Positions 1-64,000 of a DNA stretch of 64,000 bases are shown piece after piece. Source of the DNA: Anaerolineae bacterium (lineage in GTDB: Bacteria > Chloroflexota > Anaerolineae > J102). The notes beneath the pieces are model-generated. The model ran no database searches and was not told where the DNA came from. It was given only the letters and a program-made list of their open reading frames with translations. The translations under genes were made by a program, and so were the position numbers. The stretch covers positions 5,147 through 69,146 of the forward strand of contig JALXCB010000046.1 in the NCBI GenBank assembly GCA_026991225.1, written 5' to 3'. The stretch's first letter is position 1. Each line of letters starts with the position of its first letter.

Positions 1-543
1 ATCTCATGGATGGCTTCTTCGCCCTCGCCCAGGAAAACGGCATCCAGGAAGGGCCACATAGGCTCGGGATTGGTCATGCCCGAACCGCCCGCCAGCACCA
101 GCGGGTGTTCGGGCGAGCGGTCGGCGCTGCGCAGGGGAATGCCGGCCAGGTCGAGGAGATTGAGGACGTTGGTATAGAGCTGTTCGTAGGGGATGGTGAC
201 GCCCAAAATATCGAATTGGGCCACGGGATGCCGGGTCTCCAGGCTGAAGAGGGGGATGCCCTCCTCCCGCATGATGCCTTCCATATCGATCCAGGGCAGG
301 AAGACGCGCTCAGCCAGCACATCCTCTCGCTTGTTGAGCGTATCGTAGAGGATGGCCAGACCCAGGTTGCTCATGCCCAGGTCGTAGATATCGGGGAAGG
401 CCAGGGCCACGTGGCTGCGCACGCCCGACCAATCCTTGCGCACGCTGTTCCATTCGCCGCCCACATAGCGGGCGGGCTGACGCACTTTGAGAAGCACGCG
501 GCTCAGGGCCTCGGTGATCTGTTCCGGGGTCGTGATGGTCATG
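1..543 (-). CDS. B12-binding/radical SAM family protein (TIGR03960-like), N-terminal part; gene truncated by the window edge
   Basis: Manual translation of the minus strand from ATG at 541-543 (SD GGAGAA 6 nt upstream) gives MTITTPEQITEALSRVLLKVRQPARYVGGEWNSVRKDWSG... The frame stays open to position 1. It is clearly paralogous to the N-terminus of the 573-aa radical SAM protein at 44940..46661. The listed + ORF 6..578 is its antisense artefact. Confidence 0.7.
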
Positions 544-784
544 TTGTTCTCCAATCTCGCTTACCGACGGGAAGGTAGGGATGGATTAGGATTAGGATTG
601 GCGAATGTCGACGCACAATCCTGACCCTGATCCCAATCCTGCTCACCTTCCGCCGGGCAGGATTCGAACCTGCATGGGATGAATTGAGGTAGCTTTTTAT
701 TGTATCACACCCCCACGCGCCCGAAAAATTGCCTCCCCCCTCGCATTCGAGTAAAATAGTTGCCGTTGCGTTGAAAAAGCGTTG

Positions 785-935
785 GTAAACCGGGAAGCCG
801 GTAGACCAGTAGACCGGGCGGGGCGAATCGGCCTGGTTTCCCTGATTTCCTGGTTTACCGGTTTACGGGGGTACGCAGCCCGCCATTTTCATCCATCGCG
901 ACGCGAGCTCGCCCGCCCCGGACTTGCACTGAACA
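785..935. repeat. Family B palindromic element, copy B1
   Basis: AAACCGGGAAGCCGGTAGACCAGTAGACCGG...CCTGGTTTCCCTGATTTCCTGGTTTACCGGTTT + GCAGCCCGCCATTTTCATCC tail. Confidence 0.8.
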
Positions 936-958
936 CTGAATACTGATTACTGAAAACC
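925..958. repeat. Family E (ACTGATTACTGA / AGTAATCAGT motif) copy E1
   Basis: GCACTGAACACTGAATACTGATTACTGAAAACC. Confidence 0.55.
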
Positions 959-994
959 TGGCCCCTTGTACGAGGGATCGCCAACGGAGGAACA

Positions 995-2395
995 ATGAAA
1001 AAGTACCATATCTGGACCATCGGCTGCCAGATGAATGTGGCCGATTCCACCCACGTCGGCGCGGAACTGGAAAAACTGGACTATGAGCCCACCGCGGACG
1101 TGGATGAAGCGGATATCGTCGTGCTGAACACCTGCGTGGTGCGGCAGAGCGCCGAGAACAAAGCCCTGGGCAAACTGGGAGCCCTCAAGCCCTGGCGTCA
1201 GAGCAAACCCGACCGCACCCTGGCCCTCATGGGCTGCCTCGTAGGCGTGAAACCCTCGCCCAGGCTACTACGCGCCTATCCCTGGGTGGACGTGTTCATG
1301 GGCCCAAGCGAGGCCAAACCCCTGGTCGACCACATCAAAAACCGCATGACCGCGGAGGAATTGCGCCGCCTGGAGGAGCGCCAGATCGCGCTGCGCCATC
1401 GCTTGCAAGATGAAGCCTATCCCATCGCTTCCCTCAAGCATCTTTCGCTGACGGGCGAACCGCCCGTGGCCGCGTATGTGCCCGTGGTCTACGGCTGCTC
1501 CCACGCATGCACCTTCTGCATCATTCCCTACCGTCGTGGCGTGGAACGTAGCCGCCCGCTGGATGAGATCGTGGCCGAGGTGCGGGGACTGGTCGCCCAA
1601 GGCGTGCGGGAAGTCACCCTGCTGGGGCAGATCGTCGACCGCTATGGCTACGACTTCCCCGACCGCCGCCCGAATCTGGTGAATCTGTTGGAGGCGGTGC
1701 ACGAGGTCGAGGGGTTGTGGCGCATCCGCTTCCTCACCGGGCATCCCAGCTACATGAGCGACGATCTATTGCGGACCGTGGCCCGGCTGCCCAAAGTCAT
1801 GCCCCACATCGAGGTTCCCATCCAGGCCGGGGATGATGAGATGCTGGCCCGGATGAAGCGGGGCTACACCGCGGACGACTACCGCCGCCTGGTGCATCGC
1901 ATCCGCGAAATCATCCCCGACGTCGCTATTCACACCGATATCATCGTCGGTTTCCCGGGCGAAACCGAGGCCCAATTCCAACGCACTTACGACATCCTGG
2001 AGGAATTGCGGCTGGAGAAGGTGCACATCGCCCGCTACAGCCCCCGGCCCGGCACCGTCAGCGCCCGCCGCATGGTCGACGACGTGCCCGAGGCGGAGAA
2101 AAAGCGCCGCCACCAACTTCTCGAGGCCCAACACGAGCGCATTAGCCGCGAGCTCAACCGCCGCTGGCTCCATCAGACGGTGGAAGTGTTGGTGGAGGAC
2201 TTGCACAAAGGCAAATGGCGCGGGCGCACGCCCCAGAACCGGCTCGTCTTCTTCGAAGATGATCGGGACCTGCGCGGGCGGCTGATGGAGGTCGCCATCA
2301 CCTGGACGGGCCCATGGAGCATGCAGGGCGTGGCCGCGGATCGCCTGGCCGAGGAGCGGGAGGTTCCCGTGGGCGTCGTTGTTGGAGGGCGGTAA
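995..2395 (+). CDS. miaB: tRNA methylthiotransferase (MiaB family: radical SAM with UPF0004 N-domain and C-terminal TRAM domain)
   Basis: 466 aa. N-terminal ...WTIGCQMNVADS... MTTase cysteine motif. Radical SAM motif CSHACTFC. C-terminal TRAM-like region. GGAGG-like SD before the ATG. Confidence 0.8.
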   Translation: MKKYHIWTIGCQMNVADSTHVGAELEKLDYEPTADVDEADIVVLNTCVVRQSAENKALGKLGALKPWRQSKPDRTLALMGCLVGVKPSPRLLRAYPWVDVFMGPSEAKPLVDHIKNRMTAEELRRLEERQIALRHRLQDEAYPIASLKHLSLTGEPPVAAYVPVVYGCSHACTFCIIPYRRGVERSRPLDEIVAEVRGLVAQGVREVTLLGQIVDRYGYDFPDRRPNLVNLLEAVHEVEGLWRIRFLTGHPSYMSDDLLRTVARLPKVMPHIEVPIQAGDDEMLARMKRGYTADDYRRLVHRIREIIPDVAIHTDIIVGFPGETEAQFQRTYDILEELRLEKVHIARYSPRPGTVSARRMVDDVPEAEKKRRHQLLEAQHERISRELNRRWLHQTVEVLVEDLHKGKWRGRTPQNRLVFFEDDRDLRGRLMEVAITWTGPWSMQGVAADRLAEEREVPVGVVVGGR

Positions 2396-2439
2396 AAAAA
2401 AGGCGACACGAGCTATGGCTCGCTGATACGAAATGGGAA

Positions 2440-2520
2440 CGCTGATTTTCGCTGATGATTTTCACAGATTTTTTATCTGCGTTCATCCGTTTCAATCTGC
2501 GTCATCTGCGTTCCCTAATC
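2440..2520. repeat. Family D element, copy D1
   Basis: GCTGATTTTCGCTGATGATTTTCACAGATTTTTTATCTGCGTTCATCCGTTTCAATCTGCGTCATCTGCGTTCC. Confidence 0.7.
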
Positions 2521-2533
2521 CTATTTTCGGAAC

Positions 2534-2573
2534 AAAAAAGCCCCCCGCCGCGTGGCAGGGGGCTTGATTTTTG
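2534..2573. terminator. Bidirectional rho-independent terminator between convergent miaB and the LysM gene
   Basis: AAAAAA-GCCCCCC-loop-GGGGGC-TTGATTTTT. GC stem flanked by an A-run and a T-run. Confidence 0.6.
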
Positions 2574-2587
2574 GAGGGGAAGCGTTC

Positions 2588-4501
2588 TTACTGGGTGGGT
2601 AGCTTGATCACCTGGCCAGGACGGATCAACCGGGGATTCTCGATATGGTTGATGCGCCGCAATTCCTGCACGGTGGTGCCGTAGCGGAAGGCGATCTGGC
2701 TGAGGCTTTCGCCCCGGACGATGGTGTGCTCTTGCTGCTCCGTGTCGGTGTCGGTGGACTCTCGCTGGCGTTGATCGTCCTCGCGGGCTACAGAATCTTC
2801 ATCGGGAGCGGAGGCGACGTCGGTAGGAGCGCCCGCGTTGACCTGGGTGTTGTCCGCAGGGAGTGGATCATAATGAGCAGTGCTGACGCCGCAAGGCACC
2901 AGCAGCGGTTGGCCGATGAAGAGCAGGTTGGGGTTGGCGATGTTGTTGTTGGCCACCAGCCACTCCACCGAGGTGTCGAACTGGTCAGCAATGCGGGAGA
3001 TGTAGTCGCCCGGCTGCACGATGTAGGTGCAAACCTCAACAGGAGCCTGAGCGTCGTCGGATGCGCCGTCGCTGACCGAGGCGACGGAATCGCTGCTGCT
3101 ATCGGGATTGTAAGCGCCGCTGCCGCCAGAGGAATCCGCAGGCGGATCATCAGAGGACGCTGCGCCGGCAGTGTGGCAGGCTCGCAGTTCGACAGCGTCG
3201 AAATCGAAGTCGACCTCGCGTTCGGAGGTGGCCCACTTCTTCAGCCCCAGCAGGTACAGGCGAATCTCACTGGCCGGAGCCTGGAAGGTGGTGGAGAAGC
3301 TGGCGTAACCGCCAGGAGCTGTGCGCAGGTAGATGCCGGAGACGGGGATGCCGGACAGTATCTCAAGCTCGCTGACATCACTGATCTTGCCCGCATCACT
3401 GTTGACGCCCCAATAGGTTTCGTAACGCCAGGCGTCTTCATCGCTGTGATCCGCACGCTCCCGAATCATGGCCTTGACGCTGAGCTGATAAGTGCCGCCG
3501 GGATTCAGACCACTGACCTTCTGGTGGATGCCGATCCAGCGGTCGGGGTCGGTGGGCATGTAACCCTTGGAGTTGATCTCCAGCAGTTGGGCGTACTTGC
3601 CTTCCGCCACCACCGGGCCCCATTCTTCCTTGTAGTAGCCGTAATTGGCGCGGCCGCCGTTGTTGAACTTACCCCATTTCGTGGCGGTGCCATCGGCGTC
3701 GAACCCATCCTCGAAACCGGGGTTCTGCAACAGGTTGGGACCATCGCAAACCAGCTCGCCAGGAGCAGGTTGCGCCGTAGGCGCGACCGTAGGCGCAGGA
3801 GCCACCTCAGTAGGCGCCTGAGTGGGAATGGGAGCGGGGGCGGGGCCCTTCAGAGAGACGGTGTCAATATCGAAATCCACTTCCTTATACCAATCGCCCC
3901 ATTTCATCCGCCCGGCAATGAAGATCGTCAGCTTGTCGCCCTGGGCGGTCACATTCATCTTGACATTGTAATATTGGGTGGGATTCAGCCGATCCTGAAT
4001 GGGGCCCACATTGACTTCCTGCACCTGGGCGTCGGCCCAGTTCGTGCTGCCATTGTGGGTAAAGCCCACCAGCATGACGTATCGCCAGGGATCGCCGCCC
4101 TCGGCAAAATCGCTGGCCCGAATCATGCCGTTGAAGGAGAGGGTATAGGTTTGGCCAGGTGTGACGCTGACGGTTTGGTAAATGCCCGCCGTGCGGTTCT
4201 GGTCGCCACCGATCTCCTTGGTGTTGATCTCGATAAGCTGAGCATGTGCGCCCGTGGCGACGACCGGATCCCATGCGTCATCATAGAAGCCGTAGCCGCC
4301 TGCGCCGCCTGTATTGAAGCAGCCCCAGTCAACGCCGACCATGCCACAGCCATCGACCCTACGAAAACCATTCTCGAAATCGCCATTTTTGATCAATTCA
4401 CCATTGGAAGAACCTGCCAATGTGCTGACGATACCCGAAGCCAGCATGATTGCCAGAGCCACAGTGAGCGCGATGAAAAGCATGCGCTTATGTTTTTCCA
4501 C
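2588..4501 (-). CDS. Secreted protein with two tandem CBM4/9-like carbohydrate-binding modules and two C-terminal LysM domains
   Basis: 637 aa. N-terminal signal/TM segment. Two repeats of about 180 aa each start with the ...NGDFENGF / NPGFEDGF... CBM_4_9-type motif. Pro/Thr/Ala linkers. Two LysM-like segments at the C-terminus (YIVQPGDYISRIADQF..., HTIVRGESLSQIAFRYGTTVQEL...). SD GGAGGA before the ATG. Confidence 0.75.
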   Translation of the reverse strand: MEKHKRMLFIALTVALAIMLASGIVSTLAGSSNGELIKNGDFENGFRRVDGCGMVGVDWGCFNTGGAGGYGFYDDAWDPVVATGAHAQLIEINTKEIGGDQNRTAGIYQTVSVTPGQTYTLSFNGMIRASDFAEGGDPWRYVMLVGFTHNGSTNWADAQVQEVNVGPIQDRLNPTQYYNVKMNVTAQGDKLTIFIAGRMKWGDWYKEVDFDIDTVSLKGPAPAPIPTQAPTEVAPAPTVAPTAQPAPGELVCDGPNLLQNPGFEDGFDADGTATKWGKFNNGGRANYGYYKEEWGPVVAEGKYAQLLEINSKGYMPTDPDRWIGIHQKVSGLNPGGTYQLSVKAMIRERADHSDEDAWRYETYWGVNSDAGKISDVSELEILSGIPVSGIYLRTAPGGYASFSTTFQAPASEIRLYLLGLKKWATSEREVDFDFDAVELRACHTAGAASSDDPPADSSGGSGAYNPDSSSDSVASVSDGASDDAQAPVEVCTYIVQPGDYISRIADQFDTSVEWLVANNNIANPNLLFIGQPLLVPCGVSTAHYDPLPADNTQVNAGAPTDVASAPDEDSVAREDDQRQRESTDTDTEQQEHTIVRGESLSQIAFRYGTTVQELRRINHIENPRLIRPGQVIKLPTQ

Positions 4502-4575
4502 GATGCTCCTCCTGCAAACGAGAGCGAAAAAGGGAGGGGGGAGGGGGATAATGGATAAAATACACCATTGTAAGC

Positions 4576-4604
4576 ATTCTATCAGAGAACCCTCTCTGTG
4601 TCAA
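4576..4604 (-). promoter_or_regulatory. Near-consensus sigma-70 promoter for the LysM/CBM gene
   Basis: Minus strand reads TTGACA-N17-TAGAAT (-35 at about 4599-4604, -10 at about 4576-4581). This is about 70 nt upstream of the start codon, in an AT-rich spacer. Confidence 0.5.
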
Positions 4605-4858
4605 GTAAATCCTGTTGGTAATGAACGCGGATTTATAAAATTGCACAAAATTTAGAAATCGCGAAAACAAATCCAAATCGACGCGAACAGAAAATTTTCG
4701 ACGCGAACAAAGAAATTCGAATATTCCCCTGGAGGTTTTTGTTGGAAGGCGCGTCACATCATCATTGTCAACCTCGTTGTCCTTCGATAGAAGCCTTCCC
4801 ACTACACTCCTTAAGACGAAAAGCAATGGTAAAAGTTACGGGCGGAAGGCGCTCAACT

Positions 4859-5815
4859 TCATCCCAGCTCGAATAGCAAATCGGGCAGATCAGTGATATC
4901 CGGGGCCAGGGTGAGATGGTATGCCGGGGCGGATTCCACCAATCGCCGCAAGACATGCATGTGTGCGGGGATGGTTTCAGCATCCCAGTCCTCGATAGAC
5001 TGAGTCACCAGACGCTTGAGGGCGTCGAAACGAGGCATAGGAGCGATTTGGCATTGGAGAGCATCGGATGCGATATGGGGGAAAAGCAAAGCGGCGGGTC
5101 TCCCCCACTGTGCCCAGGGGTCAGGGTGGATGGCGTCGACCGGAAAGCTGATTTTCTCGCTGCCGTCGAGGACCTGACCTTCGGTCAGCAGGTGCGAAAG
5201 CCTGGGAAAACGGGCGATGCTGTCGGGATAGGCGCTGATCAGGCCGGGATAGGCGTGCAGGATGGGTTCATCCCCTGCCAGACGCACCAGAGGCGCGTCA
5301 TTGGCGATGAGACGAGCGCCGCGCATCAGCAGGCTGACGCCCGAAGTCGTCTTCCCTGCGCCCACATCGCCCAGCAGCACAAGGGCCCGCTCTCCCACGG
5401 CCGCAGCAAAGGCGTGGATGGGGAAATACCCCCGTCGGCGCAGCAAAGGCGTCATCGCCAGCAGGATCATATCCTCAAAGACGCCATAAGCCCGGATGGC
5501 CACCCTTGCCATCTCCCCGGCGATGGTTCCGCTCTCCAGATCGATATCGAAACGTCCCCATCCATGAAAGACTGTCACCAGACGCTCCCCCTCTCGGAAG
5601 TGCGCCACGTACGGGCCGGAGCTGATGCAGGGCAGGTCAGGAGCGACAATGGGCGCATCGGTGAACGTCAGAGCGAAGTGGATGGCGGGCGTATCGGGCA
5701 GGGTCGACGCCCGAAAAGATCGCCATTGGTCCGCCAGACGTCGGGCCGCGGCCTCGTCATCGACGCGGAAATGGATGGGAATGCGGTGCAGCAAATAAGT
5801 CTGGAGCTCGGTCAT
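4859..5815 (-). CDS. HPr kinase/phosphorylase C-domain-like (HprK-related) P-loop kinase
   Basis: 318 aa. ...LVLLGDVGAGKTTSGVSLLMRGARLIANDAPLV... matches the HprK_C Walker-A / L-x-x-R-G-x-x-L-[VI]-[AS]-D-D pattern. No HPr or PTS genes nearby. Confidence 0.6.
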   Translation of the reverse strand: MTELQTYLLHRIPIHFRVDDEAAARRLADQWRSFRASTLPDTPAIHFALTFTDAPIVAPDLPCISSGPYVAHFREGERLVTVFHGWGRFDIDLESGTIAGEMARVAIRAYGVFEDMILLAMTPLLRRRGYFPIHAFAAAVGERALVLLGDVGAGKTTSGVSLLMRGARLIANDAPLVRLAGDEPILHAYPGLISAYPDSIARFPRLSHLLTEGQVLDGSEKISFPVDAIHPDPWAQWGRPAALLFPHIASDALQCQIAPMPRFDALKRLVTQSIEDWDAETIPAHMHVLRRLVESAPAYHLTLAPDITDLPDLLFELG

Positions 5816-5821
5816 GGCGCA

Positions 5822-7093
5822 TCAGACACCGTCGCGCAGGAGGGGACAGGTCATGCAGTGGCCTCCGCCCCGGCCGCGCCCAAGTTCAAAGCCGTCGATC
5901 TCAAGCACGCGAATGCCCGCTCGGCGCATGGCTTGATTCGTGTATGTATTCTTGCGATAGGCGATGACCACGCCCGGCTCGATGGCGACGGTGTTATTCC
6001 CGTCATCCCACTGCTCCCGGGCCTGCTGATACTCATCCCCGCCCGTGGGAATCACCCGCAGCGACTTCACGCCCATGGCGTCGCGCACGGCTTCAAGAAA
6101 ATCGGCTTCGGGCGTGATATGGAACTGGCGCTCGTGGTCGCCCGGACGGATGCTGTACGCCCGGATAGCTCCCACCACCTTGGGATAGATGGTCACCGCG
6201 TCGACATCGAGCATGGTGAAGACGGTGTCCAGGTGCATGTGCGCCCGGTCGCGGGTCATGTGGGCGACAATGACCCGATCCACCGCGTCCGCGGCGAAAA
6301 GCCGGGCCGCGAGCTGTTCGATCATTTGCCCCGTGGTGCGTTGACTCATTCCCACCAGCAGGGTGCGATTGCCGATGGGCATGACGTCCCCGCCCTCGAT
6401 GCTGGCCCGGCCAAAAGTTTCGGCGTCGAACCGGCAACCATCCCCCTCCTCCAGCAACGGCATCCAGAACTCGAAAGACGCTTCTTGAAACATGGGATGA
6501 AAATGGTAGATCATCCCCACATTGTAAGATTCCAGGTGGCGGGCCTGATGATACATGGTGTTGATGCTGACGCCGTTGTAAATCCAGGAGGAGGAGTCGC
6601 GGGTAAACAGGGAATTGGGCAGGGGCGGGAGGATGAAAGCGTCGTCGGTCGCCGTGACGCCAACCAGGGAAGCGTGTCGAAACAAGTCGCTACCCCCGAG
6701 CTTCTTCGCCTCGCCTTTGGTCATGCCCCCAATGAGGTGCGTGGCCAGCGCGTCGGGGCTGAGCTCATGCAGCATGGCCCGCAGCGGCTCCACCAGGGCC
6801 GCGCCCACGGTGTGCGGGGTGATGACAAGACTGACAATGCGCCGTCGGGCTTCCTCGCTGGCCGCCAGGGTTTCAGTGAGCAGGTCAGCGAGATAGAAGA
6901 CCTGCACGCCCCAATCCCGCATGATTTGAACGAACGCGTCATGCTCCAACTGGGCGTGCTGCACCCAGATGACGTCATCGAAGAGCAGCTCATCGTGATT
7001 GGCGGGCGTGAGGCGCTGCAGGCTCAGATCGGGACGGTGCACCAGCACCTTGCGCAGCTTACCGATTTCAGAATATACGCCGAATTGAGGCAT
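5822..7093 (-). CDS. arcA: Arginine deiminase family protein (amidinotransferase superfamily)
   Basis: Translation from the internal ATG (MPQFGVYSEIGKLRKVLVHRP...) is a typical ADI N-terminus. C-terminal ...GRGGGHCMTCPLLRD carries the catalytic-Cys motif of arginine deiminase. Six bp upstream of the HprK-like gene. No arcB/arcC nearby. Confidence 0.75.
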   Translation of the reverse strand: MPQFGVYSEIGKLRKVLVHRPDLSLQRLTPANHDELLFDDVIWVQHAQLEHDAFVQIMRDWGVQVFYLADLLTETLAASEEARRRIVSLVITPHTVGAALVEPLRAMLHELSPDALATHLIGGMTKGEAKKLGGSDLFRHASLVGVTATDDAFILPPLPNSLFTRDSSSWIYNGVSINTMYHQARHLESYNVGMIYHFHPMFQEASFEFWMPLLEEGDGCRFDAETFGRASIEGGDVMPIGNRTLLVGMSQRTTGQMIEQLAARLFAADAVDRVIVAHMTRDRAHMHLDTVFTMLDVDAVTIYPKVVGAIRAYSIRPGDHERQFHITPEADFLEAVRDAMGVKSLRVIPTGGDEYQQAREQWDDGNNTVAIEPGVVIAYRKNTYTNQAMRRAGIRVLEIDGFELGRGRGGGHCMTCPLLRDGV

Positions 7094-7270
7094 CAAAAGC
7101 TTCCGAGGATAAAATGAAAGGACAGTGCTCATGATATCGCAGTTTCCACTGAATGCCAACTCGACTCATCATCCAGGGTGCGGCCTAATTTTTGGCAAAT
7201 CGCGTTGTCATCAGGAATTCGGTCATGCGGGCTCCCCCGGCGCTGAAGGATACTGTTGGTTTACCTGGAT

Positions 7271-7300
7271 GCGGCGGGGATGGCCCCCTCCCCGCCTTTT
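7271..7300 (+). terminator. Orphan plus-strand intrinsic-terminator-like hairpin in the arcA-hemH spacer
   Basis: GGCGGGGA-TGGCCCCC-TCCCCGCC followed by TTTTTA. No annotated plus-strand gene upstream. Confidence 0.35.
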
Positions 7301-7524
7301 TACGTCGAACTTCCCATGATTTTCAGCGAATCGCCCGTGAAAGGTGGGACTTCTGCGCGTTATTTCGTGATAAAACCCACCATTTTCCGAGTCCTCGTCG
7401 TGTTTCCCGGTAACCTACCCTTGTGAGGAAGCGCAGGGGTGGGGCGGCGTTGGCGGATCACTGCCTCTGCCGGCTTGTGCGGTTTTCACAGCTGCCAGCC
7501 CTCTTACCGTCAGGTTAACGACCG

Positions 7525-8700
7525 TCACGCCTTGGCCGAGGCCGCAACCATCCCCGCCATCGCAGTCACCCAATCATCCCGGTCGTTCAGGCAAGGGATG
7601 AGCTGGAAATGCTCCCCGCCCGCGTCCAGAAACGTCTCCCGACCCGCGATACCGATCTCCTCCAGAGTCTCCAGGCAATCGACCGTGAAGGAAGGGGTGA
7701 CCACGGCCAGGCGCTTCACGCCCACGCGGGCCAGACGCGCCAGCTCATCCGCGGTGGCGGGCTCCAGCCACTTGTCCCGCCCCAGGCGAGATTGGAAGGC
7801 CACCGAATACTGGTCGGGCCGCAACGCCAACGTTTGGGCCACAAGCCGCGTCGTGGTGAAGACCTGGTGGCGATAGCACACCGCATGGGCCGCGGCCGCC
7901 GTCGCGCAGCAGCCATCGCGCAGGCAGCCAGCGCCCCGCGGCGCGGTCTTATGTAAATGCCGCTCGGGGATGCCGTGATAGCTGAATAGCAGGTGAACGA
8001 AATCATTTGAGTCGAGGATGGGACGTATGCTGGCGGCCAGTGAGGCGATGTAGTCGGGATGATCATAATGGGGCGGGATGATGCGCAGCGTGTACTCCCC
8101 CACCTGCCGGGCAATGGCCTTCCTATCCGCCTGAGCCTGGGCCACGGCCCCCCGCAGCCAGCGCGTCGCGGCCCTGTCACCCGTCACCTTCACGCCGACC
8201 AGCTTCTCGAACTCCGCCAGCGTCTTCAACGCCAGGGTTTCGTAAGTGGACATGGCGTAGTGCGGGTACATGGGCAGAAGGATCACCTCCCCGCCCGGTT
8301 CGATGCGTCCCAACAACTTCTCCAGGCCCGACCGCACCGAGGGCTGGCCGTAGCGCATGGCCATGACCACGGGCATATTCAGTCGGGCCTCCAGCTTGGC
8401 CCGCACCCGGTCGGTGAGTGCGATCAGCGGCGAGCCATCCTCCCACCAAATGCTTTGATAGGCGCTGGCGGATTGGGCCGGGCGTTTGGGCAAGATGAAG
8501 CGTTTGACGATGAGCCAGCGCAGGGGATAGGGCATGTCGAGGATGCGTGAATCCATCAGGAATTCATCCAGATAGACCCGCACGTCCGCTTCGTCGGGCG
8601 AAGCTGGCGACCCAAGATTCGCCAAGATGACGCCGCGTAAATGTAACCGATTTGAATAAGCGGGCGTCTTATCGTCGGTTGGCGATAACGCTACATTCAT
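7525..8700 (-). CDS. hemH: Ferrochelatase (coproporphyrin ferrochelatase type)
   Basis: About 392 aa from the ATG at 8700 (MNVALSPTDDKTP...). Ferrochelatase core motifs and a C-terminal Cys-rich segment (CLRDGCC...C). The ORF track extends the N-terminus through an AT-rich AATGAATG-repeat region, probably spuriously. Confidence 0.85.
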   Translation of the reverse strand: MNVALSPTDDKTPAYSNRLHLRGVILANLGSPASPDEADVRVYLDEFLMDSRILDMPYPLRWLIVKRFILPKRPAQSASAYQSIWWEDGSPLIALTDRVRAKLEARLNMPVVMAMRYGQPSVRSGLEKLLGRIEPGGEVILLPMYPHYAMSTYETLALKTLAEFEKLVGVKVTGDRAATRWLRGAVAQAQADRKAIARQVGEYTLRIIPPHYDHPDYIASLAASIRPILDSNDFVHLLFSYHGIPERHLHKTAPRGAGCLRDGCCATAAAAHAVCYRHQVFTTTRLVAQTLALRPDQYSVAFQSRLGRDKWLEPATADELARLARVGVKRLAVVTPSFTVDCLETLEEIGIAGRETFLDAGGEHFQLIPCLNDRDDWVTAMAGMVAASAKA

Positions 8701-8920
8701 TTTCTTTCGTTTTGTTCTTTCATTCATTGCATTCATTTCATTCATTGCCATTGCCAACGCGTCAAAGCCAAAGACGATGAGGACGCGACCAGACAAAAGG
8801 TGAAAATAAAAGCCTTTTTCGCGTCGTCAGCTCTTCGCATCTTTGCGGCATGACATTTTTCGAGGCAGAATCAGACTGTCCTGGCAGTTGCCATTTCTCT
8901 CCAAAGGAGGTTCTTTCACA

Positions 8921-9466
8921 ATGAAAACATGGTTGACTGTTCTACTTGCCCTGATATTGCTTCTCCTGCCTCGGGCGTCCTTCGCCTGGGGAGGAGGGCC
9001 GGATTGGCAACAGATTCAGACAGACGCCAACAGGATTCATGAACAGGCCATCACGCTGGAAGATGAAGCCTTTCAAATGCGTCTGATGGCGCAGCAAGCC
9101 CGTGATATGGAGACGAATCCTGATATCATTCGCGATCTGGATGGCATCATTGCGGCAGCCAGAGATATCGAGCAGGACGCCGCAGCCATTGCGGTCACCG
9201 CGGATGACATCAACTACCGCATCGATCACTCGGAAGTCACCACGCTTTCTCTTGCAGAAGATATTGGTAAGATGGCGAACCGCATCCTGTGGACCGAAGG
9301 TCAGATCGGGATCATGTCGGACCGCATCGTGGTCAGCGAATTCCTCATCAGCGAGAGCGTCCTAACGCTGGTCCGCTCCATCCAGGAGACCAAGGACGCG
9401 ATGACGGTGAATACGCAGACCATTCAGTGGTATAACAGAGACATCCAACAGCAGCTCGTTTTTTAA
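8921..9466 (+). CDS. Secreted hypothetical protein (signal peptide, helical)
   Basis: SD AAGGAGG 10 nt before the ATG. MKTWLTVLLALILLLLPRASFA signal peptide. No recognisable domain. Directly upstream of the ECF sigma factor. Confidence 0.55.
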   Translation: MKTWLTVLLALILLLLPRASFAWGGGPDWQQIQTDANRIHEQAITLEDEAFQMRLMAQQARDMETNPDIIRDLDGIIAAARDIEQDAAAIAVTADDINYRIDHSEVTTLSLAEDIGKMANRILWTEGQIGIMSDRIVVSEFLISESVLTLVRSIQETKDAMTVNTQTIQWYNRDIQQQLVF

Positions 9467-9510
9467 CGACATTCTGCGGGCGGTTCCCGGGATAAACTCG
9501 GGGCCGCCCC

Positions 9511-10131
9511 ATGATGCATGCAACGAGGCCGTCTATGATGCCAACAAAGATGGATGATGTTCATGAACAGAAGCTCATCCAGGGGTTGAAAGCCCATGAA
9601 TCCTGGGCCTGTGAGGAGCTCATCGAGCGATTCGCGGATATGGTGTACCGCGTGTGCTATCGTATCCTGCAGAACCCCCAGGAGGCTGAAGACGCCATGC
9701 AGGAGACGTTCATTACGGTGTATCGCCGCATCGATAGTTTTCGCGGTGACGCGAAGTTGTCGAGCTGGCTCTACCGCGTGGCTACCAACATGGCGCTGAG
9801 CATGTTGCGCTCGAACATCCGAAAACAAGGCCGGGATCTGTCGCTGGAAAACGACGAGGACGATGAAAGGCCTCTGTCCGATGCGGAGGTCATCGTGCCC
9901 GAAACGTTCATCTTGCAACAAGAAAACCGCGCCCTGCTGGAACAAGGCCTGGAAGCTATGTCGCCCAAACTGCGGGCGGCGTTGATGCTCTATGAGATCG
10001 AAGGGTTTTCCATGAAAGAAACAGCCCAGGCATTGGGCGTTTCAGAGTCCGCCGCGAAGCTACGGGTTCACCGCGGACGCCAATTTCTGCAAAAGTATCT
10101 TGCACAGTATTACGAGGAGGTTATGACATGA
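9511..10131 (+). CDS. ECF-type RNA polymerase sigma factor (sigma-70 family)
   Basis: Sigma-70 region 2 (...FITVYRRIDSFRGDAKLSSWLYRVATN...) and region 4 (...EIEGFSMKETAQALGVSESAAKLRVHRGR...). The true start may be an internal Met (9535-9550). Confidence 0.8.
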   Translation: MMHATRPSMMPTKMDDVHEQKLIQGLKAHESWACEELIERFADMVYRVCYRILQNPQEAEDAMQETFITVYRRIDSFRGDAKLSSWLYRVATNMALSMLRSNIRKQGRDLSLENDEDDERPLSDAEVIVPETFILQQENRALLEQGLEAMSPKLRAALMLYEIEGFSMKETAQALGVSESAAKLRVHRGRQFLQKYLAQYYEEVMT

Positions 10132-10961
10132 ATCATCAACAGGCAAGCGCACTCGCTCCCGATTATGTGGACGGGCTTTTGGACGAAGCGCAGCGCGCAG
10201 ACTTCGAAGCGCATCTCCGGGAGTGTCCTGACTGTCAGGAATCGGTGGCTAGCTTTCGGGCCCTGCGCCAGACGCTGAGCAAAACGAAGGATATGGCTCT
10301 TTCCGACGAGGCCCGTCTGCGGCTTTATCAGCGTTTCAACGAGGAGCGGGCCCGCCGCGGGGAGAGTTTGCTACGCGTCCCCGCGGATCTGCTGGCCAGG
10401 GTGAAACCCAAGGCCGCGGCCACGCCTGAAGCGGCCAAAAAGCTGGCGGGCGGCGGCAAAGAGGCCACCCTGCTGGCCGCAGATAGCGGCGCGCACATGG
10501 CCCGATCCACCGGGCGAGGCGCCAAACGTTTTGGCGGCAAAATGAAGCGAAGCGCGAGCAACGCGGGGCGGCATCTGGTGGAAGTGGCCAGGGAGGCGGG
10601 CCGCACCGCCGCGAATGTGGGTCGCATCGTCACTGTGGAGAGTTATGAGGTGCTGCGAGAAGCGCCGCGGAGCAAAGGCAAGGCCCTGCTGGCTCCGCCC
10701 AAACTCATGGGCAAGGGCGTGAAAGCGGGCGCGCGCATGATGACCGGCACGGCGAAAGTTGCGGCCAAGAGCGCCAAAGGGGGGGCTGTCTTGATAAAGG
10801 ATGGGGCCAGCACGGCCGCGACGGGCATGCTCGAGAGCGCCCGCCTGGGCAAGGCCTTTGCCGAATCCACAGACAAGCTGGCCCAGGCCGGGGAGCAGAT
10901 GGCGCGCGGGGTCAAAGAGGCCGCCCGCACCGTGATCGAAGCCTCGGAAAGCGAGGATTAG
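10128..10961 (+). CDS. Putative anti-sigma factor with N-terminal zinc-finger (ZAS-like) motif and Lys/Ala-rich low-complexity C-terminus
   Basis: ATGA overlap with the sigma-factor stop. ...HLRECPDCQES... HxxxCxxC motif. No predicted TM helix. Confidence 0.6.
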   Translation: MNHQQASALAPDYVDGLLDEAQRADFEAHLRECPDCQESVASFRALRQTLSKTKDMALSDEARLRLYQRFNEERARRGESLLRVPADLLARVKPKAAATPEAAKKLAGGGKEATLLAADSGAHMARSTGRGAKRFGGKMKRSASNAGRHLVEVAREAGRTAANVGRIVTVESYEVLREAPRSKGKALLAPPKLMGKGVKAGARMMTGTAKVAAKSAKGGAVLIKDGASTAATGMLESARLGKAFAESTDKLAQAGEQMARGVKEAARTVIEASESED

Positions 10962-10999
10962 CGCCATAGCAATGGAAACTCGGCCCACTGGGCAGGAAA

Positions 11000-11160
11000 A
11001 TCTCTCACGCAAAAGCGTCAAGTCGTCAAGACAAGTTTGCAAGTCGCAGGTGGCGGGTGGCAGGTGACAGGCGGAAGGAAGCAAGTAGAGCTGCGCAAGC
11101 TGACTTGCCACCTGCCAACACTTCTTTTCCCCCTTGCGCCCTGGCGTCTTTGCATGAGAT
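11000..11160. repeat. Family G element, copy G1 (terminal inverted repeats; 3' TIR abuts the hemL stop)
   Basis: ATCTCTCACGCAAAAGCG...TTTGCAAGTCGCAGGTGGCGGGTGGCAGGTG...CTTGCCACCTGCC...CGTCTTTGCATGAGAT. Confidence 0.75.
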
Positions 11161-12449
11161 CAAATGGCGCGGAAGGTCCTGTGCGCGGCTTCGACGGTGG
11201 CGTCGATGACCGCATCGTCGTGGGCCAGGGACATGAAGCCGGCCTCGAATTGGGAGGGGGCGAGATAGACGCCCGCTTCCAGCATGGCCCGGAAGTAGCG
11301 GGCGAAGCGTGCCGTATCGCTGGCCGCAGCCGAATCCCAGTCGGTGACCGGGCCTTCGGTGAAGAAGGCGGCGAACATGGTACCCACTCGGGTCTGATAG
11401 ATGGGCACGCCCGCGGCCCGGGCCGCGTCGCCGATGCCCCGAGACAATCGCTCCGTCCGGGCCTCCAGCGTCTCCCACACACCCGGCTCCGTCAGCTTGC
11501 GCAGGGTGACGATGCCCGCGGTCATGGCCAGGGGGTTGCCGGAAAGGGTCCCGGCCTGATAGACCGACCCCACCGGCGCCACCATCTCCATGATCTCCCG
11601 CCGGCCGCCGTACGCGCCCACAGGCAGCCCCCCGCCGATGACCTTGCCCAGGCAGGTGAGGTCGGGCCGGATGCCGTAGAGGGTTTGCGCGCCGCCCGGA
11701 TGCACGCGAAAGCCGGTCATCACCTCATCGAAGATGAGCAGCGCGCCATGGGCCTGGGTTATCGCCTGCAGCCCCTGCAAAAAGCCCTCTGCCGGAGGCA
11801 CGACGCCCATATTCCCGGCCACGGGCTCCACGATGACCGCGGCGATCTCTTCGGGGAACGCGTCGAACAGCGCCCGCACCGAGTCCAGATCGTTGTAGCG
11901 GGCGACCAGGGTGTCCTGCACCATGGCCGGGGGCACGCCGGGCGAATCGGGCAGGCCCAACGTCGCCACGCCCGACCCTGCCTGCACCAGCAGCAAGTCG
12001 GCATGGCCGTGATAGCAGCCCTGGAATTTGATGATCTTGTGGCGGCCGGTGTAGGCCCGGGCCAGGCGCAGCGCGCTCATGGTGGCCTCGGTGCCCGAAT
12101 TGACGAAGCGCACCATCTCGATGTTGGGCATGAATTCGGTCACCAGCCGGGCCAACTCGATCTCCAGGGGCGAAGGAGCGCCGTAGCTGGTGCCCTTGCG
12201 AACCGCCTCGGTCAGGGCGTCGACCACGTCGGGATGGGCGTGGCCCAGGATGAGCGGGCCCCACGAGAGCACGTAATCGATGAAGCGGTTGCCGTCCACG
12301 TCGAACAGATAGGGCCCCTCGCCCCGCTCGATGAACAGGGGCTGGCCGCCCACCGACTTGAAGGCCCGCACGGGCGAATCCACCCCGCCGGGGAGCAGGC
12401 TTTGGGCCTGGGAAAAGAATTGTTGGGATCGGGTGGTGTTGAGAGTCAT
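11160..12449 (-). CDS. hemL: Glutamate-1-semialdehyde 2,1-aminomutase
   Basis: 429 aa with the classic HemL N-terminus (...[23 protein letters not shown]...) and a class-III aminotransferase fold. Confidence 0.9.
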
Positions 12450-12508
12450 AGTGCTGGATCAGGAGTGGGGTTGGCAAGTTATGACGACTAAGTTATAATG
12501 TTGAAACC

Positions 12509-12739
12509 GTGAAGGCGACGAACTATTTCATCAACAGCGTTTTGAAACGGCGTCCCTACTTGCGATGGGAATGGATCGAACGGGTAATAGCCCATCCGAT
12601 TCGCACCGAAACGCAACCAAACGGACGCATCCGCTTTTGGGGCTGGATTGAAGAAAGAGGAAAGTATTTGCGCGTTGTCACAGAAGCGGATGGAGAAACC
12701 GTTCACAATGCCTTTTTCGATCGTCGTTTCAAACCTTAG
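12509..12739 (+). CDS. DUF4258-family small protein (putative toxin of a DUF4258/DUF2283 pair)
   Basis: 76 aa, GTG start. Basic small protein immediately upstream of a DUF2283-like ORF. Confidence 0.5.
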   Translation: MKATNYFINSVLKRRPYLRWEWIERVIAHPIRTETQPNGRIRFWGWIEERGKYLRVVTEADGETVHNAFFDRRFKP

Positions 12740-12753
12740 CCAGGATTTGCATC

Positions 12754-12990
12754 ATGATCTTCGAGTATTTTCCAGATACGGACATGCTTTATATCCAATT
12801 GAACGAGGGCATCAGCGTGGAATCGGCAGAAATCGCTCCCGGCGTTGTCATCGATCTGGACGATCAGGGCAGCATCATTGGTATTGAAATCGAGGATGCC
12901 AGCGAGCGATTCAATTTGTCTCGACTGGAGCTGAAAGGACTCCCGCTGGCTGACCTCGTCGTTCGGGACAGGTTGCCTCAAGCGGCCTGA
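12754..12990 (+). CDS. DUF2283-family small protein (putative antitoxin partner)
   Basis: 78 aa. MIFEYFPDTDMLYIQL... is the characteristic DUF2283 N-terminus. Confidence 0.55.
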   Translation: MIFEYFPDTDMLYIQLNEGISVESAEIAPGVVIDLDDQGSIIGIEIEDASERFNLSRLELKGLPLADLVVRDRLPQAA

Positions 12991-13089
12991 GCAGGACCTT
13001 ATCGGACAATCCAACGGCTCGCCGATACGAACGGAAATGGGAATGCTGATGACACGGATGCTTCGCAACGCAGATTTCCGCAGATCTGT

Positions 13090-13290
13090 TCCGAAAATAG
13101 CGTTGGCCCTCCCTGCCAAAAGTCGCCATGCCAACGTTGGGCGAGGCTGCAACGGACGTGATGAGTAATGCGTAATCCGTGAGATCGTTACGCATCACGC
13201 ATTACGCATTACGTGCTTGGCTTCCCGCGCCGCCCTGGCCGCGAGACATTTTCATCGGTATCGGCGCGCCGCCGCGCATGGCGCCTTCGT
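13090..13290 (+). repeat. Family A MITE-like element, copy A1
   Basis: ...CCGAAAATAGCGTTGG...CCAACGTTGGGCGAGGCTGCAACGG + CGTGATGAGTAATGCGTAATCCGTGAG...CGCATCACGCATTACGCATTACG hairpin + GGCTTCCCGCGCCGCCCTGGCCGCG...TTTTCATCGGTATCGGC tail. Confidence 0.8.
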
Positions 13291-13365
13291 TCTGATTTTT
13301 TCTGCGTTCATCTGCTTGCATCCGCGTTCACCTGCGTTCTCTCATCCTGGCTTCGGAACAAGGAT
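13291..13365. repeat. Family D copy D2 (overlaps the last ~15 codons and stop of hemY)
   Basis: CTGATTTTTTCTGCGTTCATCTGCTTGCATCCGCGTTCACCTGCGTTCTCTC. A D-like fragment also sits at about 13060-13090. Confidence 0.7.
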
Positions 13366-14750
13366 TTCACCGCCATCTCGCCCGAATGGATGCAGTCGGG
13401 GATGCCGATGCCGTGGTAGGCGTTGCCAGCCAGGGCCAGGCCCGGCCAGCGCTCCAACCCGGCCAGGATGCGTCCCACCCGAGCGGGATGGCCCACGTTG
13501 TATTGGGGCATGGCCCGCGGCCAGATAAAGACGCGGTGAAGAAAGGGCTCAGCGGTGACGCCCAGGGTCAGGCGCAGCTCCTCCCGGGCGATGGCCAACA
13601 GCCCTTCTTCCGTCCAATCGATGGCGTCTTCCTGGCCCGCGCGGCCCACGAACACCCGCAGCAAGGCCATGCCTTCGGGCGCGCGGTGGGGAAATTTGGT
13701 AGAGGTCCAGGTGCAGGCCAGGGCTTTGCGCCCCTCCCGGCGGGGGATCACGTAGCCGTAGCCGTCCAGCGGGCGGGGGACGTCGGCCAGGCGGTAGGCC
13801 AGGGAGATGGTGGCCGTGGACGCGTAGGGGATGGCGTCCAGCAGGGAAGCGAGTTCAGGGTCGTGCGGGCGCAGCAGGCGGGCAGAGACGAACGCGGGCG
13901 CAGCCAGGATGAGTCGGTCAGCCTTCAACACTGCATACTGATTACTGAATACTGAATATTGGTGACTATCCTTTTTCAACTCCCTCACCTCCACACCCAA
14001 CCTCAACTCCGCCCCCAATTTACGCAACCTCACCACCAACGCCTCCACCAGCTCGGCCAGGCCCGTTTGCGGGGTGACGAACATGCTGCGGGAGCCGGGC
14101 GCGGCCCCGTTGCGCTTCATCCGCTCCCGTTTGGCGGCCAGCGCGCCCCGCACCAATCCCCCATGCTTCACCTCCAGGTCTCGCAGATAGGGGAAGGTGG
14201 CTTGCAGGCTGAGCTGGTCGCCATCGCCCGCGTAGATGCCGCTCATCAACGGCTCGATGAGCGCCTCATAAGCCTCCCGCCCCAGGCGACGGCCCACAAA
14301 CCGGCCCAGGCTCTCCTCCCCGGGCGACTTCGCGGGCGGCAGCAGGAAGTCGAGGCCCATGCGCAGCTTGCCAGGCCAGGAGATGAGCCCGGTGCGCAGC
14401 ATCCCCCCGAAATCAGTGGGGATCATCATGGTCAGACCGCCGGGCAGGGGATGCAGGCGGCCTTTGTGCAGGATGTAGGTGGCTTTCTGCTTGGGGTTGC
14501 TGCCATGCAGACGGTCGGCGACGCCCAGCTCTCGGGCCAGGGCCATGCCCCACGGCTTTATGGCGATGAAGGTGTCGGGCCCGCCTTCGATGACGAAGCC
14601 ATCCACCCGCTCGGTCGCGATCTTCCCGCCCCAGCGGTGGGCTTTTTCCAGCACGATGACCTCATCGGGCGGGTTTTGGGGCCGGGTGAGGGCGAAGTAG
14701 GCGGCGGAGAGGCCGGCGATGCCACCGCCGATGATGATGAGTCGAGTCAT
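13308..14750 (-). CDS. hemY: Protoporphyrinogen/coproporphyrinogen III oxidase (HemY/CgoX, FAD-dependent)
   Basis: 480 aa. N-terminal MTRLIIIGGGIAGLSAAY dinucleotide-binding motif. Amine-oxidase fold. It carries an in-frame E-family repeat copy (about 13929-13970). Its last ~15 codons plus the stop lie in a D-family repeat. Confidence 0.85.
   Translation of the reverse strand: MTRLIIIGGGIAGLSAAYFALTRPQNPPDEVIVLEKAHRWGGKIATERVDGFVIEGGPDTFIAIKPWGMALARELGVADRLHGSNPKQKATYILHKGRLHPLPGGLTMMIPTDFGGMLRTGLISWPGKLRMGLDFLLPPAKSPGEESLGRFVGRRLGREAYEALIEPLMSGIYAGDGDQLSLQATFPYLRDLEVKHGGLVRGALAAKRERMKRNGAAPGSRSMFVTPQTGLAELVEALVVRLRKLGAELRLGVEVRELKKDSHQYSVFSNQYAVLKADRLILAAPAFVSARLLRPHDPELASLLDAIPYASTATISLAYRLADVPRPLDGYGYVIPRREGRKALACTWTSTKFPHRAPEGMALLRVFVGRAGQEDAIDWTEEGLLAIAREELRLTLGVTAEPFLHRVFIWPRAMPQYNVGHPARVGRILAGLERWPGLALAGNAYHGIGIPDCIHSGEMAVKSLFRSQDERTQVNADASR
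13929..13970. repeat. Family E copy E2, in frame inside hemY
   Basis: ACTGCATACTGATTACTGAATACTGAATATTGGTGAC, translated on the minus strand as ...HQYSVFSNQYAV... Confidence 0.55.
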
Positions 14751-14764
14751 AGAGTGATCTTACG

Positions 14765-14840
14765 TTGAGTAATCAGTTATCAGTAAACAGTAATCAGTGG
14801 GGGCGCGGATGGATACTGATTACTGATCACTGTTTACTGA
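14765..14840. repeat. Family E copy E3 (palindrome between hemY start and hemE stop)
   Basis: GAGTAATCAGTTATCAGTAAACAGTAATCAGTG...CACTGATTACTGATCACTGTTTACTGATTAC. Confidence 0.7.
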
Positions 14841-15908
14841 TTACTTCCGGTTAAATTCATGGACCATTGCGACGACGGCCCGCACGTTCTCCACGGGCGT
14901 GTGCTGCAAGATGCCGTGGCCCAGGTTGAAGATGTGGCCCGGTCGACCCGCCGCGCGGGTCAACACGTCCCGCACCTGGTTTTCCAGCTCGGGCAGGGGG
15001 GCGAAGAGTGCGGTGGGATCGAGATTGCCCTGCACGGCCACGTCGTCGCCCAACAGCGCCCATCCTTCATCCAGAGGGATGCGCCAATCCAGGCCGATGA
15101 CATGCCCGCCCGCGGCCTTCATCTCCCCTAGCAGCGTGGTTGCGCCCACGCCGAAGTGGATGACGGGGACGTCGGCCCGGGCCATGAGGGTTTGTAGAAT
15201 CTGGCGGGAATAGGGCTGGACGAAACGGCGGTAATCCTGAGGATTCAGTGCGCCCACCCAGGAATCGAAGAGCTGCAAGGCCTGTGCGCCCGCGTCGGCT
15301 TGCGCCAGCAGATAATCGATGAGCACGGGCGTGAGTTTTTGCATGAGGGCGCGCCAGGCGGCGGGCTGCCCGTACATGAGCTTCTTGGTTTCGACGAAGT
15401 TGCGGGACGGCCCGCCCTCGATAATGTAGGCGGCCAGGGTGAAGGGCGCTCCTGCGAAACCGATGAGGGGAACGTCCCGACCATCCAACTCCGTCCGCAC
15501 CAGGCGGATGGCCTCGTACACATGCCCCAGGTCGGCCCGCACGTCCACTGGCCGGAGCGCGGCCACGTCGTCGGGCGAGCGCACGGGGTTGTGGATGACG
15601 GGCCCGCGGCCGGGGACGAATTCCAGCTTCAGGCCCATGGGCGGCAGGGGCAGGAGGATGTCGGCGAAGAGGATGGCCGCGTCCACGCCCAGGGTGTCCA
15701 CGGGCTGGAGGGTGATCTCGGCCGCGACCTCGGGCCGGGCGATCATCTCCAGGATGCTCTTGTGCTGGCGGCGGATGGCCTGGTATTCGGGCATGTAGCG
15801 CCCGGCCTGGCGCATGAACCAGACGGGCGTCGTGTCAGTAATCAGTCTTCGAGTGGCTCTCAGAAATCTCGATGTTGGCTCGTTAGTCATCATTGTCAGG
15901 GTTCTCAT
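14841..15908 (-). CDS. hemE: Uroporphyrinogen decarboxylase
   Basis: ...TPVWFMRQAGRYMPEY... is the canonical HemE N-terminal motif. Start may be Met6/Met7 of the listed ORF. Confidence 0.9.
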   Translation of the reverse strand: MRTLTMMTNEPTSRFLRATRRLITDTTPVWFMRQAGRYMPEYQAIRRQHKSILEMIARPEVAAEITLQPVDTLGVDAAILFADILLPLPPMGLKLEFVPGRGPVIHNPVRSPDDVAALRPVDVRADLGHVYEAIRLVRTELDGRDVPLIGFAGAPFTLAAYIIEGGPSRNFVETKKLMYGQPAAWRALMQKLTPVLIDYLLAQADAGAQALQLFDSWVGALNPQDYRRFVQPYSRQILQTLMARADVPVIHFGVGATTLLGEMKAAGGHVIGLDWRIPLDEGWALLGDDVAVQGNLDPTALFAPLPELENQVRDVLTRAAGRPGHIFNLGHGILQHTPVENVRAVVAMVHEFNRK

Positions 15909-15919
15909 TGGAAAAGTAA

Positions 15920-15974
15920 TCAGTCATCAGTCCAACGGTTTGTTCCTCACTGATTACTGCTTACTGATAACTGA
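15920..15974. repeat. Family E copy E4 (between hemE start and the rSAM stop)
   Basis: GAAAAGTAATCAGTCATCAGTCC...CACTGATTACTGCTTACTGATAACTGATTAC. Confidence 0.65.
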
Positions 15975-17129
15975 TTACTTCGCCTCGCGAAAGGCTTCAG
16001 GAACGTACACACACGCCGGGTCAGTTTCCAGATAATCGCCGGTGACGCCATAGGCCCGGCCGCGCTGGCCGCCGCACACGTCGCGGAATTCGCAGACGCC
16101 GCAGCGGCCCTTCAGTTTGTCGGGGTCCCGCAGGTCTTTGAATAAAGGATGGTTGCGATAGACCTCGACCACGTCATCTTTGCGGACGTTTCCGGCCACG
16201 ATGGGCAGGAAGCCGGAGGGTTCGATATTGCCGATGTGGGAGATGAAGAGGAAGCCATTGCCGTCGTTGACGCCTTTGGTGGGGCGGTTGAGGCCGTCCG
16301 CGTACTGGAAGCCCGCGCCCTGGAAGGCGATGGGCGCATCTTCGCCCAGTTCCTGGCGCTTGCGCTGGATGGCCACGCGGCGATACATGGGCGCGGCCGT
16401 GGCTTTGACGTCGAAAGGCGCTTCTTGGGCCAGGTCATACAGCCAATTGAAAATGCGCTCGTGCTCCTCGGGGGAGATCATCCAGTCGATCTGGCCCCGG
16501 CCCGTGGGCACCAGGAAGAAGACGGACCACTGCACCGCGCCCACCTCTTCGATGAAAGGCACCATCTCGGGCAGGATGTGGGCGTTGTGTTTGGCGACGG
16601 TGGTGTTCACCTGCACGCTCAGGCCCACGTCATGCGCCCGATGCAGGATGTCCATGGTGCGCTGCCAGGAGCCCGCCACCTTGCGGAAGTCGTCGTGGAT
16701 GGCGGGGCGGGGCGCATCCAGGCTAAGGGCGATGCGGCGGATGCCCGCGTCCCGGGCCTTTTGCAGCCGCTCTTTGGTGGGCAGAGCCGTGGCCGTGGGC
16801 GTCAGGGAGCAGCGCAGGCCCTTTTCAGTGGCGTAGGCGATGAGATCGAACAGGTCGCGGCGCATCATGGGGTCGCCGCCGGTGAAGATGAGGATGGGAT
16901 GGTTGCCGAACGCGGCCAGCCGATCGATGAGCTGAAAGCCTTCCTCGGTGGTGAGTTCCAGGGGATGGCGTTGGGGTTGGGCGTCGGCCCGGCAGTGGAC
17001 GCAGGCGTAGGCGCAGGCCCGGGTCACTTCCCAGGCGATGGTGAAGGGCGCTTTGTCGAAGTCCGCGTGCACCATGCGCCGGTCGTGGTAGGTGCGTTCG
17101 GCTGTGGCGGAGGGGGTGAGGTTGGACAT
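15975..17129 (-). CDS. Radical SAM/SPASM-domain protein, AhbD/NirJ-like, embedded in the heme operon
   Basis: 384 aa. CAYACVHC (CxxxCxxC). C-terminal Cys cluster ...KGRCGVCEFRDVCGG...DPACVY (SPASM-type auxiliary cluster motifs). Sits between hemB and hemE on the same strand. Confidence 0.7.
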   Translation of the reverse strand: MSNLTPSATAERTYHDRRMVHADFDKAPFTIAWEVTRACAYACVHCRADAQPQRHPLELTTEEGFQLIDRLAAFGNHPILIFTGGDPMMRRDLFDLIAYATEKGLRCSLTPTATALPTKERLQKARDAGIRRIALSLDAPRPAIHDDFRKVAGSWQRTMDILHRAHDVGLSVQVNTTVAKHNAHILPEMVPFIEEVGAVQWSVFFLVPTGRGQIDWMISPEEHERIFNWLYDLAQEAPFDVKATAAPMYRRVAIQRKRQELGEDAPIAFQGAGFQYADGLNRPTKGVNDGNGFLFISHIGNIEPSGFLPIVAGNVRKDDVVEVYRNHPLFKDLRDPDKLKGRCGVCEFRDVCGGQRGRAYGVTGDYLETDPACVYVPEAFREAK

Positions 17130-17263
17130 GGGAGGATTGGGATTGGGATTGGAAGATTCGTCTTTTGTGACACGGATGGAAGGAACACGGATGACATTCG
17201 ATTGATGCTATCATTAAGCCATTTTCCCATCCGTGTTTTCTTTTATCCGTGTTGCATGACCTT

Positions 17264-18334
17264 TTACAGCAATTTTGCGGCGTCCAGGGCGAAGTAGGTG
17301 AGGATGAGATCAGCGCCCGCGCGTTTGATGGCGAGCAGGCTCTCCAGCATGACGCGGGTCCCGTCGATCCAGCCGTTGGCGGCCGCGGCCTTGATCATGG
17401 CGTATTCGCCCGAGACCTGGTATGCGGCCAGGGGGAGCTTCACCTGCTCCTTGAGCTGCGCCAGGATGTCCAGGTAGAAGCTGGCGGGCTTGACCATGAT
17501 GATGTCCGCGCCTTCGGCGATGTCGATCTGCACCTCGCGCAGGGCCTCGCGGGCGTTGGCCGGGTCCATCTGATACTGGCTGCGGTCGCCGAATGCGGGC
17601 GGGCTTTCGGCCGCGTCGCGGAAGGGACCGTAGAGGGCGCTGGCGTACTTGGCCGCATAGCTCATGATGGGGATGTGTTCGAACCCGGCGTCATCCAGGC
17701 CCGAGCGGATAGCGCCCACCATACCGTCCATCATGCCGCTGGGCGCGACCATGTCCGCGCCGGCGCGAGCGTGGGTCACCGCGGCCCGGCTGATGTAATC
17801 CAGGGTGGGGTCGTTGAGGACGTAGCCCGTGGGGAGATTGGGGTTGTACGCGGGCTCGTCGGGCGTGTTGATGATCCCGCAATGCCCGTGATTGGTGTAT
17901 TCACACATGCAGATGTCGCTGACCACGACCAGGCCGGGCAGCGCCCGCTTCAAGGCCCGAATGGCTTCAGGGATGATGCCGTGAGGATCGTCATTTTCGC
18001 TGCCGTAGGGGTCCTTGTGTTCGGGAATGCCGAAGAGGATGACCGAGCGCACACCCAGACTCCACGCCCGCTCCGCTTCCTCGATCATCGTGTCGATGGA
18101 GAGCTGGAACTGGCCGGGCATGGAGGGAATGGGGTGACGAACGCCCTCGCCGTGGCGCACGAACAGGGGGTAGATGAAATCCTCGGGATGGAGATGGGTT
18201 TCCTGCACCATTTGCCGCAGCGCGGGGGAAAGGCGCAGGCGGCGAGGGCGGGCCAGGAGGGAGCGATGGCCGTTGCCGGGCCTCGATGACGTCACAGCTG
18301 TGGGCAGGATGGTGGGGAAAGAAGTTGCGCTCAT
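17264..18334 (-). CDS. hemB: Porphobilinogen synthase (delta-aminolevulinate dehydratase)
   Basis: Start taken at [10 protein letters not shown]... (ATG 18332-18334). ALAD family motifs. Overlaps the hemD stop region. Confidence 0.9.
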
Positions 18335-18372
18335 GATAAAAGTCCTTATGAGAGGAAACGAAAGATCGAAGA

Positions 18373-19158
18373 CTAAAGACTGACCGCCGGCTCTCCGAAC
18401 CAATCTCTCAATGCTGCGACCAGTCCTGGCGTGGTGTATTCTTCGGGCATGATGTCCACAGTCAGGCCCGCTTGCCGGGCTGCGTCCGCGGTGACGGGCC
18501 CGATGCAGGCGATGACCGCCCCGGCCAGGGCCTCTACGCCCAGGCCCGCCTCTCGCTCCAGGCGAATGAGGGTGTTGCGTACAGTGGAGGGACTGGTGAA
18601 TGTGATGGCGTCCACCAGTCCCGAGTGCAGAGCCGCGGGCAGATCCTCGCCCCCGCTCCCCAGCACGGTCTCATAGGCTGTGACCACGTCCACCCGCACA
18701 CCCCGGGCCCGCAGGCCGTCGGGCAGCACGTCCCGAGCCTGGGCGGCCCGCGGGAGCAGCACCCGCTGGCCCGCGGGAATGGGCAGCGCGGCCAGCAGAC
18801 TCTCCCCCACCGCTTTGGGCGGGATCAGGTCCACGTCCAGCCCCAGACGACGTTCGACGGCCCAGGCGGTGGCCGGGCCCACCGCGGCGATGTTCGGGCC
18901 GTGCAGCGCGTTTGGGGGCAATCCCAGCGCATCCAGGCGTCGGGCCACGGCCTCCACCGCATTGGCGCTGGTGAAGAGGAACCAGTCGTAGTCGCGGGCG
19001 TGGCGCAGGGCCACGTCCAGCGGGCCGGCGTCCGCGGGCGGTTGGATGGCGATGGCGGGATAAAGCAGGGTGCGGAAGCCTGCGGCCTCCAGCAGGGCCT
19101 TCAGTTCGTCCGCCTGGTGCGCGGTTCGGGTGATGACGATGGTGGGAGAAAAAGTCAT
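18373..19158 (-). CDS. hemD: Uroporphyrinogen-III synthase
   Basis: About 262 aa from the ATG at 19156-19158 ([28 protein letters not shown]...). HemD-like two-domain pattern. The listed longer ORF has an N-terminal extension without an SD. Confidence 0.7.
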
Positions 19159-19237
19159 GGTGAATGGTGAGAGATGATTTGACGGTCTCATGTCCATTAT
19201 GTTAGGATCAATGCAATCATTGTTCAGGAGATGCGCT

Positions 19238-19474
19238 ATGGCAGTTGAAGTCAAAACCGTCGAGATCCGAGACGCCAAAAAAGAGTTCCAGCGATGGCTC
19301 GCACTGGCGCAACAGGGCGTCGAGGTCATTGTCACCGATGAAGGCGAACCATTGGCTCGCATCTCAGCGGTTCGACCAAACGAGGGCCGCGTCGCTGGAC
19401 TGAACCGAGGTGAAATCAAAGCTGCCGAAGATTTCGATGAGCCGCTGCCAGAGTCCTATTGGATCGGGGAGTAA
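19238..19474 (+). CDS. Type II antitoxin (Phd/YefM/VapB-like)
   Basis: About 79 aa. MAVEVKTVEIRDAKKEFQRWLALAQQGVEVIVTDEGEPLARI... Stop TAA overlaps the ATG of the downstream PIN gene (GAGTAAATG). Confidence 0.6.
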   Translation: MAVEVKTVEIRDAKKEFQRWLALAQQGVEVIVTDEGEPLARISAVRPNEGRVAGLNRGEIKAAEDFDEPLPESYWIGE

Positions 19475-19876
19475 ATGCGCCTTCTGCTCGACACACACAT
19501 TTTTATCTGGTGGGCGGATGAGCCAGAACGTCTTGATGGACGGCTGCTCGACGCTCTGCTGAACGCTGAAAATGAATTGATTTTGAGTGTTGTCAGTCTT
19601 TGGGAAATGCAGATCAAAGCGCAATTGGGGAAATTAACGTTCCAAAGGCCGTTGAAGGAGCTCGTTCATTTACAACAAAGCGTCAACGGGTTGCAACTGC
19701 TTCCTGTAACGTCAAATCACGTGTTTTTGCTGGATGAACTGCCACTCATTCACAAGGATCCATTTGATCGGTTGATCATCGCTCAGGCGTTGGCGGAGAA
19801 TCTGATCCTCGTGAGTCACGATAGAGTATTCGAGGACTATCAGGTCCTCCTGTGGAAGCCCGATATGCAGGGATAA
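19475..19876 (+). CDS. vapC: PIN-domain ribonuclease toxin (VapC family)
   Basis: 133 aa. MRLLLDTHIFIWW...DPFDRLIIAQA...LVSHD carries PIN-domain acidic residues. Confidence 0.8.
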   Translation: MRLLLDTHIFIWWADEPERLDGRLLDALLNAENELILSVVSLWEMQIKAQLGKLTFQRPLKELVHLQQSVNGLQLLPVTSNHVFLLDELPLIHKDPFDRLIIAQALAENLILVSHDRVFEDYQVLLWKPDMQG

Positions 19877-19878
19877 AG

Positions 19879-20790
19879 TTAATCGGAAGTCGATAAGATT
19901 TCGACAGCGCCCTGGACAAGCGCCTCTTCCGCCAGGGCCCGGCCCAGCGCCAGGGGATCGTCGCCCGTCGCCTCCACGCGTAGCGTGCGGCGGCCATCGG
20001 GCGAGGCCACCAGCCCGGTGAGATGCAGGCCGGCATCGACAGGATGGGCGTATGCGGCCACGGGAATGGCGCAGCCGCCGCCCAATCCCGCCAGAAAGGC
20101 CCGCTCGGCCTGTGCGGCCGCCCGCGCGGCGGGATCTTCCACCGCGGCCAGCAGAGCCAGGGTGCGTTCATCGTCCGCCCGGCACTGCACGCCCAACACG
20201 CCCTGCCCCGGCGCAGGCAGCATGACGTCCAGGGGCAGATACTGCGTCACCGCGTCTTCCAGGCCCAACCGGGTGACCCCGGCCGCGGCCAGCACAATGG
20301 CGTCGTACTGGCCCTCCCGAGCCTTGCGGATGCGGGTGTCCACATTGCCGCGGATGGGTTTGACCGCCAGGTCGGGGCGATAGGCCAGCAGTTGGGCCTG
20401 ACGCCGGGGGCTGGAGGTGCCCACCACCGCGCCCGCGGGCAATGCATCCAGCGTGCGTCCCGCAGGGCAGATGAGCGCGTCTCGGGCGTCGGCCCGCGGG
20501 GGCGTGAGACCGATGGTGAGGCCGGGCGCATCCTCCACCGGCAGGTCTTTCAGGGAATGGACGGCCGCGTCCACCCGGCCCTCCCGCAAAGCCCGCTCCA
20601 GCTCTGCGGTGAAGAGCCCCTTGCCGCCGATGAGGGGCAGGGGCTTGTCCAGAATCCGGTCGCCTTGGGTGACGATGACCTGGATGTCGATGGTCAGGCC
20701 GGGATGCGCCGCCCGCAGCAGATCCGCGACGTAGTCGGTCTGCCAGCGGGCCAGTGCGGAGGGGCGGGTGGCGAAGGTGAGAGTGGGCAT
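19879..20790 (-). CDS. hemC: Hydroxymethylbilane synthase (porphobilinogen deaminase)
   Basis: Start at MPTLTFATRPSALARWQT... (ATG 20788-20790). ...GNVDTRIRK...QGVLGVQCRADDERTL... HemC motifs. Confidence 0.9.
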   Translation of the reverse strand: MPTLTFATRPSALARWQTDYVADLLRAAHPGLTIDIQVIVTQGDRILDKPLPLIGGKGLFTAELERALREGRVDAAVHSLKDLPVEDAPGLTIGLTPPRADARDALICPAGRTLDALPAGAVVGTSSPRRQAQLLAYRPDLAVKPIRGNVDTRIRKAREGQYDAIVLAAAGVTRLGLEDAVTQYLPLDVMLPAPGQGVLGVQCRADDERTLALLAAVEDPAARAAAQAERAFLAGLGGGCAIPVAAYAHPVDAGLHLTGLVASPDGRRTLRVEATGDDPLALGRALAEEALVQGAVEILSTSD

Positions 20791-20831
20791 GAGAGTGGAG
20801 ATTGGGATCAGGATAGGATGAGGGAACGTAG

Positions 20832-20972
20832 CCAGGTTGGCGCGGGAAGCCACTCCCGTAATGCGTGATGCGTAAGGAGCTCACGGATTACGCATTACGC
20901 ATCACGTCGGTTGCAGACTCGCCCACCGTGGGCTTCGAGTCATTTTTGCAAACCAACGCTATTTTCGGAGCA
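20832..20972 (-). repeat. Family A copy A2 (inverted orientation)
   Basis: Same modules in reverse complement. Its terminal CCGAAAATAGCGTTGG module supplies the hemA stop codon. Confidence 0.8.
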
Positions 20973-22224
20973 GATAGTCTTCCAGGGCGAAGAGGTCCTG
21001 AATGGCGCGGGCGTAGGGTTCGGCGTTGCCGCGGGCGGCCTGGGCCTTAAGCTGCAAGGTGGGTTCATGCAGGAGTTTGTTGACCAGCCGATGGGCGAGG
21101 CGGGTCATCTGATCGGCGACGATGGTATCATCGTGCGGAAGCTTGCGCAAGGCTTGTTCCAGCTCGGCCCGGGCCAGATCGTTGGCCTTGCGGCGCATGC
21201 CCACCAGCACCGGCAGCACTTGGCGGCTTCCCAGCCAGGCCATATAGCCATCCGCCGCCTCGGCGACCATGACTTCCACCTGAGGAATAGCGGCCTGCCG
21301 CTCCTCCAGGTTGTGCTGCACGATCTCCTGAATGTCATCCAGCACAAAAAGCTCCACGTGGGGAAGGCTCGCGACCGCGGGATCGATGGCGCGCGGCACG
21401 GAAAGATCCACCAGGATGAGAGGACGGGCCCGGCGGGGCGTCATGGCGGGCGTGATCAGGAAGCCGTCGCCCCCCGCGGCCACGATCACGGCGTCGGCCC
21501 AGCTCAGGCCATCTGGCAGTTGGCTGAGGGGGTGGGCAGTCGCCTGGACGCGGTCAGCCAGGGCCTGCGCCCGGGCCAGAGTGCGGTTGTAGATGCGGAT
21601 GCGGGCGTCGCTGAGCCCGGCCGCGTGCTTGGCCACCAGCGACCCCATCTCCCCCGCGCCCACGATGGCCAGACGCTTGCTCTGACTCAAGGCCGCATGA
21701 CCATCCACCCAGCGCATGACCACCGACCCGATGGAGACGGCGTTGCGGCTGATGGGGGTTTCGGTGCGGGCCCGCTTCCCCGTCTGAATGGCCGTGCGGA
21801 AGAGCTCGGCCAGTTGCGGGCCGATGGCGTGCACTTCCAGCCCCATCTCATAGGCATCCCGCACCTGGCCCAAAATCTGTGGTTCGCCCAGCACCATGGA
21901 ATCGAGCCCGCAGGCGACGCGGACCAGATGGTCGACGGCATCCCGCCCCTGCCAGACATACAGATAGCGTTGCAACTGGCTGGCGGAGAATCCCGTTCGG
22001 GCCTGGAAGAAGTCGCGGAGGAGGCCCATAGCCGCAGACGCGTCCGAGGCCGCCAGATACCACTCCGTACGATTGCAGGTGGAGAGGACGGCGGCCTCAT
22101 CGATGCTGGGGTGGGCCGTAAGTTGGATCAGGGCCTCTCGGGCAGCCTCGCCTTCGATGGCGAAGGCCTCGCGATGGGCCAGCGGCGTGGTGCGGTGGTT
22201 CAAGCCAAGGCAAAGGATCGTCAT
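20959..22224 (-). CDS. hemA: Glutamyl-tRNA reductase
   Basis: Start at MTILCLGLNHRTTPLAHREAFA... ...LSTCNRTEWY... catalytic Cys motif. NADPH-binding GAGEMG. Stop codon lies in the terminal module of an A-family repeat. Confidence 0.9.
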   Translation of the reverse strand: MTILCLGLNHRTTPLAHREAFAIEGEAAREALIQLTAHPSIDEAAVLSTCNRTEWYLAASDASAAMGLLRDFFQARTGFSASQLQRYLYVWQGRDAVDHLVRVACGLDSMVLGEPQILGQVRDAYEMGLEVHAIGPQLAELFRTAIQTGKRARTETPISRNAVSIGSVVMRWVDGHAALSQSKRLAIVGAGEMGSLVAKHAAGLSDARIRIYNRTLARAQALADRVQATAHPLSQLPDGLSWADAVIVAAGGDGFLITPAMTPRRARPLILVDLSVPRAIDPAVASLPHVELFVLDDIQEIVQHNLEERQAAIPQVEVMVAEAADGYMAWLGSRQVLPVLVGMRRKANDLARAELEQALRKLPHDDTIVADQMTRLAHRLVNKLLHEPTLQLKAQAARGNAEPYARAIQDLFALEDYLLRK

Positions 22225-22413
22225 AATCGACGCAGAAATCAGGAAGGGCGGTTCGGAATAGAAGTTAAGCAAACCTCATAATTTCTAAGTAAACCTTATC
22301 ACAGATTGCAATCGACGACCAAAAAATGTCTTCTCCAAAACCCCGAGAAAACAAAGAATGCGATGAATCCTACATTAAAAGTGGCTAAAAACCGAGGTGA
22401 AACACGCGCTCAA

Positions 22414-22441
22414 AGAAAAAGCCCGCCGAAAATCGGCGGGT
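22414..22441 (-). terminator. Rho-independent terminator downstream of the N-formylglutamate amidohydrolase gene
   Basis: Minus strand reads ACCCGCCGATTTTCGGCGGGC followed by TTTTTC. Confidence 0.6.
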
Positions 22442-22464
22442 GCTGAAGGAATGTGAGATTGGAA

Positions 22465-23349
22465 TCAAGAAGCACGGGACGCTTCTGCTGCCTCCTCCAA
22501 TCGCCAGTACAGGGCCTGGATGGCTTCCCAGACGGCCTCGCGCAGGGCTTCGATTTGTTCCATGTTGGGGGGCTGCGCGGGCGTGTCCTCATCCTGCCGC
22601 CCGACATACATGGCCCGGCTGACTTCGATCATGGCCCAGGGCTGCTGGCTCTCCATGCCATGCGCCTTCAGGTCCCAGCCGCCCCAATAGGGGCTGTTGA
22701 GCGCGACCGGGCCCGGCTCCGCCACCTCGCACAGCGAAGGGATGCGGTTCAGCCGCCGCCCCACTTCCTGCCCGAAGAATTGCAGATGGTCGGCGGGCAT
22801 GGTGGTGCGGGGGTAGCCGTTGCGCAGGTGGCCGCGGGCGTCGCCCAGGTTGGAGACGCAGCCGCGGGGGCGGATTTGTTGCGCCGGGTCGTATTTGCGG
22901 GGCCCGCGCGCGGCCATGCTGTGGGCGTCGATGACCAGCTTCACCTCCGGGTCGCGGGCGATGGCGGCCAGTTGTTCGTGCCAGGGATGCCAGTAGCGAT
23001 GCACCAGCTCCCGCTCTTCCGCCAAATCGGGATGCTGGCCGGGCTTGAAGATGGTCTGGCCGTAGCTGGTGACGTCTTTAATGACGCCATCGCCGATGCG
23101 CTTGAGCTGGCCGGGATCGTCGGGGCGATTGACGTCGATGAGGGCGCGGGCGTAGGGAAAGCGCACCCAGTGACGCACGCGGTCGCGGAAGTCGAAAATC
23201 AGGTCGGTGTAGACATCCGCTTCGTTGAAGATGTGATCTTCCCCGATGGCCAGCCGCCCCTCGAATTCGGGCGGGACAGCCAGCCCGGCGTGGGGAAGGA
23301 TGATGGCGATGGGGAGTTTGTCGTCTTGAATCGTCCGTGTTGCGCTCAT
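22465..23349 (-). CDS. N-formylglutamate amidohydrolase family protein (FGase)
   Basis: About 295 aa from the ATG at 23347-23349. ...PIAIILPHAGLAVPPEF...VIDAHSM... FGase-type motifs. Confidence 0.65.
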   Translation of the reverse strand: MSATRTIQDDKLPIAIILPHAGLAVPPEFEGRLAIGEDHIFNEADVYTDLIFDFRDRVRHWVRFPYARALIDVNRPDDPGQLKRIGDGVIKDVTSYGQTIFKPGQHPDLAEERELVHRYWHPWHEQLAAIARDPEVKLVIDAHSMAARGPRKYDPAQQIRPRGCVSNLGDARGHLRNGYPRTTMPADHLQFFGQEVGRRLNRIPSLCEVAEPGPVALNSPYWGGWDLKAHGMESQQPWAMIEVSRAMYVGRQDEDTPAQPPNMEQIEALREAVWEAIQALYWRLEEAAEASRAS

Positions 23350-23547
23350 GGTTCCATGCGACGCAAGGGGTGGGATATGAGAAAAGGTGCGACTTGACCG
23401 AAATGAGCTGGCATTCCGATAGGTCGCACCTGTTTTGTATACGAACAATCGAAGCCAATTGTTCCTCAACGTTCTTTTCAGGCGACACGGGCAGCAACCC
23501 GCCGTTACGGATGAAAACGCCCCGCGGCCGGGGCCGTGCAGGAAGCC

Positions 23548-23650
23548 AAGCACGTAATGCGTGATGCGTAACGATCTCACGTTTCACGTTTTCACGCATC
23601 ACGCCCGTTGCAGACTCGCCCAACCTTGGCTTTGCGAACCTTCAGCAACC
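23548..23650 (-). repeat. Family A copy A3 (inverted)
   Basis: GTAATGCGTGATGCGTAACGATCTCACG...CGCATCACGCCCGTTGCAGACTCGCCCAACCTTGG. Confidence 0.7.
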
Positions 23651-23666
23651 AGCGATCATTCGATTT

Positions 23667-24854
23667 TCATAGCAGCTCGATGGCCATAGCCACGGCCTCG
23701 CCGCCGCCCAGACAGAGCGCGGCCACGCCCCGCCGCCCGCCCGTCTGGCGCAGGGCGTAGATCAGGGTGGTGAGGACGCGGGCGCCGCTGGCTCCCAAAG
23801 GATGCCCCAGGGCGATGGCCCCGCCGTGGATATTGACCTTCTCCGGGTCTAGCCCCAGTTCGATGATGTTTTGCAGGGATTGGGCGGCGAAGGCTTCGTT
23901 CAGCTCGAACAGATCGACGTCGGCCAGGCTCCAGCCGATGCGGTCCATGAGGCGGCGGATGGCGTGGGGGGGCGCGGTGAAGACTTTGAGGGGCTCGACC
24001 GCGGCGTGGGTGTAGCCGATGATGCGGGCCAGGGGCGTCAGGCCATGGGCTTGAGCGTACTCGGGATGGGCGATAACCGTGGCGGCTGCGCCGTCGCTGA
24101 TAGGCGGCGCATTGCCCGCGGTGACCGTGCCCCCTTCCTCGAACGCGGGCCGCAGTCGAGCCAGGGCCTCCAGGCTCGTGTCCGGGCGGATGGGCTCATC
24201 CCGATCCACGACCACCTCCTTGCGCTTCTGTTTCACCGTGATGGGAACCATCTCATCTTTGAACAGCCCCTCCTCGGTGGCCCGAACCGCGCGCATGTGG
24301 CTCTGATAGGCGAACTGGTCCTGCATCTCGCGAGTGATGTTGAAAGTGCGGGCGATCCATTCCGCCTCGTTGCCCATGTGCAAGCCGTTGAAAGGATCGA
24401 TGAGGCCGTCATGCACGGTAGCGTCCAGCACCTCGCCATTGCCCAGGCGGTAGCCGAAGCGGGCTTTGGGCAGCATGTAGGGCCCCATGCTCATGGCCTC
24501 CATTCCCCCTGCCACATAGAGCCGACCATCGCCGGCGCGGATGGCGCTGGCCGCGAACATGACCGCGCGCAGGCCCGAACCGCACACCTTGTTCAGGGTG
24601 ACCGCGCCCACGCTCTCGGGCAGGCCGCCGAAGACGGCCGCCTGGCGGGCCGGGGCCTGGCCCGTGCCCGCGGGGATGACCTGCCCCATGAACACTTCCT
24701 CGACCTCGGCGGGATCAATGCCCGACCGTTCCACCACCGCCCGGATGACGTGCGCGCCCAGTTTGGGCGCAGGGATGTTGCTGAGCGCACCGCCCAACCG
24801 GCCGCCGGGCGTGCGGGCTGCGGCAAGGATGACAGGATAAATCGGTTGGTTCAT
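23667..24854 (-). CDS. Acetyl-CoA C-acetyltransferase (thiolase II)
   Basis: Start at [18 protein letters not shown]... Thiolase active-site regions (...NKVCGSGL..., ...[12 protein letters not shown]..., C-terminal ...[13 protein letters not shown]). Confidence 0.85.
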
Positions 24855-24867
24855 GACAAGGCTCCTG

Positions 24868-25065
24868 TTCCGAAAATAGCGTTGCATTGGTTTACAAAAA
24901 TAACTCGAAGCCCCCGTTGGGCGGGTCTGCTACAGACGTGATGCGTAATCCGTAATCCGTGAGGTCATTACGCATCACCCATTACGCATTACGTAGCTGG
25001 CTTCCCGCGCCGCCCTGGCCGCGGGGCGTTTTCATCGGTATCGGCAAACGTCGCTCGCGGCGCAT
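24868..25065 (+). repeat. Family A copy A4 (fills the whole thiolase-to-pdp spacer)
   Basis: All three modules present. Confidence 0.8.
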
Positions 25066-25070
25066 GAAAT

Positions 25071-26378
25071 TCATTCAATCGTCTTTTTAATCAACGCGGG
25101 CGGCGTCACGGGTTCATCGCTCCAGGCGTAGGCGGTCAGAAGCTCTTCGGCCGCGGCCCGGGCCTCGGCTTCGGTGCGGGCGTGGATGTCGCAGAGGACG
25201 TCGCCCGCATCCACCCGGTCGCCGATCTTCGCCCGCAGGACGACGCCCACGCGATGGTCGATGAGATCGCCCTTCTTCTCGCGGCCGCCGCCCAGCTTCA
25301 CCGTGACTTCGCCGAATGTGCGAGCGCGCACCTGGCTGAGATAGCCCGATTGAGGGGACGTCAGGGGCAGGACCACGGGCGCGGCGGCCAGGATGGCGTC
25401 GGGATCGTCGGCCACGCGAGGATCGCCGCCCTGATAGGCCACGAACATTTGGAATTTGCGCAACGCCCGGCCGCTGGCCAGGGCCTCTTCCACGCGGGAT
25501 CGCCCCTCCTCCACGCTGTCCACTCGCCCGCACATCTGCAATAGATGCGCGGCCTCGGTGAGGATGAGTTCGGTGAAATCGGCCGGGCCTTCGCCCTTGA
25601 GGGTGGCGATCGCCTCCTTCACCTCCAGCGCATTGCCCACGGCCAGGCCCAAAGGCTGATTCATGTCGGTGACCCGGGCCGCGACCTTGCGCCCGGACAG
25701 CTTGCCGATGGCGACCATAAGCCGGGCCAGCTCCACCGCGTCCTCCAGTATCTCCATGAACGCGCCATTGCCGGTTTTTACGTCAAGCAAAATCACGTCC
25801 GCGCCCGCGGCCAGCTTCTTCGACATGATGGAGGAGGCGATGAGGGCCATGCTGGGCACGGTCGCGGTCACATCGCGCAGTGCGTAAAGCTTCTTGTCCG
25901 CGGGAGCCAGTTCCGCGGTCTGCCCGGCCACGACGATGCCGATGTCGGCCAGTTGCTTCTTGAATTCCTCAATGGTCAGCTCCGCCCGCCAGCCGGGGAT
26001 GGATTCCAGCTTGTCCAGGGTGCCGCCCGAGAAGCCCAGTCCCCGGCCCGACATCTTGCCGATGGGCTGGCCCGCGGCCGCGACGATGGGCGCCAGGGCC
26101 AGGGTCACCTTGTCGCCCACGCCGCCGGTGGAATGCTTGTCCGCCACGGGCCTGACCACGTCGCTCAGGTCGAGGGTCTCGCCCGAATGGGCCATGCTCA
26201 GGGTGAGGTCGGTGACCTCGCGGTCGGTCATACCTCGTAACAGCACGGCCATGGCCCAGGCCGCGGCCTGGTAGTCGGGAATCTCGCCCCGCGTGTACCC
26301 CTGGATGAAGAAATCGATCTCCTCGGTGGTCAATTCCAGACCGTCTCGTTTTTTGGCGATGATATCGACAGCGCGCAT
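25071..26378 (-). CDS. pdp: Pyrimidine-nucleoside (thymidine) phosphorylase
   Basis: About 435 aa from the ATG at 26376-26378. ...[20 protein letters not shown]... and ...[13 protein letters not shown]... glycosyltransferase-family-3 motifs. Confidence 0.85.
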
Positions 26379-26404
26379 GGGAACTCCTGCTATGAAAATA
26401 GATT

Positions 26405-26562
26405 TGGAGGACGCAGATAACGCAGATTGAAACGGATGAACGCAGATGATAAAGAAAAAATCTGCGAAAATCATCTGCGAAAATCTGCATTGCGAAGCAT
26501 CCGTGTCATCTGCGCTCTCATTTTCATTGGTATTGGCGCGGGCTTGCCCGCCATCGGACTGC
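26405..26562. repeat. Family D copy D3
   Basis: GACGCAGATAACGCAGATTGAAACGGATGAACGCAGATGATAAAGAAAAAATCTGCGAAAATCATCTGCGAAAATCTGCATTGCGAAGCATCCGTGTCATCTGCGC. Confidence 0.75.
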
Positions 26563-26574
26563 TATAAAAATTGA

Positions 26575-26740
26575 TTTGGCAGACCGGGAAACCGGTAGAC
26601 CGGTAGACCAGTAAACCGGGTGGGGGAGCGAATCGGCCCGGTTTCCCTGGTTTCCTGGTTTACCGGGTTACGGGACTACGGGGCTACGCACCCCGCCATT
26701 TTCGTCCGTGTCGGCGAGCTTGCGCTTGGGCCGCCTGCGT
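26575..26740. repeat. Family B copy B2
   Basis: GACCGGGAAACCGGTAGACCGGTAGACCAGTAAACCGGG...CCCGGTTTCCCTGGTTTCCTGGTTTACCGGG + ACGCACCCCGCCATTTTCGTCC tail. Confidence 0.8.
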
Positions 26741-26900
26741 TGAAAATAACGTTGCGTTGGTTTGCAAAAAAGACTTGAAGCCCACGTTGGGCGAGCCTGC
26801 CACGGGCGTGATTCGTGAAGACGTGAAACGTGAGGGCTTTACGCATCACGCATCACGGTTCACGAATTCGGCTCCCCGCGCCAACGTGGCCGTTAACGTT
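26741..26900 (+). repeat. Family A copy A5
   Basis: GTTGAAAATAACGTTGCGTTGG...CCCACGTTGGGCGAGCCTGCCACGGGCGTGATTCGTGAAGACGTGAAACGTGAGG... Confidence 0.75.
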
Positions 26901-27027
26901 TTATTGCGTATTTGTCGCTCAAGTATACTGCAACCCGAGAGAAATCATAAAAACCGCGCCGCGCTTCAAGCGCAGACTTCGATTTGTAGATTCCCTCACA
27001 TTTGCATACAATAGGCGTCAATTCTCG

Positions 27028-27200
27028 TAACTACTAAGGTGTCGCCGCCACTTTTTGCCACGAAGACACGAAGAAAAGCGAAGGCGCGACGTATTTTTCT
27101 TTATTTTTCCTTCGTGTCTTCGAAAAACTTCGAGCCTTCGTGGCAAGACGTTTTCAGCGCCGAATCAGGCTGCCTGAGCAGTTACGCCGCCACCTTCCTC
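27028..27200 (+). repeat. Family C element, copy C1
   Basis: GTAACTACTAAGGTGTCGCCGCCACTTTTTGCCACGAAGACACGAAGAAAAGCGAAGGCGCGACGTATTTTTCTTTATTTTTCCTTCGTGTCTTCGAAAAACTTCGAGCCTTCGTGGC... is an imperfect long palindrome. Confidence 0.8.
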
Positions 27201-27224
27201 GCTCACAATCTTATAAGGTGACCC

Positions 27225-28769
27225 ATGCAGGATCATCTCGACAAACTCCGACAGCTCAAAGAAGAAGCGATGCAGGGGGGAGGAGAAGCCCGCATCGCCA
27301 GGCAGCACGCCGCGGGCAAGCTCACCGCGCGGGAGCGCATCCAGTTGCTGGTGGACGCGGGGAGTTTTCAGGAGTTGGGGATGTTCGTCAAGCACCAGAT
27401 CGGCGATTTCGGCATGGATCAGAAGCGCTATCCGGGAGATGGCGTGGTGACGGGCTTCGGGACCATCGACGGGCGTCAGGCCGCGGTCTACGCCCAGGAT
27501 TTCACCGTGCTGGGCGGGACGTTTTCGGAGATGCACGCCCGCAAGATCGTGGCCCTGCAGGACCTGGCTCTGGAAGCGGGCGTCCCCATCATCGGGTTGA
27601 TGGATTCGGGCGGGGCCCGCATTCAGGAGGGGATTCGCGGGCTGGCGGGCTATGGCGACATGTTCACACGCAACGTGCTCTCCTCGGGCGTCATCCCCCA
27701 GCTCTCGGTGATGATGGGCCCCTCGGCCGGGGGCTCCGTCTACGCACCGGCCCTGACCGACTTCGTGATCATGGTCAAAGACACCAGCTACATGTTCCTG
27801 ACCGGGCCCGACGTGGTGCAGGCTGTGACGGGCGAGACGGTCACCCCCGAGGAGCTGGGCGGGGCCATGGTGCACAATGTGCGCAGCGGGGTGGCTCATC
27901 TTTTGGCCGAAGATGAAGCGCACGCGTTGCGGATGGTGCGCCTGATCCTCAGCTATCTGCCCCAAAACAACACCGAGGACCCGCCCCACGCCCCCACCAA
28001 CGACCCGCCCGACCGTCAGGAGGAATCCCTGGCGCGCATCGTGCCCGCGGCTGAGGACCAGCCCTACGACGTGAAGGAGGTCATCCAGGCCGTGGTCGAT
28101 CTGGGCAGCTTCTTCGAGGTGCAGCCCTACTTCGCCCGTAACGCCGTGGTGGGCTTCGCCCGCATGGACGGGCATGTGGTCGGCATCGTCGCCAACCAGC
28201 CCTCCTTCCTGGCGGGCGTGCTAGACATCGACGCCAGCGATAAAATCGCACACTTCGTGCGGGTGTGCGACGCCTTCAACATCCCCATCCTCACCTTCGT
28301 GGACACGCCCGGATTCCTGCCCGGCGTCAACCAGGAGCACTACGGCGTCATCCGCCACGGGGCCAAGATCATCTACGCGTATGTCGAGGCCACCGTGCCC
28401 AAGATTTCCGTCATTCTACGCAAGGCCATGGGCGGCGCTTACATCGCCATGAGTTCCCGACGCATGCGCAGCGACCTGGCCCTGGCCTGGCCCACAGCCC
28501 AAGTCGCGGTCATGGGCGCGGAAGGCGCGGTGCGCATCCTCCATCGCAAGGACCTGGCGAAAGCGGAAGACCCGGCCCAACTGGAGGCCGAATTCGTGCA
28601 GGCGTATCGGGACGCCTTTTTCAACCCTTACATCGCCGCGGAGCTAGGCTTCATCGATGACGTCATCGACCCGCGCGAGACCCGGCCCAAGTTGATCAAG
28701 GCCCTGGCCTTTCTGCGCACGAAGGTGCAGCAAAACCCGCCCAAAAAGCATGGGTTGATGCCGGTATGA
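27225..28769 (+). CDS. Acyl-CoA carboxyltransferase subunit (methylmalonyl-CoA decarboxylase alpha / propionyl-CoA carboxylase beta-like)
   Basis: 514 aa. Carboxyltransferase N and C domains (...DGRQAAVYAQDFTVLGGTF..., ...PILTFVDTPGFLPG...). First gene of the decarboxylase operon. Confidence 0.85.
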   Translation: MQDHLDKLRQLKEEAMQGGGEARIARQHAAGKLTARERIQLLVDAGSFQELGMFVKHQIGDFGMDQKRYPGDGVVTGFGTIDGRQAAVYAQDFTVLGGTFSEMHARKIVALQDLALEAGVPIIGLMDSGGARIQEGIRGLAGYGDMFTRNVLSSGVIPQLSVMMGPSAGGSVYAPALTDFVIMVKDTSYMFLTGPDVVQAVTGETVTPEELGGAMVHNVRSGVAHLLAEDEAHALRMVRLILSYLPQNNTEDPPHAPTNDPPDRQEESLARIVPAAEDQPYDVKEVIQAVVDLGSFFEVQPYFARNAVVGFARMDGHVVGIVANQPSFLAGVLDIDASDKIAHFVRVCDAFNIPILTFVDTPGFLPGVNQEHYGVIRHGAKIIYAYVEATVPKISVILRKAMGGAYIAMSSRRMRSDLALAWPTAQVAVMGAEGAVRILHRKDLAKAEDPAQLEAEFVQAYRDAFFNPYIAAELGFIDDVIDPRETRPKLIKALAFLRTKVQQNPPKKHGLMPV

Positions 28770-29119
28770 TCGAAAATCTCCAGTTTGGCGCCCTGCTGAT
28801 GGTCGTGGGCATGACCATGGTGTTCATCATTCTGGCCATGCTTTGGGGGCTCATCGCCCTGTTCCAGCAGATCGACCGTCGCATGTTCGCCCGGGAGGAG
28901 GCCCGGAGGGCCCCCAAAACCGAGGAGCCGTCCCCCGAGCTGCTGGCGGCCATCGTCGTGGCCGTGCACCGCTATCGTCTGGAGGCCGCTCAGCCCGAGA
29001 GGGCGGGCCCGCGCGTGCCCAAACGCCTGAAGCCCTCCCAGGCGCGTTGGGTGGCCGTAGGACGGGCGTATCAGCTGCGGCAAAACCTCCCGCCGCGAGG
29101 GACAAGTGGCAGGAAGTGA
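28766..29119 (+). CDS. OadG-like small membrane subunit of Na+-translocating decarboxylase
   Basis: ATGA overlap with the upstream gene. MIENLQFGALLMVVGMTMVFIILAMLWGLIALF... single TM helix typical of OadG/MmdD. Confidence 0.6.
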   Translation: MIENLQFGALLMVVGMTMVFIILAMLWGLIALFQQIDRRMFAREEARRAPKTEEPSPELLAAIVVAVHRYRLEAAQPERAGPRVPKRLKPSQARWVAVGRAYQLRQNLPPRGTSGRK

Positions 29120-29171
29120 TCCATGATCTGTCCAACCGCGAATGCTTCCTCATCGAGATGGATGAAAATGG

Positions 29172-29262
29172 CAACCGGTAGACCGGAAAACCAGTAGACC
29201 GGGAAACCATGCGTAGACCGGCTATGCCAGGTCTACTGGTCTCCTGGTTTCCTGGGTTATCA
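29172..29262. repeat. Family B copy B3 (inside the decarboxylase operon gap)
   Basis: CCGGTAGACCGGAAAACCAGTAGACCGGGAAACC...GGTCTACTGGTCTCCTGGTTTCCTGGG. Confidence 0.75.
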
Positions 29263-29280
29263 AGAGCGTCTCCCTAAACT

Positions 29281-29335
29281 AAACGCATTTGGAAATCAGG
29301 TGTTTTCGGCCTCGGCCACCCGGAGCTGAAGCTCC
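29281..29335. repeat. Family F element, copy F1
   Basis: AAACGCATTTGGAAATCAGGTGTTTTCGGCCTCGGCCACCCGGAGCTGA. Confidence 0.65.
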
Positions 29336-29555
29336 GGGCTACGAAACGACGCCGGGTGAACCCGGCTTCCTGCGGCGAGCGACCTGCGCCATAGCCCCAT
29401 TGATGGGGCGTCGTTTTTAGCCCGCAGGTGAACCTGCGGGCGGCGGCGCGGCCAGAGAATCGCCTTTCACTGATGATCCAATGCGAACCAAAAGCCTTGG
29501 TTTCAATTTGCTTTCAGTTTAATTGCTGACTTTGACTCTTTCACCGTGAGCCCTT

Positions 29556-30050
29556 ATGAAAAGCTATACCATCACCATCGGCGACAAGACCCACATCATC
29601 GGCCTGCAAGAGCTGGACAATCCCGACCGCTTCCGCGTGCTGGCGGGCGGCCAGGTGTATGAGATCAAGGTTGTGGCCGTGGAGGAGAGCGACGCGGAGA
29701 TCCCCAGCATCGAGGTGATCCAGGCGGCGAAAGATCAGCCCGCGCTGGCCCACAAAGCGCCCGAACTCCTGCCCAAGGCCCCCTCCTCCAGGCCCCCCGA
29801 CCTGCCCGAACCGGAAGCTGCGGAGGAGCTCCCCGCCGAGGTGCGGGCGCCCATGCCCGGCGTCATCCTGGAGGTGAGCGTGACGCCCGGAACCCCGGTG
29901 CAGCGGGGCGATCAGCTCTTCGTGCTGGAAGCCATGAAGATGAAAAACCCCATTCGCTCCCCGCGGGATGGCGTGGTGGCGGAGGTGTTCGTACACGAGG
30001 GCCAGAATGTGAACTACGACGACCTGCTGCTGCGCTATCGGGAGGGCTGA
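29556..30050 (+). CDS. Biotin carboxyl carrier subunit (biotin/lipoyl attachment domain)
   Basis: 164 aa with a Pro/Ala linker and ...EAMKMKNPI... biotinyl-lysine motif. Confidence 0.8.
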   Translation: MKSYTITIGDKTHIIGLQELDNPDRFRVLAGGQVYEIKVVAVEESDAEIPSIEVIQAAKDQPALAHKAPELLPKAPSSRPPDLPEPEAAEELPAEVRAPMPGVILEVSVTPGTPVQRGDQLFVLEAMKMKNPIRSPRDGVVAEVFVHEGQNVNYDDLLLRYREG

Positions 30051-30051
30051 G

Positions 30052-31167
30052 ATGAACATCCTGGCGACCATCTTCGGAGGATTGCTCAGCATGACCTGGG
30101 GCCAGGCATTGATGATCGGGGTGGGGCTGCTGCTCATCTATCTGGCCATCGTCAAGGAATATGAACCGGTGCTGTTGCTGCCCATCGGCGCGGGCGCGGT
30201 GCTGGCCAACCTGCCCCTCTCGCCCGTGGTCGGCGAGGACGGCATCCTCAGCATCCTCTATCAGGCGGGCGTGGCCAACGAGCTCTTTCCCCTGCTCATC
30301 TTCGTGGGCATCGGGGCCATGACCGACTTCGGGCCGCTGCTGGAGCGGCCGCACATGCTGCTGTTGGGCGCGGCGGGCCAGTTCGGCATCTTCGGCACAC
30401 TGTTTCTGGCCCTGCTGCTCGGGTTCAATATCAATGAAGCCGCGTCCATCGGCATCATCGGCGCCATCGATGGGCCTACGTCCATCTATGTCAGCAATCT
30501 GCTGGCTCCTCACTTGCTGGGCCCCATCGCCGTGGTCGCTTACAGCTATATGTCCCTGGTGCCCATCATCCAGCCGCCCATCATGCGGGCGCTGATTAGC
30601 AAGAAGGAGCGGCGCATCCGCATGCCTTATAGCGAGAACCCGGTCAGCCGCCGCACCCGCATCCTCTTCCCCATCCTGGTAACCATCGTCGTGGGCATCC
30701 TCGTGCCCATGGCCATCCCCCTCATCGGCATGTTGATGCTGGGAAATCTGATGAAGGAGTCGGGCGTGGTACAGCGGCTGGTGGGCGCATCCGAGAACGA
30801 GATCGCCAATGTGGTCACCCTGTTTCTGGGGCTGGCCATTGGCGCCACCATGCAGGCGCAATACTTCCTGAAGCTGGACACCCTGCTCATCCTGGTGCTG
30901 GGCGTGTTCGCCTTCGGGCTGGACACTGCTGCGGGGTTGCTATTCGCCAAATTCCTGAACTGGGTCACCCGCGGCCCGCTGAATCCCCTCATCGGCGCGG
31001 CGGGCATCAGCGCCTTCCCCATGGCCGCGCGGGTGGTGCAGAAGGTGGCGCAGGAGGAGGACTTCGAGAATTTCCTGCTGATGCACGCGATGGGTGCCAA
31101 CACCGCGGGCCAGATCGCCAGCGTAGTGGCGGGCGGCGTGGTGCTGGCCTTGTTCGCCGGGCGATAG
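30052..31167 (+). CDS. Na+-transporting decarboxylase beta subunit (OadB/MmdB/GcdB family)
   Basis: 371 aa polytopic membrane protein, immediately after the biotin carrier gene. Confidence 0.85.
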   Translation: MNILATIFGGLLSMTWGQALMIGVGLLLIYLAIVKEYEPVLLLPIGAGAVLANLPLSPVVGEDGILSILYQAGVANELFPLLIFVGIGAMTDFGPLLERPHMLLLGAAGQFGIFGTLFLALLLGFNINEAASIGIIGAIDGPTSIYVSNLLAPHLLGPIAVVAYSYMSLVPIIQPPIMRALISKKERRIRMPYSENPVSRRTRILFPILVTIVVGILVPMAIPLIGMLMLGNLMKESGVVQRLVGASENEIANVVTLFLGLAIGATMQAQYFLKLDTLLILVLGVFAFGLDTAAGLLFAKFLNWVTRGPLNPLIGAAGISAFPMAARVVQKVAQEEDFENFLLMHAMGANTAGQIASVVAGGVVLALFAGR

Positions 31168-31184
31168 CGCAGGCTTTGAAAATC

Positions 31185-31329
31185 GATCTCACGCCAAGTC
31201 GCCAAGGCGCTAAGGCAGGTTTGCAAATATGCAGGTTTGTTTGCAGGTGGCAGGTCATACCGGGCGCACCTGCTACTTGCCACCTGCCACCTGATTTCCT
31301 TTGCGGCTCTTGCGTCTTTGCGTGAGATA
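31185..31329. repeat. Family G copy G2
   Basis: ATCTCACGCCAAGTCGCC...TTTGCAGGTGGCAGGTC...CACCTGCTACTTGCCACCTGCCACCTG...TTGCGTCTTTGCGTGAGAT. Confidence 0.75.
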
Positions 31330-31368
31330 TTCCGCCGTATCGGCGAGCCATCGCTCGCGCCGCCTGAA

Positions 31369-32916
31369 TCACCGATTGCGGCCGTAGCGCTCGTGGCTGG
31401 AGACCCAGTCGGTGGTGGAGATGGCCGCGGCCAGGGAGATCTCGCCCGCCAGCACGGTGGCGGCCACGATCTCGGCGAATTTCTTCACCTTGCCCTTGCC
31501 ATAGCATCCCAAAATCTCCAGGCATTCCCGCTGGGTGGGCAGGCCCGTGCCCCCGCCATAGGTGGCGACGATGAGGGAGGGGATGGTGATGGAGATGTAG
31601 AGGTCCTTTTCGGGCGTGAGTTCGGCGTAGAGGATGCCCGCGGAGCTCTCCGACACATTGGCCACGTCCTGGCCCGTGGCGATGAAGATGGCCGTGATGC
31701 CATTGGCCGAGTGCAGGCCGTTGTTGTTGGCCCCGGAGAGGATGGCGCCCACATTGGCCACGCCGTAGTGATAGGCCAGGCTTTCCGGCTCCACCCGCAT
31801 GTTCTGGATGAGCACGTCGCGGGGGATGGTGGCTTCGGCGATGACGCGCTTGCCGCGGGTGCGCATCACATTCACCTGCGAGGCCTTCTTGTCGGTGGCC
31901 AGATTCGATTCCAGATAGAAGCGGATGATATTGCCGGGATAATTGTCGATGATCCAGCTCGAAGCGGCGAAGGTGGCCCGCCCCACCATGTTCTGGCCGG
32001 CGGCGTCGCCCGTGGTGAAGTTGAAACGCAGATAGGCGAATTTGTTGGAGAGGTAGTAGTCGATGTAGATGAGTTTGGCCACGCTGGAGGTGGCCTCCGC
32101 TTCTTCTTTGACCTGATCAAAGTGCTCCTCCACCCACTTCACGAAGTCCCGGGCCTCGCGGGCGTTCTCGAAGACGAAGACAGGCGCGCGCTGCATGGCG
32201 TCGCCCACCACGGTGACCGTGGCCCCGCCTGACAGGTTCAGCACCTTCATGCCCCGATTGTAGGAGGCGACCAACGTGCCCTCGGTGGTGGCCAGAGGCA
32301 CATAAAACTCGCCTTGCGCGTATTCGCCATTCACCTGAATGGGCCCGGCAAACCCGATAGGCACCTGGGCCACGCCCGTGAAGTTCTCGATATTCCCCTG
32401 GGTGACGTGGGGATCGAAGGAATAGTGGATGATGTGCTTCAGCTTGACGCCCGACTTCTGCTCGATGAACTTCTGCCGGGCCTTGATGATCTCATCCGAA
32501 TAGTTGTCGATGGGATCGCGGGGGATGCGCTCGATCCTGGCGTCCTCCTCGCTGATGGCGTCTTCCACCTTGACCTTGAGCCGACCATATTTCTCCGCCT
32601 CGAATTCGAGCTCGATCTTGTGCTTGCCGGGGTCCAGGGGCGGGATATCCATGACGACTTCGATGACCTGACGCAGGGGGAAGAAAAGTGGGCGGGCCAT
32701 GAGTTCGGCCGGGGTGAGCACCGTGCCCTGTTCGTCCTCCACCTCCAGGACGATTTTATCCAGAGGCACGGGCTTGCCGTCGATTTTGATGCCGTGCAGA
32801 GCAAGCAGGGTGACGTCGGTGAGGCGGTTTTTGACTTTGAAGGCCACGCCTTCGCCCGAATTGCGCAGGCTGCCGAAAGTGTAGAGCTGTTTGAGTACGA
32901 GACTGGGAATACGCAT
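31369..32916 (-). CDS. Hydroxymethylglutaryl-CoA reductase (class I-like) with an extra N-terminal domain of about 125 aa
   Basis: Start at MRIPSLVLKQ... (ATG 32914-32916). ...VPLATTEGTLVASYNRG..., ...DAAGQNMV..., ...GTVGG... catalytic motifs. The N-terminal 125 aa are unrelated to HMGR. Confidence 0.8.
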   Translation of the reverse strand: MRIPSLVLKQLYTFGSLRNSGEGVAFKVKNRLTDVTLLALHGIKIDGKPVPLDKIVLEVEDEQGTVLTPAELMARPLFFPLRQVIEVVMDIPPLDPGKHKIELEFEAEKYGRLKVKVEDAISEEDARIERIPRDPIDNYSDEIIKARQKFIEQKSGVKLKHIIHYSFDPHVTQGNIENFTGVAQVPIGFAGPIQVNGEYAQGEFYVPLATTEGTLVASYNRGMKVLNLSGGATVTVVGDAMQRAPVFVFENAREARDFVKWVEEHFDQVKEEAEATSSVAKLIYIDYYLSNKFAYLRFNFTTGDAAGQNMVGRATFAASSWIIDNYPGNIIRFYLESNLATDKKASQVNVMRTRGKRVIAEATIPRDVLIQNMRVEPESLAYHYGVANVGAILSGANNNGLHSANGITAIFIATGQDVANVSESSAGILYAELTPEKDLYISITIPSLIVATYGGGTGLPTQRECLEILGCYGKGKVKKFAEIVAATVLAGEISLAAAISTTDWVSSHERYGRNR

Positions 32917-32954
32917 GGAAAAACTCCTTGGGGTTGGGTGGAGCGAATTGAGGA

Positions 32955-33062
32955 GAACCTGGTAGACCTGTAGGCCGGTAGCCCGCAAACCAGGAAACCA
33001 AGCGAAGACCCCTCAGATTACCGATCTACCGGTTTCCTGGTTCAACGGCTTCCTGGGTTATC
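32955..33062. repeat. Family B copy B4 (abuts the tsaC stop codon)
   Basis: CCTGGTAGACCTGTAGGCCGGTAGCCCGCAAACCAGGAAACC...CTACCGGTTTCCTGGTTCAACGGCTTCCTGGG. Confidence 0.75.
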
Positions 33063-33675
33063 GAGTCATTTTCAAGGCCTCCGCAATCTGCGGCCAGGTA
33101 ATGGGGCCGGGGCGCAGGATTTTAAGCGGTTCCGAGGTCAGATCGAGGATGGTGGAGGGCTGGCCGCCCGGCGCGCGGCCGCCGTCGACGATAATCGCCA
33201 CCCGGCCTTCGAGCTGGTCCCGGGCCTCCTCTGCGGTGAGGGTTGGGGGCTGGCCCGACAGGTTGGCGCTGGTAACGGCCAAAGGGCGGTCCACCGCTCG
33301 CAGAAGCGCCAGGGCCAGGGGATGATCGGGGATGCGCAGGGCCACGGTGTCGCCGCCCGCGGCCACGATGGGGGACAGGGCCTCGGTTTTGGGCAGAATG
33401 ATGGTGAGGGGCCCGGGCCAGAACGCCTCGGCCAGAGCCCAAAAACCGGGCAGGGGCCGGGCCACGTCCGTCGCCCGATCCGGCTCCGCCACCATGACGG
33501 GGATGGCCATGTGGCGAGGGCGGTTTTTGGCCGCGTAGATGCGGGTCACGGCCTCGGCGTTTTCGGCCAAAGCGGCCACGCCATAAACGGTGTCCGTGGG
33601 GAAGACGACGAGCTGGCCTCGCCGCAGCGCTTGCACGGCTTCGTCGAAGGCATCGGGCGGGATGACGCGAGTCAT
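33058..33675 (-). CDS. tsaC: L-threonylcarbamoyladenylate synthase (TsaC/YrdC/Sua5 family)
   Basis: 205 aa. ...VFPTDTVYGVAA... and ...TSANLSGQPP... YrdC motifs. Confidence 0.8.
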   Translation of the reverse strand: MTRVIPPDAFDEAVQALRRGQLVVFPTDTVYGVAALAENAEAVTRIYAAKNRPRHMAIPVMVAEPDRATDVARPLPGFWALAEAFWPGPLTIILPKTEALSPIVAAGGDTVALRIPDHPLALALLRAVDRPLAVTSANLSGQPPTLTAEEARDQLEGRVAIIVDGGRAPGGQPSTILDLTSEPLKILRPGPITWPQIAEALKMTR

Positions 33676-34077
33676 AAAACAGCGTTTTCAGTAATCAGTC
33701 GGGGCTTTACTGCAAAAAGGTTGCTAACAGCGAAGTACGCAGAGGACGCGGAGTTAAAAGATTGGACTCAGGGATGTTTTCTCTGCGAAACCTGATGATT
33801 TTCTCATGCGTTCTCAGCGCACTCTGCGGTGAAGTTGCTCTTTTCAGGAAAGCCGGTGAGCAGTATTCAGTGACGACCAGGCGATTGAGCGGCCACGCGA
33901 CTAATCCTAACATCTTGCACTGAAATCACAAAAACGCTTTTTCGACACCGTGTAATCTCTTCCCCAAATCTGGCCTGGCTTTCCCAAACGATCCCGGCCG
34001 AATTGTCCAAAAGCCGCGATACAGGCGATAATAACACTGAAAATGCAACCATATCACCCCGCTCTGAGAGGCAAATC

Positions 34078-34962
34078 ATGTCAACCTATCAACCCGGCAT
34101 TCTGGAACCCATCCCCAGTTTAGCCCGCTATCTCACTTTCGCCCTCAACCCCAACGAGCATCCTGCAGAAGCCCTGCAGCGTCTGGCCCAGGTCGCCGAC
34201 GGCGAGGAGATCGTCGTGGGCGTCGGCCTCTCCACCGTGCAGAAGCTGGGCGCGCACATCGAGGGACTGCGCCCGTTCCCCGTCATCGTGAACGCGGGCA
34301 TTGACATCCCGGCCACGCCCGCGGGTCTGTGGCTTTGGATTCGAGGCGAGGATCGCGGCGTCATCGTGCAGCATAGCCGTCATCTCGCCAAACTCCTGAC
34401 GCCCGCCTTCACCCTGACGCAAGTGGTGGACGCGTTCCGCTACGGCCCGGCCCGGGACCTGACCGGCTATGAGGACGGCACCGAAAATCCCACCGGCGAC
34501 GACGCCCTGGCAGCCGCCTTTGTCCAGGGACAGGGCGCGGGTCTGGATGGCTCCAGCTTCGTCGCTGCGCAGCAGTGGCTGCACGACCTGGACTATTTCG
34601 AATCCCTGCCGCCCGAGGCCCAGGACAACGTGTTCGGCCGCCGCAAGGTGGACAACGAGGAGATGGAGGACGCGCCGCCCTCGGCCCATGTCAAGCGCAC
34701 CGCTCAGGAAGATTTCGAACCCGAGGCTTTTGTGCTGCGCCGCTCCATGCCCTGGGCCGACGCCCACCATGAGGGTTTTTTCTTCGTGGCGTTCGGGCAT
34801 TCCCTGTACGCGTTCGAGGCCCAACTCAAGCGCATGGCGGGCCTGGATGACGGCATCGTGGACGGCGTGTTCACCTACTCCCGGCCCCTCACAGGCGCTT
34901 ATTTCTGGTGCCCGCCCATCCGCGATGGCAAACTGGACCTGCGGGCGCTGGGCCTTTCCTGA
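34078..34962 (+). CDS. Dyp-type peroxidase family protein
   Basis: About 294 aa. MSTYQPGIL... and ...GYEDGTENPTGDD... match the DyP GxxDG motif. ...EGFFFVAFGHSLYAF... Confidence 0.7.
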   Translation: MSTYQPGILEPIPSLARYLTFALNPNEHPAEALQRLAQVADGEEIVVGVGLSTVQKLGAHIEGLRPFPVIVNAGIDIPATPAGLWLWIRGEDRGVIVQHSRHLAKLLTPAFTLTQVVDAFRYGPARDLTGYEDGTENPTGDDALAAAFVQGQGAGLDGSSFVAAQQWLHDLDYFESLPPEAQDNVFGRRKVDNEEMEDAPPSAHVKRTAQEDFEPEAFVLRRSMPWADAHHEGFFFVAFGHSLYAFEAQLKRMAGLDDGIVDGVFTYSRPLTGAYFWCPPIRDGKLDLRALGLS

Positions 34963-35062
34963 TCGAAAAAAGAACGCAGATGACGCAGATTTGAACGGAT
35001 TGATGTGGATAAAAATCCGTGATTGTCCGCGATGCGAAGCATCTGCGGCATCAGCGTTCCCC
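34963..35062. repeat. Family D copy D4
   Basis: AACGCAGATGACGCAGATTTGAACGGATTGATGTGGATAAAAATCCGTGATTGTCCGCGATGCGAAGCATCTGCGGCATC. Confidence 0.7.
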
Positions 35063-35088
35063 ATCATCCCAAAATGGAGGATGTCTCC

Positions 35089-36438
35089 ATGACTGATGAC
35101 TTGACTTCTCACCTGGAACGCCTTCATCGTCCCATGACCGACGCCATCAAGGAGATGGTGCGCATCCCCAGCTACCTGGTCGAAGGCGGGGATGGCTATC
35201 CCTTTGGCCGTGCGGTGCACGAGGCCCTGCAAAAGGCTGTGGATATCGCCGCGGGCCTGGGCTTCCGCGCGTGGTACGACGGCGCGGGCTATTACGCTTG
35301 GGCCGAGATCGGCGAGGGGGATGCGCTGATCGGCGTGGTGGGGCATGTGGACGTGGTGCCGCCCGGCAATCCCGAATCCTGGATCACGCCTCCCTTCCAG
35401 CCCGATGAGCGGGATGGCAGGCTGTATGGGCGAGGAACGCAGGATGACAAAGGCCCGATGATGGCGGCGCTGTTCGCGGTGAAGGCGCTGATGGATGCGG
35501 GCGTGACCTTCCCCAAGCGAGTGCGCTTCATCTTTGGCGGGGATGAGGAGAACCACTGGCGGGGCATCGACCGCTATCTGGCGCGGGAGGAAGTTCCGAG
35601 CATGGGCTTCACGCCCGACGCGGAATTCCCCCTCATCTTCGCGGAAAAGCACATCCTGCAAGTGGAGCTGATGGGTCCAAATGAGGCTGCCGCGCCCGAG
35701 ATGGACCTGGGCACGGCTTTCAATGCGGTGCCGGGCGAGGCCCTTTACACCGGCCCGCATCAGGACGCGCTGGCCGCGAAGCTGGACGAACTGGGCTTCG
35801 AATATGAGCGGGTGGACGCGGGCATCCGCGTGTTGGGCCAGGCCGCCCACGCCTCCCTGCCCGAAAAGGGCGTCAACGCCATCGCCCGCCTGGCCATCGC
35901 CCTGGACGCCATCGGCTGCCAGGCCAGGACCATCCGCTTTCTGGCCCAGACCGCGGGCATGGATTACCACGCGAAGGCCATCTTCGGGCGGGTGGAGGAC
36001 GAGGTCTCGGGCAAACTCACCTTCAACGTGGGCAAACTTATCATCACGCCCGAAGAGGAGCGCCTGGGTATCGACATGCGCATCCCCGTCACCGCGGACG
36101 TGGCTCAGGTAACAGCGAAGCTGCAGGAGGCAGCGAGCAAGTTCGGGCTGAGCTACCATGAGCGGGCCTCCATGCCCGCGCTTTACGTGCCCCTGGACCA
36201 TCCCTTGGTGAACACGCTGCTGGCGGTGTACCGCGAGGTGACGGGCGATGAGGACGCGCAGCCCATCGCTATCGGCGGGGGCACCTACGCCCGGGCCATG
36301 CCCAACTGCGTGGCCTACGGTCCCAACTTCCCCGGCCGCCCCGAGACCGCACATCAGGCGAACGAGTATGTCATCCTGGAAGACCTGTATCGGGCGATGG
36401 CGGTGTACGCGGAGGCGATTTATCGGTTGACGCGGTAA
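35089..36438 (+). CDS. M20-family dipeptidase (Sapep/PepV-like)
   Basis: GGAGG 8 nt before ATG (MTDDLTSH...). ...GVVGHVDVVPPG... and ...GTQDDKGPMMAAL... M20 metal-binding motifs. Alternative start at 35074. Confidence 0.7.
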   Translation: MTDDLTSHLERLHRPMTDAIKEMVRIPSYLVEGGDGYPFGRAVHEALQKAVDIAAGLGFRAWYDGAGYYAWAEIGEGDALIGVVGHVDVVPPGNPESWITPPFQPDERDGRLYGRGTQDDKGPMMAALFAVKALMDAGVTFPKRVRFIFGGDEENHWRGIDRYLAREEVPSMGFTPDAEFPLIFAEKHILQVELMGPNEAAAPEMDLGTAFNAVPGEALYTGPHQDALAAKLDELGFEYERVDAGIRVLGQAAHASLPEKGVNAIARLAIALDAIGCQARTIRFLAQTAGMDYHAKAIFGRVEDEVSGKLTFNVGKLIITPEEERLGIDMRIPVTADVAQVTAKLQEAASKFGLSYHERASMPALYVPLDHPLVNTLLAVYREVTGDEDAQPIAIGGGTYARAMPNCVAYGPNFPGRPETAHQANEYVILEDLYRAMAVYAEAIYRLTR

Positions 36439-39400
36439 ACCACCACCTCCCCCGCCACATCCAGAAAACACACCACCGCCCGCGGGGTCACATCCAACAA
36501 TGCGCGCACCGCCTCGGCATAGCGCCGCACCTGTTCGTCGTAGCCCTTCTCGGCGATAATCGCCTCCATCTCCGCCCGGTCCCGCGCCCGATCCGTCTTG
36601 AAATCCACCAGGGTCCAGTCCTCGCCCGTGCGGTAGAGCAGGTCGATGGTCCCGCGGGCGGGGACGCCGTCGGGATCGAGATAGGCGTAAGGGACTTCGT
36701 GCAGGCGCTGGTCCGCGGCCTGAATCTCGGCCCACAGGGCGCTCGCAGCCAGGTTGCGCAGCAGACGCCGGGTCCGCCACAGCGCGTTGCGGATCATGCC
36801 GGGGTCGCTGAGGCCCAACCCCCGGGCGCTGGCCTCCAGCCAGGCGTCGAAGTTGGGCGCGTCGGGCATACGCTCCAGCTCGATGGCCCGATGCGCGAGC
36901 TTGCCCACCATCCACGCCGGGGCCCAGGCCCGCGCGCCCTCGGGCGGGAAGATGCGCCACACCCGGCGCTCGGGCTCCTGCTCCCGCTGGCGCGCGTCCT
37001 CATCCAGCGCGTCCTCGACCGGCTCGAAAGGCGCCAGCAGCTTGGGTTGGAAGGGCGGGGGGGCGAGGGCGTCGGTCTCGGGCGTGTACGTTCGCCGGGG
37101 CGCGGCCGCGTCCTCCACCCGCACGCATCGCACCGGCGCGCCCGCCATCCCCAAACGACAAATCTGCTCCCCCGCACCCTCCGCCTGGACGAAGGCATCC
37201 AGCTCCGGCAAAGCCAGCTTCAGCCATCGATACCAGCCGCCTTTGTTCCATCGCCCCACCACGCCATTGAGGATCAGGTGATCTTCGGCCCGGGTGGCGG
37301 CCACATAGAACAGCCGCTTGTCCTCGGCCTCCTCCTTGCGGGCCTCCATCCGTTGCAGAAGCTGATAAAACGCGGGTTTGGCTTCGTTTTCCGAGGACGA
37401 AGGGACCTTCCAGGCCATCCAGCCATCCGCGATGACCACGCCGCGGCCTCTTCGCGGAGCATAAGTGATATCGCCCAGCACGACGATGGGGAACTCCAGG
37501 CCCTTGGCCCGATGCACGGTCATGATCTGCACCGCGCCCTCGGCCACCACGGGCGCTTCGCCCTCGCGCACGTCCGCATCCCGGGCCAGATCGATCCACT
37601 CCAGGAACGAGGCCATGTGCACCAGGCCCGCGGCCTGCACATCGGCCAGGAGCTTGTTCACGTTGCGCACGGCCCGGCTTTGCCCCGCCCCGGCCAGAAT
37701 GGCCAGATAATCGGTCTCGTCCACATAGCCCTTGAGCAGGTCGGCCACGGGCGCGCGGCCCGCCATGCCGTGCAGCCGGGTTAGGAGCTCGCGGGCGAAC
37801 GTCAGGCGGGGGAGTTCGTCCGGAGGAAAGTCGTGGGGTGGGGTTTGGACGGCTGTCCACAAATCGTGACGTTTGACGTTTGACGTTTGACGAAGCCGCT
37901 CCCGATGCCGGGCGAGATGATAGAGCGCGACGTCGCTCAGGCCCAGACCGGGCGACCGCAAGGCCCCGACCAGGGCGACGTCGTCGGTGGGGTCGGCCGC
38001 AGCCCGCATGACGTTGGTCAGATCGCGGATCTCCGGGCGCTGGAAGAAGCCCCGCCCGGCTAGAGTGAGAAAAGGCACGCCCGCCGCGTCCAGCGCGTCC
38101 TCATACGCGGCGAAGCTGGTCGCCGCCCGGCAGAGGATGGCCGCGTCGCCGGGGGCGTAGCCCTGGTCGAACAACGCAATCAGCCGGTTGACCGCGGCCC
38201 GGGCCGCAATGGGCATGGCCTCCCCCTTGTTCCCCGCGGCCAACTGCACCTCGATGAAGGCGTCGGAGGCGATGCGGGGCGCGCGGTCGCGGGCGGACGT
38301 CAGCGGGGCGAACGCGGCTTCCCAATCATAGCGGGCCCGCCCCAACACCGGCTCCAGCAGGTCGTTGAGGCCATCGACCAGACGGGCGTGGGCGCGGTAG
38401 GTGGCGTTCAACCGGGCCACGCGCTTGCCCGCGGCCTCGAAGTCCCCCTCGGTGCGGGTGAACACCGCCACCTCTGCGCCGCGAAAGCGGTAGATGGACT
38501 GCTTGGCGTCGCCCACGAGAAAACGCACGCCCCGCCCGCCGTCCAGCAGTTCCAGCAGCCGGGCCTGGCGGGCGTTGGTGTCCTGGAATTCATCCACCAG
38601 CAGGGCCTGCACCTCTTCCCGCCAGCGCCGCCGCACCGAGGGATGATCCTCCAGCAGGCTCACGGCGCGGGTTTCCAGATCGTCGAAATCCAGAGCGTGG
38701 GCCTCGCCCTTGCGGGCCTCGTAAATGGCGAAGGCTTGCAGGGCCACGGCCCGCAGCGCCGCCAGCGCCCGGGCCGAGCGCGCGTCCTCCTCGTTCAGCC
38801 CCATGCTCAACCATGCGTTCTCCTTGCCGAAGAAGGGTTCGCGCAACGTTTTGAGCGCTTGCTGGATGGCGGTTTTCCCCTCGGGCCAGGCCTTTGCCGT
38901 CCCCACTCTGCTGTAATTTTTGATGCCAGCCAACAGGGCTGCGGCCCGCCGAAGCGCGTCGGCGTCCTGTCGATCCGACAGCCATTGCAGAGCTTCCCGA
39001 GCCGTCTGCACCAACATGGACAACTTATCGGATGGAACTCGGATGCGGGCTTGTTCTATCGCCGCGCGGGCGGCCTGCCAGTCGGGATCCGCCACGATCT
39101 CCTCCAGCCGCGCCCGCTGCATCCGGGCCAATTCGGTCTCCCACGCGGCCAGCAGGGCATCCGGATGATGGGGCATGGACGCTAGCAGCGCCCGCGCATC
39201 CACCCCCTGCTGCAACAATGCCGACAAAGCCCCGCGCACCTCGCTTTCCCCCACCTGTGCGAACAATCCGGCCAGTTCCGCCTGATTCGCTGCCCAAAAC
39301 AGGGCGTCTTCCACCGCCTCACGCTTCAGCAGGGCCATGCGCCCCTCTTCGATGACCTGAAAATCGGGATCGACCCGGGCCTCGACAGGGTGGGCGCGCA

Positions 39401-39749
39401 GGATCTCCTGGCAGAGGCTGTGGATGGTGCTGATGCGGGCCGCGTCGAGCTGCGAGGCGATGGCGTGCCAGCGTTCCCGTTCCGCGGGCTCCAGATCGGG
39501 GCGGGCGAGATAGGCCCACACCTGCTCGCGGATGCGCTTGCGCATCTCGCGGGCGGCCTTGCGGGTGAAGGTGATGGCCACGATGCCCCGCAGGGGCAGC
39601 CCTGCGGCCAGCAGGGCCAGAAAACGGGCAGTAAGGGCCCAGGTCTTGCCCGCGCCCGCGCCTGCGGTCACCAGCACATCGGTGGGGCCGAACGCGGCCC
39701 GGGTCTGGGCCTCGCTCAGCGTCAGGGATTGGAGGATGGGATGATGCAT
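36420..39749 (-). CDS. UvrD/AddA-type superfamily-1 helicase fused to a C-terminal PD-(D/E)XK nuclease domain
   Basis: 1109 aa. Walker A TAGAGAGKT. UvrD motifs. C-terminal ...GTIDLLYRTGEDWTLVDFKTD... AddA/AddB-type nuclease motif. No partner subunit adjacent. Contains an in-frame A-family repeat fragment at about 37858-37895. Confidence 0.8.
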   Translation of the reverse strand: MHHPILQSLTLSEAQTRAAFGPTDVLVTAGAGAGKTWALTARFLALLAAGLPLRGIVAITFTRKAAREMRKRIREQVWAYLARPDLEPAERERWHAIASQLDAARISTIHSLCQEILRAHPVEARVDPDFQVIEEGRMALLKREAVEDALFWAANQAELAGLFAQVGESEVRGALSALLQQGVDARALLASMPHHPDALLAAWETELARMQRARLEEIVADPDWQAARAAIEQARIRVPSDKLSMLVQTAREALQWLSDRQDADALRRAAALLAGIKNYSRVGTAKAWPEGKTAIQQALKTLREPFFGKENAWLSMGLNEEDARSARALAALRAVALQAFAIYEARKGEAHALDFDDLETRAVSLLEDHPSVRRRWREEVQALLVDEFQDTNARQARLLELLDGGRGVRFLVGDAKQSIYRFRGAEVAVFTRTEGDFEAAGKRVARLNATYRAHARLVDGLNDLLEPVLGRARYDWEAAFAPLTSARDRAPRIASDAFIEVQLAAGNKGEAMPIAARAAVNRLIALFDQGYAPGDAAILCRAATSFAAYEDALDAAGVPFLTLAGRGFFQRPEIRDLTNVMRAAADPTDDVALVGALRSPGLGLSDVALYHLARHRERLRQTSNVKRHDLWTAVQTPPHDFPPDELPRLTFARELLTRLHGMAGRAPVADLLKGYVDETDYLAILAGAGQSRAVRNVNKLLADVQAAGLVHMASFLEWIDLARDADVREGEAPVVAEGAVQIMTVHRAKGLEFPIVVLGDITYAPRRGRGVVIADGWMAWKVPSSSENEAKPAFYQLLQRMEARKEEAEDKRLFYVAATRAEDHLILNGVVGRWNKGGWYRWLKLALPELDAFVQAEGAGEQICRLGMAGAPVRCVRVEDAAAPRRTYTPETDALAPPPFQPKLLAPFEPVEDALDEDARQREQEPERRVWRIFPPEGARAWAPAWMVGKLAHRAIELERMPDAPNFDAWLEASARGLGLSDPGMIRNALWRTRRLLRNLAASALWAEIQAADQRLHEVPYAYLDPDGVPARGTIDLLYRTGEDWTLVDFKTDRARDRAEMEAIIAEKGYDEQVRRYAEAVRALLDVTPRAVVCFLDVAGEVVVYRVNR

Positions 39750-39760
39750 CGAGTGCGGCG

Positions 39761-42700
39761 TCAGCGTCGGATCAGCGGCATGTAGAGCAACCGAAACGCG
39801 GGCGTGGGCGTCGGGGTGGGCGTGGGCCGCGGATTGAGAGTGAAATCCACCAGGAGCTTGGGGCGCTGCGCGGGCTCGCCGTTGTAGTCGCTGCTATACG
39901 CCGTGATATAGCGTTGGTCCGACACCCCCGTGAGGAGGATGCCGTAATTTTCCTCGGGATGGTCGCGCCAATAGGCCACCGCGTCGCTGATATCCCACAT
40001 GAGCCAGGAGTTGGCCGGGCTGTCGGGGATGGCGAGGACATCCAGCGCCTGGGGATCGTAGTCCACGCCCGGCTGCAATGCGCCCGGCTTGCCCCAGGTC
40101 GCGCCGGCATCCGCCTGATACCAGGTGGCGACATCGGGATTCCAGGGACGCAGCAGGCGATAGGCCGCGATCTTGAAGTCAGGACGGACATTGCTGACGC
40201 GCACATAAAGCGCCAACCGGGCCCCGGTGACCGTGGCGTCGTCAAGCAATCCGGGCATGTCGAAACGAAGCAGTGTGTTGCTGTACGCCCGTTCCCAGCC
40301 ATAGAGCACCTGTATAATCTCGTCGTTGCCATGAATCACGCGGCCATCCTCGCCCCAAATCGTGATGAAGGTGTCGGTGGCGCCATGATAGTCGTTGAGG
40401 CCATTTTGCAAGGCCAACGTGTCGCCCATCAGCCGAATCGTTCCCCAGATGGCGGGATTGCCCAACAAACGGCGATCCTCCATCATCAGGGTGTGACTCG
40501 CGCCCGGCCCGTCATGGTCCGCCAGTTCGATATTTATCCCCATGCTGTCATCCTGGGCGAAGGCGTCGCGACCCAGCCATGCCGCGGGGATGCCCAATTC
40601 GACGATCCAGCCCGTCTCACTACGCCCGACCGCGTGGGCGATGGCGGCGTTGGCCTCGGGCGAACCCGCGTCGAAGTCGCCATTCGCGGTCACGCTCAGC
40701 AGCAGATCGCCCTCGTTGCCCCAAATGTCATCGTCGAGGCCATCCAGCGCAAACCGCACGCCATCTTCCGGCCCAACGATGTCATCCGTAATCTCGGCCA
40801 TGAGGTAGAGCGCGTCCTCGGTCCAGCGGCTGTAGAAATTGGCCGAGAGTTGTTCGGGCGTGGGAGAGGGCTCGTCGCCCAGGACAGCGCTGGCGTTCTC
40901 GGCGTCGAGATAGAGCGCGCCGCCGTAGCGCCAATCCCAGATAGCTCCATCCACGGTGATGGGCGTCGACTGGGTGAGGCTGCCCAGATCGCGCCCGGGC
41001 CCGCGAAACCGCAGGATTTCACCGGCGTAGGTGGTGGCGAACCCGATTTTATCTTTGAAAAAGGCGATATCTGTGATGAGGGCGGATGTGGGGGCGTCCA
41101 CCTTTCGCCAGGTCGCGCCGCCGGTGTCGGTGTAGAGCAACGCGCCATCCTCGCCGCCCACCCAGCCGCGGCGGCTGCCCAGCATGGTGATGGTGTAAAG
41201 CGGGGGCGTGTCCGGAGGCAAGGATTGGGCGTAGCCGGGGTCTTCATTGCTCTGGGCGAAGAAAATCACGCCCGTATTGGGCAGGCATCGCTCCTCCGCC
41301 TTGTACCATGAACACCCTGCCAGCCAGCCCATATCCACGCCGCCATCCTGGTTTACATCCAGCGTCTCCACCCCAAAGAAAAACAGGCCCGCGTGCTCGG
41401 TGTAAGGCATCAACCGCTGCCAGCTCTTGCCCGCGTTGGTAGTAAAGCGATGCCCAAGATTCCGTTGGGCCGTCCAGCCTTCGTAGACGCTGGCCATAGC
41501 AATCTCCACATTGGCCGTGTTCCCTTCCACGCCGCTTTGCTTCCAGGTCTGTCCCCCATCGGTGGTGTAGAACATGGAGGGATTGGCGGCAGCATGACCG
41601 TTCATGGCGTCCACCATGTCCACGTCATACAGCCAGGGCCATTGCGCGCCGGGCGGATTCTGCCATTCCCAGGTGTCGCCGCCATCATGGGTCACATAAA
41701 GAATACCTGGATTGCTCGGCGATTGCCCTGCGATCCAGCAGTCGTTCACAGTGGGGCAGGAGATGCCCGAGATGATAGGCGATGTGGGGAATCTGCTGGT
41801 GAAATGACGCCAATGCCAGGTCTCGCCGCCGTCCAGAGAACGGCCGATGGCGCCGCCTGATCCCACCACGAACGCCACATCCTGACTGGGGGCCGCAGCC
41901 TCGTGCAAGATAGGATGCAGGCCGTAATCGCCCGCGACCGGCTCAAACGTCACGCCATCCTGACTGTGGGTGATGAAGAACGCCGCCGAATTCGCGTCCT
42001 TGACCGCGCCCGCGGCCCAGACGTTATCGCCGCCTCCGCTGAACACCGCCCACACATCCCTGGCGTCCTGGCTGAGAGCCGTTTGCACGGTCCAGTTTTG
42101 CCCGTCCGGGTTGGTGGCGATGACGCCATTGGCGCCACCCAGCACGCCGAAGCCGTCCCCCATGTGGATAGTGAGGATATCGGTGGCCAGCGCGCCGCCA
42201 TCCTTGCTGACCGTGATCTTCGTCCAGGTCTGGCCGCCATCGTCCGTACGATAGAGATTGCCCGCCTGTCCAGCCACATAGCCCGTATCCGCATCGGTGA
42301 AGAAAAGAGCGTTGATGCGGGCCCAGGCCGGGAAAGCGCCCGCGATGGAGGTCCAATGCGCTCCGCCGTCGGTCGTCTTTAGAAGCGCGCCTTTCTCTCC
42401 GGCGGCAAAGCCTGTTTGCGCATCCAGAAATTGCACCGCGTAGAGGGGGCCCGACGCGCCGCTGGATTGAGCCGACCAGGTCAGTCCGCCATCAGCGCTG
42501 TGGAGGATCACGCCGCCATCGCCCACAGCCCAGGCCCGACCATCGTCCAGCAGCCACACATCGTGTAGGTTCGCTCCGGTGGGCGAGGACGCGGCATCCC
42601 AGGAGAGGCCGCGATCCGTCGAACGATAGACCGCGCCCTGCGCGCCCACGGCCAGCGCCAGTCCCTCCCCATTCATGCTGACGCCTTCCAGGTCCTTCGC

Positions 42701-42979
42701 GGGGGAAAGGATTTCCTGATGCCAGGTTTCTCCCTGGTTTCGCGTGGTGAGCACGAGTCCTTCCTCGCCCACGGCGATGCAATCGCTCGCATTAGCGCAA
42801 TCGAAATCGAAGATCGCGCCCGATCCCCGCCAGATGCGCGCCCAGGAGCCGCCGGCGGCGTTGGGTGCGTCGGGCGCGTGGGCGGGGCGGGCGTCCGGAG
42901 CCGCCTGAACGTAGGGAAGCAGGGAAAACATGAGGGAGAGAAAAGCAATGGCTGAGAAGGCGAGCAGGTATTTTTTCAT
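39761..42979 (-). CDS. Large secreted BNR/Asp-box repeat beta-propeller protein with a C-terminal accessory domain and Pro-Thr linker
   Basis: About 1072 aa from the ATG at 42977-42979 (MKKYLLAFSAIAFLSLMFSLLPYVQA signal peptide). At least 10 S/T-x-D-G-G-x-T-W BNR motifs. PRPTPTPTPTP linker near the C-terminus. Confidence 0.7.
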   Translation of the reverse strand: MKKYLLAFSAIAFLSLMFSLLPYVQAAPDARPAHAPDAPNAAGGSWARIWRGSGAIFDFDCANASDCIAVGEEGLVLTTRNQGETWHQEILSPAKDLEGVSMNGEGLALAVGAQGAVYRSTDRGLSWDAASSPTGANLHDVWLLDDGRAWAVGDGGVILHSADGGLTWSAQSSGASGPLYAVQFLDAQTGFAAGEKGALLKTTDGGAHWTSIAGAFPAWARINALFFTDADTGYVAGQAGNLYRTDDGGQTWTKITVSKDGGALATDILTIHMGDGFGVLGGANGVIATNPDGQNWTVQTALSQDARDVWAVFSGGGDNVWAAGAVKDANSAAFFITHSQDGVTFEPVAGDYGLHPILHEAAAPSQDVAFVVGSGGAIGRSLDGGETWHWRHFTSRFPTSPIISGISCPTVNDCWIAGQSPSNPGILYVTHDGGDTWEWQNPPGAQWPWLYDVDMVDAMNGHAAANPSMFYTTDGGQTWKQSGVEGNTANVEIAMASVYEGWTAQRNLGHRFTTNAGKSWQRLMPYTEHAGLFFFGVETLDVNQDGGVDMGWLAGCSWYKAEERCLPNTGVIFFAQSNEDPGYAQSLPPDTPPLYTITMLGSRRGWVGGEDGALLYTDTGGATWRKVDAPTSALITDIAFFKDKIGFATTYAGEILRFRGPGRDLGSLTQSTPITVDGAIWDWRYGGALYLDAENASAVLGDEPSPTPEQLSANFYSRWTEDALYLMAEITDDIVGPEDGVRFALDGLDDDIWGNEGDLLLSVTANGDFDAGSPEANAAIAHAVGRSETGWIVELGIPAAWLGRDAFAQDDSMGINIELADHDGPGASHTLMMEDRRLLGNPAIWGTIRLMGDTLALQNGLNDYHGATDTFITIWGEDGRVIHGNDEIIQVLYGWERAYSNTLLRFDMPGLLDDATVTGARLALYVRVSNVRPDFKIAAYRLLRPWNPDVATWYQADAGATWGKPGALQPGVDYDPQALDVLAIPDSPANSWLMWDISDAVAYWRDHPEENYGILLTGVSDQRYITAYSSDYNGEPAQRPKLLVDFTLNPRPTPTPTPTPAFRLLYMPLIRR

Positions 42980-42984
42980 GCGGA

Positions 42985-43160
42985 TTTCCTTGTAAGATGT
43001 AACTGCTAACGTACTGGACTTTAGGCCGCCAAAAGCCACGAAGGCTCGAAGTTTTTCGAAGATACGAAGGAAACATAAAGAAAAATACGTCGTGCCTTCG
43101 CTTTTCTTCGTGTCTTCGTGGCAAAAAGTGGCGGCGACACCTTAGTAGTTACTGTAAGAT
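42985..43160 (-). repeat. Family C copy C2 (inverted; abuts the BNR gene start)
   Basis: Reverse complement of C1 with more than 85% identity. Confidence 0.8.
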
Positions 43161-43298
43161 TGAATGAAGCGGATCCGATCGACCGAACGACCAGACGACC
43201 AGACGACCGCGCGTCGAAAAGCCGGGCAAAAATAACAAGAACTCCTCGGAAACGCAAATTCCCCGCCGCGTTTCATTCCCGGCTTGATGACAATTTTT

Positions 43299-44243
43299 TC
43301 ATTCCCGCCCAAACAGCCAATCCAGAAACGAGCGCTTCTTCCTCGGCTCGGGCGTTGTCGCCGTCTCAGAAGCGGGTGCGGGGGGCGTCGCCGAGTCGGA
43401 TGGGGAGGGTTCAGGCGCGGGCATGGGCGTTTGGGCGGCCGCGGGCGCAGGGGGTCGGGCCTGAGGCGCGGGCGGGGAAGGCGTTGGCGTTGGAGTGGAA
43501 GCAGGCGCAGGGGCGGGCGGATAAGGAGGCTGGTAAGGAATCGCTGCCGCAGGGAAAACAGGTTGGCGCTGACTGCGCACCAGATCATCCAGTTGGCGCT
43601 GCAATTGAAACATGTACGCCTCCATCTGCCGCATCCGCTCCCGCTCATCCTCCCGATAGCGCTCCATCTCCCGTTTCATCTCGAAAATGCGCCGCTCGGT
43701 CTCCACCATGCGCTCCCGCAGACGTTTGTTCTCTTCCTTGAGATTCATGTTGTCCTGAATCACAATGCTCAGCAATTCCCGCTCGGTCTGCTGTCCCGTG
43801 ATGATCATTTGCTGGCTGCCCGATAGCGTCGAGATCATCTGCGCCATCATCCTTCCCAGATCCGCGGCATCCTCCCCCAACACCATCTCGCCTGCTTCCT
43901 CGCCCCGGGCGGGCTCCTCCGCCCTGACCGACCCGCCTTCCTCCTCGACCTCGCCTTCCACGACGGTCACCTCGGGTTCGAAATTTATCTCCAGCATCGC
44001 CGCCACCTGGTCGAAGGTGAGGCCCTGGCTGAGAAGGGTTTTGCAGCGGGCGAGCACGGCCAGGTCCTCGGGCGTGTAGCGGCGATGCCCGCGCGTCCCA
44101 TCGGCCGGGCGCAAGCCATGGGCCTGGGGCGACAGAAACGCGGCAAAGCGCCGCGACCATCGTCGCAGGGTGGACGCGGGAATGCCGAGGCGCTGGGCGG
44201 CCTCGGCGGGTCGGATCAAGGCGTCGTCTTCAGAGGACATCAA
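43299..44243 (-). CDS. MerR-family transcriptional regulator with coiled-coil and Pro-rich C-terminal region
   Basis: N-terminal ...AAQRLGIPASTLRRWSRRF... HTH. Long charged coiled-coil. PAPAP-rich tail. Confidence 0.7.
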   Translation of the reverse strand: MMSSEDDALIRPAEAAQRLGIPASTLRRWSRRFAAFLSPQAHGLRPADGTRGHRRYTPEDLAVLARCKTLLSQGLTFDQVAAMLEINFEPEVTVVEGEVEEEGGSVRAEEPARGEEAGEMVLGEDAADLGRMMAQMISTLSGSQQMIITGQQTERELLSIVIQDNMNLKEENKRLRERMVETERRIFEMKREMERYREDERERMRQMEAYMFQLQRQLDDLVRSQRQPVFPAAAIPYQPPYPPAPAPASTPTPTPSPPAPQARPPAPAAAQTPMPAPEPSPSDSATPPAPASETATTPEPRKKRSFLDWLFGRE

Positions 44244-44249
44244 CGGCTT

Positions 44250-44440
44250 CGCGTTCGTCTACAAAAGCTACTCGAAACCCACATTGGGCGAGGCTGCAAT
44301 GGGCGTAAAACGTCAAACGTGAAACGTCATGTCCTCACGCATCACGTTTCACTTGTCACGTCATCGGCTTCCCGAGCCGCTCTGGCCACAAGGCTTTTTT
44401 ATTCGTATCGGTGATCTCTCGCTCGCGTAGCCCGGTTTCG
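44250..44440 (+). repeat. Family A copy A6
   Basis: ...CCCACATTGGGCGAGGCTGCAATGGGCGTAAAACGTCAAACGTGAAACGTCATG...GGCTTCCCGAGCCGCTCTGGCCACA...TTATTCGTATCGGTG. Confidence 0.75.
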
Positions 44441-44448
44441 CGATGGGG

Positions 44449-44820
44449 TCAGGGAATCACCCGATAATCGGCGTCGATGACGTCCTCATTGGAGGAAGTC
44501 TTGGCTTTGGGCGCGTCGTCGGCCGGAGCCGTCGCGCCCTGCGCGGCCTGACGATACCTGGCCACGATGTCGTCGGGCGTGAGCATGATCATCAACTGGG
44601 AGAGCAAGAGCAATACCGCCGCGTCGTCCAGTTGCCCGAAACCGAGCAACACGTCGGGGATGACGTCGACGGGCGAGATCAGATAAATCAGCCCGATGAT
44701 GGGAATGCCATAGCGTACCAGGGCGCTGACGGATGGATCGCGGAAGAGCTGCCAGGAGAGCTTGAGATGGTCCAATAATTGGATGAAAGTAGATGCGTTG
44801 GTTTGGGTTTGTTGGGTCAT
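44449..44820 (-). CDS. DUF1232-family small membrane protein
   Basis: 123 aa. ...IPIIGLIYLISPVDVIPDVLLGFGQLDD... is typical of DUF1232/YkvA. Confidence 0.55.
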   Translation of the reverse strand: MTQQTQTNASTFIQLLDHLKLSWQLFRDPSVSALVRYGIPIIGLIYLISPVDVIPDVLLGFGQLDDAAVLLLLSQLMIMLTPDDIVARYRQAAQGATAPADDAPKAKTSSNEDVIDADYRVIP

Positions 44821-44939
44821 GAAACGAATACCTCTGAGCGTAGATGACAGAACTCATCCACCTATACGCCGATCATCATACCATGGTTTCAGGTCCCCGA
44901 CAAGGAAATCGCTCACGTGACCGAAATTCTGTGGTCGAA

Positions 44940-46661
44940 TCACCGTTTGACTGCGAGCTTGAGGAGTTTGTCCGGCTGAAAGCGATAAGCCCAGGCGGGA
45001 TCACAGACGCCGCACGTGAGGCAGCCAGCGCTGTCGGGCGGGCAGTGGGGCCCCAGGCGAGCCTGTTGGGCCAACCGCCATTCATAGCGGAAGAACGTCG
45101 GCTTCACCCCGCTTTCCACGATCTCCCAGGGCAGCGGCTGATCCAGAGACAGTTCGCCCAGGTAGGCGTCCCGTTCCAGGCCGTGGCGGGCCATGGTTTC
45201 CCAGAAGTCGCGCACGCTGAGGCGGGGAATGTCGAGAATGACGTCCGCCATGCGACGGTCGCCGCGGGCGAGCGCGGCCTGCACCTCGGCCCAGGCGGGC
45301 GAATCGGCCCGCACTGCGATGCGATGCCGCCCCAGCTTGCGCATGATGAAGCTCTGGCGCTTCTTGAGGGTGCGGGCGGGGGTCATGGGCATCCACTGGA
45401 AGGGCGTGTGGGCCTTGGGCACGAAGGGCGTGGCGTTCATGGCGATGCGGCGTTTGAAGACGCCCCGGGCCTTGAGCACGAACTCGACCAGCGCCTCGAT
45501 ATCCTCCTGTTCCTCAGTGGGATGCCCGATCATGAAATAGAACTTGATTTGCGGGAAGTCCAGCTCCGCGGCCAGGGCCACGGCCTCCAGCAATTGCTCC
45601 TCGGTCTGGGTCTTGGCGATGACGTCGCGCAGCCGGGCGGAGCCCGCTTCGGGCGCGATGGTCAGGGTCTGCGCGCCGCTGGCCCGCAGGGCTTCCACCA
45701 GGGGCCGGGAGATAGGATCGACCCGCATGGAGGAGGCGCTGAGCTTCGCTCCTAGCTCCACCAGGGCAGGGGCCAGCTCGTCGATCTGCGAATGGTCGGA
45801 GACCGCAGCGGAGATGAGCCCTATGCGGTCGGTATGCTTCAGCCCTTGCTTCGCCCAATCCAGCAGCAGGTCCATGGGCAGTTCGCGCGGCGGGCGGTAG
45901 ACGTACCCTGCCAGGCAGAAACGGCAGCCCCGGCCGCAGCCGCGGGCGATCTCCATAAGGTGCATGCCGCGGAACTCGGTCTCGGGCGTGTAGAGGCTGC
46001 TGATGGGGGGAAACAGGCTTTGGTCGCGCACCCACAGCCGTTCGATCTTGCGGGGCGAGTCACCCTGTTCGGCGATGGGGGGAACCAGGGCGGGGACGTA
46101 GACGCCCGGCATCTTGTCCAGCTCGGCCAGGAGCTCGGCGCGGGGCGCGTCGATGGCCCGGCGGAACAGGTCCACCAGGTCGGCCAGGATCTCCTCGCCC
46201 TCGCCGATGACGATGGCATCGAAGATGGGAGCCATGGGCTCGGGATTCATGGTCACGCCCGGGCCGCCGGCGATGATCAGGGGCCAGGATGCGTCCCGGT
46301 CCCGGGCCAGAGGCGGCACGCCCGCCTGCCGCAGCATCTCCACCACGTTGAAGAAATCCATCTCATAGGAGATAGTGAAGGCCCATACGTCCACCTCATC
46401 CACGCGGCGGCCCGATTCCAGGGTGAGCAAGGGGCGTCGGGCCTCGTAGCCGCCCTTGTCCCAGAAGACGCGCTCACACACCACGTCGGGAAAGGCGTTG
46501 AAGCCGCGGTAGATTACCTGCAGAGCCAGAGAGCTCATGCCGACGTAGTACGCGTTGGGGAAGGCCAGGGCGACGACCAGTCGCCCGCCCCAATCCTTAT
46601 GAATGGCGCCGATTTCTTGGTCTAACAGCGCCTGTTGGGATGCGCGGATTTTCCAGGACAT
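44940..46661 (-). CDS. B12-binding-domain radical SAM family protein (TIGR03960-like)
   Basis: 573 aa. Radical SAM motif CGRGCRFC. Paralogous N-terminus to the truncated gene at 1..543. Confidence 0.75.
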   Translation of the reverse strand: MSWKIRASQQALLDQEIGAIHKDWGGRLVVALAFPNAYYVGMSSLALQVIYRGFNAFPDVVCERVFWDKGGYEARRPLLTLESGRRVDEVDVWAFTISYEMDFFNVVEMLRQAGVPPLARDRDASWPLIIAGGPGVTMNPEPMAPIFDAIVIGEGEEILADLVDLFRRAIDAPRAELLAELDKMPGVYVPALVPPIAEQGDSPRKIERLWVRDQSLFPPISSLYTPETEFRGMHLMEIARGCGRGCRFCLAGYVYRPPRELPMDLLLDWAKQGLKHTDRIGLISAAVSDHSQIDELAPALVELGAKLSASSMRVDPISRPLVEALRASGAQTLTIAPEAGSARLRDVIAKTQTEEQLLEAVALAAELDFPQIKFYFMIGHPTEEQEDIEALVEFVLKARGVFKRRIAMNATPFVPKAHTPFQWMPMTPARTLKKRQSFIMRKLGRHRIAVRADSPAWAEVQAALARGDRRMADVILDIPRLSVRDFWETMARHGLERDAYLGELSLDQPLPWEIVESGVKPTFFRYEWRLAQQARLGPHCPPDSAGCLTCGVCDPAWAYRFQPDKLLKLAVKR

Positions 46662-46662
46662 A

Positions 46663-46692
46663 TACAGTGTTCAGTGTTTAGTGTTCAGCTAT
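46663..46692. repeat. Family E-related fragment E6 (CAGTGTTCAGTG variant)
   Basis: ACAGTGTTCAGTGTTTAGTGTTCAGC. Related to the reverse complement of E1. Confidence 0.4.
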
Positions 46693-46985
46693 ATATTTCT
46701 TCGCGCATTCTGTCTTCATCGTTACATTTTGGCGCTGGTTGACTGACAAAAGTCTGTGGTCTTTCCTTTCGGTGGCATGGCCCCCCTCCAACCTTCCTCC
46801 CGAGCTACGCTCAGGGGGAGGCCATCCGATTCTGCAAAACCTTCCCCAAGAGACCCTGGGGAGGGGGCAAAAGGGACGCGGCAAACGCATATGCAACGTT
46901 TTGTCAGTCACTCAGCGTTTTGGTGTTTTGTAATGGGTAGGATAAGATGATACTGAACCGTCCTACTTGTCTTCTGGAGGATAGC

Positions 46986-48428
46986 ATGGCCCGGAAACCT
47001 TTGTCCAATGTGGACGCCGCCTGGCTGCGCATGGATGATCCCACCAACCTGATGATGATCACCGGTTTCTTCGAATTCGCGGGGCCGGTGGATTTCGAAC
47101 GACTGCGGGCCACCATCGATATCCGGCTGGTGCAACGCTGGTCGCGCTTTCGTCAGCGCGTGCGGGAATCAAAGCTGTCTTTACGCGGGCCTTATTGGGA
47201 AGACGATCCCTATTTCGATATCGACAACCATGTCTTCCGCATCGGGCTGCCTTCGCCCGGGGACGAGGCGGCGCTGAAGGAGATGATCAGCAAGCTAGCC
47301 AGCCGCCCGCTGGACAAAACCAAGCCGCTATGGGAATTCCATCTCATCGAGAACCTTCAGGGGGGCGGCTCGTTTCTGGTGGCCCGGTTGCATCACGCCA
47401 TCGCCGACGGCATCGCGCTCATGTCGGTTCTGATGACGCTGTGCGATGTGGACGCGGATGCGCCCTGGCCGGAACCGGAGCCGGAGGAGGCGCATCAGCG
47501 CCGCGGGCGTCAGGTGCGATCCCTGTTCCCGCCCGCCGCTGCCTTCTTTGCGGCAGGCCGGGCCGTGGCCGATGAGGGCAAGCTCATGTTGCTGAACCCA
47601 ACCCACGCCATGAAGCGGGCGGGCCAGGCTAAGGCGTTCATGGAGCGTCTGGCTCGATTGACGCTGCTGCCCCCCGACACCCGCACCATCTTCAAGGGCA
47701 AACTGGGGCGGAAGAAGGTGGTGGCCTGGACTGCGGATATGCCGCTGGCGGATGTGAAGCGCGTCAAGAACACCTTCAAGGTCACCGTGAACGATGTGCT
47801 CATGGCCGCGGTCGCGGGCGGGCTGCGCCGCTATCTGGTTTATCGGGGTGAGCGGGTGTATAAGAGCCTTAGCGTGCGGGCCATGGTGCCGGTCAATCTC
47901 CGTCCCCTGGAAGAAGCGGCCAAACTGGGGAATCACTTCGGATTGGTGGTGCTCTCGCTGCCTGTCGGGATCGAAAATCCCCTGGAACGGATGATGGAAG
48001 TCAAACGGCGGATGGACGATCTGAAGAATTCGCCCGAGGCCGTGGTGGGCTACACGCTGCTGGAGGCCATGGGCATGTCGCCCACGGAGATCGAGAAGCT
48101 GGCGGTGCGGTTCTTCGCCATGAAATCGACTCTGGTGCTCACCAATGTGCCTGGTCCCCGGCAGAAGCTCTATTTCGCGGGCAGCCCCATCGAGCGCATC
48201 ATGTTCTGGGTGCCGCAATCGGGTCGGTTGGGCATGGGCGTCAGCATCTTCAGCTACGCGGGCATGGTCAATGTGGGCGTGATGACCGATTACGGACTTG
48301 TGCCCGACCCCGAACAGATCGCCCGTTTCATCGAGGAGGATTTCGCGGAGATGCTGGCCCTTACCAATGAAATCCGGGGCGAGTCATCGAAGCCCGAGAC
48401 AGTGGAGGCGGAGCCGGTGGTGGAATAG
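46986..48428 (+). CDS. Wax ester synthase/diacylglycerol acyltransferase (WS/DGAT family)
   Basis: Start at MARKPLSNVDAAWLRMDDPTN... Catalytic HHAIADG (HHxxxDG) motif. Confidence 0.8.
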   Translation: MARKPLSNVDAAWLRMDDPTNLMMITGFFEFAGPVDFERLRATIDIRLVQRWSRFRQRVRESKLSLRGPYWEDDPYFDIDNHVFRIGLPSPGDEAALKEMISKLASRPLDKTKPLWEFHLIENLQGGGSFLVARLHHAIADGIALMSVLMTLCDVDADAPWPEPEPEEAHQRRGRQVRSLFPPAAAFFAAGRAVADEGKLMLLNPTHAMKRAGQAKAFMERLARLTLLPPDTRTIFKGKLGRKKVVAWTADMPLADVKRVKNTFKVTVNDVLMAAVAGGLRRYLVYRGERVYKSLSVRAMVPVNLRPLEEAAKLGNHFGLVVLSLPVGIENPLERMMEVKRRMDDLKNSPEAVVGYTLLEAMGMSPTEIEKLAVRFFAMKSTLVLTNVPGPRQKLYFAGSPIERIMFWVPQSGRLGMGVSIFSYAGMVNVGVMTDYGLVPDPEQIARFIEEDFAEMLALTNEIRGESSKPETVEAEPVVE

Positions 48429-48454
48429 ACGCGCAAAGGCTGGTCTCTGAATGG

Positions 48455-48612
48455 ATGTAACTGCCTAAGGTCGCGCCGCCGCTTTTTGCCACGAAGATAC
48501 GAAGAAAACGAAGGCACAACGTATTTTTTATTTTATCCCTTCGTGTCTTCGAAAAACTTCGAGCCTTCGTGGCTTTTGGCGGCCTAAAGTCCAGTACGTT
48601 AGCAGTTACGAA
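48455..48612 (+). repeat. Family C copy C3
   Basis: TAAGGTCGCGCCGCCGCTTTTTGCCACGAAGATACGAAGAAAACGAAGGCACAACG...CGAGCCTTCGTGGCTTTTGGCGGCCTAAAG. Confidence 0.8.
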
Positions 48613-48616
48613 TGGA

Positions 48617-48949
48617 TCAGAAAATAGCGGTTTCGAGCAGATCCGATTGTTGGGAATAATGATCGCTCACGAATTGATGGATCAGATCATACGCCTGGAC
48701 GATCTTCTCGTTGCTCAGCTCATAATAGACGTTGAGCCCTTCCCGGCGGGTGCGCACTACGCCCTTTGTCCGCATCAACCGCAAATGCCGCGAGATGGAT
48801 GACTGCGGCAGGGCCATCTCCTCCACCAATTCACTGACGGTTTTCTCGCCCATTCGCAGATGGTCGATGATCTCCAGGCGCACGGGGTGAGTCAACGCCT
48901 GGCAGATCTCTGCATGGATGTGATAAACATCCTTGTCCTTGATACCCAT
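48617..48949 (-). CDS. ArsR/SmtB-family transcriptional regulator
   Basis: 110 aa. ...CQALTHPVRLEIIDHLRMGEKTVSELVE... winged-helix ArsR signature. Confidence 0.8.
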   Translation of the reverse strand: MGIKDKDVYHIHAEICQALTHPVRLEIIDHLRMGEKTVSELVEEMALPQSSISRHLRLMRTKGVVRTRREGLNVYYELSNEKIVQAYDLIHQFVSDHYSQQSDLLETAIF

Positions 48950-49069
48950 CGGACCTCCTTTGGCGTTGTGTGTGGTCGTGTGTGTGGCATGGGATGGAAA
49001 AGATTTCCTATGCGTCTCTCATCATACCTGATAACCGAAGAAATCCGAAATGATCCAGATCATTTGCCT

Positions 49070-49128
49070 AACCCAAACGTATTTTGAAATCAGGTGCTTT
49101 CGGCCTCGGCCACCCGGAGCTGATGAAC
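49070..49128. repeat. Family F copy F2
   Basis: AACCCAAACGTATTTTGAAATCAGGTGCTTTCGGCCTCGGCCACCCGGAGCTGA. Confidence 0.65.
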
Positions 49129-49171
49129 GTTTACAAAACAATCCGGTAATAGAATGAGGCCTATGACCCGT

Positions 49172-50143
49172 TTAATTTGTAAAACTCCATAAGCATTGCT
49201 TCTTCAGCCAGGCCATCCATCTTTGCCAGAGCCCCGCATTCGAGGCCTCTCGCCTCTCAGCCGCTTGCTGCGCCTGCATTTTTTGCAAATAGGCCTGGGC
49301 CTGCACATAGCCCGTGTGCATGAGCTCCTCTGTGTGGCTGAAATCCCAGACGGGCACCATTTCCCGATAGCGGAATCGCCAATGATGCACGGGAATGCCG
49401 CTGGCCTCAGCCAGGGCCAGTTCCATGGCCACCTGTCGATGCTCCACCGAAGTAAGGAGCTTGTCGAGAAAAGGTGAGAAACCATGGGCGTCGGGATCGG
49501 AAGGGCGAGGATCAAACAGATCCAGGGCGATGATCTCCGTTGCCCCCAACCGGATCGCTGGCTCAACCGGTAAATTGCTCAAAGCTCCGCCATCCATCAG
49601 CCATTCCTTCCCCAGACGCAAGGGTGGAATCCAGGGCGGGATGGCCGAAGAGGCCATGACGCCATCCAAAATCCGGTCTTCGGGATGTACGCCGAAGATA
49701 TAAGGCTCATAACGGTTCAGATCAGTGGCGATGCAGTAGAGCCGGGGATGGGAAAAATCGTCGAAGCGCAAGTCGGGCGTCAGGCCGTTACGGATATAGA
49801 ATGCCCGCATCTCTTGACGATATTTTTCGCTGCCCATGCGATTGACTACGGTGCGCAACGCCAGCTTGAGATAATCCCCCGAAAGCAAGTGAGCATCTTT
49901 CGCGTCCAGCCAGGCCCGTTCCAAACGCTCAAGCCCCTCGGTCGAAAGTCCATTGATGGTTACCATGGCGGCGTTCACCGCGCCGATGGAAGTCCCCACG
50001 AGCATATCAGGCTGGATGCCCGCTTCCAGCAATATGCGCAACGCTCCCACTTGCATGGCGCCCCGCGCGCCTCCACCCCCCAGCACAAATGCGAGTTTGC
50101 GCGGTGATTCGGATGAGGATGCACGTCGATTGGGAGATAACAT
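49172..50143 (-). CDS. Patatin-like phospholipase
   Basis: 323 aa. GGGARG oxyanion motif and GTSIG nucleophile motif. DGG near the C-terminal catalytic Asp. Confidence 0.8.
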   Translation of the reverse strand: MLSPNRRASSSESPRKLAFVLGGGGARGAMQVGALRILLEAGIQPDMLVGTSIGAVNAAMVTINGLSTEGLERLERAWLDAKDAHLLSGDYLKLALRTVVNRMGSEKYRQEMRAFYIRNGLTPDLRFDDFSHPRLYCIATDLNRYEPYIFGVHPEDRILDGVMASSAIPPWIPPLRLGKEWLMDGGALSNLPVEPAIRLGATEIIALDLFDPRPSDPDAHGFSPFLDKLLTSVEHRQVAMELALAEASGIPVHHWRFRYREMVPVWDFSHTEELMHTGYVQAQAYLQKMQAQQAAERREASNAGLWQRWMAWLKKQCLWSFTN

Positions 50144-50428
50144 ATCGAAGCTCCCTGAATGGCGGTCTAGACGATCTTATTGTTCCACAAACTACTCACA
50201 AAACCAAACCGGGCGTCATGATCGGGTGTATCCCAATTTTTGGCAGACCTCCGGGAGGTGGCGTTAAACGCTTCATTTTGCCCCAAACCCTGTCGCCACC
50301 TCCCGGAGGTCATCTGCGGCGCCAATTATCTGGGACGCACCCGTCATGCTCCGCATTTGGCGTTCGTGAGAGGCCCACATTACAATGCAAGGACCTGGAA
50401 TCCACTCGCTCATCACCCGGAACAAACC

Positions 50429-51562
50429 ATGATCACCCTGCGAAAACTCCATGTTCTGGACGCCAAAGACGTCAAGGCGTGGATCGAACTCCCCTATCGG
50501 ATTTATGAAAACGCCCCCATGTGGGTTCCGCAATTGGAATCGGACGCCAAATTCCAATTGAATCGGGAAAAGAACCCTTTTTTCATCTACGGGCACGCTG
50601 ATTTCTTTATCGCCGAGAAAAATGGCATCCCGGCCGGGCGCATTGCCGTGCTCGAGAATCGCAGATTGAACCATTGGCGCAAAGAACGCACAGCCTTCTT
50701 TTATCTATTCGAGTGCATCGAATCCTTTGACGTGGCAGAGGCGCTGTTCGATCAGGCCTACGAGTGGGCGCAGCGTCGGGGATTGAACCAGCTCATTGGC
50801 CCCAAAGGGTTTCTGACCATCGATGCCGTGGGCATGTTGGCGCAAGGCTTCGATCGATTTCCGGCCATGGGCATGGCCTGGAATTTCCCGTATTATGTCG
50901 AATTCATGGAGCGCCTGGGGTTCGAGAAGGAGACCGACTACACCTCAGGCTGGATTCCTGTCGATTTTCCTGTGCCGGACAAAATTTTTCGGATTGCGGA
51001 ACGGGTGGAGCAGCGCTATGGTTATCGGGCCGCGTCTTATCGCAGCAAGAAGGAACTGCTTCCCATCGTCGACAAGGTCATCGACACGTACAACCAATCT
51101 TTTACCCAAAACTGGGAATTTGCACCGATCTCGGACAGTGAAGCGAAGGTGTTGGCGCACAAAATCCTCAGCGTCATCGATGATCCAACCTTGCCGCAGG
51201 TGGTTTGGAAGGATGATGAGGTCGTGGGCTTTATCCTCGCTTATCCCGATATCAACCGCACCATCAAGAAAATCGAGGGAAAGTTGTGGCCTCTGGGGTG
51301 GTGGCGTTTGATGCGAGCGTTCAAACAGACGCGATGGCTCGATCTGAACGGTATCGGCGTCTTGCCCCAGCACCGTGGCCGCGGCGTCGATGCGCTGCTC
51401 ATTGCCTCGTTATGGCGGGCGGTGCACAACTCGGATCGACCTTACGAATTCGCCGAGCTGTGCCAGATCAATGAAAAGAACACGGTGATGCAGCAGGAGA
51501 TGGCGGCGTTTGGCGTCAGTTTCGACAAACGCCACCGCATCTTCAAGAAGACCCTCGCCTGA
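50429..51562 (+). CDS. GNAT-superfamily (FemAB/COG3146-like) putative acyltransferase
   Basis: About 377 aa from the ATG at 50429. Weak GNAT-like C-terminal half (...GIGVLPQHRGRGVDALL...). Family assignment is uncertain. Confidence 0.4.
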   Translation: MITLRKLHVLDAKDVKAWIELPYRIYENAPMWVPQLESDAKFQLNREKNPFFIYGHADFFIAEKNGIPAGRIAVLENRRLNHWRKERTAFFYLFECIESFDVAEALFDQAYEWAQRRGLNQLIGPKGFLTIDAVGMLAQGFDRFPAMGMAWNFPYYVEFMERLGFEKETDYTSGWIPVDFPVPDKIFRIAERVEQRYGYRAASYRSKKELLPIVDKVIDTYNQSFTQNWEFAPISDSEAKVLAHKILSVIDDPTLPQVVWKDDEVVGFILAYPDINRTIKKIEGKLWPLGWWRLMRAFKQTRWLDLNGIGVLPQHRGRGVDALLIASLWRAVHNSDRPYEFAELCQINEKNTVMQQEMAAFGVSFDKRHRIFKKTLA

Positions 51563-51586
51563 AACACCCGCCCGGAACACTGAACG

Positions 51587-52894
51587 CTACACTTTCCGCC
51601 GGATCAGCGCCCGCTGGCTGAACAGCAGCTCGGCGACGATGACCGCCATGTAGAAGATGCCGATCTGGTACAGACTCTTGGGTTCGTGCCGCCACAGATA
51701 GCCCATGAGTACGACCCACGACCCCGCGGCCAACGCCAGGCCCAGACCCGGCGCCCAGACATTGGCCTCGATGATGCGACGCAGCCGGATGGCCGAGAGA
51801 TTGATGGCGATGAAGATGAGCAGGAAGGTGGAGCTGGCGAAGGAGGAAATGATGGTCAGATCCGCGATATTGACGAAGACCAGGGTCACCAGGGAGATGG
51901 CCACCAGGCTCACCCAGGGCACGGGCTTGGTGCGGGCGGTGTAGCTGAAGGCTTTGGGCAGCTCTTCTTCCTGAGCCATGACCATGCCCAAGCGGGCCGT
52001 GCCGAACAGGGTTGCGTTGATGGCCGAGGACGTGGAGAGCAGCGCGCCCAGGCCGATGAGCAGGAAGCCGAATTCGCCCAGCGCGGGTTTGGCCGCCACG
52101 GCCAGGGCGTATTCCTTGTATTTGTTAATCTCCTCGGGGGTGAGATTCCCCACCGCCACCAGGGCCACGCCAATGTAGATAGCCGTAGTGATCAAGATCG
52201 AGATGAAGATGCCCCGACTCAAATTGCGTTGGGGGTCTTTCATCTCGTTCACCGCATTGGGGATGAGCTCGAAGCCCTCGTAAGCCACGAAAATCAGCGC
52301 CGCGCCCATAATCAGCCCCACAACGCCCTTGTTGAGCACCGGGAGCAGGCGATCCGATTGGATCGTCATCAGGCCTGCCGCGGCGAAGAGGGCCAGGATC
52401 GCCACCTTCACCCCCACCAAAATCAGCTCTGTCGTTCCCGACGCCTTGACGCCATACAGATTGACGCCCAAAAAGATGAGCAGCACCAGGGACGCGAGGG
52501 CGTGCTGCATCAGGGGTGTATTCAGCTTGTCACCCAACATGGCCGCGCCATACGCGCCAAAGGTGTAGGAGTACAGCCCCATCGTCCCGATATACCCCAC
52601 CAGCAGCAACCAGCCGCCGATCCCCGCCACATTGCGTTGCTTGAACGCCCGCTCCAGATAGGTGAAACTGCCGCCATCCGAGCGGAAGTGCAGGCCCAGG
52701 CGGGTGTAACTGTATCCGGTCAGCAGGGCGATGACACCGCCGAAGGCGAAGGCCAGGGGCGCGGCGTGGCCCGACACCAGGGCCGACAGCCCCAGCACCG
52801 AGAAGATGCCGCCCCCCACCATGCCGCCCACGCCCAGGGCGACGAGTTCGGCAAGAGAAAGCTGTTCGGTTGTCGATTGCGTTTGCGTCGTCAT
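51587..52894 (-). CDS. APC-family amino acid permease
   Basis: 435 aa, about 12 TM segments. N-terminal ...LVALGVGGMVGGGIF... APC signature. Confidence 0.8.
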   Translation of the reverse strand: MTTQTQSTTEQLSLAELVALGVGGMVGGGIFSVLGLSALVSGHAAPLAFAFGGVIALLTGYSYTRLGLHFRSDGGSFTYLERAFKQRNVAGIGGWLLLVGYIGTMGLYSYTFGAYGAAMLGDKLNTPLMQHALASLVLLIFLGVNLYGVKASGTTELILVGVKVAILALFAAAGLMTIQSDRLLPVLNKGVVGLIMGAALIFVAYEGFELIPNAVNEMKDPQRNLSRGIFISILITTAIYIGVALVAVGNLTPEEINKYKEYALAVAAKPALGEFGFLLIGLGALLSTSSAINATLFGTARLGMVMAQEEELPKAFSYTARTKPVPWVSLVAISLVTLVFVNIADLTIISSFASSTFLLIFIAINLSAIRLRRIIEANVWAPGLGLALAAGSWVVLMGYLWRHEPKSLYQIGIFYMAVIVAELLFSQRALIRRKV

Positions 52895-52927
52895 GCGGTG
52901 CTCCTTGGGTGAGAGATGAGAGAAAAT

Positions 52928-52986
52928 GACGATGGACGATGGCGCTAAGCCTTATCGTCCACCGTCCATCGTCTATCGTCTGTTTT
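52928..52986 (-). terminator. Hairpin terminator immediately downstream of the P-type ATPase gene
   Basis: GACGATGGACGATGG...CCACCGTCCATCGTC inverted repeat followed by a U-rich tract on the minus strand. Confidence 0.45.
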
Positions 52987-55628
52987 CAAACCAGCTTCCT
53001 CAGCGCGCCCATGGTGGTCTTGCTGGCCAGATAAGCCTGACCGCGGCGGCTGCGCAGCCATTTGTAGGTCAGCATCTTTACCGCGTCGTTGAACACGAAC
53101 CAGGTGAGAGCATAGGCCCACATCAGCAGGCCCAGCTTCCAGCCGATGGGTTCCATGAACCAACCATAGACTGCAAACAGCGTGCCGATCACACGGGTGC
53201 TGAAGGTGGCTCCAAACAGAATCCAGGAAGGATAAGGCTTCTTCCAGAACCAGTCATCGATGCGGGTGTTGTAAATCGTGCCGTGCCCGGCAATCACCAG
53301 TTTAGCGAAAAACAACGATTGGATCAACGGCCTGGGCAGGTGCAGTTGCATCATGATGAAAAACAGCAGAAAGGAGGAGATGACGCCCGCAATGCCCAGC
53401 ATGGTGGAAATGGTGAGCATCTCTCGCATATCCCAACGCACAGGCTTCTTGTCCACCTTCGTGTTATCGTAGGCGATGGACATGATGGGGATATCGTTGA
53501 GCAGGGCCAGGATGATGATCATCAGGGCGGTGACAGGATAGAAATTGAAGACCACAATGCTCAACGTCATGAAGAAGATGACCCGCAGGGTCTCGGCCAC
53601 GCGGAAGGTGGCGTAGCTCTTCATGCGCTCGAAGATGCTGCGGGAGAGTTTGACCGCGTCGTTGATGACGGCCAGACCGGGCGTGGTGAGAATGATATCC
53701 GCGGCGGAGCGGGCCGCGTCGGTGGCGTTGGCCACGGCGATGCCGCAGTCCGCTTTCTTCAGCGCCGGCGCATCGTTGACGCCATCGCCGGTCATGGCCA
53801 CGATGTGATCCGCCTTTTGTAGGGCCTTGACGATGAGGAACTTGTCCTCGGGCACCACCTCGGCGAAAATCTCGGTCTGCTCGATCTTCTCGATGATCTC
53901 CGATTCATGGACGCTGACCAGGCCCTTGCTCAGGTTCTGCGTGTCGAAGCTCTCTTCGACCTCTTTCACCACCTCTTCCGCGAATTTGCGGGCCGCGTCC
54001 GTATCCGCGTCGGGGTGCAACTTCTTGTAGATGGCTTCGGCCAGGATTTCAGTGAGCAGGATGACGCCCTCGTTTTTGCTGCTGCGCAGCTCTTTGGAGC
54101 GCATGGCCGGGCCCGTCAGCCCCAACATGCGCCCGATCTCCCGGGCGATGGCGATATTGTCCCCGGTGATCATCTTCACCCGCACGCCGTGGGCGCGCAG
54201 GTCCTCGATGACGGCCTTGGAGTCGGGCCGCGGCGGGTCCAGCATGGGGATGAGGCCGATGAGCTCCACCTGATCGCCCACCTTTTTGGCCACGGCAAGG
54301 GTGCGATACCCTTTGCTGGCGAAATCGTCCACCATCTTCTCCAGCTTTGCCACCTGGTCTTCGGGCAATTTGGCCATCTCGATGACCACCTGCGGCGCGC
54401 CCTTGATGGCGACAAAGGTCTCATCACCGCGCCTGATAACCGCCTCGGTGCGCTTGCGAATGGGATCGAAGGGCGTGAAGTGGGTTTGCTCGTACTCCTT
54501 CCAATCCAGATCAGGATATTTTTGCTTCAGATAGTTGTAAATGGCCATGTCGATGGGGTCCTGGTTTTCCAGTCTGGAAGCCAGCACGCCCATCAGCAGC
54601 AACTCCCGCTCGTCATGCCCATCGAAGACCGTGGGCTGGGTCACCTGCAGCTTGTTCTGGGTAAGCGTGCCCGTCTTGTCGCTGCACAGCACATCCACGC
54701 CCGCCAGCTCCTCGATGGCCACCAGACGGCTGACGATGGCCTGCCGCTTGGCCAGATTCAGCGCTCCCACGGCCATGACCACCGACAACACCGCGGGCAT
54801 GGCCACAGGAATGGCCGCCACCGTCAGCACCAGGGCGAAACGGATCAACTCCAGAACCTCCTCGCCCCGATAAATTCCCACCATGACGATGAGGATCACC
54901 AGCGCCAGGGTGAGCAGGATGAGGTAATCTCCTACCTGAATCACCATCTTCTGGAAGTGGCTGCTCTCCTCCTGCTGGGCCTGGGCCACCAGCGACGCCA
55001 CCTGCGAGAAATTGGTGTTCATGCCGGTGTTCACCACCACGGCCAGCATCTCGCCCTGCTTGACGATGGTGTTGGAGTATGCCACGTCGCCCGGCTTCTT
55101 GCTCACGGGCAGGGATTCACCGGTCAACGCAGACTGATCCACCTGAATGTAATCGCCCTGGATCAATTTCACATCCGCAGGAATGATGTCGCCGATCTTG
55201 AGTTTGATGATGTCGCCCGGCACCAGCTCTTTGGCCGGGATGGTCTTGAACTCGCCATCCCGCAGCACAATGGCCTGCTGAGCCAGCTTCTGCTTCAATG
55301 ATTTCAACGCGCTCAACGCCCGCCCTTCCTGATAGAAGTCCAGCCCGGCGTTGACCAGCAGCATGATGATAATGATGATGAAATCTTCCCATTTCTTGAC
55401 CGCGGCGGAGAGGATGGCCGCCACCTCGATCATCCAGGGAATCGGGCCCCAAAAACGACGAAAGATGCGGTGCCACAGGGGCTCCTCCTTTTCTTCGATG
55501 GCGTTGGGGCCATAGTGCTGCAAGCGGTTGCGGGCATCTTCCGAGCTGAGGCCCTTTTGCGGGTCGGTTCCCAGCTCCCTCAGGGTTTCTTCAATGGATT
55601 GGTTTTTGTATGCGTCGGTTTTCTTCAT
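52986..55628 (-). CDS. P-type ATPase, type III (plasma-membrane H+-ATPase / MgtA-like)
   Basis: 880 aa. DKTGTLT phosphorylation site, TGES, GDGVNDAPAL. N-terminal cation-ATPase domain. Confidence 0.85.
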   Translation of the reverse strand: MKKTDAYKNQSIEETLRELGTDPQKGLSSEDARNRLQHYGPNAIEEKEEPLWHRIFRRFWGPIPWMIEVAAILSAAVKKWEDFIIIIIMLLVNAGLDFYQEGRALSALKSLKQKLAQQAIVLRDGEFKTIPAKELVPGDIIKLKIGDIIPADVKLIQGDYIQVDQSALTGESLPVSKKPGDVAYSNTIVKQGEMLAVVVNTGMNTNFSQVASLVAQAQQEESSHFQKMVIQVGDYLILLTLALVILIVMVGIYRGEEVLELIRFALVLTVAAIPVAMPAVLSVVMAVGALNLAKRQAIVSRLVAIEELAGVDVLCSDKTGTLTQNKLQVTQPTVFDGHDERELLLMGVLASRLENQDPIDMAIYNYLKQKYPDLDWKEYEQTHFTPFDPIRKRTEAVIRRGDETFVAIKGAPQVVIEMAKLPEDQVAKLEKMVDDFASKGYRTLAVAKKVGDQVELIGLIPMLDPPRPDSKAVIEDLRAHGVRVKMITGDNIAIAREIGRMLGLTGPAMRSKELRSSKNEGVILLTEILAEAIYKKLHPDADTDAARKFAEEVVKEVEESFDTQNLSKGLVSVHESEIIEKIEQTEIFAEVVPEDKFLIVKALQKADHIVAMTGDGVNDAPALKKADCGIAVANATDAARSAADIILTTPGLAVINDAVKLSRSIFERMKSYATFRVAETLRVIFFMTLSIVVFNFYPVTALMIIILALLNDIPIMSIAYDNTKVDKKPVRWDMREMLTISTMLGIAGVISSFLLFFIMMQLHLPRPLIQSLFFAKLVIAGHGTIYNTRIDDWFWKKPYPSWILFGATFSTRVIGTLFAVYGWFMEPIGWKLGLLMWAYALTWFVFNDAVKMLTYKWLRSRRGQAYLASKTTMGALRKLV

Positions 55629-55723
55629 GGATCATTCCTCCGGGGACAGCCTTTTCCTTTATTCTCACTTTCGCCAATGGATTTCGCAGTGACTTTCGTC
55701 ACGGCCGATGAAAAAGCCCCTGC

Positions 55724-56815
55724 TTACATCGCCCCAAAACCAAAACGCATGCCATACAGCAGGATGGCGATCGCCAACGCCGTGAAGCCCATTGCCAGGA
55801 ACGTGATGGTGAAGGTAAAGGGCGCTTGGGTTTGGCTGTCTGCCAGATAGAACTTGTAAGCGATCAGATTCGCCAGGGATGCGACGAGACTCCCAAAGCC
55901 GCCGGCATTGACGCCCCACAGCAACGCCTGCCAGTGAGGCGTAAACTCGGCGAACAAGAGGGCCGCGGGCACATTGCTGATGAACTGACTTGTCAGGGCA
56001 GATAGCAAAAAGATATGTCCGGCTTGGTGCAATTCAGCCGTCAACACCTGTCTCACATTGTCCGTGATCCCGAAAAAGAAAAGGAAAGTGACCAGAATCG
56101 CATAATCCACCCGCAAAGCCCGCCTGTCCAATGCGACCGCGGCCAGAATCACCAGCAAAACAATGAACAATGGCAGCACGTGCAGGATAGCGAGGATGAG
56201 GATGAGGAAAAGACCCCCAAATCCCCAGGCAATTCGGCGGATGGCGGGCAGAGATGTCCCAGCGGCAGCGCTGTTTTCCGTCTTCGCGATCAAAGCGGCG
56301 CCAGCCAGCAGTGCGAGGAATGTCAGCGAAAAGGGAGCAATGGCCGCCATAAAAGTCCAGGGAGGAATCTGATAGTGCCAGTAGAGGTACAGATTCTGCG
56401 GATTGCCGAAGGGCGTCAACGCAGACCCGGCGTTCGCGGCCAATGCTTCCAGGATTACGAGGATGTCCTTGCGCCTGATTTGTAGAGATAGCGTCAGGGG
56501 TACCATCACCACCAGGGCCGCGTCATTGGTCACCAGCATCGCCAGGAAAAACGTTCCCAGCACCAGTTTCAGGGGAATGGCCCGACCTTGCTCGATCCGG
56601 CGGGCGATATTGGCGATGAGACCGCTCTCTTGCAGCCCTTTCACCGTTACAAACAGGGCGAAAAGGATGAGAAGCACGCCCAGCTCATCTTCCGAAAAGC
56701 GCGGCAGACGCATGGTCAGCAGCGAAGTCAGGGCCAGGCCGACGCCCGATGCAATCAGCAGCCACTCTTTCAACACAAAATCGATAAAGCCGCACTTTTC
56801 TCGCAATTCGGTCAT
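55724..56815 (-). CDS. ArsB/NhaD-superfamily anion/cation permease
   Basis: About 364 aa from the ATG at 56813-56815. Polytopic membrane protein. The listed ORF extends 39 codons upstream from a GTG. Confidence 0.55.
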   Translation of the reverse strand: MTELREKCGFIDFVLKEWLLIASGVGLALTSLLTMRLPRFSEDELGVLLILFALFVTVKGLQESGLIANIARRIEQGRAIPLKLVLGTFFLAMLVTNDAALVVMVPLTLSLQIRRKDILVILEALAANAGSALTPFGNPQNLYLYWHYQIPPWTFMAAIAPFSLTFLALLAGAALIAKTENSAAAGTSLPAIRRIAWGFGGLFLILILAILHVLPLFIVLLVILAAVALDRRALRVDYAILVTFLFFFGITDNVRQVLTAELHQAGHIFLLSALTSQFISNVPAALLFAEFTPHWQALLWGVNAGGFGSLVASLANLIAYKFYLADSQTQAPFTFTITFLAMGFTALAIAILLYGMRFGFGAM

Positions 56816-57121
56816 GGGAGGAAGGTTATCCGCCGTTGTTGATGGTCTAAAGGACAGCTTTTCGTAAATAAGTTTCGGTTTTGAAACGGCATTCCGACGA
56901 CCGAAGGGAGGAGCGGAATCATGCGGATTCACTCTCTTCCTGACCAGGTTGAGGTGGGCGATATGACACGGTTATCATACATCCTCCCCCCGCTTTAATC
57001 ATATAAGGAATCTAACCCGAAGGGCGCTTTGCTCCCTCGGAATGCAGCATGGTGGGATTCATCGAAAACAAGTTGGCAGACAGCGAGTCGCAAGTTTTCT
57101 ATGCAGCGCAACCTGCCACCC

Positions 57122-58300
57122 CTATCGCCAGATATCCGCGTAAGGGAACTCGCCACGCAGAAGCTTGCCTTCCGCGAAGCGGGAAAAGGCGAAGGGGCGG
57201 ATATCCACGGTGTGGGGCTCGCCATCCACCATCCATTCGGCCATGCACAGGCCCACGGCGGGCCCGATCTTGAAGCCCGTGCCGCTATGCCCGCAATCCA
57301 GCCAGAAGCCCTCGGGCCCGGCCGGGCCCAGGATGGCGCGCTGATCGTCAGACAGGCCATCGTAGCCGGTGTGGGCGCTGTGCAGCGAACCCTCTTCCAT
57401 GACGGGAATGCGGCGGCAGATGTGCTCCACGGCTCGCTCCACATAGCCAGGATGCGCATGATCCGCGTCGCTGTCCGGGTCTTCGCCCAAGGGGTTGCCC
57501 TTCTCCAGCCCTACCAGGGTGAGGCCGCCCTGCTCGGGTCGGAAATACATTTCGTTGATGTCGTCGATGACGGTGGGATGGCTGGGCCCGATGACTTTCG
57601 GGCGGCGGATGAACATGACGTCGTGGCTCCAGGTGGTCATGGGCAACTCCAGGCCCACCATGTGCCCGATGCGATCCGCCCATGCACCCGCTGCATTCAC
57701 CACGGCGGCCGCATGAAATTCGGCTCCGTCCGCGGCTTTCACCCCCAGCACCCGGCTGCCGTCGGAGCTGGTGAGCACATCGGCCACCTGCACGCCCGTC
57801 TTCAAGCCTGCGCCCCGCTCGCGGGCCGCGTTCATCAGGCTCATGGCCGTGGCGGGCGGGTCTGCGTAGCCTGACTCAGGCTCGTATGCAGCCACATTGA
57901 AGTCCTCGGTGAGCATATAAGGCGCCAGGCGCTTGACGTCGTCCGGAGTCACCAGCAGGGTGGGAATGCCGATCTCCTGCTGCACTCGCACATTGGCCCG
58001 CAGGTTGTCCTCATATTCGGGCTGCACGAACCGCAAAAATCCCGTGCGCACGAATCCGCAATCGCCGCCTACCATCTCCTCCCAATTGCGGAAATACTGA
58101 AACGACTGCCACACCAGCTCCGACTCCAGTCGCAGGTCATAGTGCATGCGCACCAGACCGCTGGAGCGCCCGGTTGCGCCCGCGGCCACGAATTTCTTTT
58201 CCAGCACCAGGACTTGCACTCCGCGCTGCGCCAGATGGAAGGCCAGGCTGGCGCCGTGAATGCCGCCGCCAATGATGATGACGTCCGTTGTTTGAGTCAT
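57122..58300 (-). CDS. FAD-dependent oxidoreductase (DAO family; sarcosine/glycine oxidase-like)
   Basis: Start at MTQTTDVIIIGGGIHGASLAFHLA... (dinucleotide-binding motif). Confidence 0.75.
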   Translation of the reverse strand: MTQTTDVIIIGGGIHGASLAFHLAQRGVQVLVLEKKFVAAGATGRSSGLVRMHYDLRLESELVWQSFQYFRNWEEMVGGDCGFVRTGFLRFVQPEYEDNLRANVRVQQEIGIPTLLVTPDDVKRLAPYMLTEDFNVAAYEPESGYADPPATAMSLMNAARERGAGLKTGVQVADVLTSSDGSRVLGVKAADGAEFHAAAVVNAAGAWADRIGHMVGLELPMTTWSHDVMFIRRPKVIGPSHPTVIDDINEMYFRPEQGGLTLVGLEKGNPLGEDPDSDADHAHPGYVERAVEHICRRIPVMEEGSLHSAHTGYDGLSDDQRAILGPAGPEGFWLDCGHSGTGFKIGPAVGLCMAEWMVDGEPHTVDIRPFAFSRFAEGKLLRGEFPYADIWR

Positions 58301-58374
58301 GAACCGCCTCCTGAGTTCGAGTGAGAGAAAGCAACTACTCACGTAGCGAGGTCAAAAACCACAAAGACACGACG

Positions 58375-58475
58375 ACACGAAGCGCGAAGGGGAAAAGTGG
58401 CAGGTAGCAGGTGGCAAGTGGCGGATGAAAAACGTCGCTGCCAGAAGAACTTGCCGCTTGCAACTTGCAAACCTG
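58375..58475. repeat. Family G copy G3 (partial/rearranged)
   Basis: GTGGCAGGTAGCAGGTGGCAAGTGGCGG...CTTGCCGCTTGCAACTTGCAAACCTGC. Confidence 0.6.
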
Positions 58476-58489
58476 CATTCTTTTCGTCC

Positions 58490-58590
58490 CCTCCCCTGAG
58501 CGTAGCTTGGGGGAGCCGGAGGGGGTCGAGCCTTCGTGGCAAGGCGTTTTCGAGGTCGAATCAGGTTACCTGAGCAGTTACAGAGAAATG
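58490..58590 (+). repeat. Family C partial copy C4
   Basis: ...GTCGAGCCTTCGTGGCAAGGCGTTTTCGAGGTCGAATCAGGTTACCTGAGCAGTTAC matches the 3' half of C1. Confidence 0.6.
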
Positions 58591-58842
58591 GAAAATTGCG
58601 CTATGTGGACTTTACCACTGGTCGGGTTGCGGGTCAAGAGAAGGACGGGCATTACGCCATCCTCGACACCCGCACCAGCGGCGTCATCTTCGGCCAGTTC
58701 ACCGAGGCCGCGGGTGAAGAGGCGCTGGAGATGACGATGGCCTGATGCGGTGACCTGACAGGTCCCATCCCGCGTCCTCGTCCCGTCGGGTCCGCCCGCA
58801 AGCGCGATGGAGAAGGGACGCGAACAGGCGCATGGGGACCTG

Positions 58843-60033
58843 TCAGGTCTGGCAAAACGCGGACAACCATGCTTCCAGGCCCGCGGCCCGACACTCCCAA
58901 CTGAGGCGGGGCGCTGCAGCGAAAACCGCCCGGCTGAGGCGGCCGCGAGCCGATGCGTCCGTCAGCAGAAGCTGGAGCCGGGCGATCAACGTGTCCTCGT
59001 TCGGGGCGGGCTCCCCGCCCGCCTCGCGCACCAGCGCGCCATACTCCCCCACATCCAACGTCAGCGAGGGGACGCCCTGCGCCAGACAGTCGAGCGCCCT
59101 GGCCGGGCTTTTGGCCTGGACCAGGGGCTTTTTGTTGGGCAGGAAGAGGCAGACCGCAGCTGAGCGGATGGTCTGGACATAGCGGTCGGGGGGGAGCCAG
59201 CCCAAGATGCGGGCGTTGGGCACGGGGAAGGGGGGACGCCAGCCGCCCGCGATGAGCAATTCGGCCTGGGGGACGCGGGCGCTCACCTGTGCCCAGACGC
59301 GGGTCAGCATCCCCGCATCCGCATCATGCCCGCGCGTAAGCAGGAGCGCGTGCGGGAGGTTGGCTTCCACCGGGGCGCGGGTCGCCGCGGGTGTGAGACC
59401 GTTGGGAAGATAGTAAGGCATGGGAGAAGGAAAGCGCTTCAGCGCGTCCGCACGGCCCAAGACCTCGGAGGTCCGCTGAGACCTCCGAGGTCTCCATGGC
59501 GACCAATGGGCCTGCAGAAAGCGGGAGGCGACGGTAACGCCCATGGCGTCGCGGATGAGCTCGCGCTCCTGGCGGGTCAGCAGTCGGGCGAGAAGCCGAT
59601 TCCGCCCCGTTTCCTCCATCCAGGCCACTTCCAGATCATCCACATCCACCACCACCCGCCTGTCCCGCCGCATCCACCAGCGCCCGACCCAGCCCGCATA
59701 GCCCAACCCCTTGCTCACGATCAACGCGTCCGGCCCAAACGCCTCCACCTCCCGCCGCAGTCGTCCCAAAAGCGCCGGATACGCTCCCCGCCACCCCACT
59801 CCCAGCTCCGGCGTCATCACCTTCACCGCCTCCGCTCCCCACGGTCCGCCCTCCGACTTCTGACCTCTGACCCCTGCCCCCTGACCTCTGACTTCCTCGG
59901 GGCAATCCCACGCCGGGATGAGCAGCGCGGTCCCATGCCCGCGGGCGGCCAGGGCTCGGGCCAGCGGCAGCAGCCGACTACCCACGGTCCCCCGTCGGCA
60001 GCGTCCGAATGGAGCAAGAATGAGGAAACGCAT
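58843..60033 (-). CDS. Glycosyltransferase (GT-B fold, GT1/GT4-like)
   Basis: 396 aa. Carries two in-frame palindromic/direct-repeat DNA segments at about 59455-59500 and about 59850-59905. Confidence 0.6.
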   Translation of the reverse strand: MRFLILAPFGRCRRGTVGSRLLPLARALAARGHGTALLIPAWDCPEEVRGQGAGVRGQKSEGGPWGAEAVKVMTPELGVGWRGAYPALLGRLRREVEAFGPDALIVSKGLGYAGWVGRWWMRRDRRVVVDVDDLEVAWMEETGRNRLLARLLTRQERELIRDAMGVTVASRFLQAHWSPWRPRRSQRTSEVLGRADALKRFPSPMPYYLPNGLTPAATRAPVEANLPHALLLTRGHDADAGMLTRVWAQVSARVPQAELLIAGGWRPPFPVPNARILGWLPPDRYVQTIRSAAVCLFLPNKKPLVQAKSPARALDCLAQGVPSLTLDVGEYGALVREAGGEPAPNEDTLIARLQLLLTDASARGRLSRAVFAAAPRLSWECRAAGLEAWLSAFCQT

Positions 60034-60080
60034 GGTCCCTCACCGCTGGATACCGCGGGCGGCAAGTCCGATTGCGCACA

Positions 60081-61928
60081 TCACTCCACCGTCACGCTCT
60101 TGGCCAGATTGCGGGGCTGGTCCACGTCCGCACCCCGCCACACCGCGATGTGATAGGCGAAAAGCTGGAGAGGAACCACGGTGAGGATGGGCAGCAACCA
60201 GGGCGACGCCTCGGGCACGACGATGAGGTCATCGGCCTTCTCGGCGATGACGCGGTCGCCCGGATTCACCATAGCGATGACTTTGCCCCGCCGGGCCTTC
60301 ACCTGCTCCACCTGACTCACCATCTTCTCGTAAACGCCATCGCGCGGGGCCAGCGCCACAGTGGGCATGGTCTCGTCGATGAGGGCGATGGGCCCGTGCT
60401 TCATCTCCCCCGCGGGATACCCCTCCGCATGGATATAGCTGATCTCCTTCAACTTCAGCGCCCCCTCCAGGGCGATGGGATATTGCAATCCCCGGCCCAG
60501 ATAGAGGAAATCCTCGTAGTTGGCGTAGGCAATGCCCAACTTACGGATTTCCTCATCCCTGGCCAGCACGTCTCCCAGCTTTTGCGGCAGCAACGCCAGC
60601 TCGTGCGCCAGCGCCAGCGACGCGTCCTGGTCCAGCAGGCCCCGCTGTTGGGCCAGGAACATGGCCAGGAGGAGCTGGTCTACCACGGACGAGGTGAACG
60701 CTTTGGTGCTGGCCACGCCGATCTCGGGCCCGGCCTGCATGTAGATGACGCCATCGGCCACGCGCGCGGCCTGCGACCCCACCGCGTTGACGATGGAGAG
60801 CAGGAACGCGCGCTGGCGGCGGGCCTCCTCCATCGCGGCCAGGGTGTCCACCGTCTCGCCCGACTGGGTGATGGCGATGAACAGGGTGCGGTCGTCCAAG
60901 ATGGGCTCCCGATAGCGGTATTCGGAGCCGTAATCCACCTCCACGGGCAGGCGGGCCAGGCGTTCGATATAGAACTTGCCCATCAGGCCCGAGTAGTAGG
61001 ACGTGCCGCAGGCCACGATGGTCACCCGGTCGATGCGTTGGACGATCTCGGGCGTGAGGTTGGCTCCGGGCAGGGTGACCTCGCCCGTGACGAAGTCGAT
61101 GCGCCCGCGGATCGTATCGGTGAGCGCGTTGGGCTGGTCGAAGATCTCCTTTTGCATGAAGTGGCGGTAGGGCCCTTTGGCCGCGGACACCGGGTCCCAG
61201 GGGATGGCGATGATCTCCTTGCCGGGGATGGGCTCGCCCTCCAGCGTACTGAAGGCCGCGCCCTCGCGGGTGACCACAGCCATCTCCCGATTTTCGAGGA
61301 AGGACATGCGCCGGGTGTGTTCGAGGATAGCAGGGATATCGGAGGCCAGGAACATTTCGTCCTCGCCGTGCCCCACGACCACCGCGCCCGCGTTACCCAG
61401 GCGGGCGGCGATGAGCCGGTCGGGCTCGTAGGTGCTGAGAACGACCACCGCGGACGGGCCATGCAACAGGCTTAGCGCCCGCCTCACCGCCTCTTCCAGG
61501 TCCTCGGTCTGGGTGAATTCCCGGTGGATGAGCTGGACGATGACCTCGGTGTCGGTGTCCGAGGCGAATTCGTATCCCTGGCTCATCAACTCCTCTCGCA
61601 GGGGCAGGAAGTTCTCCACGATGCCGTTCTGCACCACGACGATGCGCCCGTCTTTGGCCCGGTGGGGATGGGCGTTGTAGGCGGTGGGCGGGCCGTGGGT
61701 GGCCCATCGCGTGTGTCCGATGCCGATATGCCCGTTGGTGGGCGCTTCGGCCACGCGCTGACGCAGGTTGCTGAGCTTGCCCGCGTCCCGGCGGATCTCG
61801 ATCTCGTTCCGGTTGTTGATGATGGCCAGGCCCGCGGAATCGTACCCGCGGTATTCCAGCCGTTGTAAGCCTTCGAGGATGATGGGGGTGGCCTCTCTCG
61901 GTCCGATATAACCAACAATGCCGCACAT
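60081..61928 (-). CDS. glmS: Glutamine--fructose-6-phosphate aminotransferase (isomerising)
   Basis: Start at MCGIVGYIG (N-terminal Cys nucleophile). Two SIS domains. C-terminal ...KSVTVE. Confidence 0.92.
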   Translation of the reverse strand: MCGIVGYIGPREATPIILEGLQRLEYRGYDSAGLAIINNRNEIEIRRDAGKLSNLRQRVAEAPTNGHIGIGHTRWATHGPPTAYNAHPHRAKDGRIVVVQNGIVENFLPLREELMSQGYEFASDTDTEVIVQLIHREFTQTEDLEEAVRRALSLLHGPSAVVVLSTYEPDRLIAARLGNAGAVVVGHGEDEMFLASDIPAILEHTRRMSFLENREMAVVTREGAAFSTLEGEPIPGKEIIAIPWDPVSAAKGPYRHFMQKEIFDQPNALTDTIRGRIDFVTGEVTLPGANLTPEIVQRIDRVTIVACGTSYYSGLMGKFYIERLARLPVEVDYGSEYRYREPILDDRTLFIAITQSGETVDTLAAMEEARRQRAFLLSIVNAVGSQAARVADGVIYMQAGPEIGVASTKAFTSSVVDQLLLAMFLAQQRGLLDQDASLALAHELALLPQKLGDVLARDEEIRKLGIAYANYEDFLYLGRGLQYPIALEGALKLKEISYIHAEGYPAGEMKHGPIALIDETMPTVALAPRDGVYEKMVSQVEQVKARRGKVIAMVNPGDRVIAEKADDLIVVPEASPWLLPILTVVPLQLFAYHIAVWRGADVDQPRNLAKSVTVE

Positions 61929-61944
61929 GGAAGTGGCTCCTTGT

Positions 61945-62075
61945 TCGGAAAACAGTGTGATTTGCAAACGCTCGCCAGCCCAACGTTGGGCGAGGCGACA
62001 ACGGGCGTCAAACATCAAACATCATGCGTCATGTCCTGACGTTTGACGAAGTCGGTTTGCCGCGCGAACGCGGGG
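61945..62075 (+). repeat. Family A copy A7 (inside the glmS leader, between ribozyme and start codon)
   Basis: GCTCGCCAGCCCAACGTTGGGCGAGGCGACAACGGGCGTCAAACATCAAACATCATGCGTCATGTCCTGACGTTTGACGAAGTCGG. Confidence 0.75.
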
Positions 62076-62104
62076 AAACGCCCGTGCAGGCGCGACCGGG
62101 GTCC

Positions 62105-62335
62105 TGGATCTTGACTTCTGCCACTGCCCCTTCCCTTGTCCCGCGGTCGCCCGTGGGCTTTCGGGTGAGACTTTGCGCGTTCCCATGACGTCCGGTGGTG
62201 GCTGCACCGGGAAGGCATCCGCCGATCTCTCGATTTTCCCACTGGCCCGAGCCAGGGTTAGGCCGCCCTTGCGGACGACAACCTTCTCCTCGTCAACTGC
62301 GCCGCCCCTTGCGGGCGCAGTCCAGGCGCTGCGTC
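62105..62335 (-). ncRNA. glmS ribozyme (GlcN6P-responsive self-cleaving riboswitch) in the glmS 5' leader
   Basis: The minus strand reads AGCGCCUGGACUGCGCC...GACGAGGAGAAGGUUGUCG...CGGCGGAUGCCUUCCCGGUGCAGCC... These align with the B. subtilis glmS ribozyme core (AGCGCCAGAACU..., CACGAGGAGGAGGUUAUCG, CGGCGGAUGCCUCCCGGCUG). The 3' boundary is approximate. Confidence 0.7.
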
Positions 62336-62679
62336 ATGGTGGTTGGGAACGTAGGTTACATGTTCGGGTCAGGCCATAAACAAGCCTCCATTCAGTAGTG
62401 AAGAGTAAAGATTAGCATCTTATCAGTGACATTTTAGCCCGCTGAGCTAAAAGTTACACAGAGCTCACAGAGCTGCTTTGGAGCTTCACAGAGATTCATT
62501 GATTATTTTTTCTCTGTGTAACTCTGTGTTCCTTCCTGGTTCCAGCCTGTCCGGGTTAGGATTGAGGATAGGAGGATTATAGAGGAAGGACGGGGGATTG
62601 GCAAACCGCATCGCGTCCGTATGACAGGCTATTGGCCTGGTAGGCCGAGAACGGGGCAGTGAGCGCCCCCAGCTCCGGT

Positions 62680-62725
62680 TTCCCGGTCTACCGGTCTTCG
62701 GGTTTCCTGGTTTCCCCATCCTGTT
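62680..62725. repeat. Family B partial copy B5 (overlaps the histidine kinase C-terminus)
   Basis: CCGGTTTCCCGGTCTACCGGTCTTCGGGTTTCCTGGTTTCCCC. Confidence 0.6.
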
Positions 62726-63980
62726 TTCCAGGCAACGTGAACCAGAAGCGCGCGCCCTGGCCCGGTTCACTCGCCACGCCGATCTCGCCGCCGTGGGCCT
62801 CGACGATGCGTTTGGCGATGGCCAGGCCCAGGCCCGACCCGCCCGTGGCGTGGCTACGCGACTTCTCGCCCCGATAGAACTGGTCGAAAATGTAGGGGAG
62901 GTCGTCGGCCGCGATGCCCTCGCCCGTATCGATAACCTCCACCAGCGTGACTGACCCCTGCCGTCGGGCCTGCACCCGCATGTCGCCGCCCGTGGGCGTG
63001 TGACGGATTGCGTTGGCGATGAGATTCGCCAGCACCCGCTCGATCTTCTGTACATCCACCCGCACCAGGTCGGGACCAGCCGCCGAGTGGCCCGAAAGCG
63101 CCACGCCCTGGCGCGCAGCCGCCTCCGCGAAGCGGTTAACCGTGTCCGAAATGAGGTCGTTCAGATCCACCGGCTGCAAACTCAGCTCCAGCGCGCCCGC
63201 GTCGAACTGGGCCAGGTCGAAGAGATCGTCGATGAGCAGGGAGAGGGATTGGATATCCCGCTGGGCTGTGCGCAGATAGCGCTGCTGCATAGCCGGTTCC
63301 TCCACCAGGCCGTCGGCCAGGGCTTCAATCAGGGCCTGGATGGAGGCCAGGGGTGTGCGCAGGTCGTGGCCCGCCCAGGCGATGAGATTGCGCCGCATTT
63401 GGTCTAACTCCCGCTGCTTGCGGTCGGCTTCTTGCAGGCGCTGGGCCATGAGATTGAAAGTGCGGGCCAGCTCCGTCACCTCGTTGGAGCCCCGCTCCGG
63501 CGCCCGCACGTCGTAACGTCCGCGGGCGATGGCTCGGGCCGCGTCGTTCAGCTCCCGAATGTAATCGGCCACTGCGGTGGCGAAGAAATATCCCAGCGAC
63601 ATGGCAATGCCCCCGGCGAAGATGAGCAGCACCGTGGCCAGAAGCAAATCGTGTGCGCTGGCGAACATGAGCCGGGCCGTGAGCCACACGTTGAGAAAGG
63701 TGAGGATGCTGGCCAGGGCGTAGCCGCCCATGAGCAGCCAGCTAATGTGCGGGGCCTTCTGGGCCAGGCCCGTGCGGTAGGCCACATACCCGGCCAGGAT
63801 GGAGATGCCCGCGGTGATGCTCAGGAACAGCGCCATGGCCCGAAAATCGGCCACGGGCGGCTGCATGAGGAGCCAAAACAGCCCCAGGGCGATGATCATC
63901 GTCAGGATCACGCCCGCGATGAAGCGCAGGGTCAGGGAGGTCGAACGGGTGTGGGTGGAGGTAGTGAGGGTAGAGTGCAT
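62688..63980 (-). CDS. Sensor histidine kinase (2 TM + HAMP + HisKA + HATPase_c)
   Basis: 430 aa. ...[14 protein letters not shown]... H-box. ...[19 protein letters not shown]... G2 box. The C-terminal ~13 codons overlap a B-family repeat half-site. Confidence 0.85.
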
Positions 63981-64000
63981 GGCTGGTAAGAAGTATTCAG

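Follow-up and report, generated by a model that had tools for sequence, protein, structure and literature searches.

A glmS ribozyme of Chloroflexota-typical architecture, flanked by intergenic repeats, in the glmS leader of an Anaerolineae bacterium

The window, i.e. the whole 64-kb stretch of Anaerolineae DNA that was analysed, carries on its minus strand a complete open reading frame of 615 amino acids at 60081-61928, whose GATase_6/7 and two SIS domains identify the product as GlmS (glutamine--fructose-6-phosphate aminotransferase) and whose MCGIVGY start had already been recognised in the earlier note as lying downstream of a ribozyme. The Shine-Dalgarno sequence AAGGAG was read from the sequence at 61937-61942 (-), 8 nt before the glmS ATG. 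The locus made up of glmS and the ribozyme is bordered by a histidine kinase gene upstream and a family-4 glycosyltransferase gene downstream. The closest relative of the encoded GlmS is that of another Anaerolineae MAG (L001; 88% identity), and many other Anaerolineae and Chloroflexota MAG proteins are 58-65% identical to it.

An Rfam scan of the whole 64-kb window revealed a match to the glmS ribozyme model RF00234 at 62341-62165 (-), in sense orientation and directly upstream of glmS, which scored 41.3 bits, the gathering score being 37, with E-values of 2.9e-6 for the window and 5e-8 for the 1.1-kb locus. This was the sole Rfam match in the window above the gathering score, with a margin of only 4 bits. 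At the glmS leader, the minus strand reads CCAUGACGCA directly followed by GCGCCUGGACUGCGCC and, further on, GACGAGGAGAAGG and CGGCGGAUGCCUUCCCGGUGCAGCC, and the strings from which the earlier note had proposed a glmS ribozyme are present on this strand at the place given there. AGCGCC, GACGAGGA and CGGCGGAUGCC were aligned by the RF00234 model with a posterior probability near 1. The proposal of a glmS ribozyme upstream of glmS was borne out by the covariance-model score, the check suggested with it, which is above the gathering threshold, by the ability of both pseudoknots to pair and by conservation of the element upstream of the glmS genes of relatives; a failure to fold from P1 to P2.1, named as possible counter-evidence, was not seen. 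Judged from its sequence, the element is a genuine glmS ribozyme and adds a new genome to those that carry this known class of RNA.

The full ribozyme spans 62339-62120 (-), reaching beyond the Rfam match on both sides, and its body was placed at 62120-62328 (-) by the Rfam alignment, the fold and the comparison with relatives. Following a published pairing scheme, in which P2.2 is formed by C2-C5 with G53-G56 and P2.1 by residues 28-30 with 43-45, position 6 being bulged (PMC7125110), all helices including both pseudoknots can be written on the window sequence. From the Rfam alignment of AGCGCC, of which AGCGC is invariant in 24 relatives, the self-cleavage site is predicted between A(-1) at 62330 and G(+1) at 62329 (-). 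The ATG of glmS follows 402 nt downstream on the same strand, which places the ribozyme in the glmS 5' UTR. The cleavage-site strand, AGCGCCU at 62330-62324, includes the bulged position 6.

The strands of the core, all on the minus strand, can pair throughout. P2.2 (62328-62325 with 62223-62220) arises from the complementarity of CGCC to GGCG; its position 5-53 pair is C-G in the window, where L002 and L022 have U-A and most relatives A.A. P1 (62321-62314 with 62303-62296) shows 8/8 pairs, P2 (62286-62282 with 62215-62211) 5/5 pairs and P3 (62210-62205 with 62197-62192) 6/6 pairs, while P2.1 (62292-62290 with 62233-62231) can form between CGA, part of the GACGAGG core, and UCG within AAAAUCG. 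The loop leading from P2.1 to P2.2, AGAGAUC, is exactly 7 nt long, equal to the published numbering (PMC7125110). In a minor correction to the strand labels assigned earlier, CGGCGGAUGCC, which had been taken for the P2.1 region, was reassigned to the 3' strands of P2.2 (GGCG) and P2.

The marginal Rfam score is explained by the alignment itself, since the model misses the P4 domain (16 nt aligned in place of 50) and needs an insertion of 51 nt where the consensus has 6. Truncation of the ribozyme at P4, as suggested by this alignment, was considered and rejected, because P3.1, P4 and P4.1 were located by comparison with relatives and the domain that they make up is intact in the window. P3.1 (62202-62198 with 62124-62120; GCCAC/GUGGC), the pseudoknot between the P3 loop and the 3' tail, covaries as UGCCAC/GUGGCA, UCCAC/GUGGA, GUCAC/GUGAC, GGCCAA/UUGGCC and others. 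P4 (62171-62163 with 62135-62126) comprises 8 bp and P4.1 (62157-62151 with 62146-62140) 6/7 pairs with one A-C mismatch and a GCGA loop; both show compensatory changes between the window and L001. P1, P2, P3 and P4.1 covary among relatives, in RNAalifold on a MAFFT alignment as well as in a covariance-model alignment. Among 24 relatives, neither GACGAGG and UCG nor the P4/P4.1 internal-loop residues GAAA and ACAA vary, and the window retains every position that is invariant in this set.

The core motifs AGCGC[C/A], GACGAGG and C[G/A]GCGGAUGCC were found upstream of glmS in 31 of about 38 Chloroflexota loci and were not found upstream of glmS in the Acidobacteriota loci examined. The relatives detected are scored at 39-72 bits by the Rfam model. 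In the window and most relatives, the stretch from GACGAGG to CGGCGGAUGCC measures 58-80 nt; L002, L019 and L033, relatives of the short form, have about 20 nt there, like the canonical ribozyme. The additional sequence (62242-62279, minus strand) is an insertion specific to the clade, located after the 5' strand of P2 and before the 3' strand of P2.1, and was recognised from the Rfam insertion and from covariation. It is composed of hairpin P2b (62279-62262; GUCGUCC-GCAA-GGGCGGC), a conserved CUAA linker and hairpin P2c (62257-62240, flanking pairs included), followed by the conserved AAAAUCG; in the comparison with relatives, a conserved GAAAAUCG comes after the two hairpins. RNAalifold on the independent MAFFT alignment of 24 sequences supports P1, P2, P2b, P2c, P3 and P4.1 and predicts P2b and P2c with many compensatory changes.

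A covariance model built on the window sequence alone, with P2b, P2c and the leader helix P0 described below included, matches 32 relatives at 30-95 bits. In the resulting alignment, which is fitted to the model's own structure and thus favours pairing in such counts, 96.8% of the cells pair, versus 44-52% with the partners slid; the values for individual helices are 97.0% for P2b, 95.2% for P2c, 96.4% for P1, 99.4% for P2 and 97.9% for P3. These comparisons bear on a further reading of the score, by which the element would be a decaying, inactive glmS ribozyme relic broken by insertions. Such a relic would fit 41.3 bits at a threshold of 37, the 51-nt insertion and unaligned P4 domain, and the presence of repeats on both sides of the ribozyme, but the supposed insertion and the divergent P4 domain are common and covarying features of the clade, relatives with window-like architecture likewise obtain 39-64 bits, the invariant core nucleotides and both pseudoknots are all intact, and the P4 and P4.1 changes against the 88%-identical relative are compensatory. 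We regard this reading as highly improbable; on the comparative evidence, the low Rfam score is the mark of a clade-typical architecture and not of decay.

Directly 5' of the cut, where the Rfam consensus is unpaired and A/U-rich, the window forms an additional helix, which we named P0. Its 5' strand, CCAUGACG, covers positions -10 to -3 from the cleavage site (62332-62339, minus strand) and is complementary at 8/8 positions to the 3' strand, CGUCAUGG, at 62183-62190 (-), which begins one nucleotide past the P3 3' strand. The 8-bp duplex has a predicted energy of -14 kcal/mol and is retained in the minimum-free-energy folds of both the ribozyme alone and the whole 451-nt leader. Relatives contain equivalents of other sequence, such as AGGGCAAA/UUUGCCCU, GGGUAAA/UUUACCC, GGAGGCA/UGCCUCC and GGGCUAA/UUAGCCC, among others.

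For quantification, the energies of duplexes formed by positions -15 to -2 with the 44 nt that follow P3 were set against those obtained with shuffled 5' strands. The mean z was -1.65 for the Chloroflexota ribozymes, 30/32 of which were negative, with -3.7 for the window. The 3' strand starts 22-27 nt past the P2.2/P2 motif, directly after P3, in 26 of these 32, and the nearest pair is at -2 or -3. As negative control, 95 canonical short-form glmS ribozymes from metagenomes were used, which gave a mean z of -0.17 and no consistent register; after removal of duplicates (n = 81), the difference from the 32 Chloroflexota ribozymes was significant (Mann-Whitney p = 1.6e-8). In the covariance-model alignment of the 32 relatives, with its leaning towards pairing, 94.8% of the P0 cells are paired and 8/8 P0 pairs have changes on both sides. 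When pairs were counted without gaps and in one fixed register from the P3 end, no clear peak emerged (0.45-0.58), since P0 offsets and bulges vary between species. P0 thus presents itself as a modestly interesting, covarying and clade-specific feature of Chloroflexota glmS ribozymes that is absent from the 95 other glmS ribozymes.

Upstream sequence is largely absent from the crystallised and minimal glmS constructs. No description of a P0-type leader helix or of a Chloroflexi glmS form was found in the searchable full text, a scope outside which McCown et al. 2011 (RNA 17:728) falls. The leader-linker 'P0' of tandem glycine riboswitches is likewise a helix made from 5' leader nucleotides outside the original motif, but it belongs to another RNA class with another fold and without catalysis and is not homologous to the P0 of the window, so that the likeness is one of analogy only (PMC4201829). 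Tentatively, and with less than even confidence, we suggest that the Chloroflexota glmS ribozymes may be an undescribed structural subclass, in which P0 would close the catalytic core and tether both products while the two extra hairpins adjoin the cofactor-binding P2.1 strand.

A more far-reaching role would be that of P0 in a switch set off by cleavage: the 5' leader would keep the post-P3 strand sequestered until the cut, and with the 5' fragment lost, this strand would pair with the glmS ribosome-binding site or start codon and block translation independently of RNase J. Across 32 leaders, the post-P3 strand complements its own initiation region better than it does the initiation regions of other species (mean z -1.08; p = 0.0014 in a permutation test), although this cohort signal may be inflated by kinship inside one subclade; some cases are striking, namely L009, L014, L028 and L034 as well as the CCUCCGU/ACGGAGG subclade. 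In the window itself, a duplex of 7 bp (-9.6 kcal/mol) is possible between the post-P3 sequence CAUGGGA and UUCCAUG at the start codon, yet the complementarity is no better than that of shuffles (z = -0.24), and many relatives show none. ACGGAGG ribosome-binding sites are also present where the post-P3 strand has no CCUCCGU, and mimicry of the own initiation region by the P0 5' strand was not significant (p = 0.08). A switch of this kind is therefore considered improbable.

Upstream of the ribozyme, TTGCCA-17-TATAAT at 62576-62604 (-) is the best candidate for a sigma-70-like promoter, with 11/12 consensus matches, and the only site found in 61850-62750. Its predicted -10 element ends 246 nt before the cut, transcription being predicted to start near 62569, and no convincing promoter was detected within 100 nt of the cleavage site, either by eye or by scan; in relatives, the best promoter matches end 40-70 nt before the cut. 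Between promoter candidate and ribozyme lies a low-GC palindromic heptamer element (CACAGAG twice, followed by CTCTGTG three times; 62453-62528, minus strand), and within the 64-kb window this heptamer cluster is confined to that interval. Its sole Rfam match, at E = 0.8, is spurious. Most likely, the element is a passenger insertion of a hairpin-forming intergenic repeat. The earlier note does not mention this 5'-side repeat or the distant promoter, nor the P2b/P2c insertion or P0.

On the 3' side, about 190 nt separate the ribozyme end (62120) from the ATG, and most of this distance is taken up by a copy of a dispersed intergenic repeat, the A-family. The earlier note had placed a family repeat at about 61945-62075 between ribozyme and start codon, and this was confirmed by an alignment of seven copies, in which the well-aligned part covers approximately 61948-62075 (+, oriented like the reference copy at 13118). 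At least seven copies are present in the window, the others at 13118, 24884, 26754 and 44265 on the plus strand and at 20831 and 23480 on the minus strand. The glmS copy is the most diverged of the seven; two of its segments gave matches elsewhere in the window, 61980-62041 to 44278-44339 (81% identity across 62 nt, E = 7e-11) and 61972-62008 to 13123-13159 (E = 1.6e-6). The ribozyme thus appears to be flanked by repeat insertions on both sides.

Searches of the A-family against Rfam gave no relevant match at E <= 10 for 61700-62800 or at E <= 1 for 13000-27300, which contains five copies, and blastn of the copies against the loci of 80 relatives gave no matches. By general description, the family resembles REP/MITE-like elements and the cyanobacterial STRR heptamer repeats, which are short, non-coding and intergenic, occur in both orientations and consist of iterated inverted-repeat units of 7-8 nt. 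The likeness is one of general organisation, with no established kinship in sequence; neither terminal inverted repeats nor target-site duplications nor a transposase were identified for the A-family, and its heptamer varies among copies of the one family.

On the mRNA strand, the glmS copy is predicted to form three hairpins, at approximately 62096-62059, 62047-62007 and 62006-61964, which are self-contained and leave the ribozyme undisturbed in the fold of the whole leader. Stable repeat hairpins could in principle impede 5'-to-3' decay. No strong terminator was found on the mRNA strand inside this copy, where only a weak terminator-like site was called at 62041-62027.

Given a leader of about 400 nt, it had been implied that the repeat makes it unusually long and could alter processing or translation. 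Among 31 Chloroflexota relatives, however, 195-573 nt lie between cut and ATG, with a median of approximately 349 nt, so that the 402 nt of the window are typical; the P2.2/P2 strand precedes the ATG by 89-425 nt in relatives and by 285 nt in the window. The spacers of relatives frequently, and their P1 loops sometimes, hold tandem or inverted heptamer repeats of their own (L017, L038, L035, L030, L023 and L016). The spacer of L001 is of similar length and shares with the window only a 20-nt heptamer core, UGACGCAUGAYGUUUGAYGU. The idea of an unusual leader length caused by the repeat was consequently rejected, as relatives cover the same range, and the implied effect on processing or translation was not upheld, the repeat folding on its own and the spacers of relatives often being repeat-bearing as well.

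It could still be argued that the A-family repeat contributes actively to the expression platform, acting as exonuclease roadblock, partial terminator or modulator of ribosome access and changing how cleavage is read out as repression. The three hairpins are strong, include a stem of about 16 bp and stand directly before the Shine-Dalgarno sequence; terminator-like hairpins occur in some other A-family copies, and the weak call within the glmS copy and the related heptamer hairpin retained by L001, the closest relative, at the same site point in the same direction. However, the copies lie either way round with respect to their neighbouring genes and occupy intergenic regions that are unrelated, the U-tracts to which other copies owe their terminator-like character are degenerate on the mRNA strand of the glmS copy, the A-family sequence is not conserved in the leaders of relatives, and the same spacer in relatives, for all its variation in length, contains unrelated repeats or none. 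A regulatory function of the repeat is accordingly judged unlikely. The typical leader length, the common occurrence of spacer repeats in relatives, the self-contained folding and the lack of a strong terminator rather argue that the A-family repeat is, most likely, a tolerated and ordinary passenger.

In comparison with the RF00234 prototypes from B. subtilis, B. anthracis and Thermoanaerobacter tengcongensis, the window ribozyme shares the location in the glmS 5' UTR, the A/GCGCC cleavage strand, the GACGAGG core, P1, P2, the P2.1 and P2.2 pseudoknots, P3 with P3.1, and P4/P4.1 with the GAAA/ACAA residues. It differs from them by two hairpins (approximately 45 nt) in what is a 4-nt linker between P2 and P2.1, by a P4 domain too diverged for alignment by Rfam and by a long, repeat-rich leader with some 190 nt between ribozyme and ATG; from the RF00234 consensus, it differs by the 8-bp P0 between the pre-cut nucleotides and the post-P3 strand. 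Taken together, it is likely that the glmS leader holds a complete and probably active glmS ribozyme of Chloroflexota-typical architecture, whose flanking repeats are most likely passengers.

From this homology, we infer self-cleavage and its dependence on GlcN6P for the window ribozyme. Upon accumulation, GlcN6P would bind as cofactor to the pre-formed double-pseudoknot core (P2.1/P2.2), and the RNA would cut itself between A62330 and G62329; of the 2',3'-cyclic phosphate and 5'-OH ends that glmS ribozymes generate, the downstream glmS mRNA would bear the 5'-OH. In B. subtilis, decay of the 5'-OH cleavage product, involving RNase J1, down-regulates glmS (Collins et al. 2007, as cited in PMC5473149). 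By analogy, the 5'-OH glmS mRNA of the Anaerolineae bacterium would decay faster, so that less GlmS would be made and a negative feedback would result, while P0 may hold the 5' cleavage fragment and close the whole core. Classical GlcN6P-dependent cleavage leading to feedback repression is the best-supported reading of the locus. The analysis itself shows that the element belongs to the family in sequence and structure, that it covaries and in what context it lies; cleavage, cofactor dependence and decay are put forward by analogy with the characterised system, and any role of P0 is inferred.

For annotation, it matters that neither P0 nor the insertion of two hairpins is part of the standard RF00234 model, which for this reason under-scores the Chloroflexota clade by 20-50 bits. 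The locus further shows that the glmS leader tolerates hairpin repeats of the kind abundant in these genomes, and it indicates that in an uncultured lineage of Anaerolineae the synthesis of cell-wall precursors is under feedback by GlcN6P, which is itself of use for annotation. A helix that would retain the 5' cleavage fragment is unexpected, as the sequence upstream of the ribozyme is regarded as dispensable. Should P0 prove important, the cleaved mRNA could meet a fate other than that known from Bacillus, through retention of the 5' product, protection of the new 5'-OH end or a shift towards religation, and in some lineages cleavage could be coupled to sequestration of the ribosome-binding site. 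P0 may thus offer a handle on how cleavage becomes gene repression outside the Firmicutes.

The 9-mer CAUGACGCA was found just twice in the 64-kb window, both times on the minus strand. One copy (62330-62338) comprises the 5′ strand of P0, the helix closed by the strand directly following P3, together with the nucleotide A(-1) preceding the predicted cleavage site, and the other (62025-62033) lies within the A-family repeat of the same glmS leader. In sequence, the P0 of the window is unlike the GGGG/CCCC type of its relatives and similar to the heptamer of the adjoining repeat; this likeness may be due to chance.

Hairpin elements of iterated 7-8-nt units, resembling the heptamer repeats of cyanobacteria, occupy many intergenic regions of the window, with a distinct unit in each region. 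These elements are located at 421-641, 8541-8901, 14641-16041, 17041-17381, 26261-26661, 26941-27261, 29021-29381 and 62453-62528, and their units are, respectively, AGGATTG, ATGAATG, AGTAATC, ACACGGA, ATCTGCG, CACGAAG, GGTCTAC and CACAGAG. The heptamer may vary between copies of one repeat family, while the flanks stay common. Another family of repeats (27027-27144, 43035-43152, 48465-48609 and 58526-58581), in which CTTCGTG/CACGAAG is abundant, includes an inverted pair of 118 nt with 97% complementarity, 15.9 kb apart. Arrays of the 8-nt units GGTAGACC/GGGAAACC were located at 784-875, 26578-26688, 29169-29216 and 62664-62727, and one of these arrays overlaps the 3′ end of the histidine kinase gene that immediately precedes the candidate promoter of glmS.

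The motif GCCAC is present at 61933-61937, in the stretch that separates the Shine-Dalgarno sequence from the AUG of glmS. Since this motif is the same as the P3-loop strand of P3.1 (62198-62202), the 3′ strand of P3.1 (AGUGGC, 62120-62124) has the initiation region as an alternative pairing partner, and this pairing is predicted in the minimum-free-energy fold of the whole leader. Inspection of the relatives by eye revealed no such pairing.

The outermost pair of P2.2 (5-53) was read from alignment A3, with position 5 after the cut set against position 2 of C[G/A]GCGG. It is C-G in the window and in the compared glmS loci L003, L006 and L019, U-A in L002 and L022, and an A.A mismatch in most Anaerolineae, agreeing with the description of this pair as poorly conserved (PMC7125110). 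Some relatives (L016, L017, L020 and L023) carry P1-loop insertions of 57-180 nt, which partly consist of heptamer repeats, and decoy AGCGCC/GACGAGG strings were found in the upstream coding region of L022 and L034. In one relative, L019, a 6S RNA gene (RF00013, 53.6 bits) is located directly downstream of glmS at 4881-5058; no 6S RNA was detectable with Rfam in the window.

A Chloroflexota-type GlmS together with a long-form ribozyme containing P0 was found on two contigs labelled Oceanobacillus sp. and Zixiibacteriota (L011 and L036); these MAG contigs were probably mis-binned. One of the short-form ribozymes used as controls, L102 (metagenome contig Ga0272441_10015928), showed a P0-like pairing, GGGGAAGAG / UUUUCCCC, in the Chloroflexota register, and L019 and L002 likewise have a P0-like pairing without the long P2 insertion. 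Because P0-like pairing occurs in these ribozymes, we conclude that P0 and the long P2 insertion are not coupled.

Follow-up and report, generated by a model that had tools for sequence, protein, structure and literature searches.

Palindromic intergenic repeats at gene 3' ends as a probable source of C-terminal tails and stop codons in an Anaerolineae genome

Extragenic palindromes of the REP/BIME type are abundant in proteobacteria, often lie just after stop codons and vary in presence between strains. REPs are single, imperfect palindromes of 20-40 nt with a conserved GTAG-type head; they are mobilised by RAYT transposases, whose genes are flanked by REPs. Remodelling of protein C-termini by repeats is already known from the QMITEs of Coxiella, from ERIC/RU-1 and from the TAACTGA repeats, and the repeats described here represent no new class of mechanism. 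In Coxiella burnetii, many functional genes share the last 1-50 bp of their 3' ends with the palindromic, non-autonomous repeats QMITE1 and QMITE2 (Wachter et al., 2018, PMC5896051). EnhC of the Dugway strain takes its C-terminal 33 aa from QMITE2, and an indel in a sister strain puts the stop codon just before the same element (PMC5896051). Fusion of the ERIC/RU-1, RU-2 and RU-3 repeats to a gene 3' end removes the normal stop codon and extends the protein past its conserved domain (Delihas, 2007, PMC2759123). Point mutations within these repeats set the end of translation, and a 16-nt overlap adds 4 aa that are missing in orthologues (PMC2759123). The TAACTGA heptamer direct repeats of Beggiatoaceae, Cyanobacteria and Bacteroidetes carry forward stops in all three frames and therefore overlap only the very end of the upstream ORF; 13 genes have their stop codon inside such repeats, and no Chloroflexi are reported (MacGregor, 2015, PMC4679880). 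Rickettsia palindromic elements (RPE) are joined to proteins by in-frame translational fusion (reviewed in PMC10969869).

We compared these systems with the repeats found in a 64 kb stretch of Anaerolineae DNA (the window). As in the Coxiella QMITEs, tails would change by two routes, insertion and stop drift. Unlike the QMITEs, which form two defined families in a pathogen, the repeats of the window fall into many families whose hairpins consist of 7-10-nt units in tandem; one terminal module is common to them, and they saturate the intergenic space. Fusion of a repeat to a gene 3' end and the setting of the stop by point mutations within the repeat are shared with ERIC/RU, but ERIC offers a long open frame with tails of about 35 aa, whereas the elements of the window close all frames within a few codons and are unrelated in sequence. 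The E family (CAGTAAT/CTGATAACTGATTAC) is similar to the TAACTGA repeats in sequence and logic; however, TAACTGA occurs mostly as direct repeats just upstream of start codons, while the units seen here form inverted hairpin arms with flanking modules. RPEs lie in frame inside genes and are fully read through, whereas only gene ends are affected here and translation would stop within the element. We found no description of these repeats in Chloroflexi/Chloroflexota in the literature, and we know of no parent IS for them.

Our preferred reading, to which we assign a probability of roughly 0.8, is that a MITE/REP-like palindromic superfamily saturates the intergenic regions and that protein tails are reshaped by gain and loss of elements and by drift of stop codons. 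An element would consist of an outer, inward-directed module (approximately CGATACCGATGAAAATG) around a hairpin with arms of 7-, 8- or 10-nt units in tandem. By the first route, an element would land on or beside a gene's 3' end, the native stop would be displaced and translation would enter the element up to the first in-frame stop; such elements would be gained and lost between close relatives. By the second route, a triplet of an abutting element's module would often be the gene's stop, and a point mutation in it (TGA to CGA or GGA, TAG to CAG) would shift termination to the next element-borne stop. We infer the directions of the individual events, the translation of the tails, their selective near-neutrality and the mobility mechanism.

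More than 20 non-coding copies of 60-250 nt occur in the 64 kb, the short multi-copy form of MITEs. The outer module has six matches with up to three mismatches against 0.17 expected, flanks the hairpins of families A, B and D, is always directed toward the hairpin and in many cases has a small GCGAGC-N4-GCTCGC stem in front of it. Its variants include CCGAAAATAG and TGAAAACAG, and its sites are:

13247-13263, minus strand, outer module
23503-23519, plus strand, outer module
25027-25043, minus strand, outer module
26519-26535, minus strand, outer module
26697-26713, minus strand, outer module
29154-29170, plus strand, outer module
884-893, minus strand, outer module

The module is found on both strands, at both ends of B copies and at right or left ends of A and D copies, giving the inverted ends of a MITE; G elements have TCTCAYGCAAAG/CTTTGCRTGAGA ends. 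Arm units differ between hairpin families (heptamers in A, octamers in B, decamers in D), and since families with unrelated arm units share the outer module, the comparison suggests one putative superfamily with interchangeable cores. Presence or absence differs between the window and its relatives at the histidine kinase (HK) site (L001/L002), between tsaC and the HMG-CoA reductase (HMGR) gene (L090), between hemL and the anti-sigma gene (L087), at ahbD (L086) and at hemE (L087), a polymorphism that is typical of MITEs. With inverted ends and with presence that differs between relatives at five sites or more, these candidate mobile elements fit the MITE/REP-like non-autonomous type. They are unlike RAYT-associated REP/BIMEs in that the hairpins, at 60-110 nt, are longer and built from tandem units, GTAG occurs only in the B family, and neither a Y1 transposase or RAYT nor any other transposase was found in the window. 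They also differ from intrinsic terminators: the elements lack T-runs, lie between divergent genes as well, and include the unfolded HK copy described below, and canonical GC-stem/T-run terminators occur separately from them at 2531-2572 and near 22440. The elements were mapped conservatively by self-BLAST coverage (E < 1e-4), a cut-off too strict to reveal the overlaps at HK and tsaC. In the relatives' loci compared, strict patterns for the B octamer and for the module gave no matches, so the B family is not seen in these fragments.

A family-A-type hairpin of CGTAATG heptamers was also observed in Ca. Caldilinea saccharophila (L011, 10995-11075), 13 nt after the hemB stop. The hemB gene of this organism has only 67% identity, and the A-type hairpin style would therefore be class-wide, since it is present after hemB in Caldilineaceae at this low identity. 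A hemB scan of the genome collection was of little use for junctions, the best match being 68% identical among the matches listed.

At the HK gene, an element-encoded tail in the window contrasts with an element-free site in a 97%-identical relative.

62688-63980, minus strand, HK gene (HAMP-HisKA-HATPase_c), 430 aa, from the ORF and Pfam domain matches
62688-62726, minus strand, HK tail of 12 aa, element-encoded, with its TAG stop, which is part of a GGTAGACC unit; missing in the 11 closest orthologues
62613-62726, minus strand, HK-site segment of about 114 nt, missing in L001/L002 (window against 97%-identical relative)

The initial annotation had ascribed the HK C-terminus to a B-family half-site. 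Indeed, the string that it quoted, GGTTTCCCGGTCTACCGGTCTTCGGGTTTCCTGG (62677-62710), consists of arrayed GGTNNNCC octamers. This octamer pattern (three units, up to two mismatches) was matched 23 times in the window, where 2.2 matches are expected, and always at one of five B-family sites (784-875, 26578-26688, 29169-29264, 32961-33065 and 62677-62716). Across 39 nt the HK arm shows 82% complementarity to the one at 29170-29208, and it can be aligned with all eight other B arms, including the short A-rich motif GGAAAACAGGATGG that precedes the octamers. Within the segment of about 114 nt we recognised a residual terminal module (GGAAAACAGGATGG, 62716-62729) and the arm of octamers (62677-62719), together with a loop-like GC hairpin and a partner arm that has decayed. 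RNA folding of the HK copy (146 nt) paired no partner arm (z = -1.25), though the decayed partner GTTCTCGGCCTACCAGGCC is still visible downstream; 'half-site' is a fair term for it. A role of the HK site as a terminator was dropped because folding shows that this copy is not a hairpin; folding of the B4 element at tsaC was only modest (z = -1.52).

The tail lies beyond the conserved domain, as the Pfam HATPase_c match stops at residue 418 of 430. None of the 11 closest orthologues (77-97% identity) has it: their C-termini read FWFTLPG, TLL, TLPM or TLPGPA and their lengths are 414-445 aa, mostly 414-420, with one truncated entry of 369 aa. Compared with them, the HK of the window is longer by 12 aa. 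At the DNA level the stop directly follows LPG, LPM or LL in five of six relatives and comes two codons later, after LPGPA, in L148. The junction reads TTGCCGGGCTGAGTGAAAAGATGCCGGGTTTGC in the 97%-identical L001 and L002, and TTGCCTGG-AAAACAGGATGGGGAAACC...(about 114 nt)...GGACGC-GATGCGGTTTGC in the window; the flanks are otherwise homologous and continue into the conserved glmS ribozyme. As close orthologues are tail-free and L001/L002 are without the segment of about 114 nt, the tail is apparently derived, and the element is polymorphic at this site. Either the window lineage may have acquired it or L001 may have lost it. The 'empty' site of L001 itself has GTGAAAAGATG, which is module-like, and comparison of filled and empty site shows a possible GATG flanking the extra segment on both sides, which is only suggestive of a target-site duplication, as well as 7 nt that differ at the stop.

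Metagenome assemblies are commonly broken or wrongly joined at repeats, and the longest-ORF starts in the window are clearly over-extended into elements, so we considered whether misassembly or miscalled bases at repeats of a metagenome-assembled genome, or faulty gene calls, might have produced the extended frames. This is highly implausible. The exact 430-aa HK recurs on 8 contigs, drawn from assemblies at NCBI, JGI and ENA that represent different samples, with 3' regions that differ by single SNPs only (about 1 per 860 nt), and the tailed allele is thus no product of misassembly. The hemY and hemA forms of the window likewise recur exactly in other assemblies, and 3' ends are set by stop codons, not by choices of a gene caller.

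The glmS ribozyme (62165-62341, minus strand) precedes glmS (60081-62018), scores 41.3 bits where the gathering score is 37, and was the sole hit of an Rfam scan of the window, in which the repeats matched no family. Its presence accounts for the conserved block of the HK-glmS spacer that is common to L001. A second segment missing in the 97%-identical L001 lies between the HK element and the ribozyme (about 62385-62550, minus strand) and consists of a hairpin of CACAGAG-type units and AT-rich sequence.

At hemY and hemA the repeats seem to have stayed in place while the stop codon moved.

13296-13361, minus strand, D-family terminal module and arm (D2), encoding the hemY tail LFRSQDERTQVNADASR with its TGA stop at 13308-13310
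20845-20973, minus strand, A2 element filling the hemA-hemC spacer, also at the same site in L088 and L089

The hemY tail had been placed in D2, and its last 17 codons (13311-13361) align with the D-family copies at 2462-2545 and 26385-26470. In the window hemY ends in ...SLFRSQDERTQVNADASR, and close orthologues (85-91% identity) end in ...KLFDR, ...RGDEQD, ...RVFRGR or ...ERLF, which makes the window protein longer by roughly 8 to 16 aa. The stretch TTGTTCCGAAGCCAGGATGAGAGAACGCAGG... of hemY aligns with TTGTTCCGAAAATAGGATTAGGGAACGCAGATG... of D1, and the tail matches D1 and D3 base for base; the in-frame AAATAG of D1/D3 is AGCCAG in hemY. Read in the hemY frame, the canonical module would thus stop at TAG (...LFRK), whereas hemY of the window continues to a TGA in the decamer arm. 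In L087, hemY uses the second TAG of this module as its stop (CAGGATTAGGAC); in L086 its stop comes earlier, with a comparable element about 170 nt downstream. The module residue is common to the window and L087, and the stop has apparently moved inside it. Tails of HK and hemY contain the homologous peptides GKQDGET and RSQDERT on unrelated proteins because both read the same module (YGAAAACAGGATGRGRGAAC). In L149, from an independent, lower-GC lineage, a hemY tail GTRMNADFTDSNNF comes from the left arm plus the loop of a ACACGGAT-type hairpin that lies in a 47-nt spacer.

Two insertions of small opposite-strand genes were observed in the hem cluster. A DUF4258-like/DUF2283-like pair lies between hemL and hemY (12500-12990, plus strand), the DUF2283 assignment resting on analogy with L087, and a PIN-like ORF lies between hemD and hemC (19475-19876, plus strand). 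These labels come from visual inspection and from a comparison to L086 and L087.

For hemA, whose true start is MTILCLG, the stop and the last two codons had been assigned to the terminal module of A2, and CTC CGA AAA TAG is found inside CCGAAAATAGCGTTGG (20953-20968). This 16-mer has an exact copy at 13091 and a copy with one mismatch at 24870, each beside an A-family hairpin (four matches with up to three mismatches in the window against 0.44 expected). Relatives mostly end in LEDYLN or LEDYLL (419 aa), one in LEDYLFRK, and the window protein in LEDYLLRK, a gain in length of 2 aa (RK). An A-family hairpin occupies the hemA-hemC spacer in the window, in L088 (82%) and in L089 (72%). The 3' end reads CTC CGA AAA TAG in the window and CTT TGA AAA TCG in L088, a stop/sense change inside the module. 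At both hemA and hemY, then, relatives carry the terminal module at the equivalent position, and point loss of a stop within it would have changed the tail. The window provides unusually clean natural examples of stop-codon drift enabled by resident repeats.

Inspection of all gene ends in the window revealed at least four cases (hemE, ahbD, thiolase and P-ATPase) beyond the five genes listed at the outset.

14768-14847, E1 hairpin of CAGTAAT heptamers; hemE stop TAA at 14841-14843 in the first unit
15914-15981, E2 hairpin; stop TAA of the ahbD-like radical SAM gene at 15975-15977 in the first unit
23656-23669, minus strand, terminal module TGAAAATCGAATGA of the A6 element, beginning with the TGA that is the thiolase stop
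52923-52988, hairpin of GACGATG units; TGAAAACAGACGATAG begins with the TGA of the P-type ATPase (52986-52988)

Both hemE and the ahbD-like gene end with AAG TAA in GAAGTAATCAGT, the first unit of a CAGTAAT-heptamer hairpin. The hemE product ends in HEFNRK in the window, in HEFGVISKQ in L086 and in HEFTSA in L087; window and L086 read one arm in different frames, and hemE of L087 is without such an element. A string identical to the TGAAAATCGAATGA of the thiolase gene gives the hemA stop in L088. In addition, the TAG of the DAO gene abuts a G-type half arm. Altogether, about 10 of the 37 gene ends in the window have their stop inside an element or no more than 3 nt away from one.

At hemL and tsaC, the effect of the elements on the protein is apparently small.

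11012-11159, G1 element with TCTCAYGCAAAG-type inverted ends, between the convergent anti-sigma and hemL genes
32961-33075, B4 hairpin element between tsaC and the HMG-CoA reductase gene, with the end TTGAAAATGACTCGATAACCC at 33052-33075, minus strand

The hemL stop was said to abut the G1 TIR, and no base separates the G1 end ...GCATGAGA from the TGA (11160-11162). L087 has no spacer here, the stops of hemL and of the anti-sigma gene sharing 4 nt, compared with a 198-nt spacer including G1 in the window; the window hemL is 3 aa shorter than that of L087 and ends differently. The tsaC stop, read initially as lying in B4, is a TAA (33058-33060) within GGGTTATCGAG, a string common to the B3 copy, and the B4 end TTGAAAATGACTCGATAACCC holds this stop and the last codons. 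L090, with an 80%-identical tsaC, is without B4 and has the same tsaC length and the same TAACC at the stop; the C-termini are paired as ...ILQGNP against ...ALKMTR. The tsaC stop may thus be ancestral and element-derived only in appearance, and remodelling at tsaC would be minor or unproven. The hemL and tsaC sites are too diverged from the relatives for target-site duplications to be defined.

The overlaps with stops and codons proposed in the initial annotation were correct at all five genes (HK, hemA, hemL, tsaC and hemY). Its proposal that the elements remodel C-termini is supported by the comparison of orthologue ends, and in none of the five genes did repeat-free relatives have the same C-terminal residues. 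Insertion at 3' ends, which it took to be recurrent, is only one of the routes, as hemA and hemY would have changed by loss of a stop. On the alignments at hand, tails appear to change both via element gain and via stop-codon drift inside resident elements, and such drift matters as much as fresh insertion.

We wondered how much of this could reflect passive crowding, in which elements fill short spacers, their ends touch stop codons by geometry, overlaps arise by chance and proteins remain unchanged. Elements fill nearly every intergenic region, and abutment alone is therefore to be expected; they are also present between divergent genes (B1, 784-875; B2, 26578-26688), about 17 of the 37 gene ends have an element within 12 nt, and tsaC is as long as its element-free orthologue. 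As the sole explanation, crowding is nevertheless very unlikely: the HK, hemY and hemE tails consist of 6-17 codons of unmistakable repeat-copy DNA, beyond the conserved domain and missing in the shorter close orthologues, and the stop triplets used belong to the conserved repeat consensus of copies away from genes. On our preferred reading, the last residues of many proteins in these Chloroflexota genomes, and in the many metagenome bins related to them, would be repeat-derived.

Stops within the elements are strongly oriented. The arms are tandem 7-, 8- or 10-nt units with TAG, TAA or TGA facing inward (GGTAGACC, CGTAATG/GTGATG, CAGTAAT and CAGATGAACG). Across 21 hairpins the median distance to a stop was 8 codons inward from either side, 31 outward from the centre and 38 from random positions in the window (Mann-Whitney p about 6e-7, with frames and copies that are not independent). 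In families A, B, D and E every frame is closed to inward reading; families F (CACGAAG) and G (GCAGGTGGC) are open both ways. Since the unit length is not a multiple of three and the stop triplets face inward, all three frames close within a few units, which explains the short tails of 2-17 aa. As the palindrome is identical from both sides, a gene entering from either side meets the same stop-rich sequence.

Such an asymmetry might also point to selected function, with 'stop plus hairpin' cassettes acting on expression through mRNA 3' stabilisation, termination or ribosome stalling near the stop; inward-facing stops would then be a selected safeguard. Expression roles of this kind have been proposed for REP sequences close to stop codons. 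The conservation of the terminal module across families, the A element kept at the hemA-hemC site in relatives with 72-100% protein identity and the similar heptamer hairpin directly after the hemB stop of Ca. Caldilinea saccharophila would agree with it. Comparable ideas were put forward for QMITEs at 3' ends in Coxiella (PMC5896051). We regard this explanation as unlikely, because many copies lie between divergent genes, where there is no 3' end, the F and G families open in both directions, the HK copy does not fold as a hairpin, canonical terminators occur separately and presence or absence varies among near-identical genomes. A broader idea is somewhat easier to entertain, though still doubtful: the elements may be a previously undescribed superfamily, widespread in Anaerolineae and Caldilineae, with a conserved, stop-bearing inward module round interchangeable hairpins, closed to entering translation and open to leaving translation, and thus a selected 'translation-proof' cassette or factor-binding array rather than junk. 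If so, the C-terminal tails would be the visible by-product of mutation of a module stop.

Openness to outward translation has a further consequence, namely that N-termini are easily over-called and ORFs start in elements. Longest-ORF starts lie inside elements at 22272, 23580, 24887, 26474, 32988, 43039 and 62018 (hemA, FGase, thiolase, PyNP, HMG-CoA reductase, BNR protein and GlmS, respectively), and in these seven genes the family models begin 15-80 residues later. Annotation, the ends of orthologue alignments and the inference of domain boundaries should account for both repeat-derived tails and spurious longest-ORF starts.

Finally, the F family (CACGAAG/CTTCGTG) is present in three long copies (27027-27144, 43035-43152 and 48465-48609) that are 92-97% mutually complementary. 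They are the least diverged repeats in the window, and translation is open through them in both directions.
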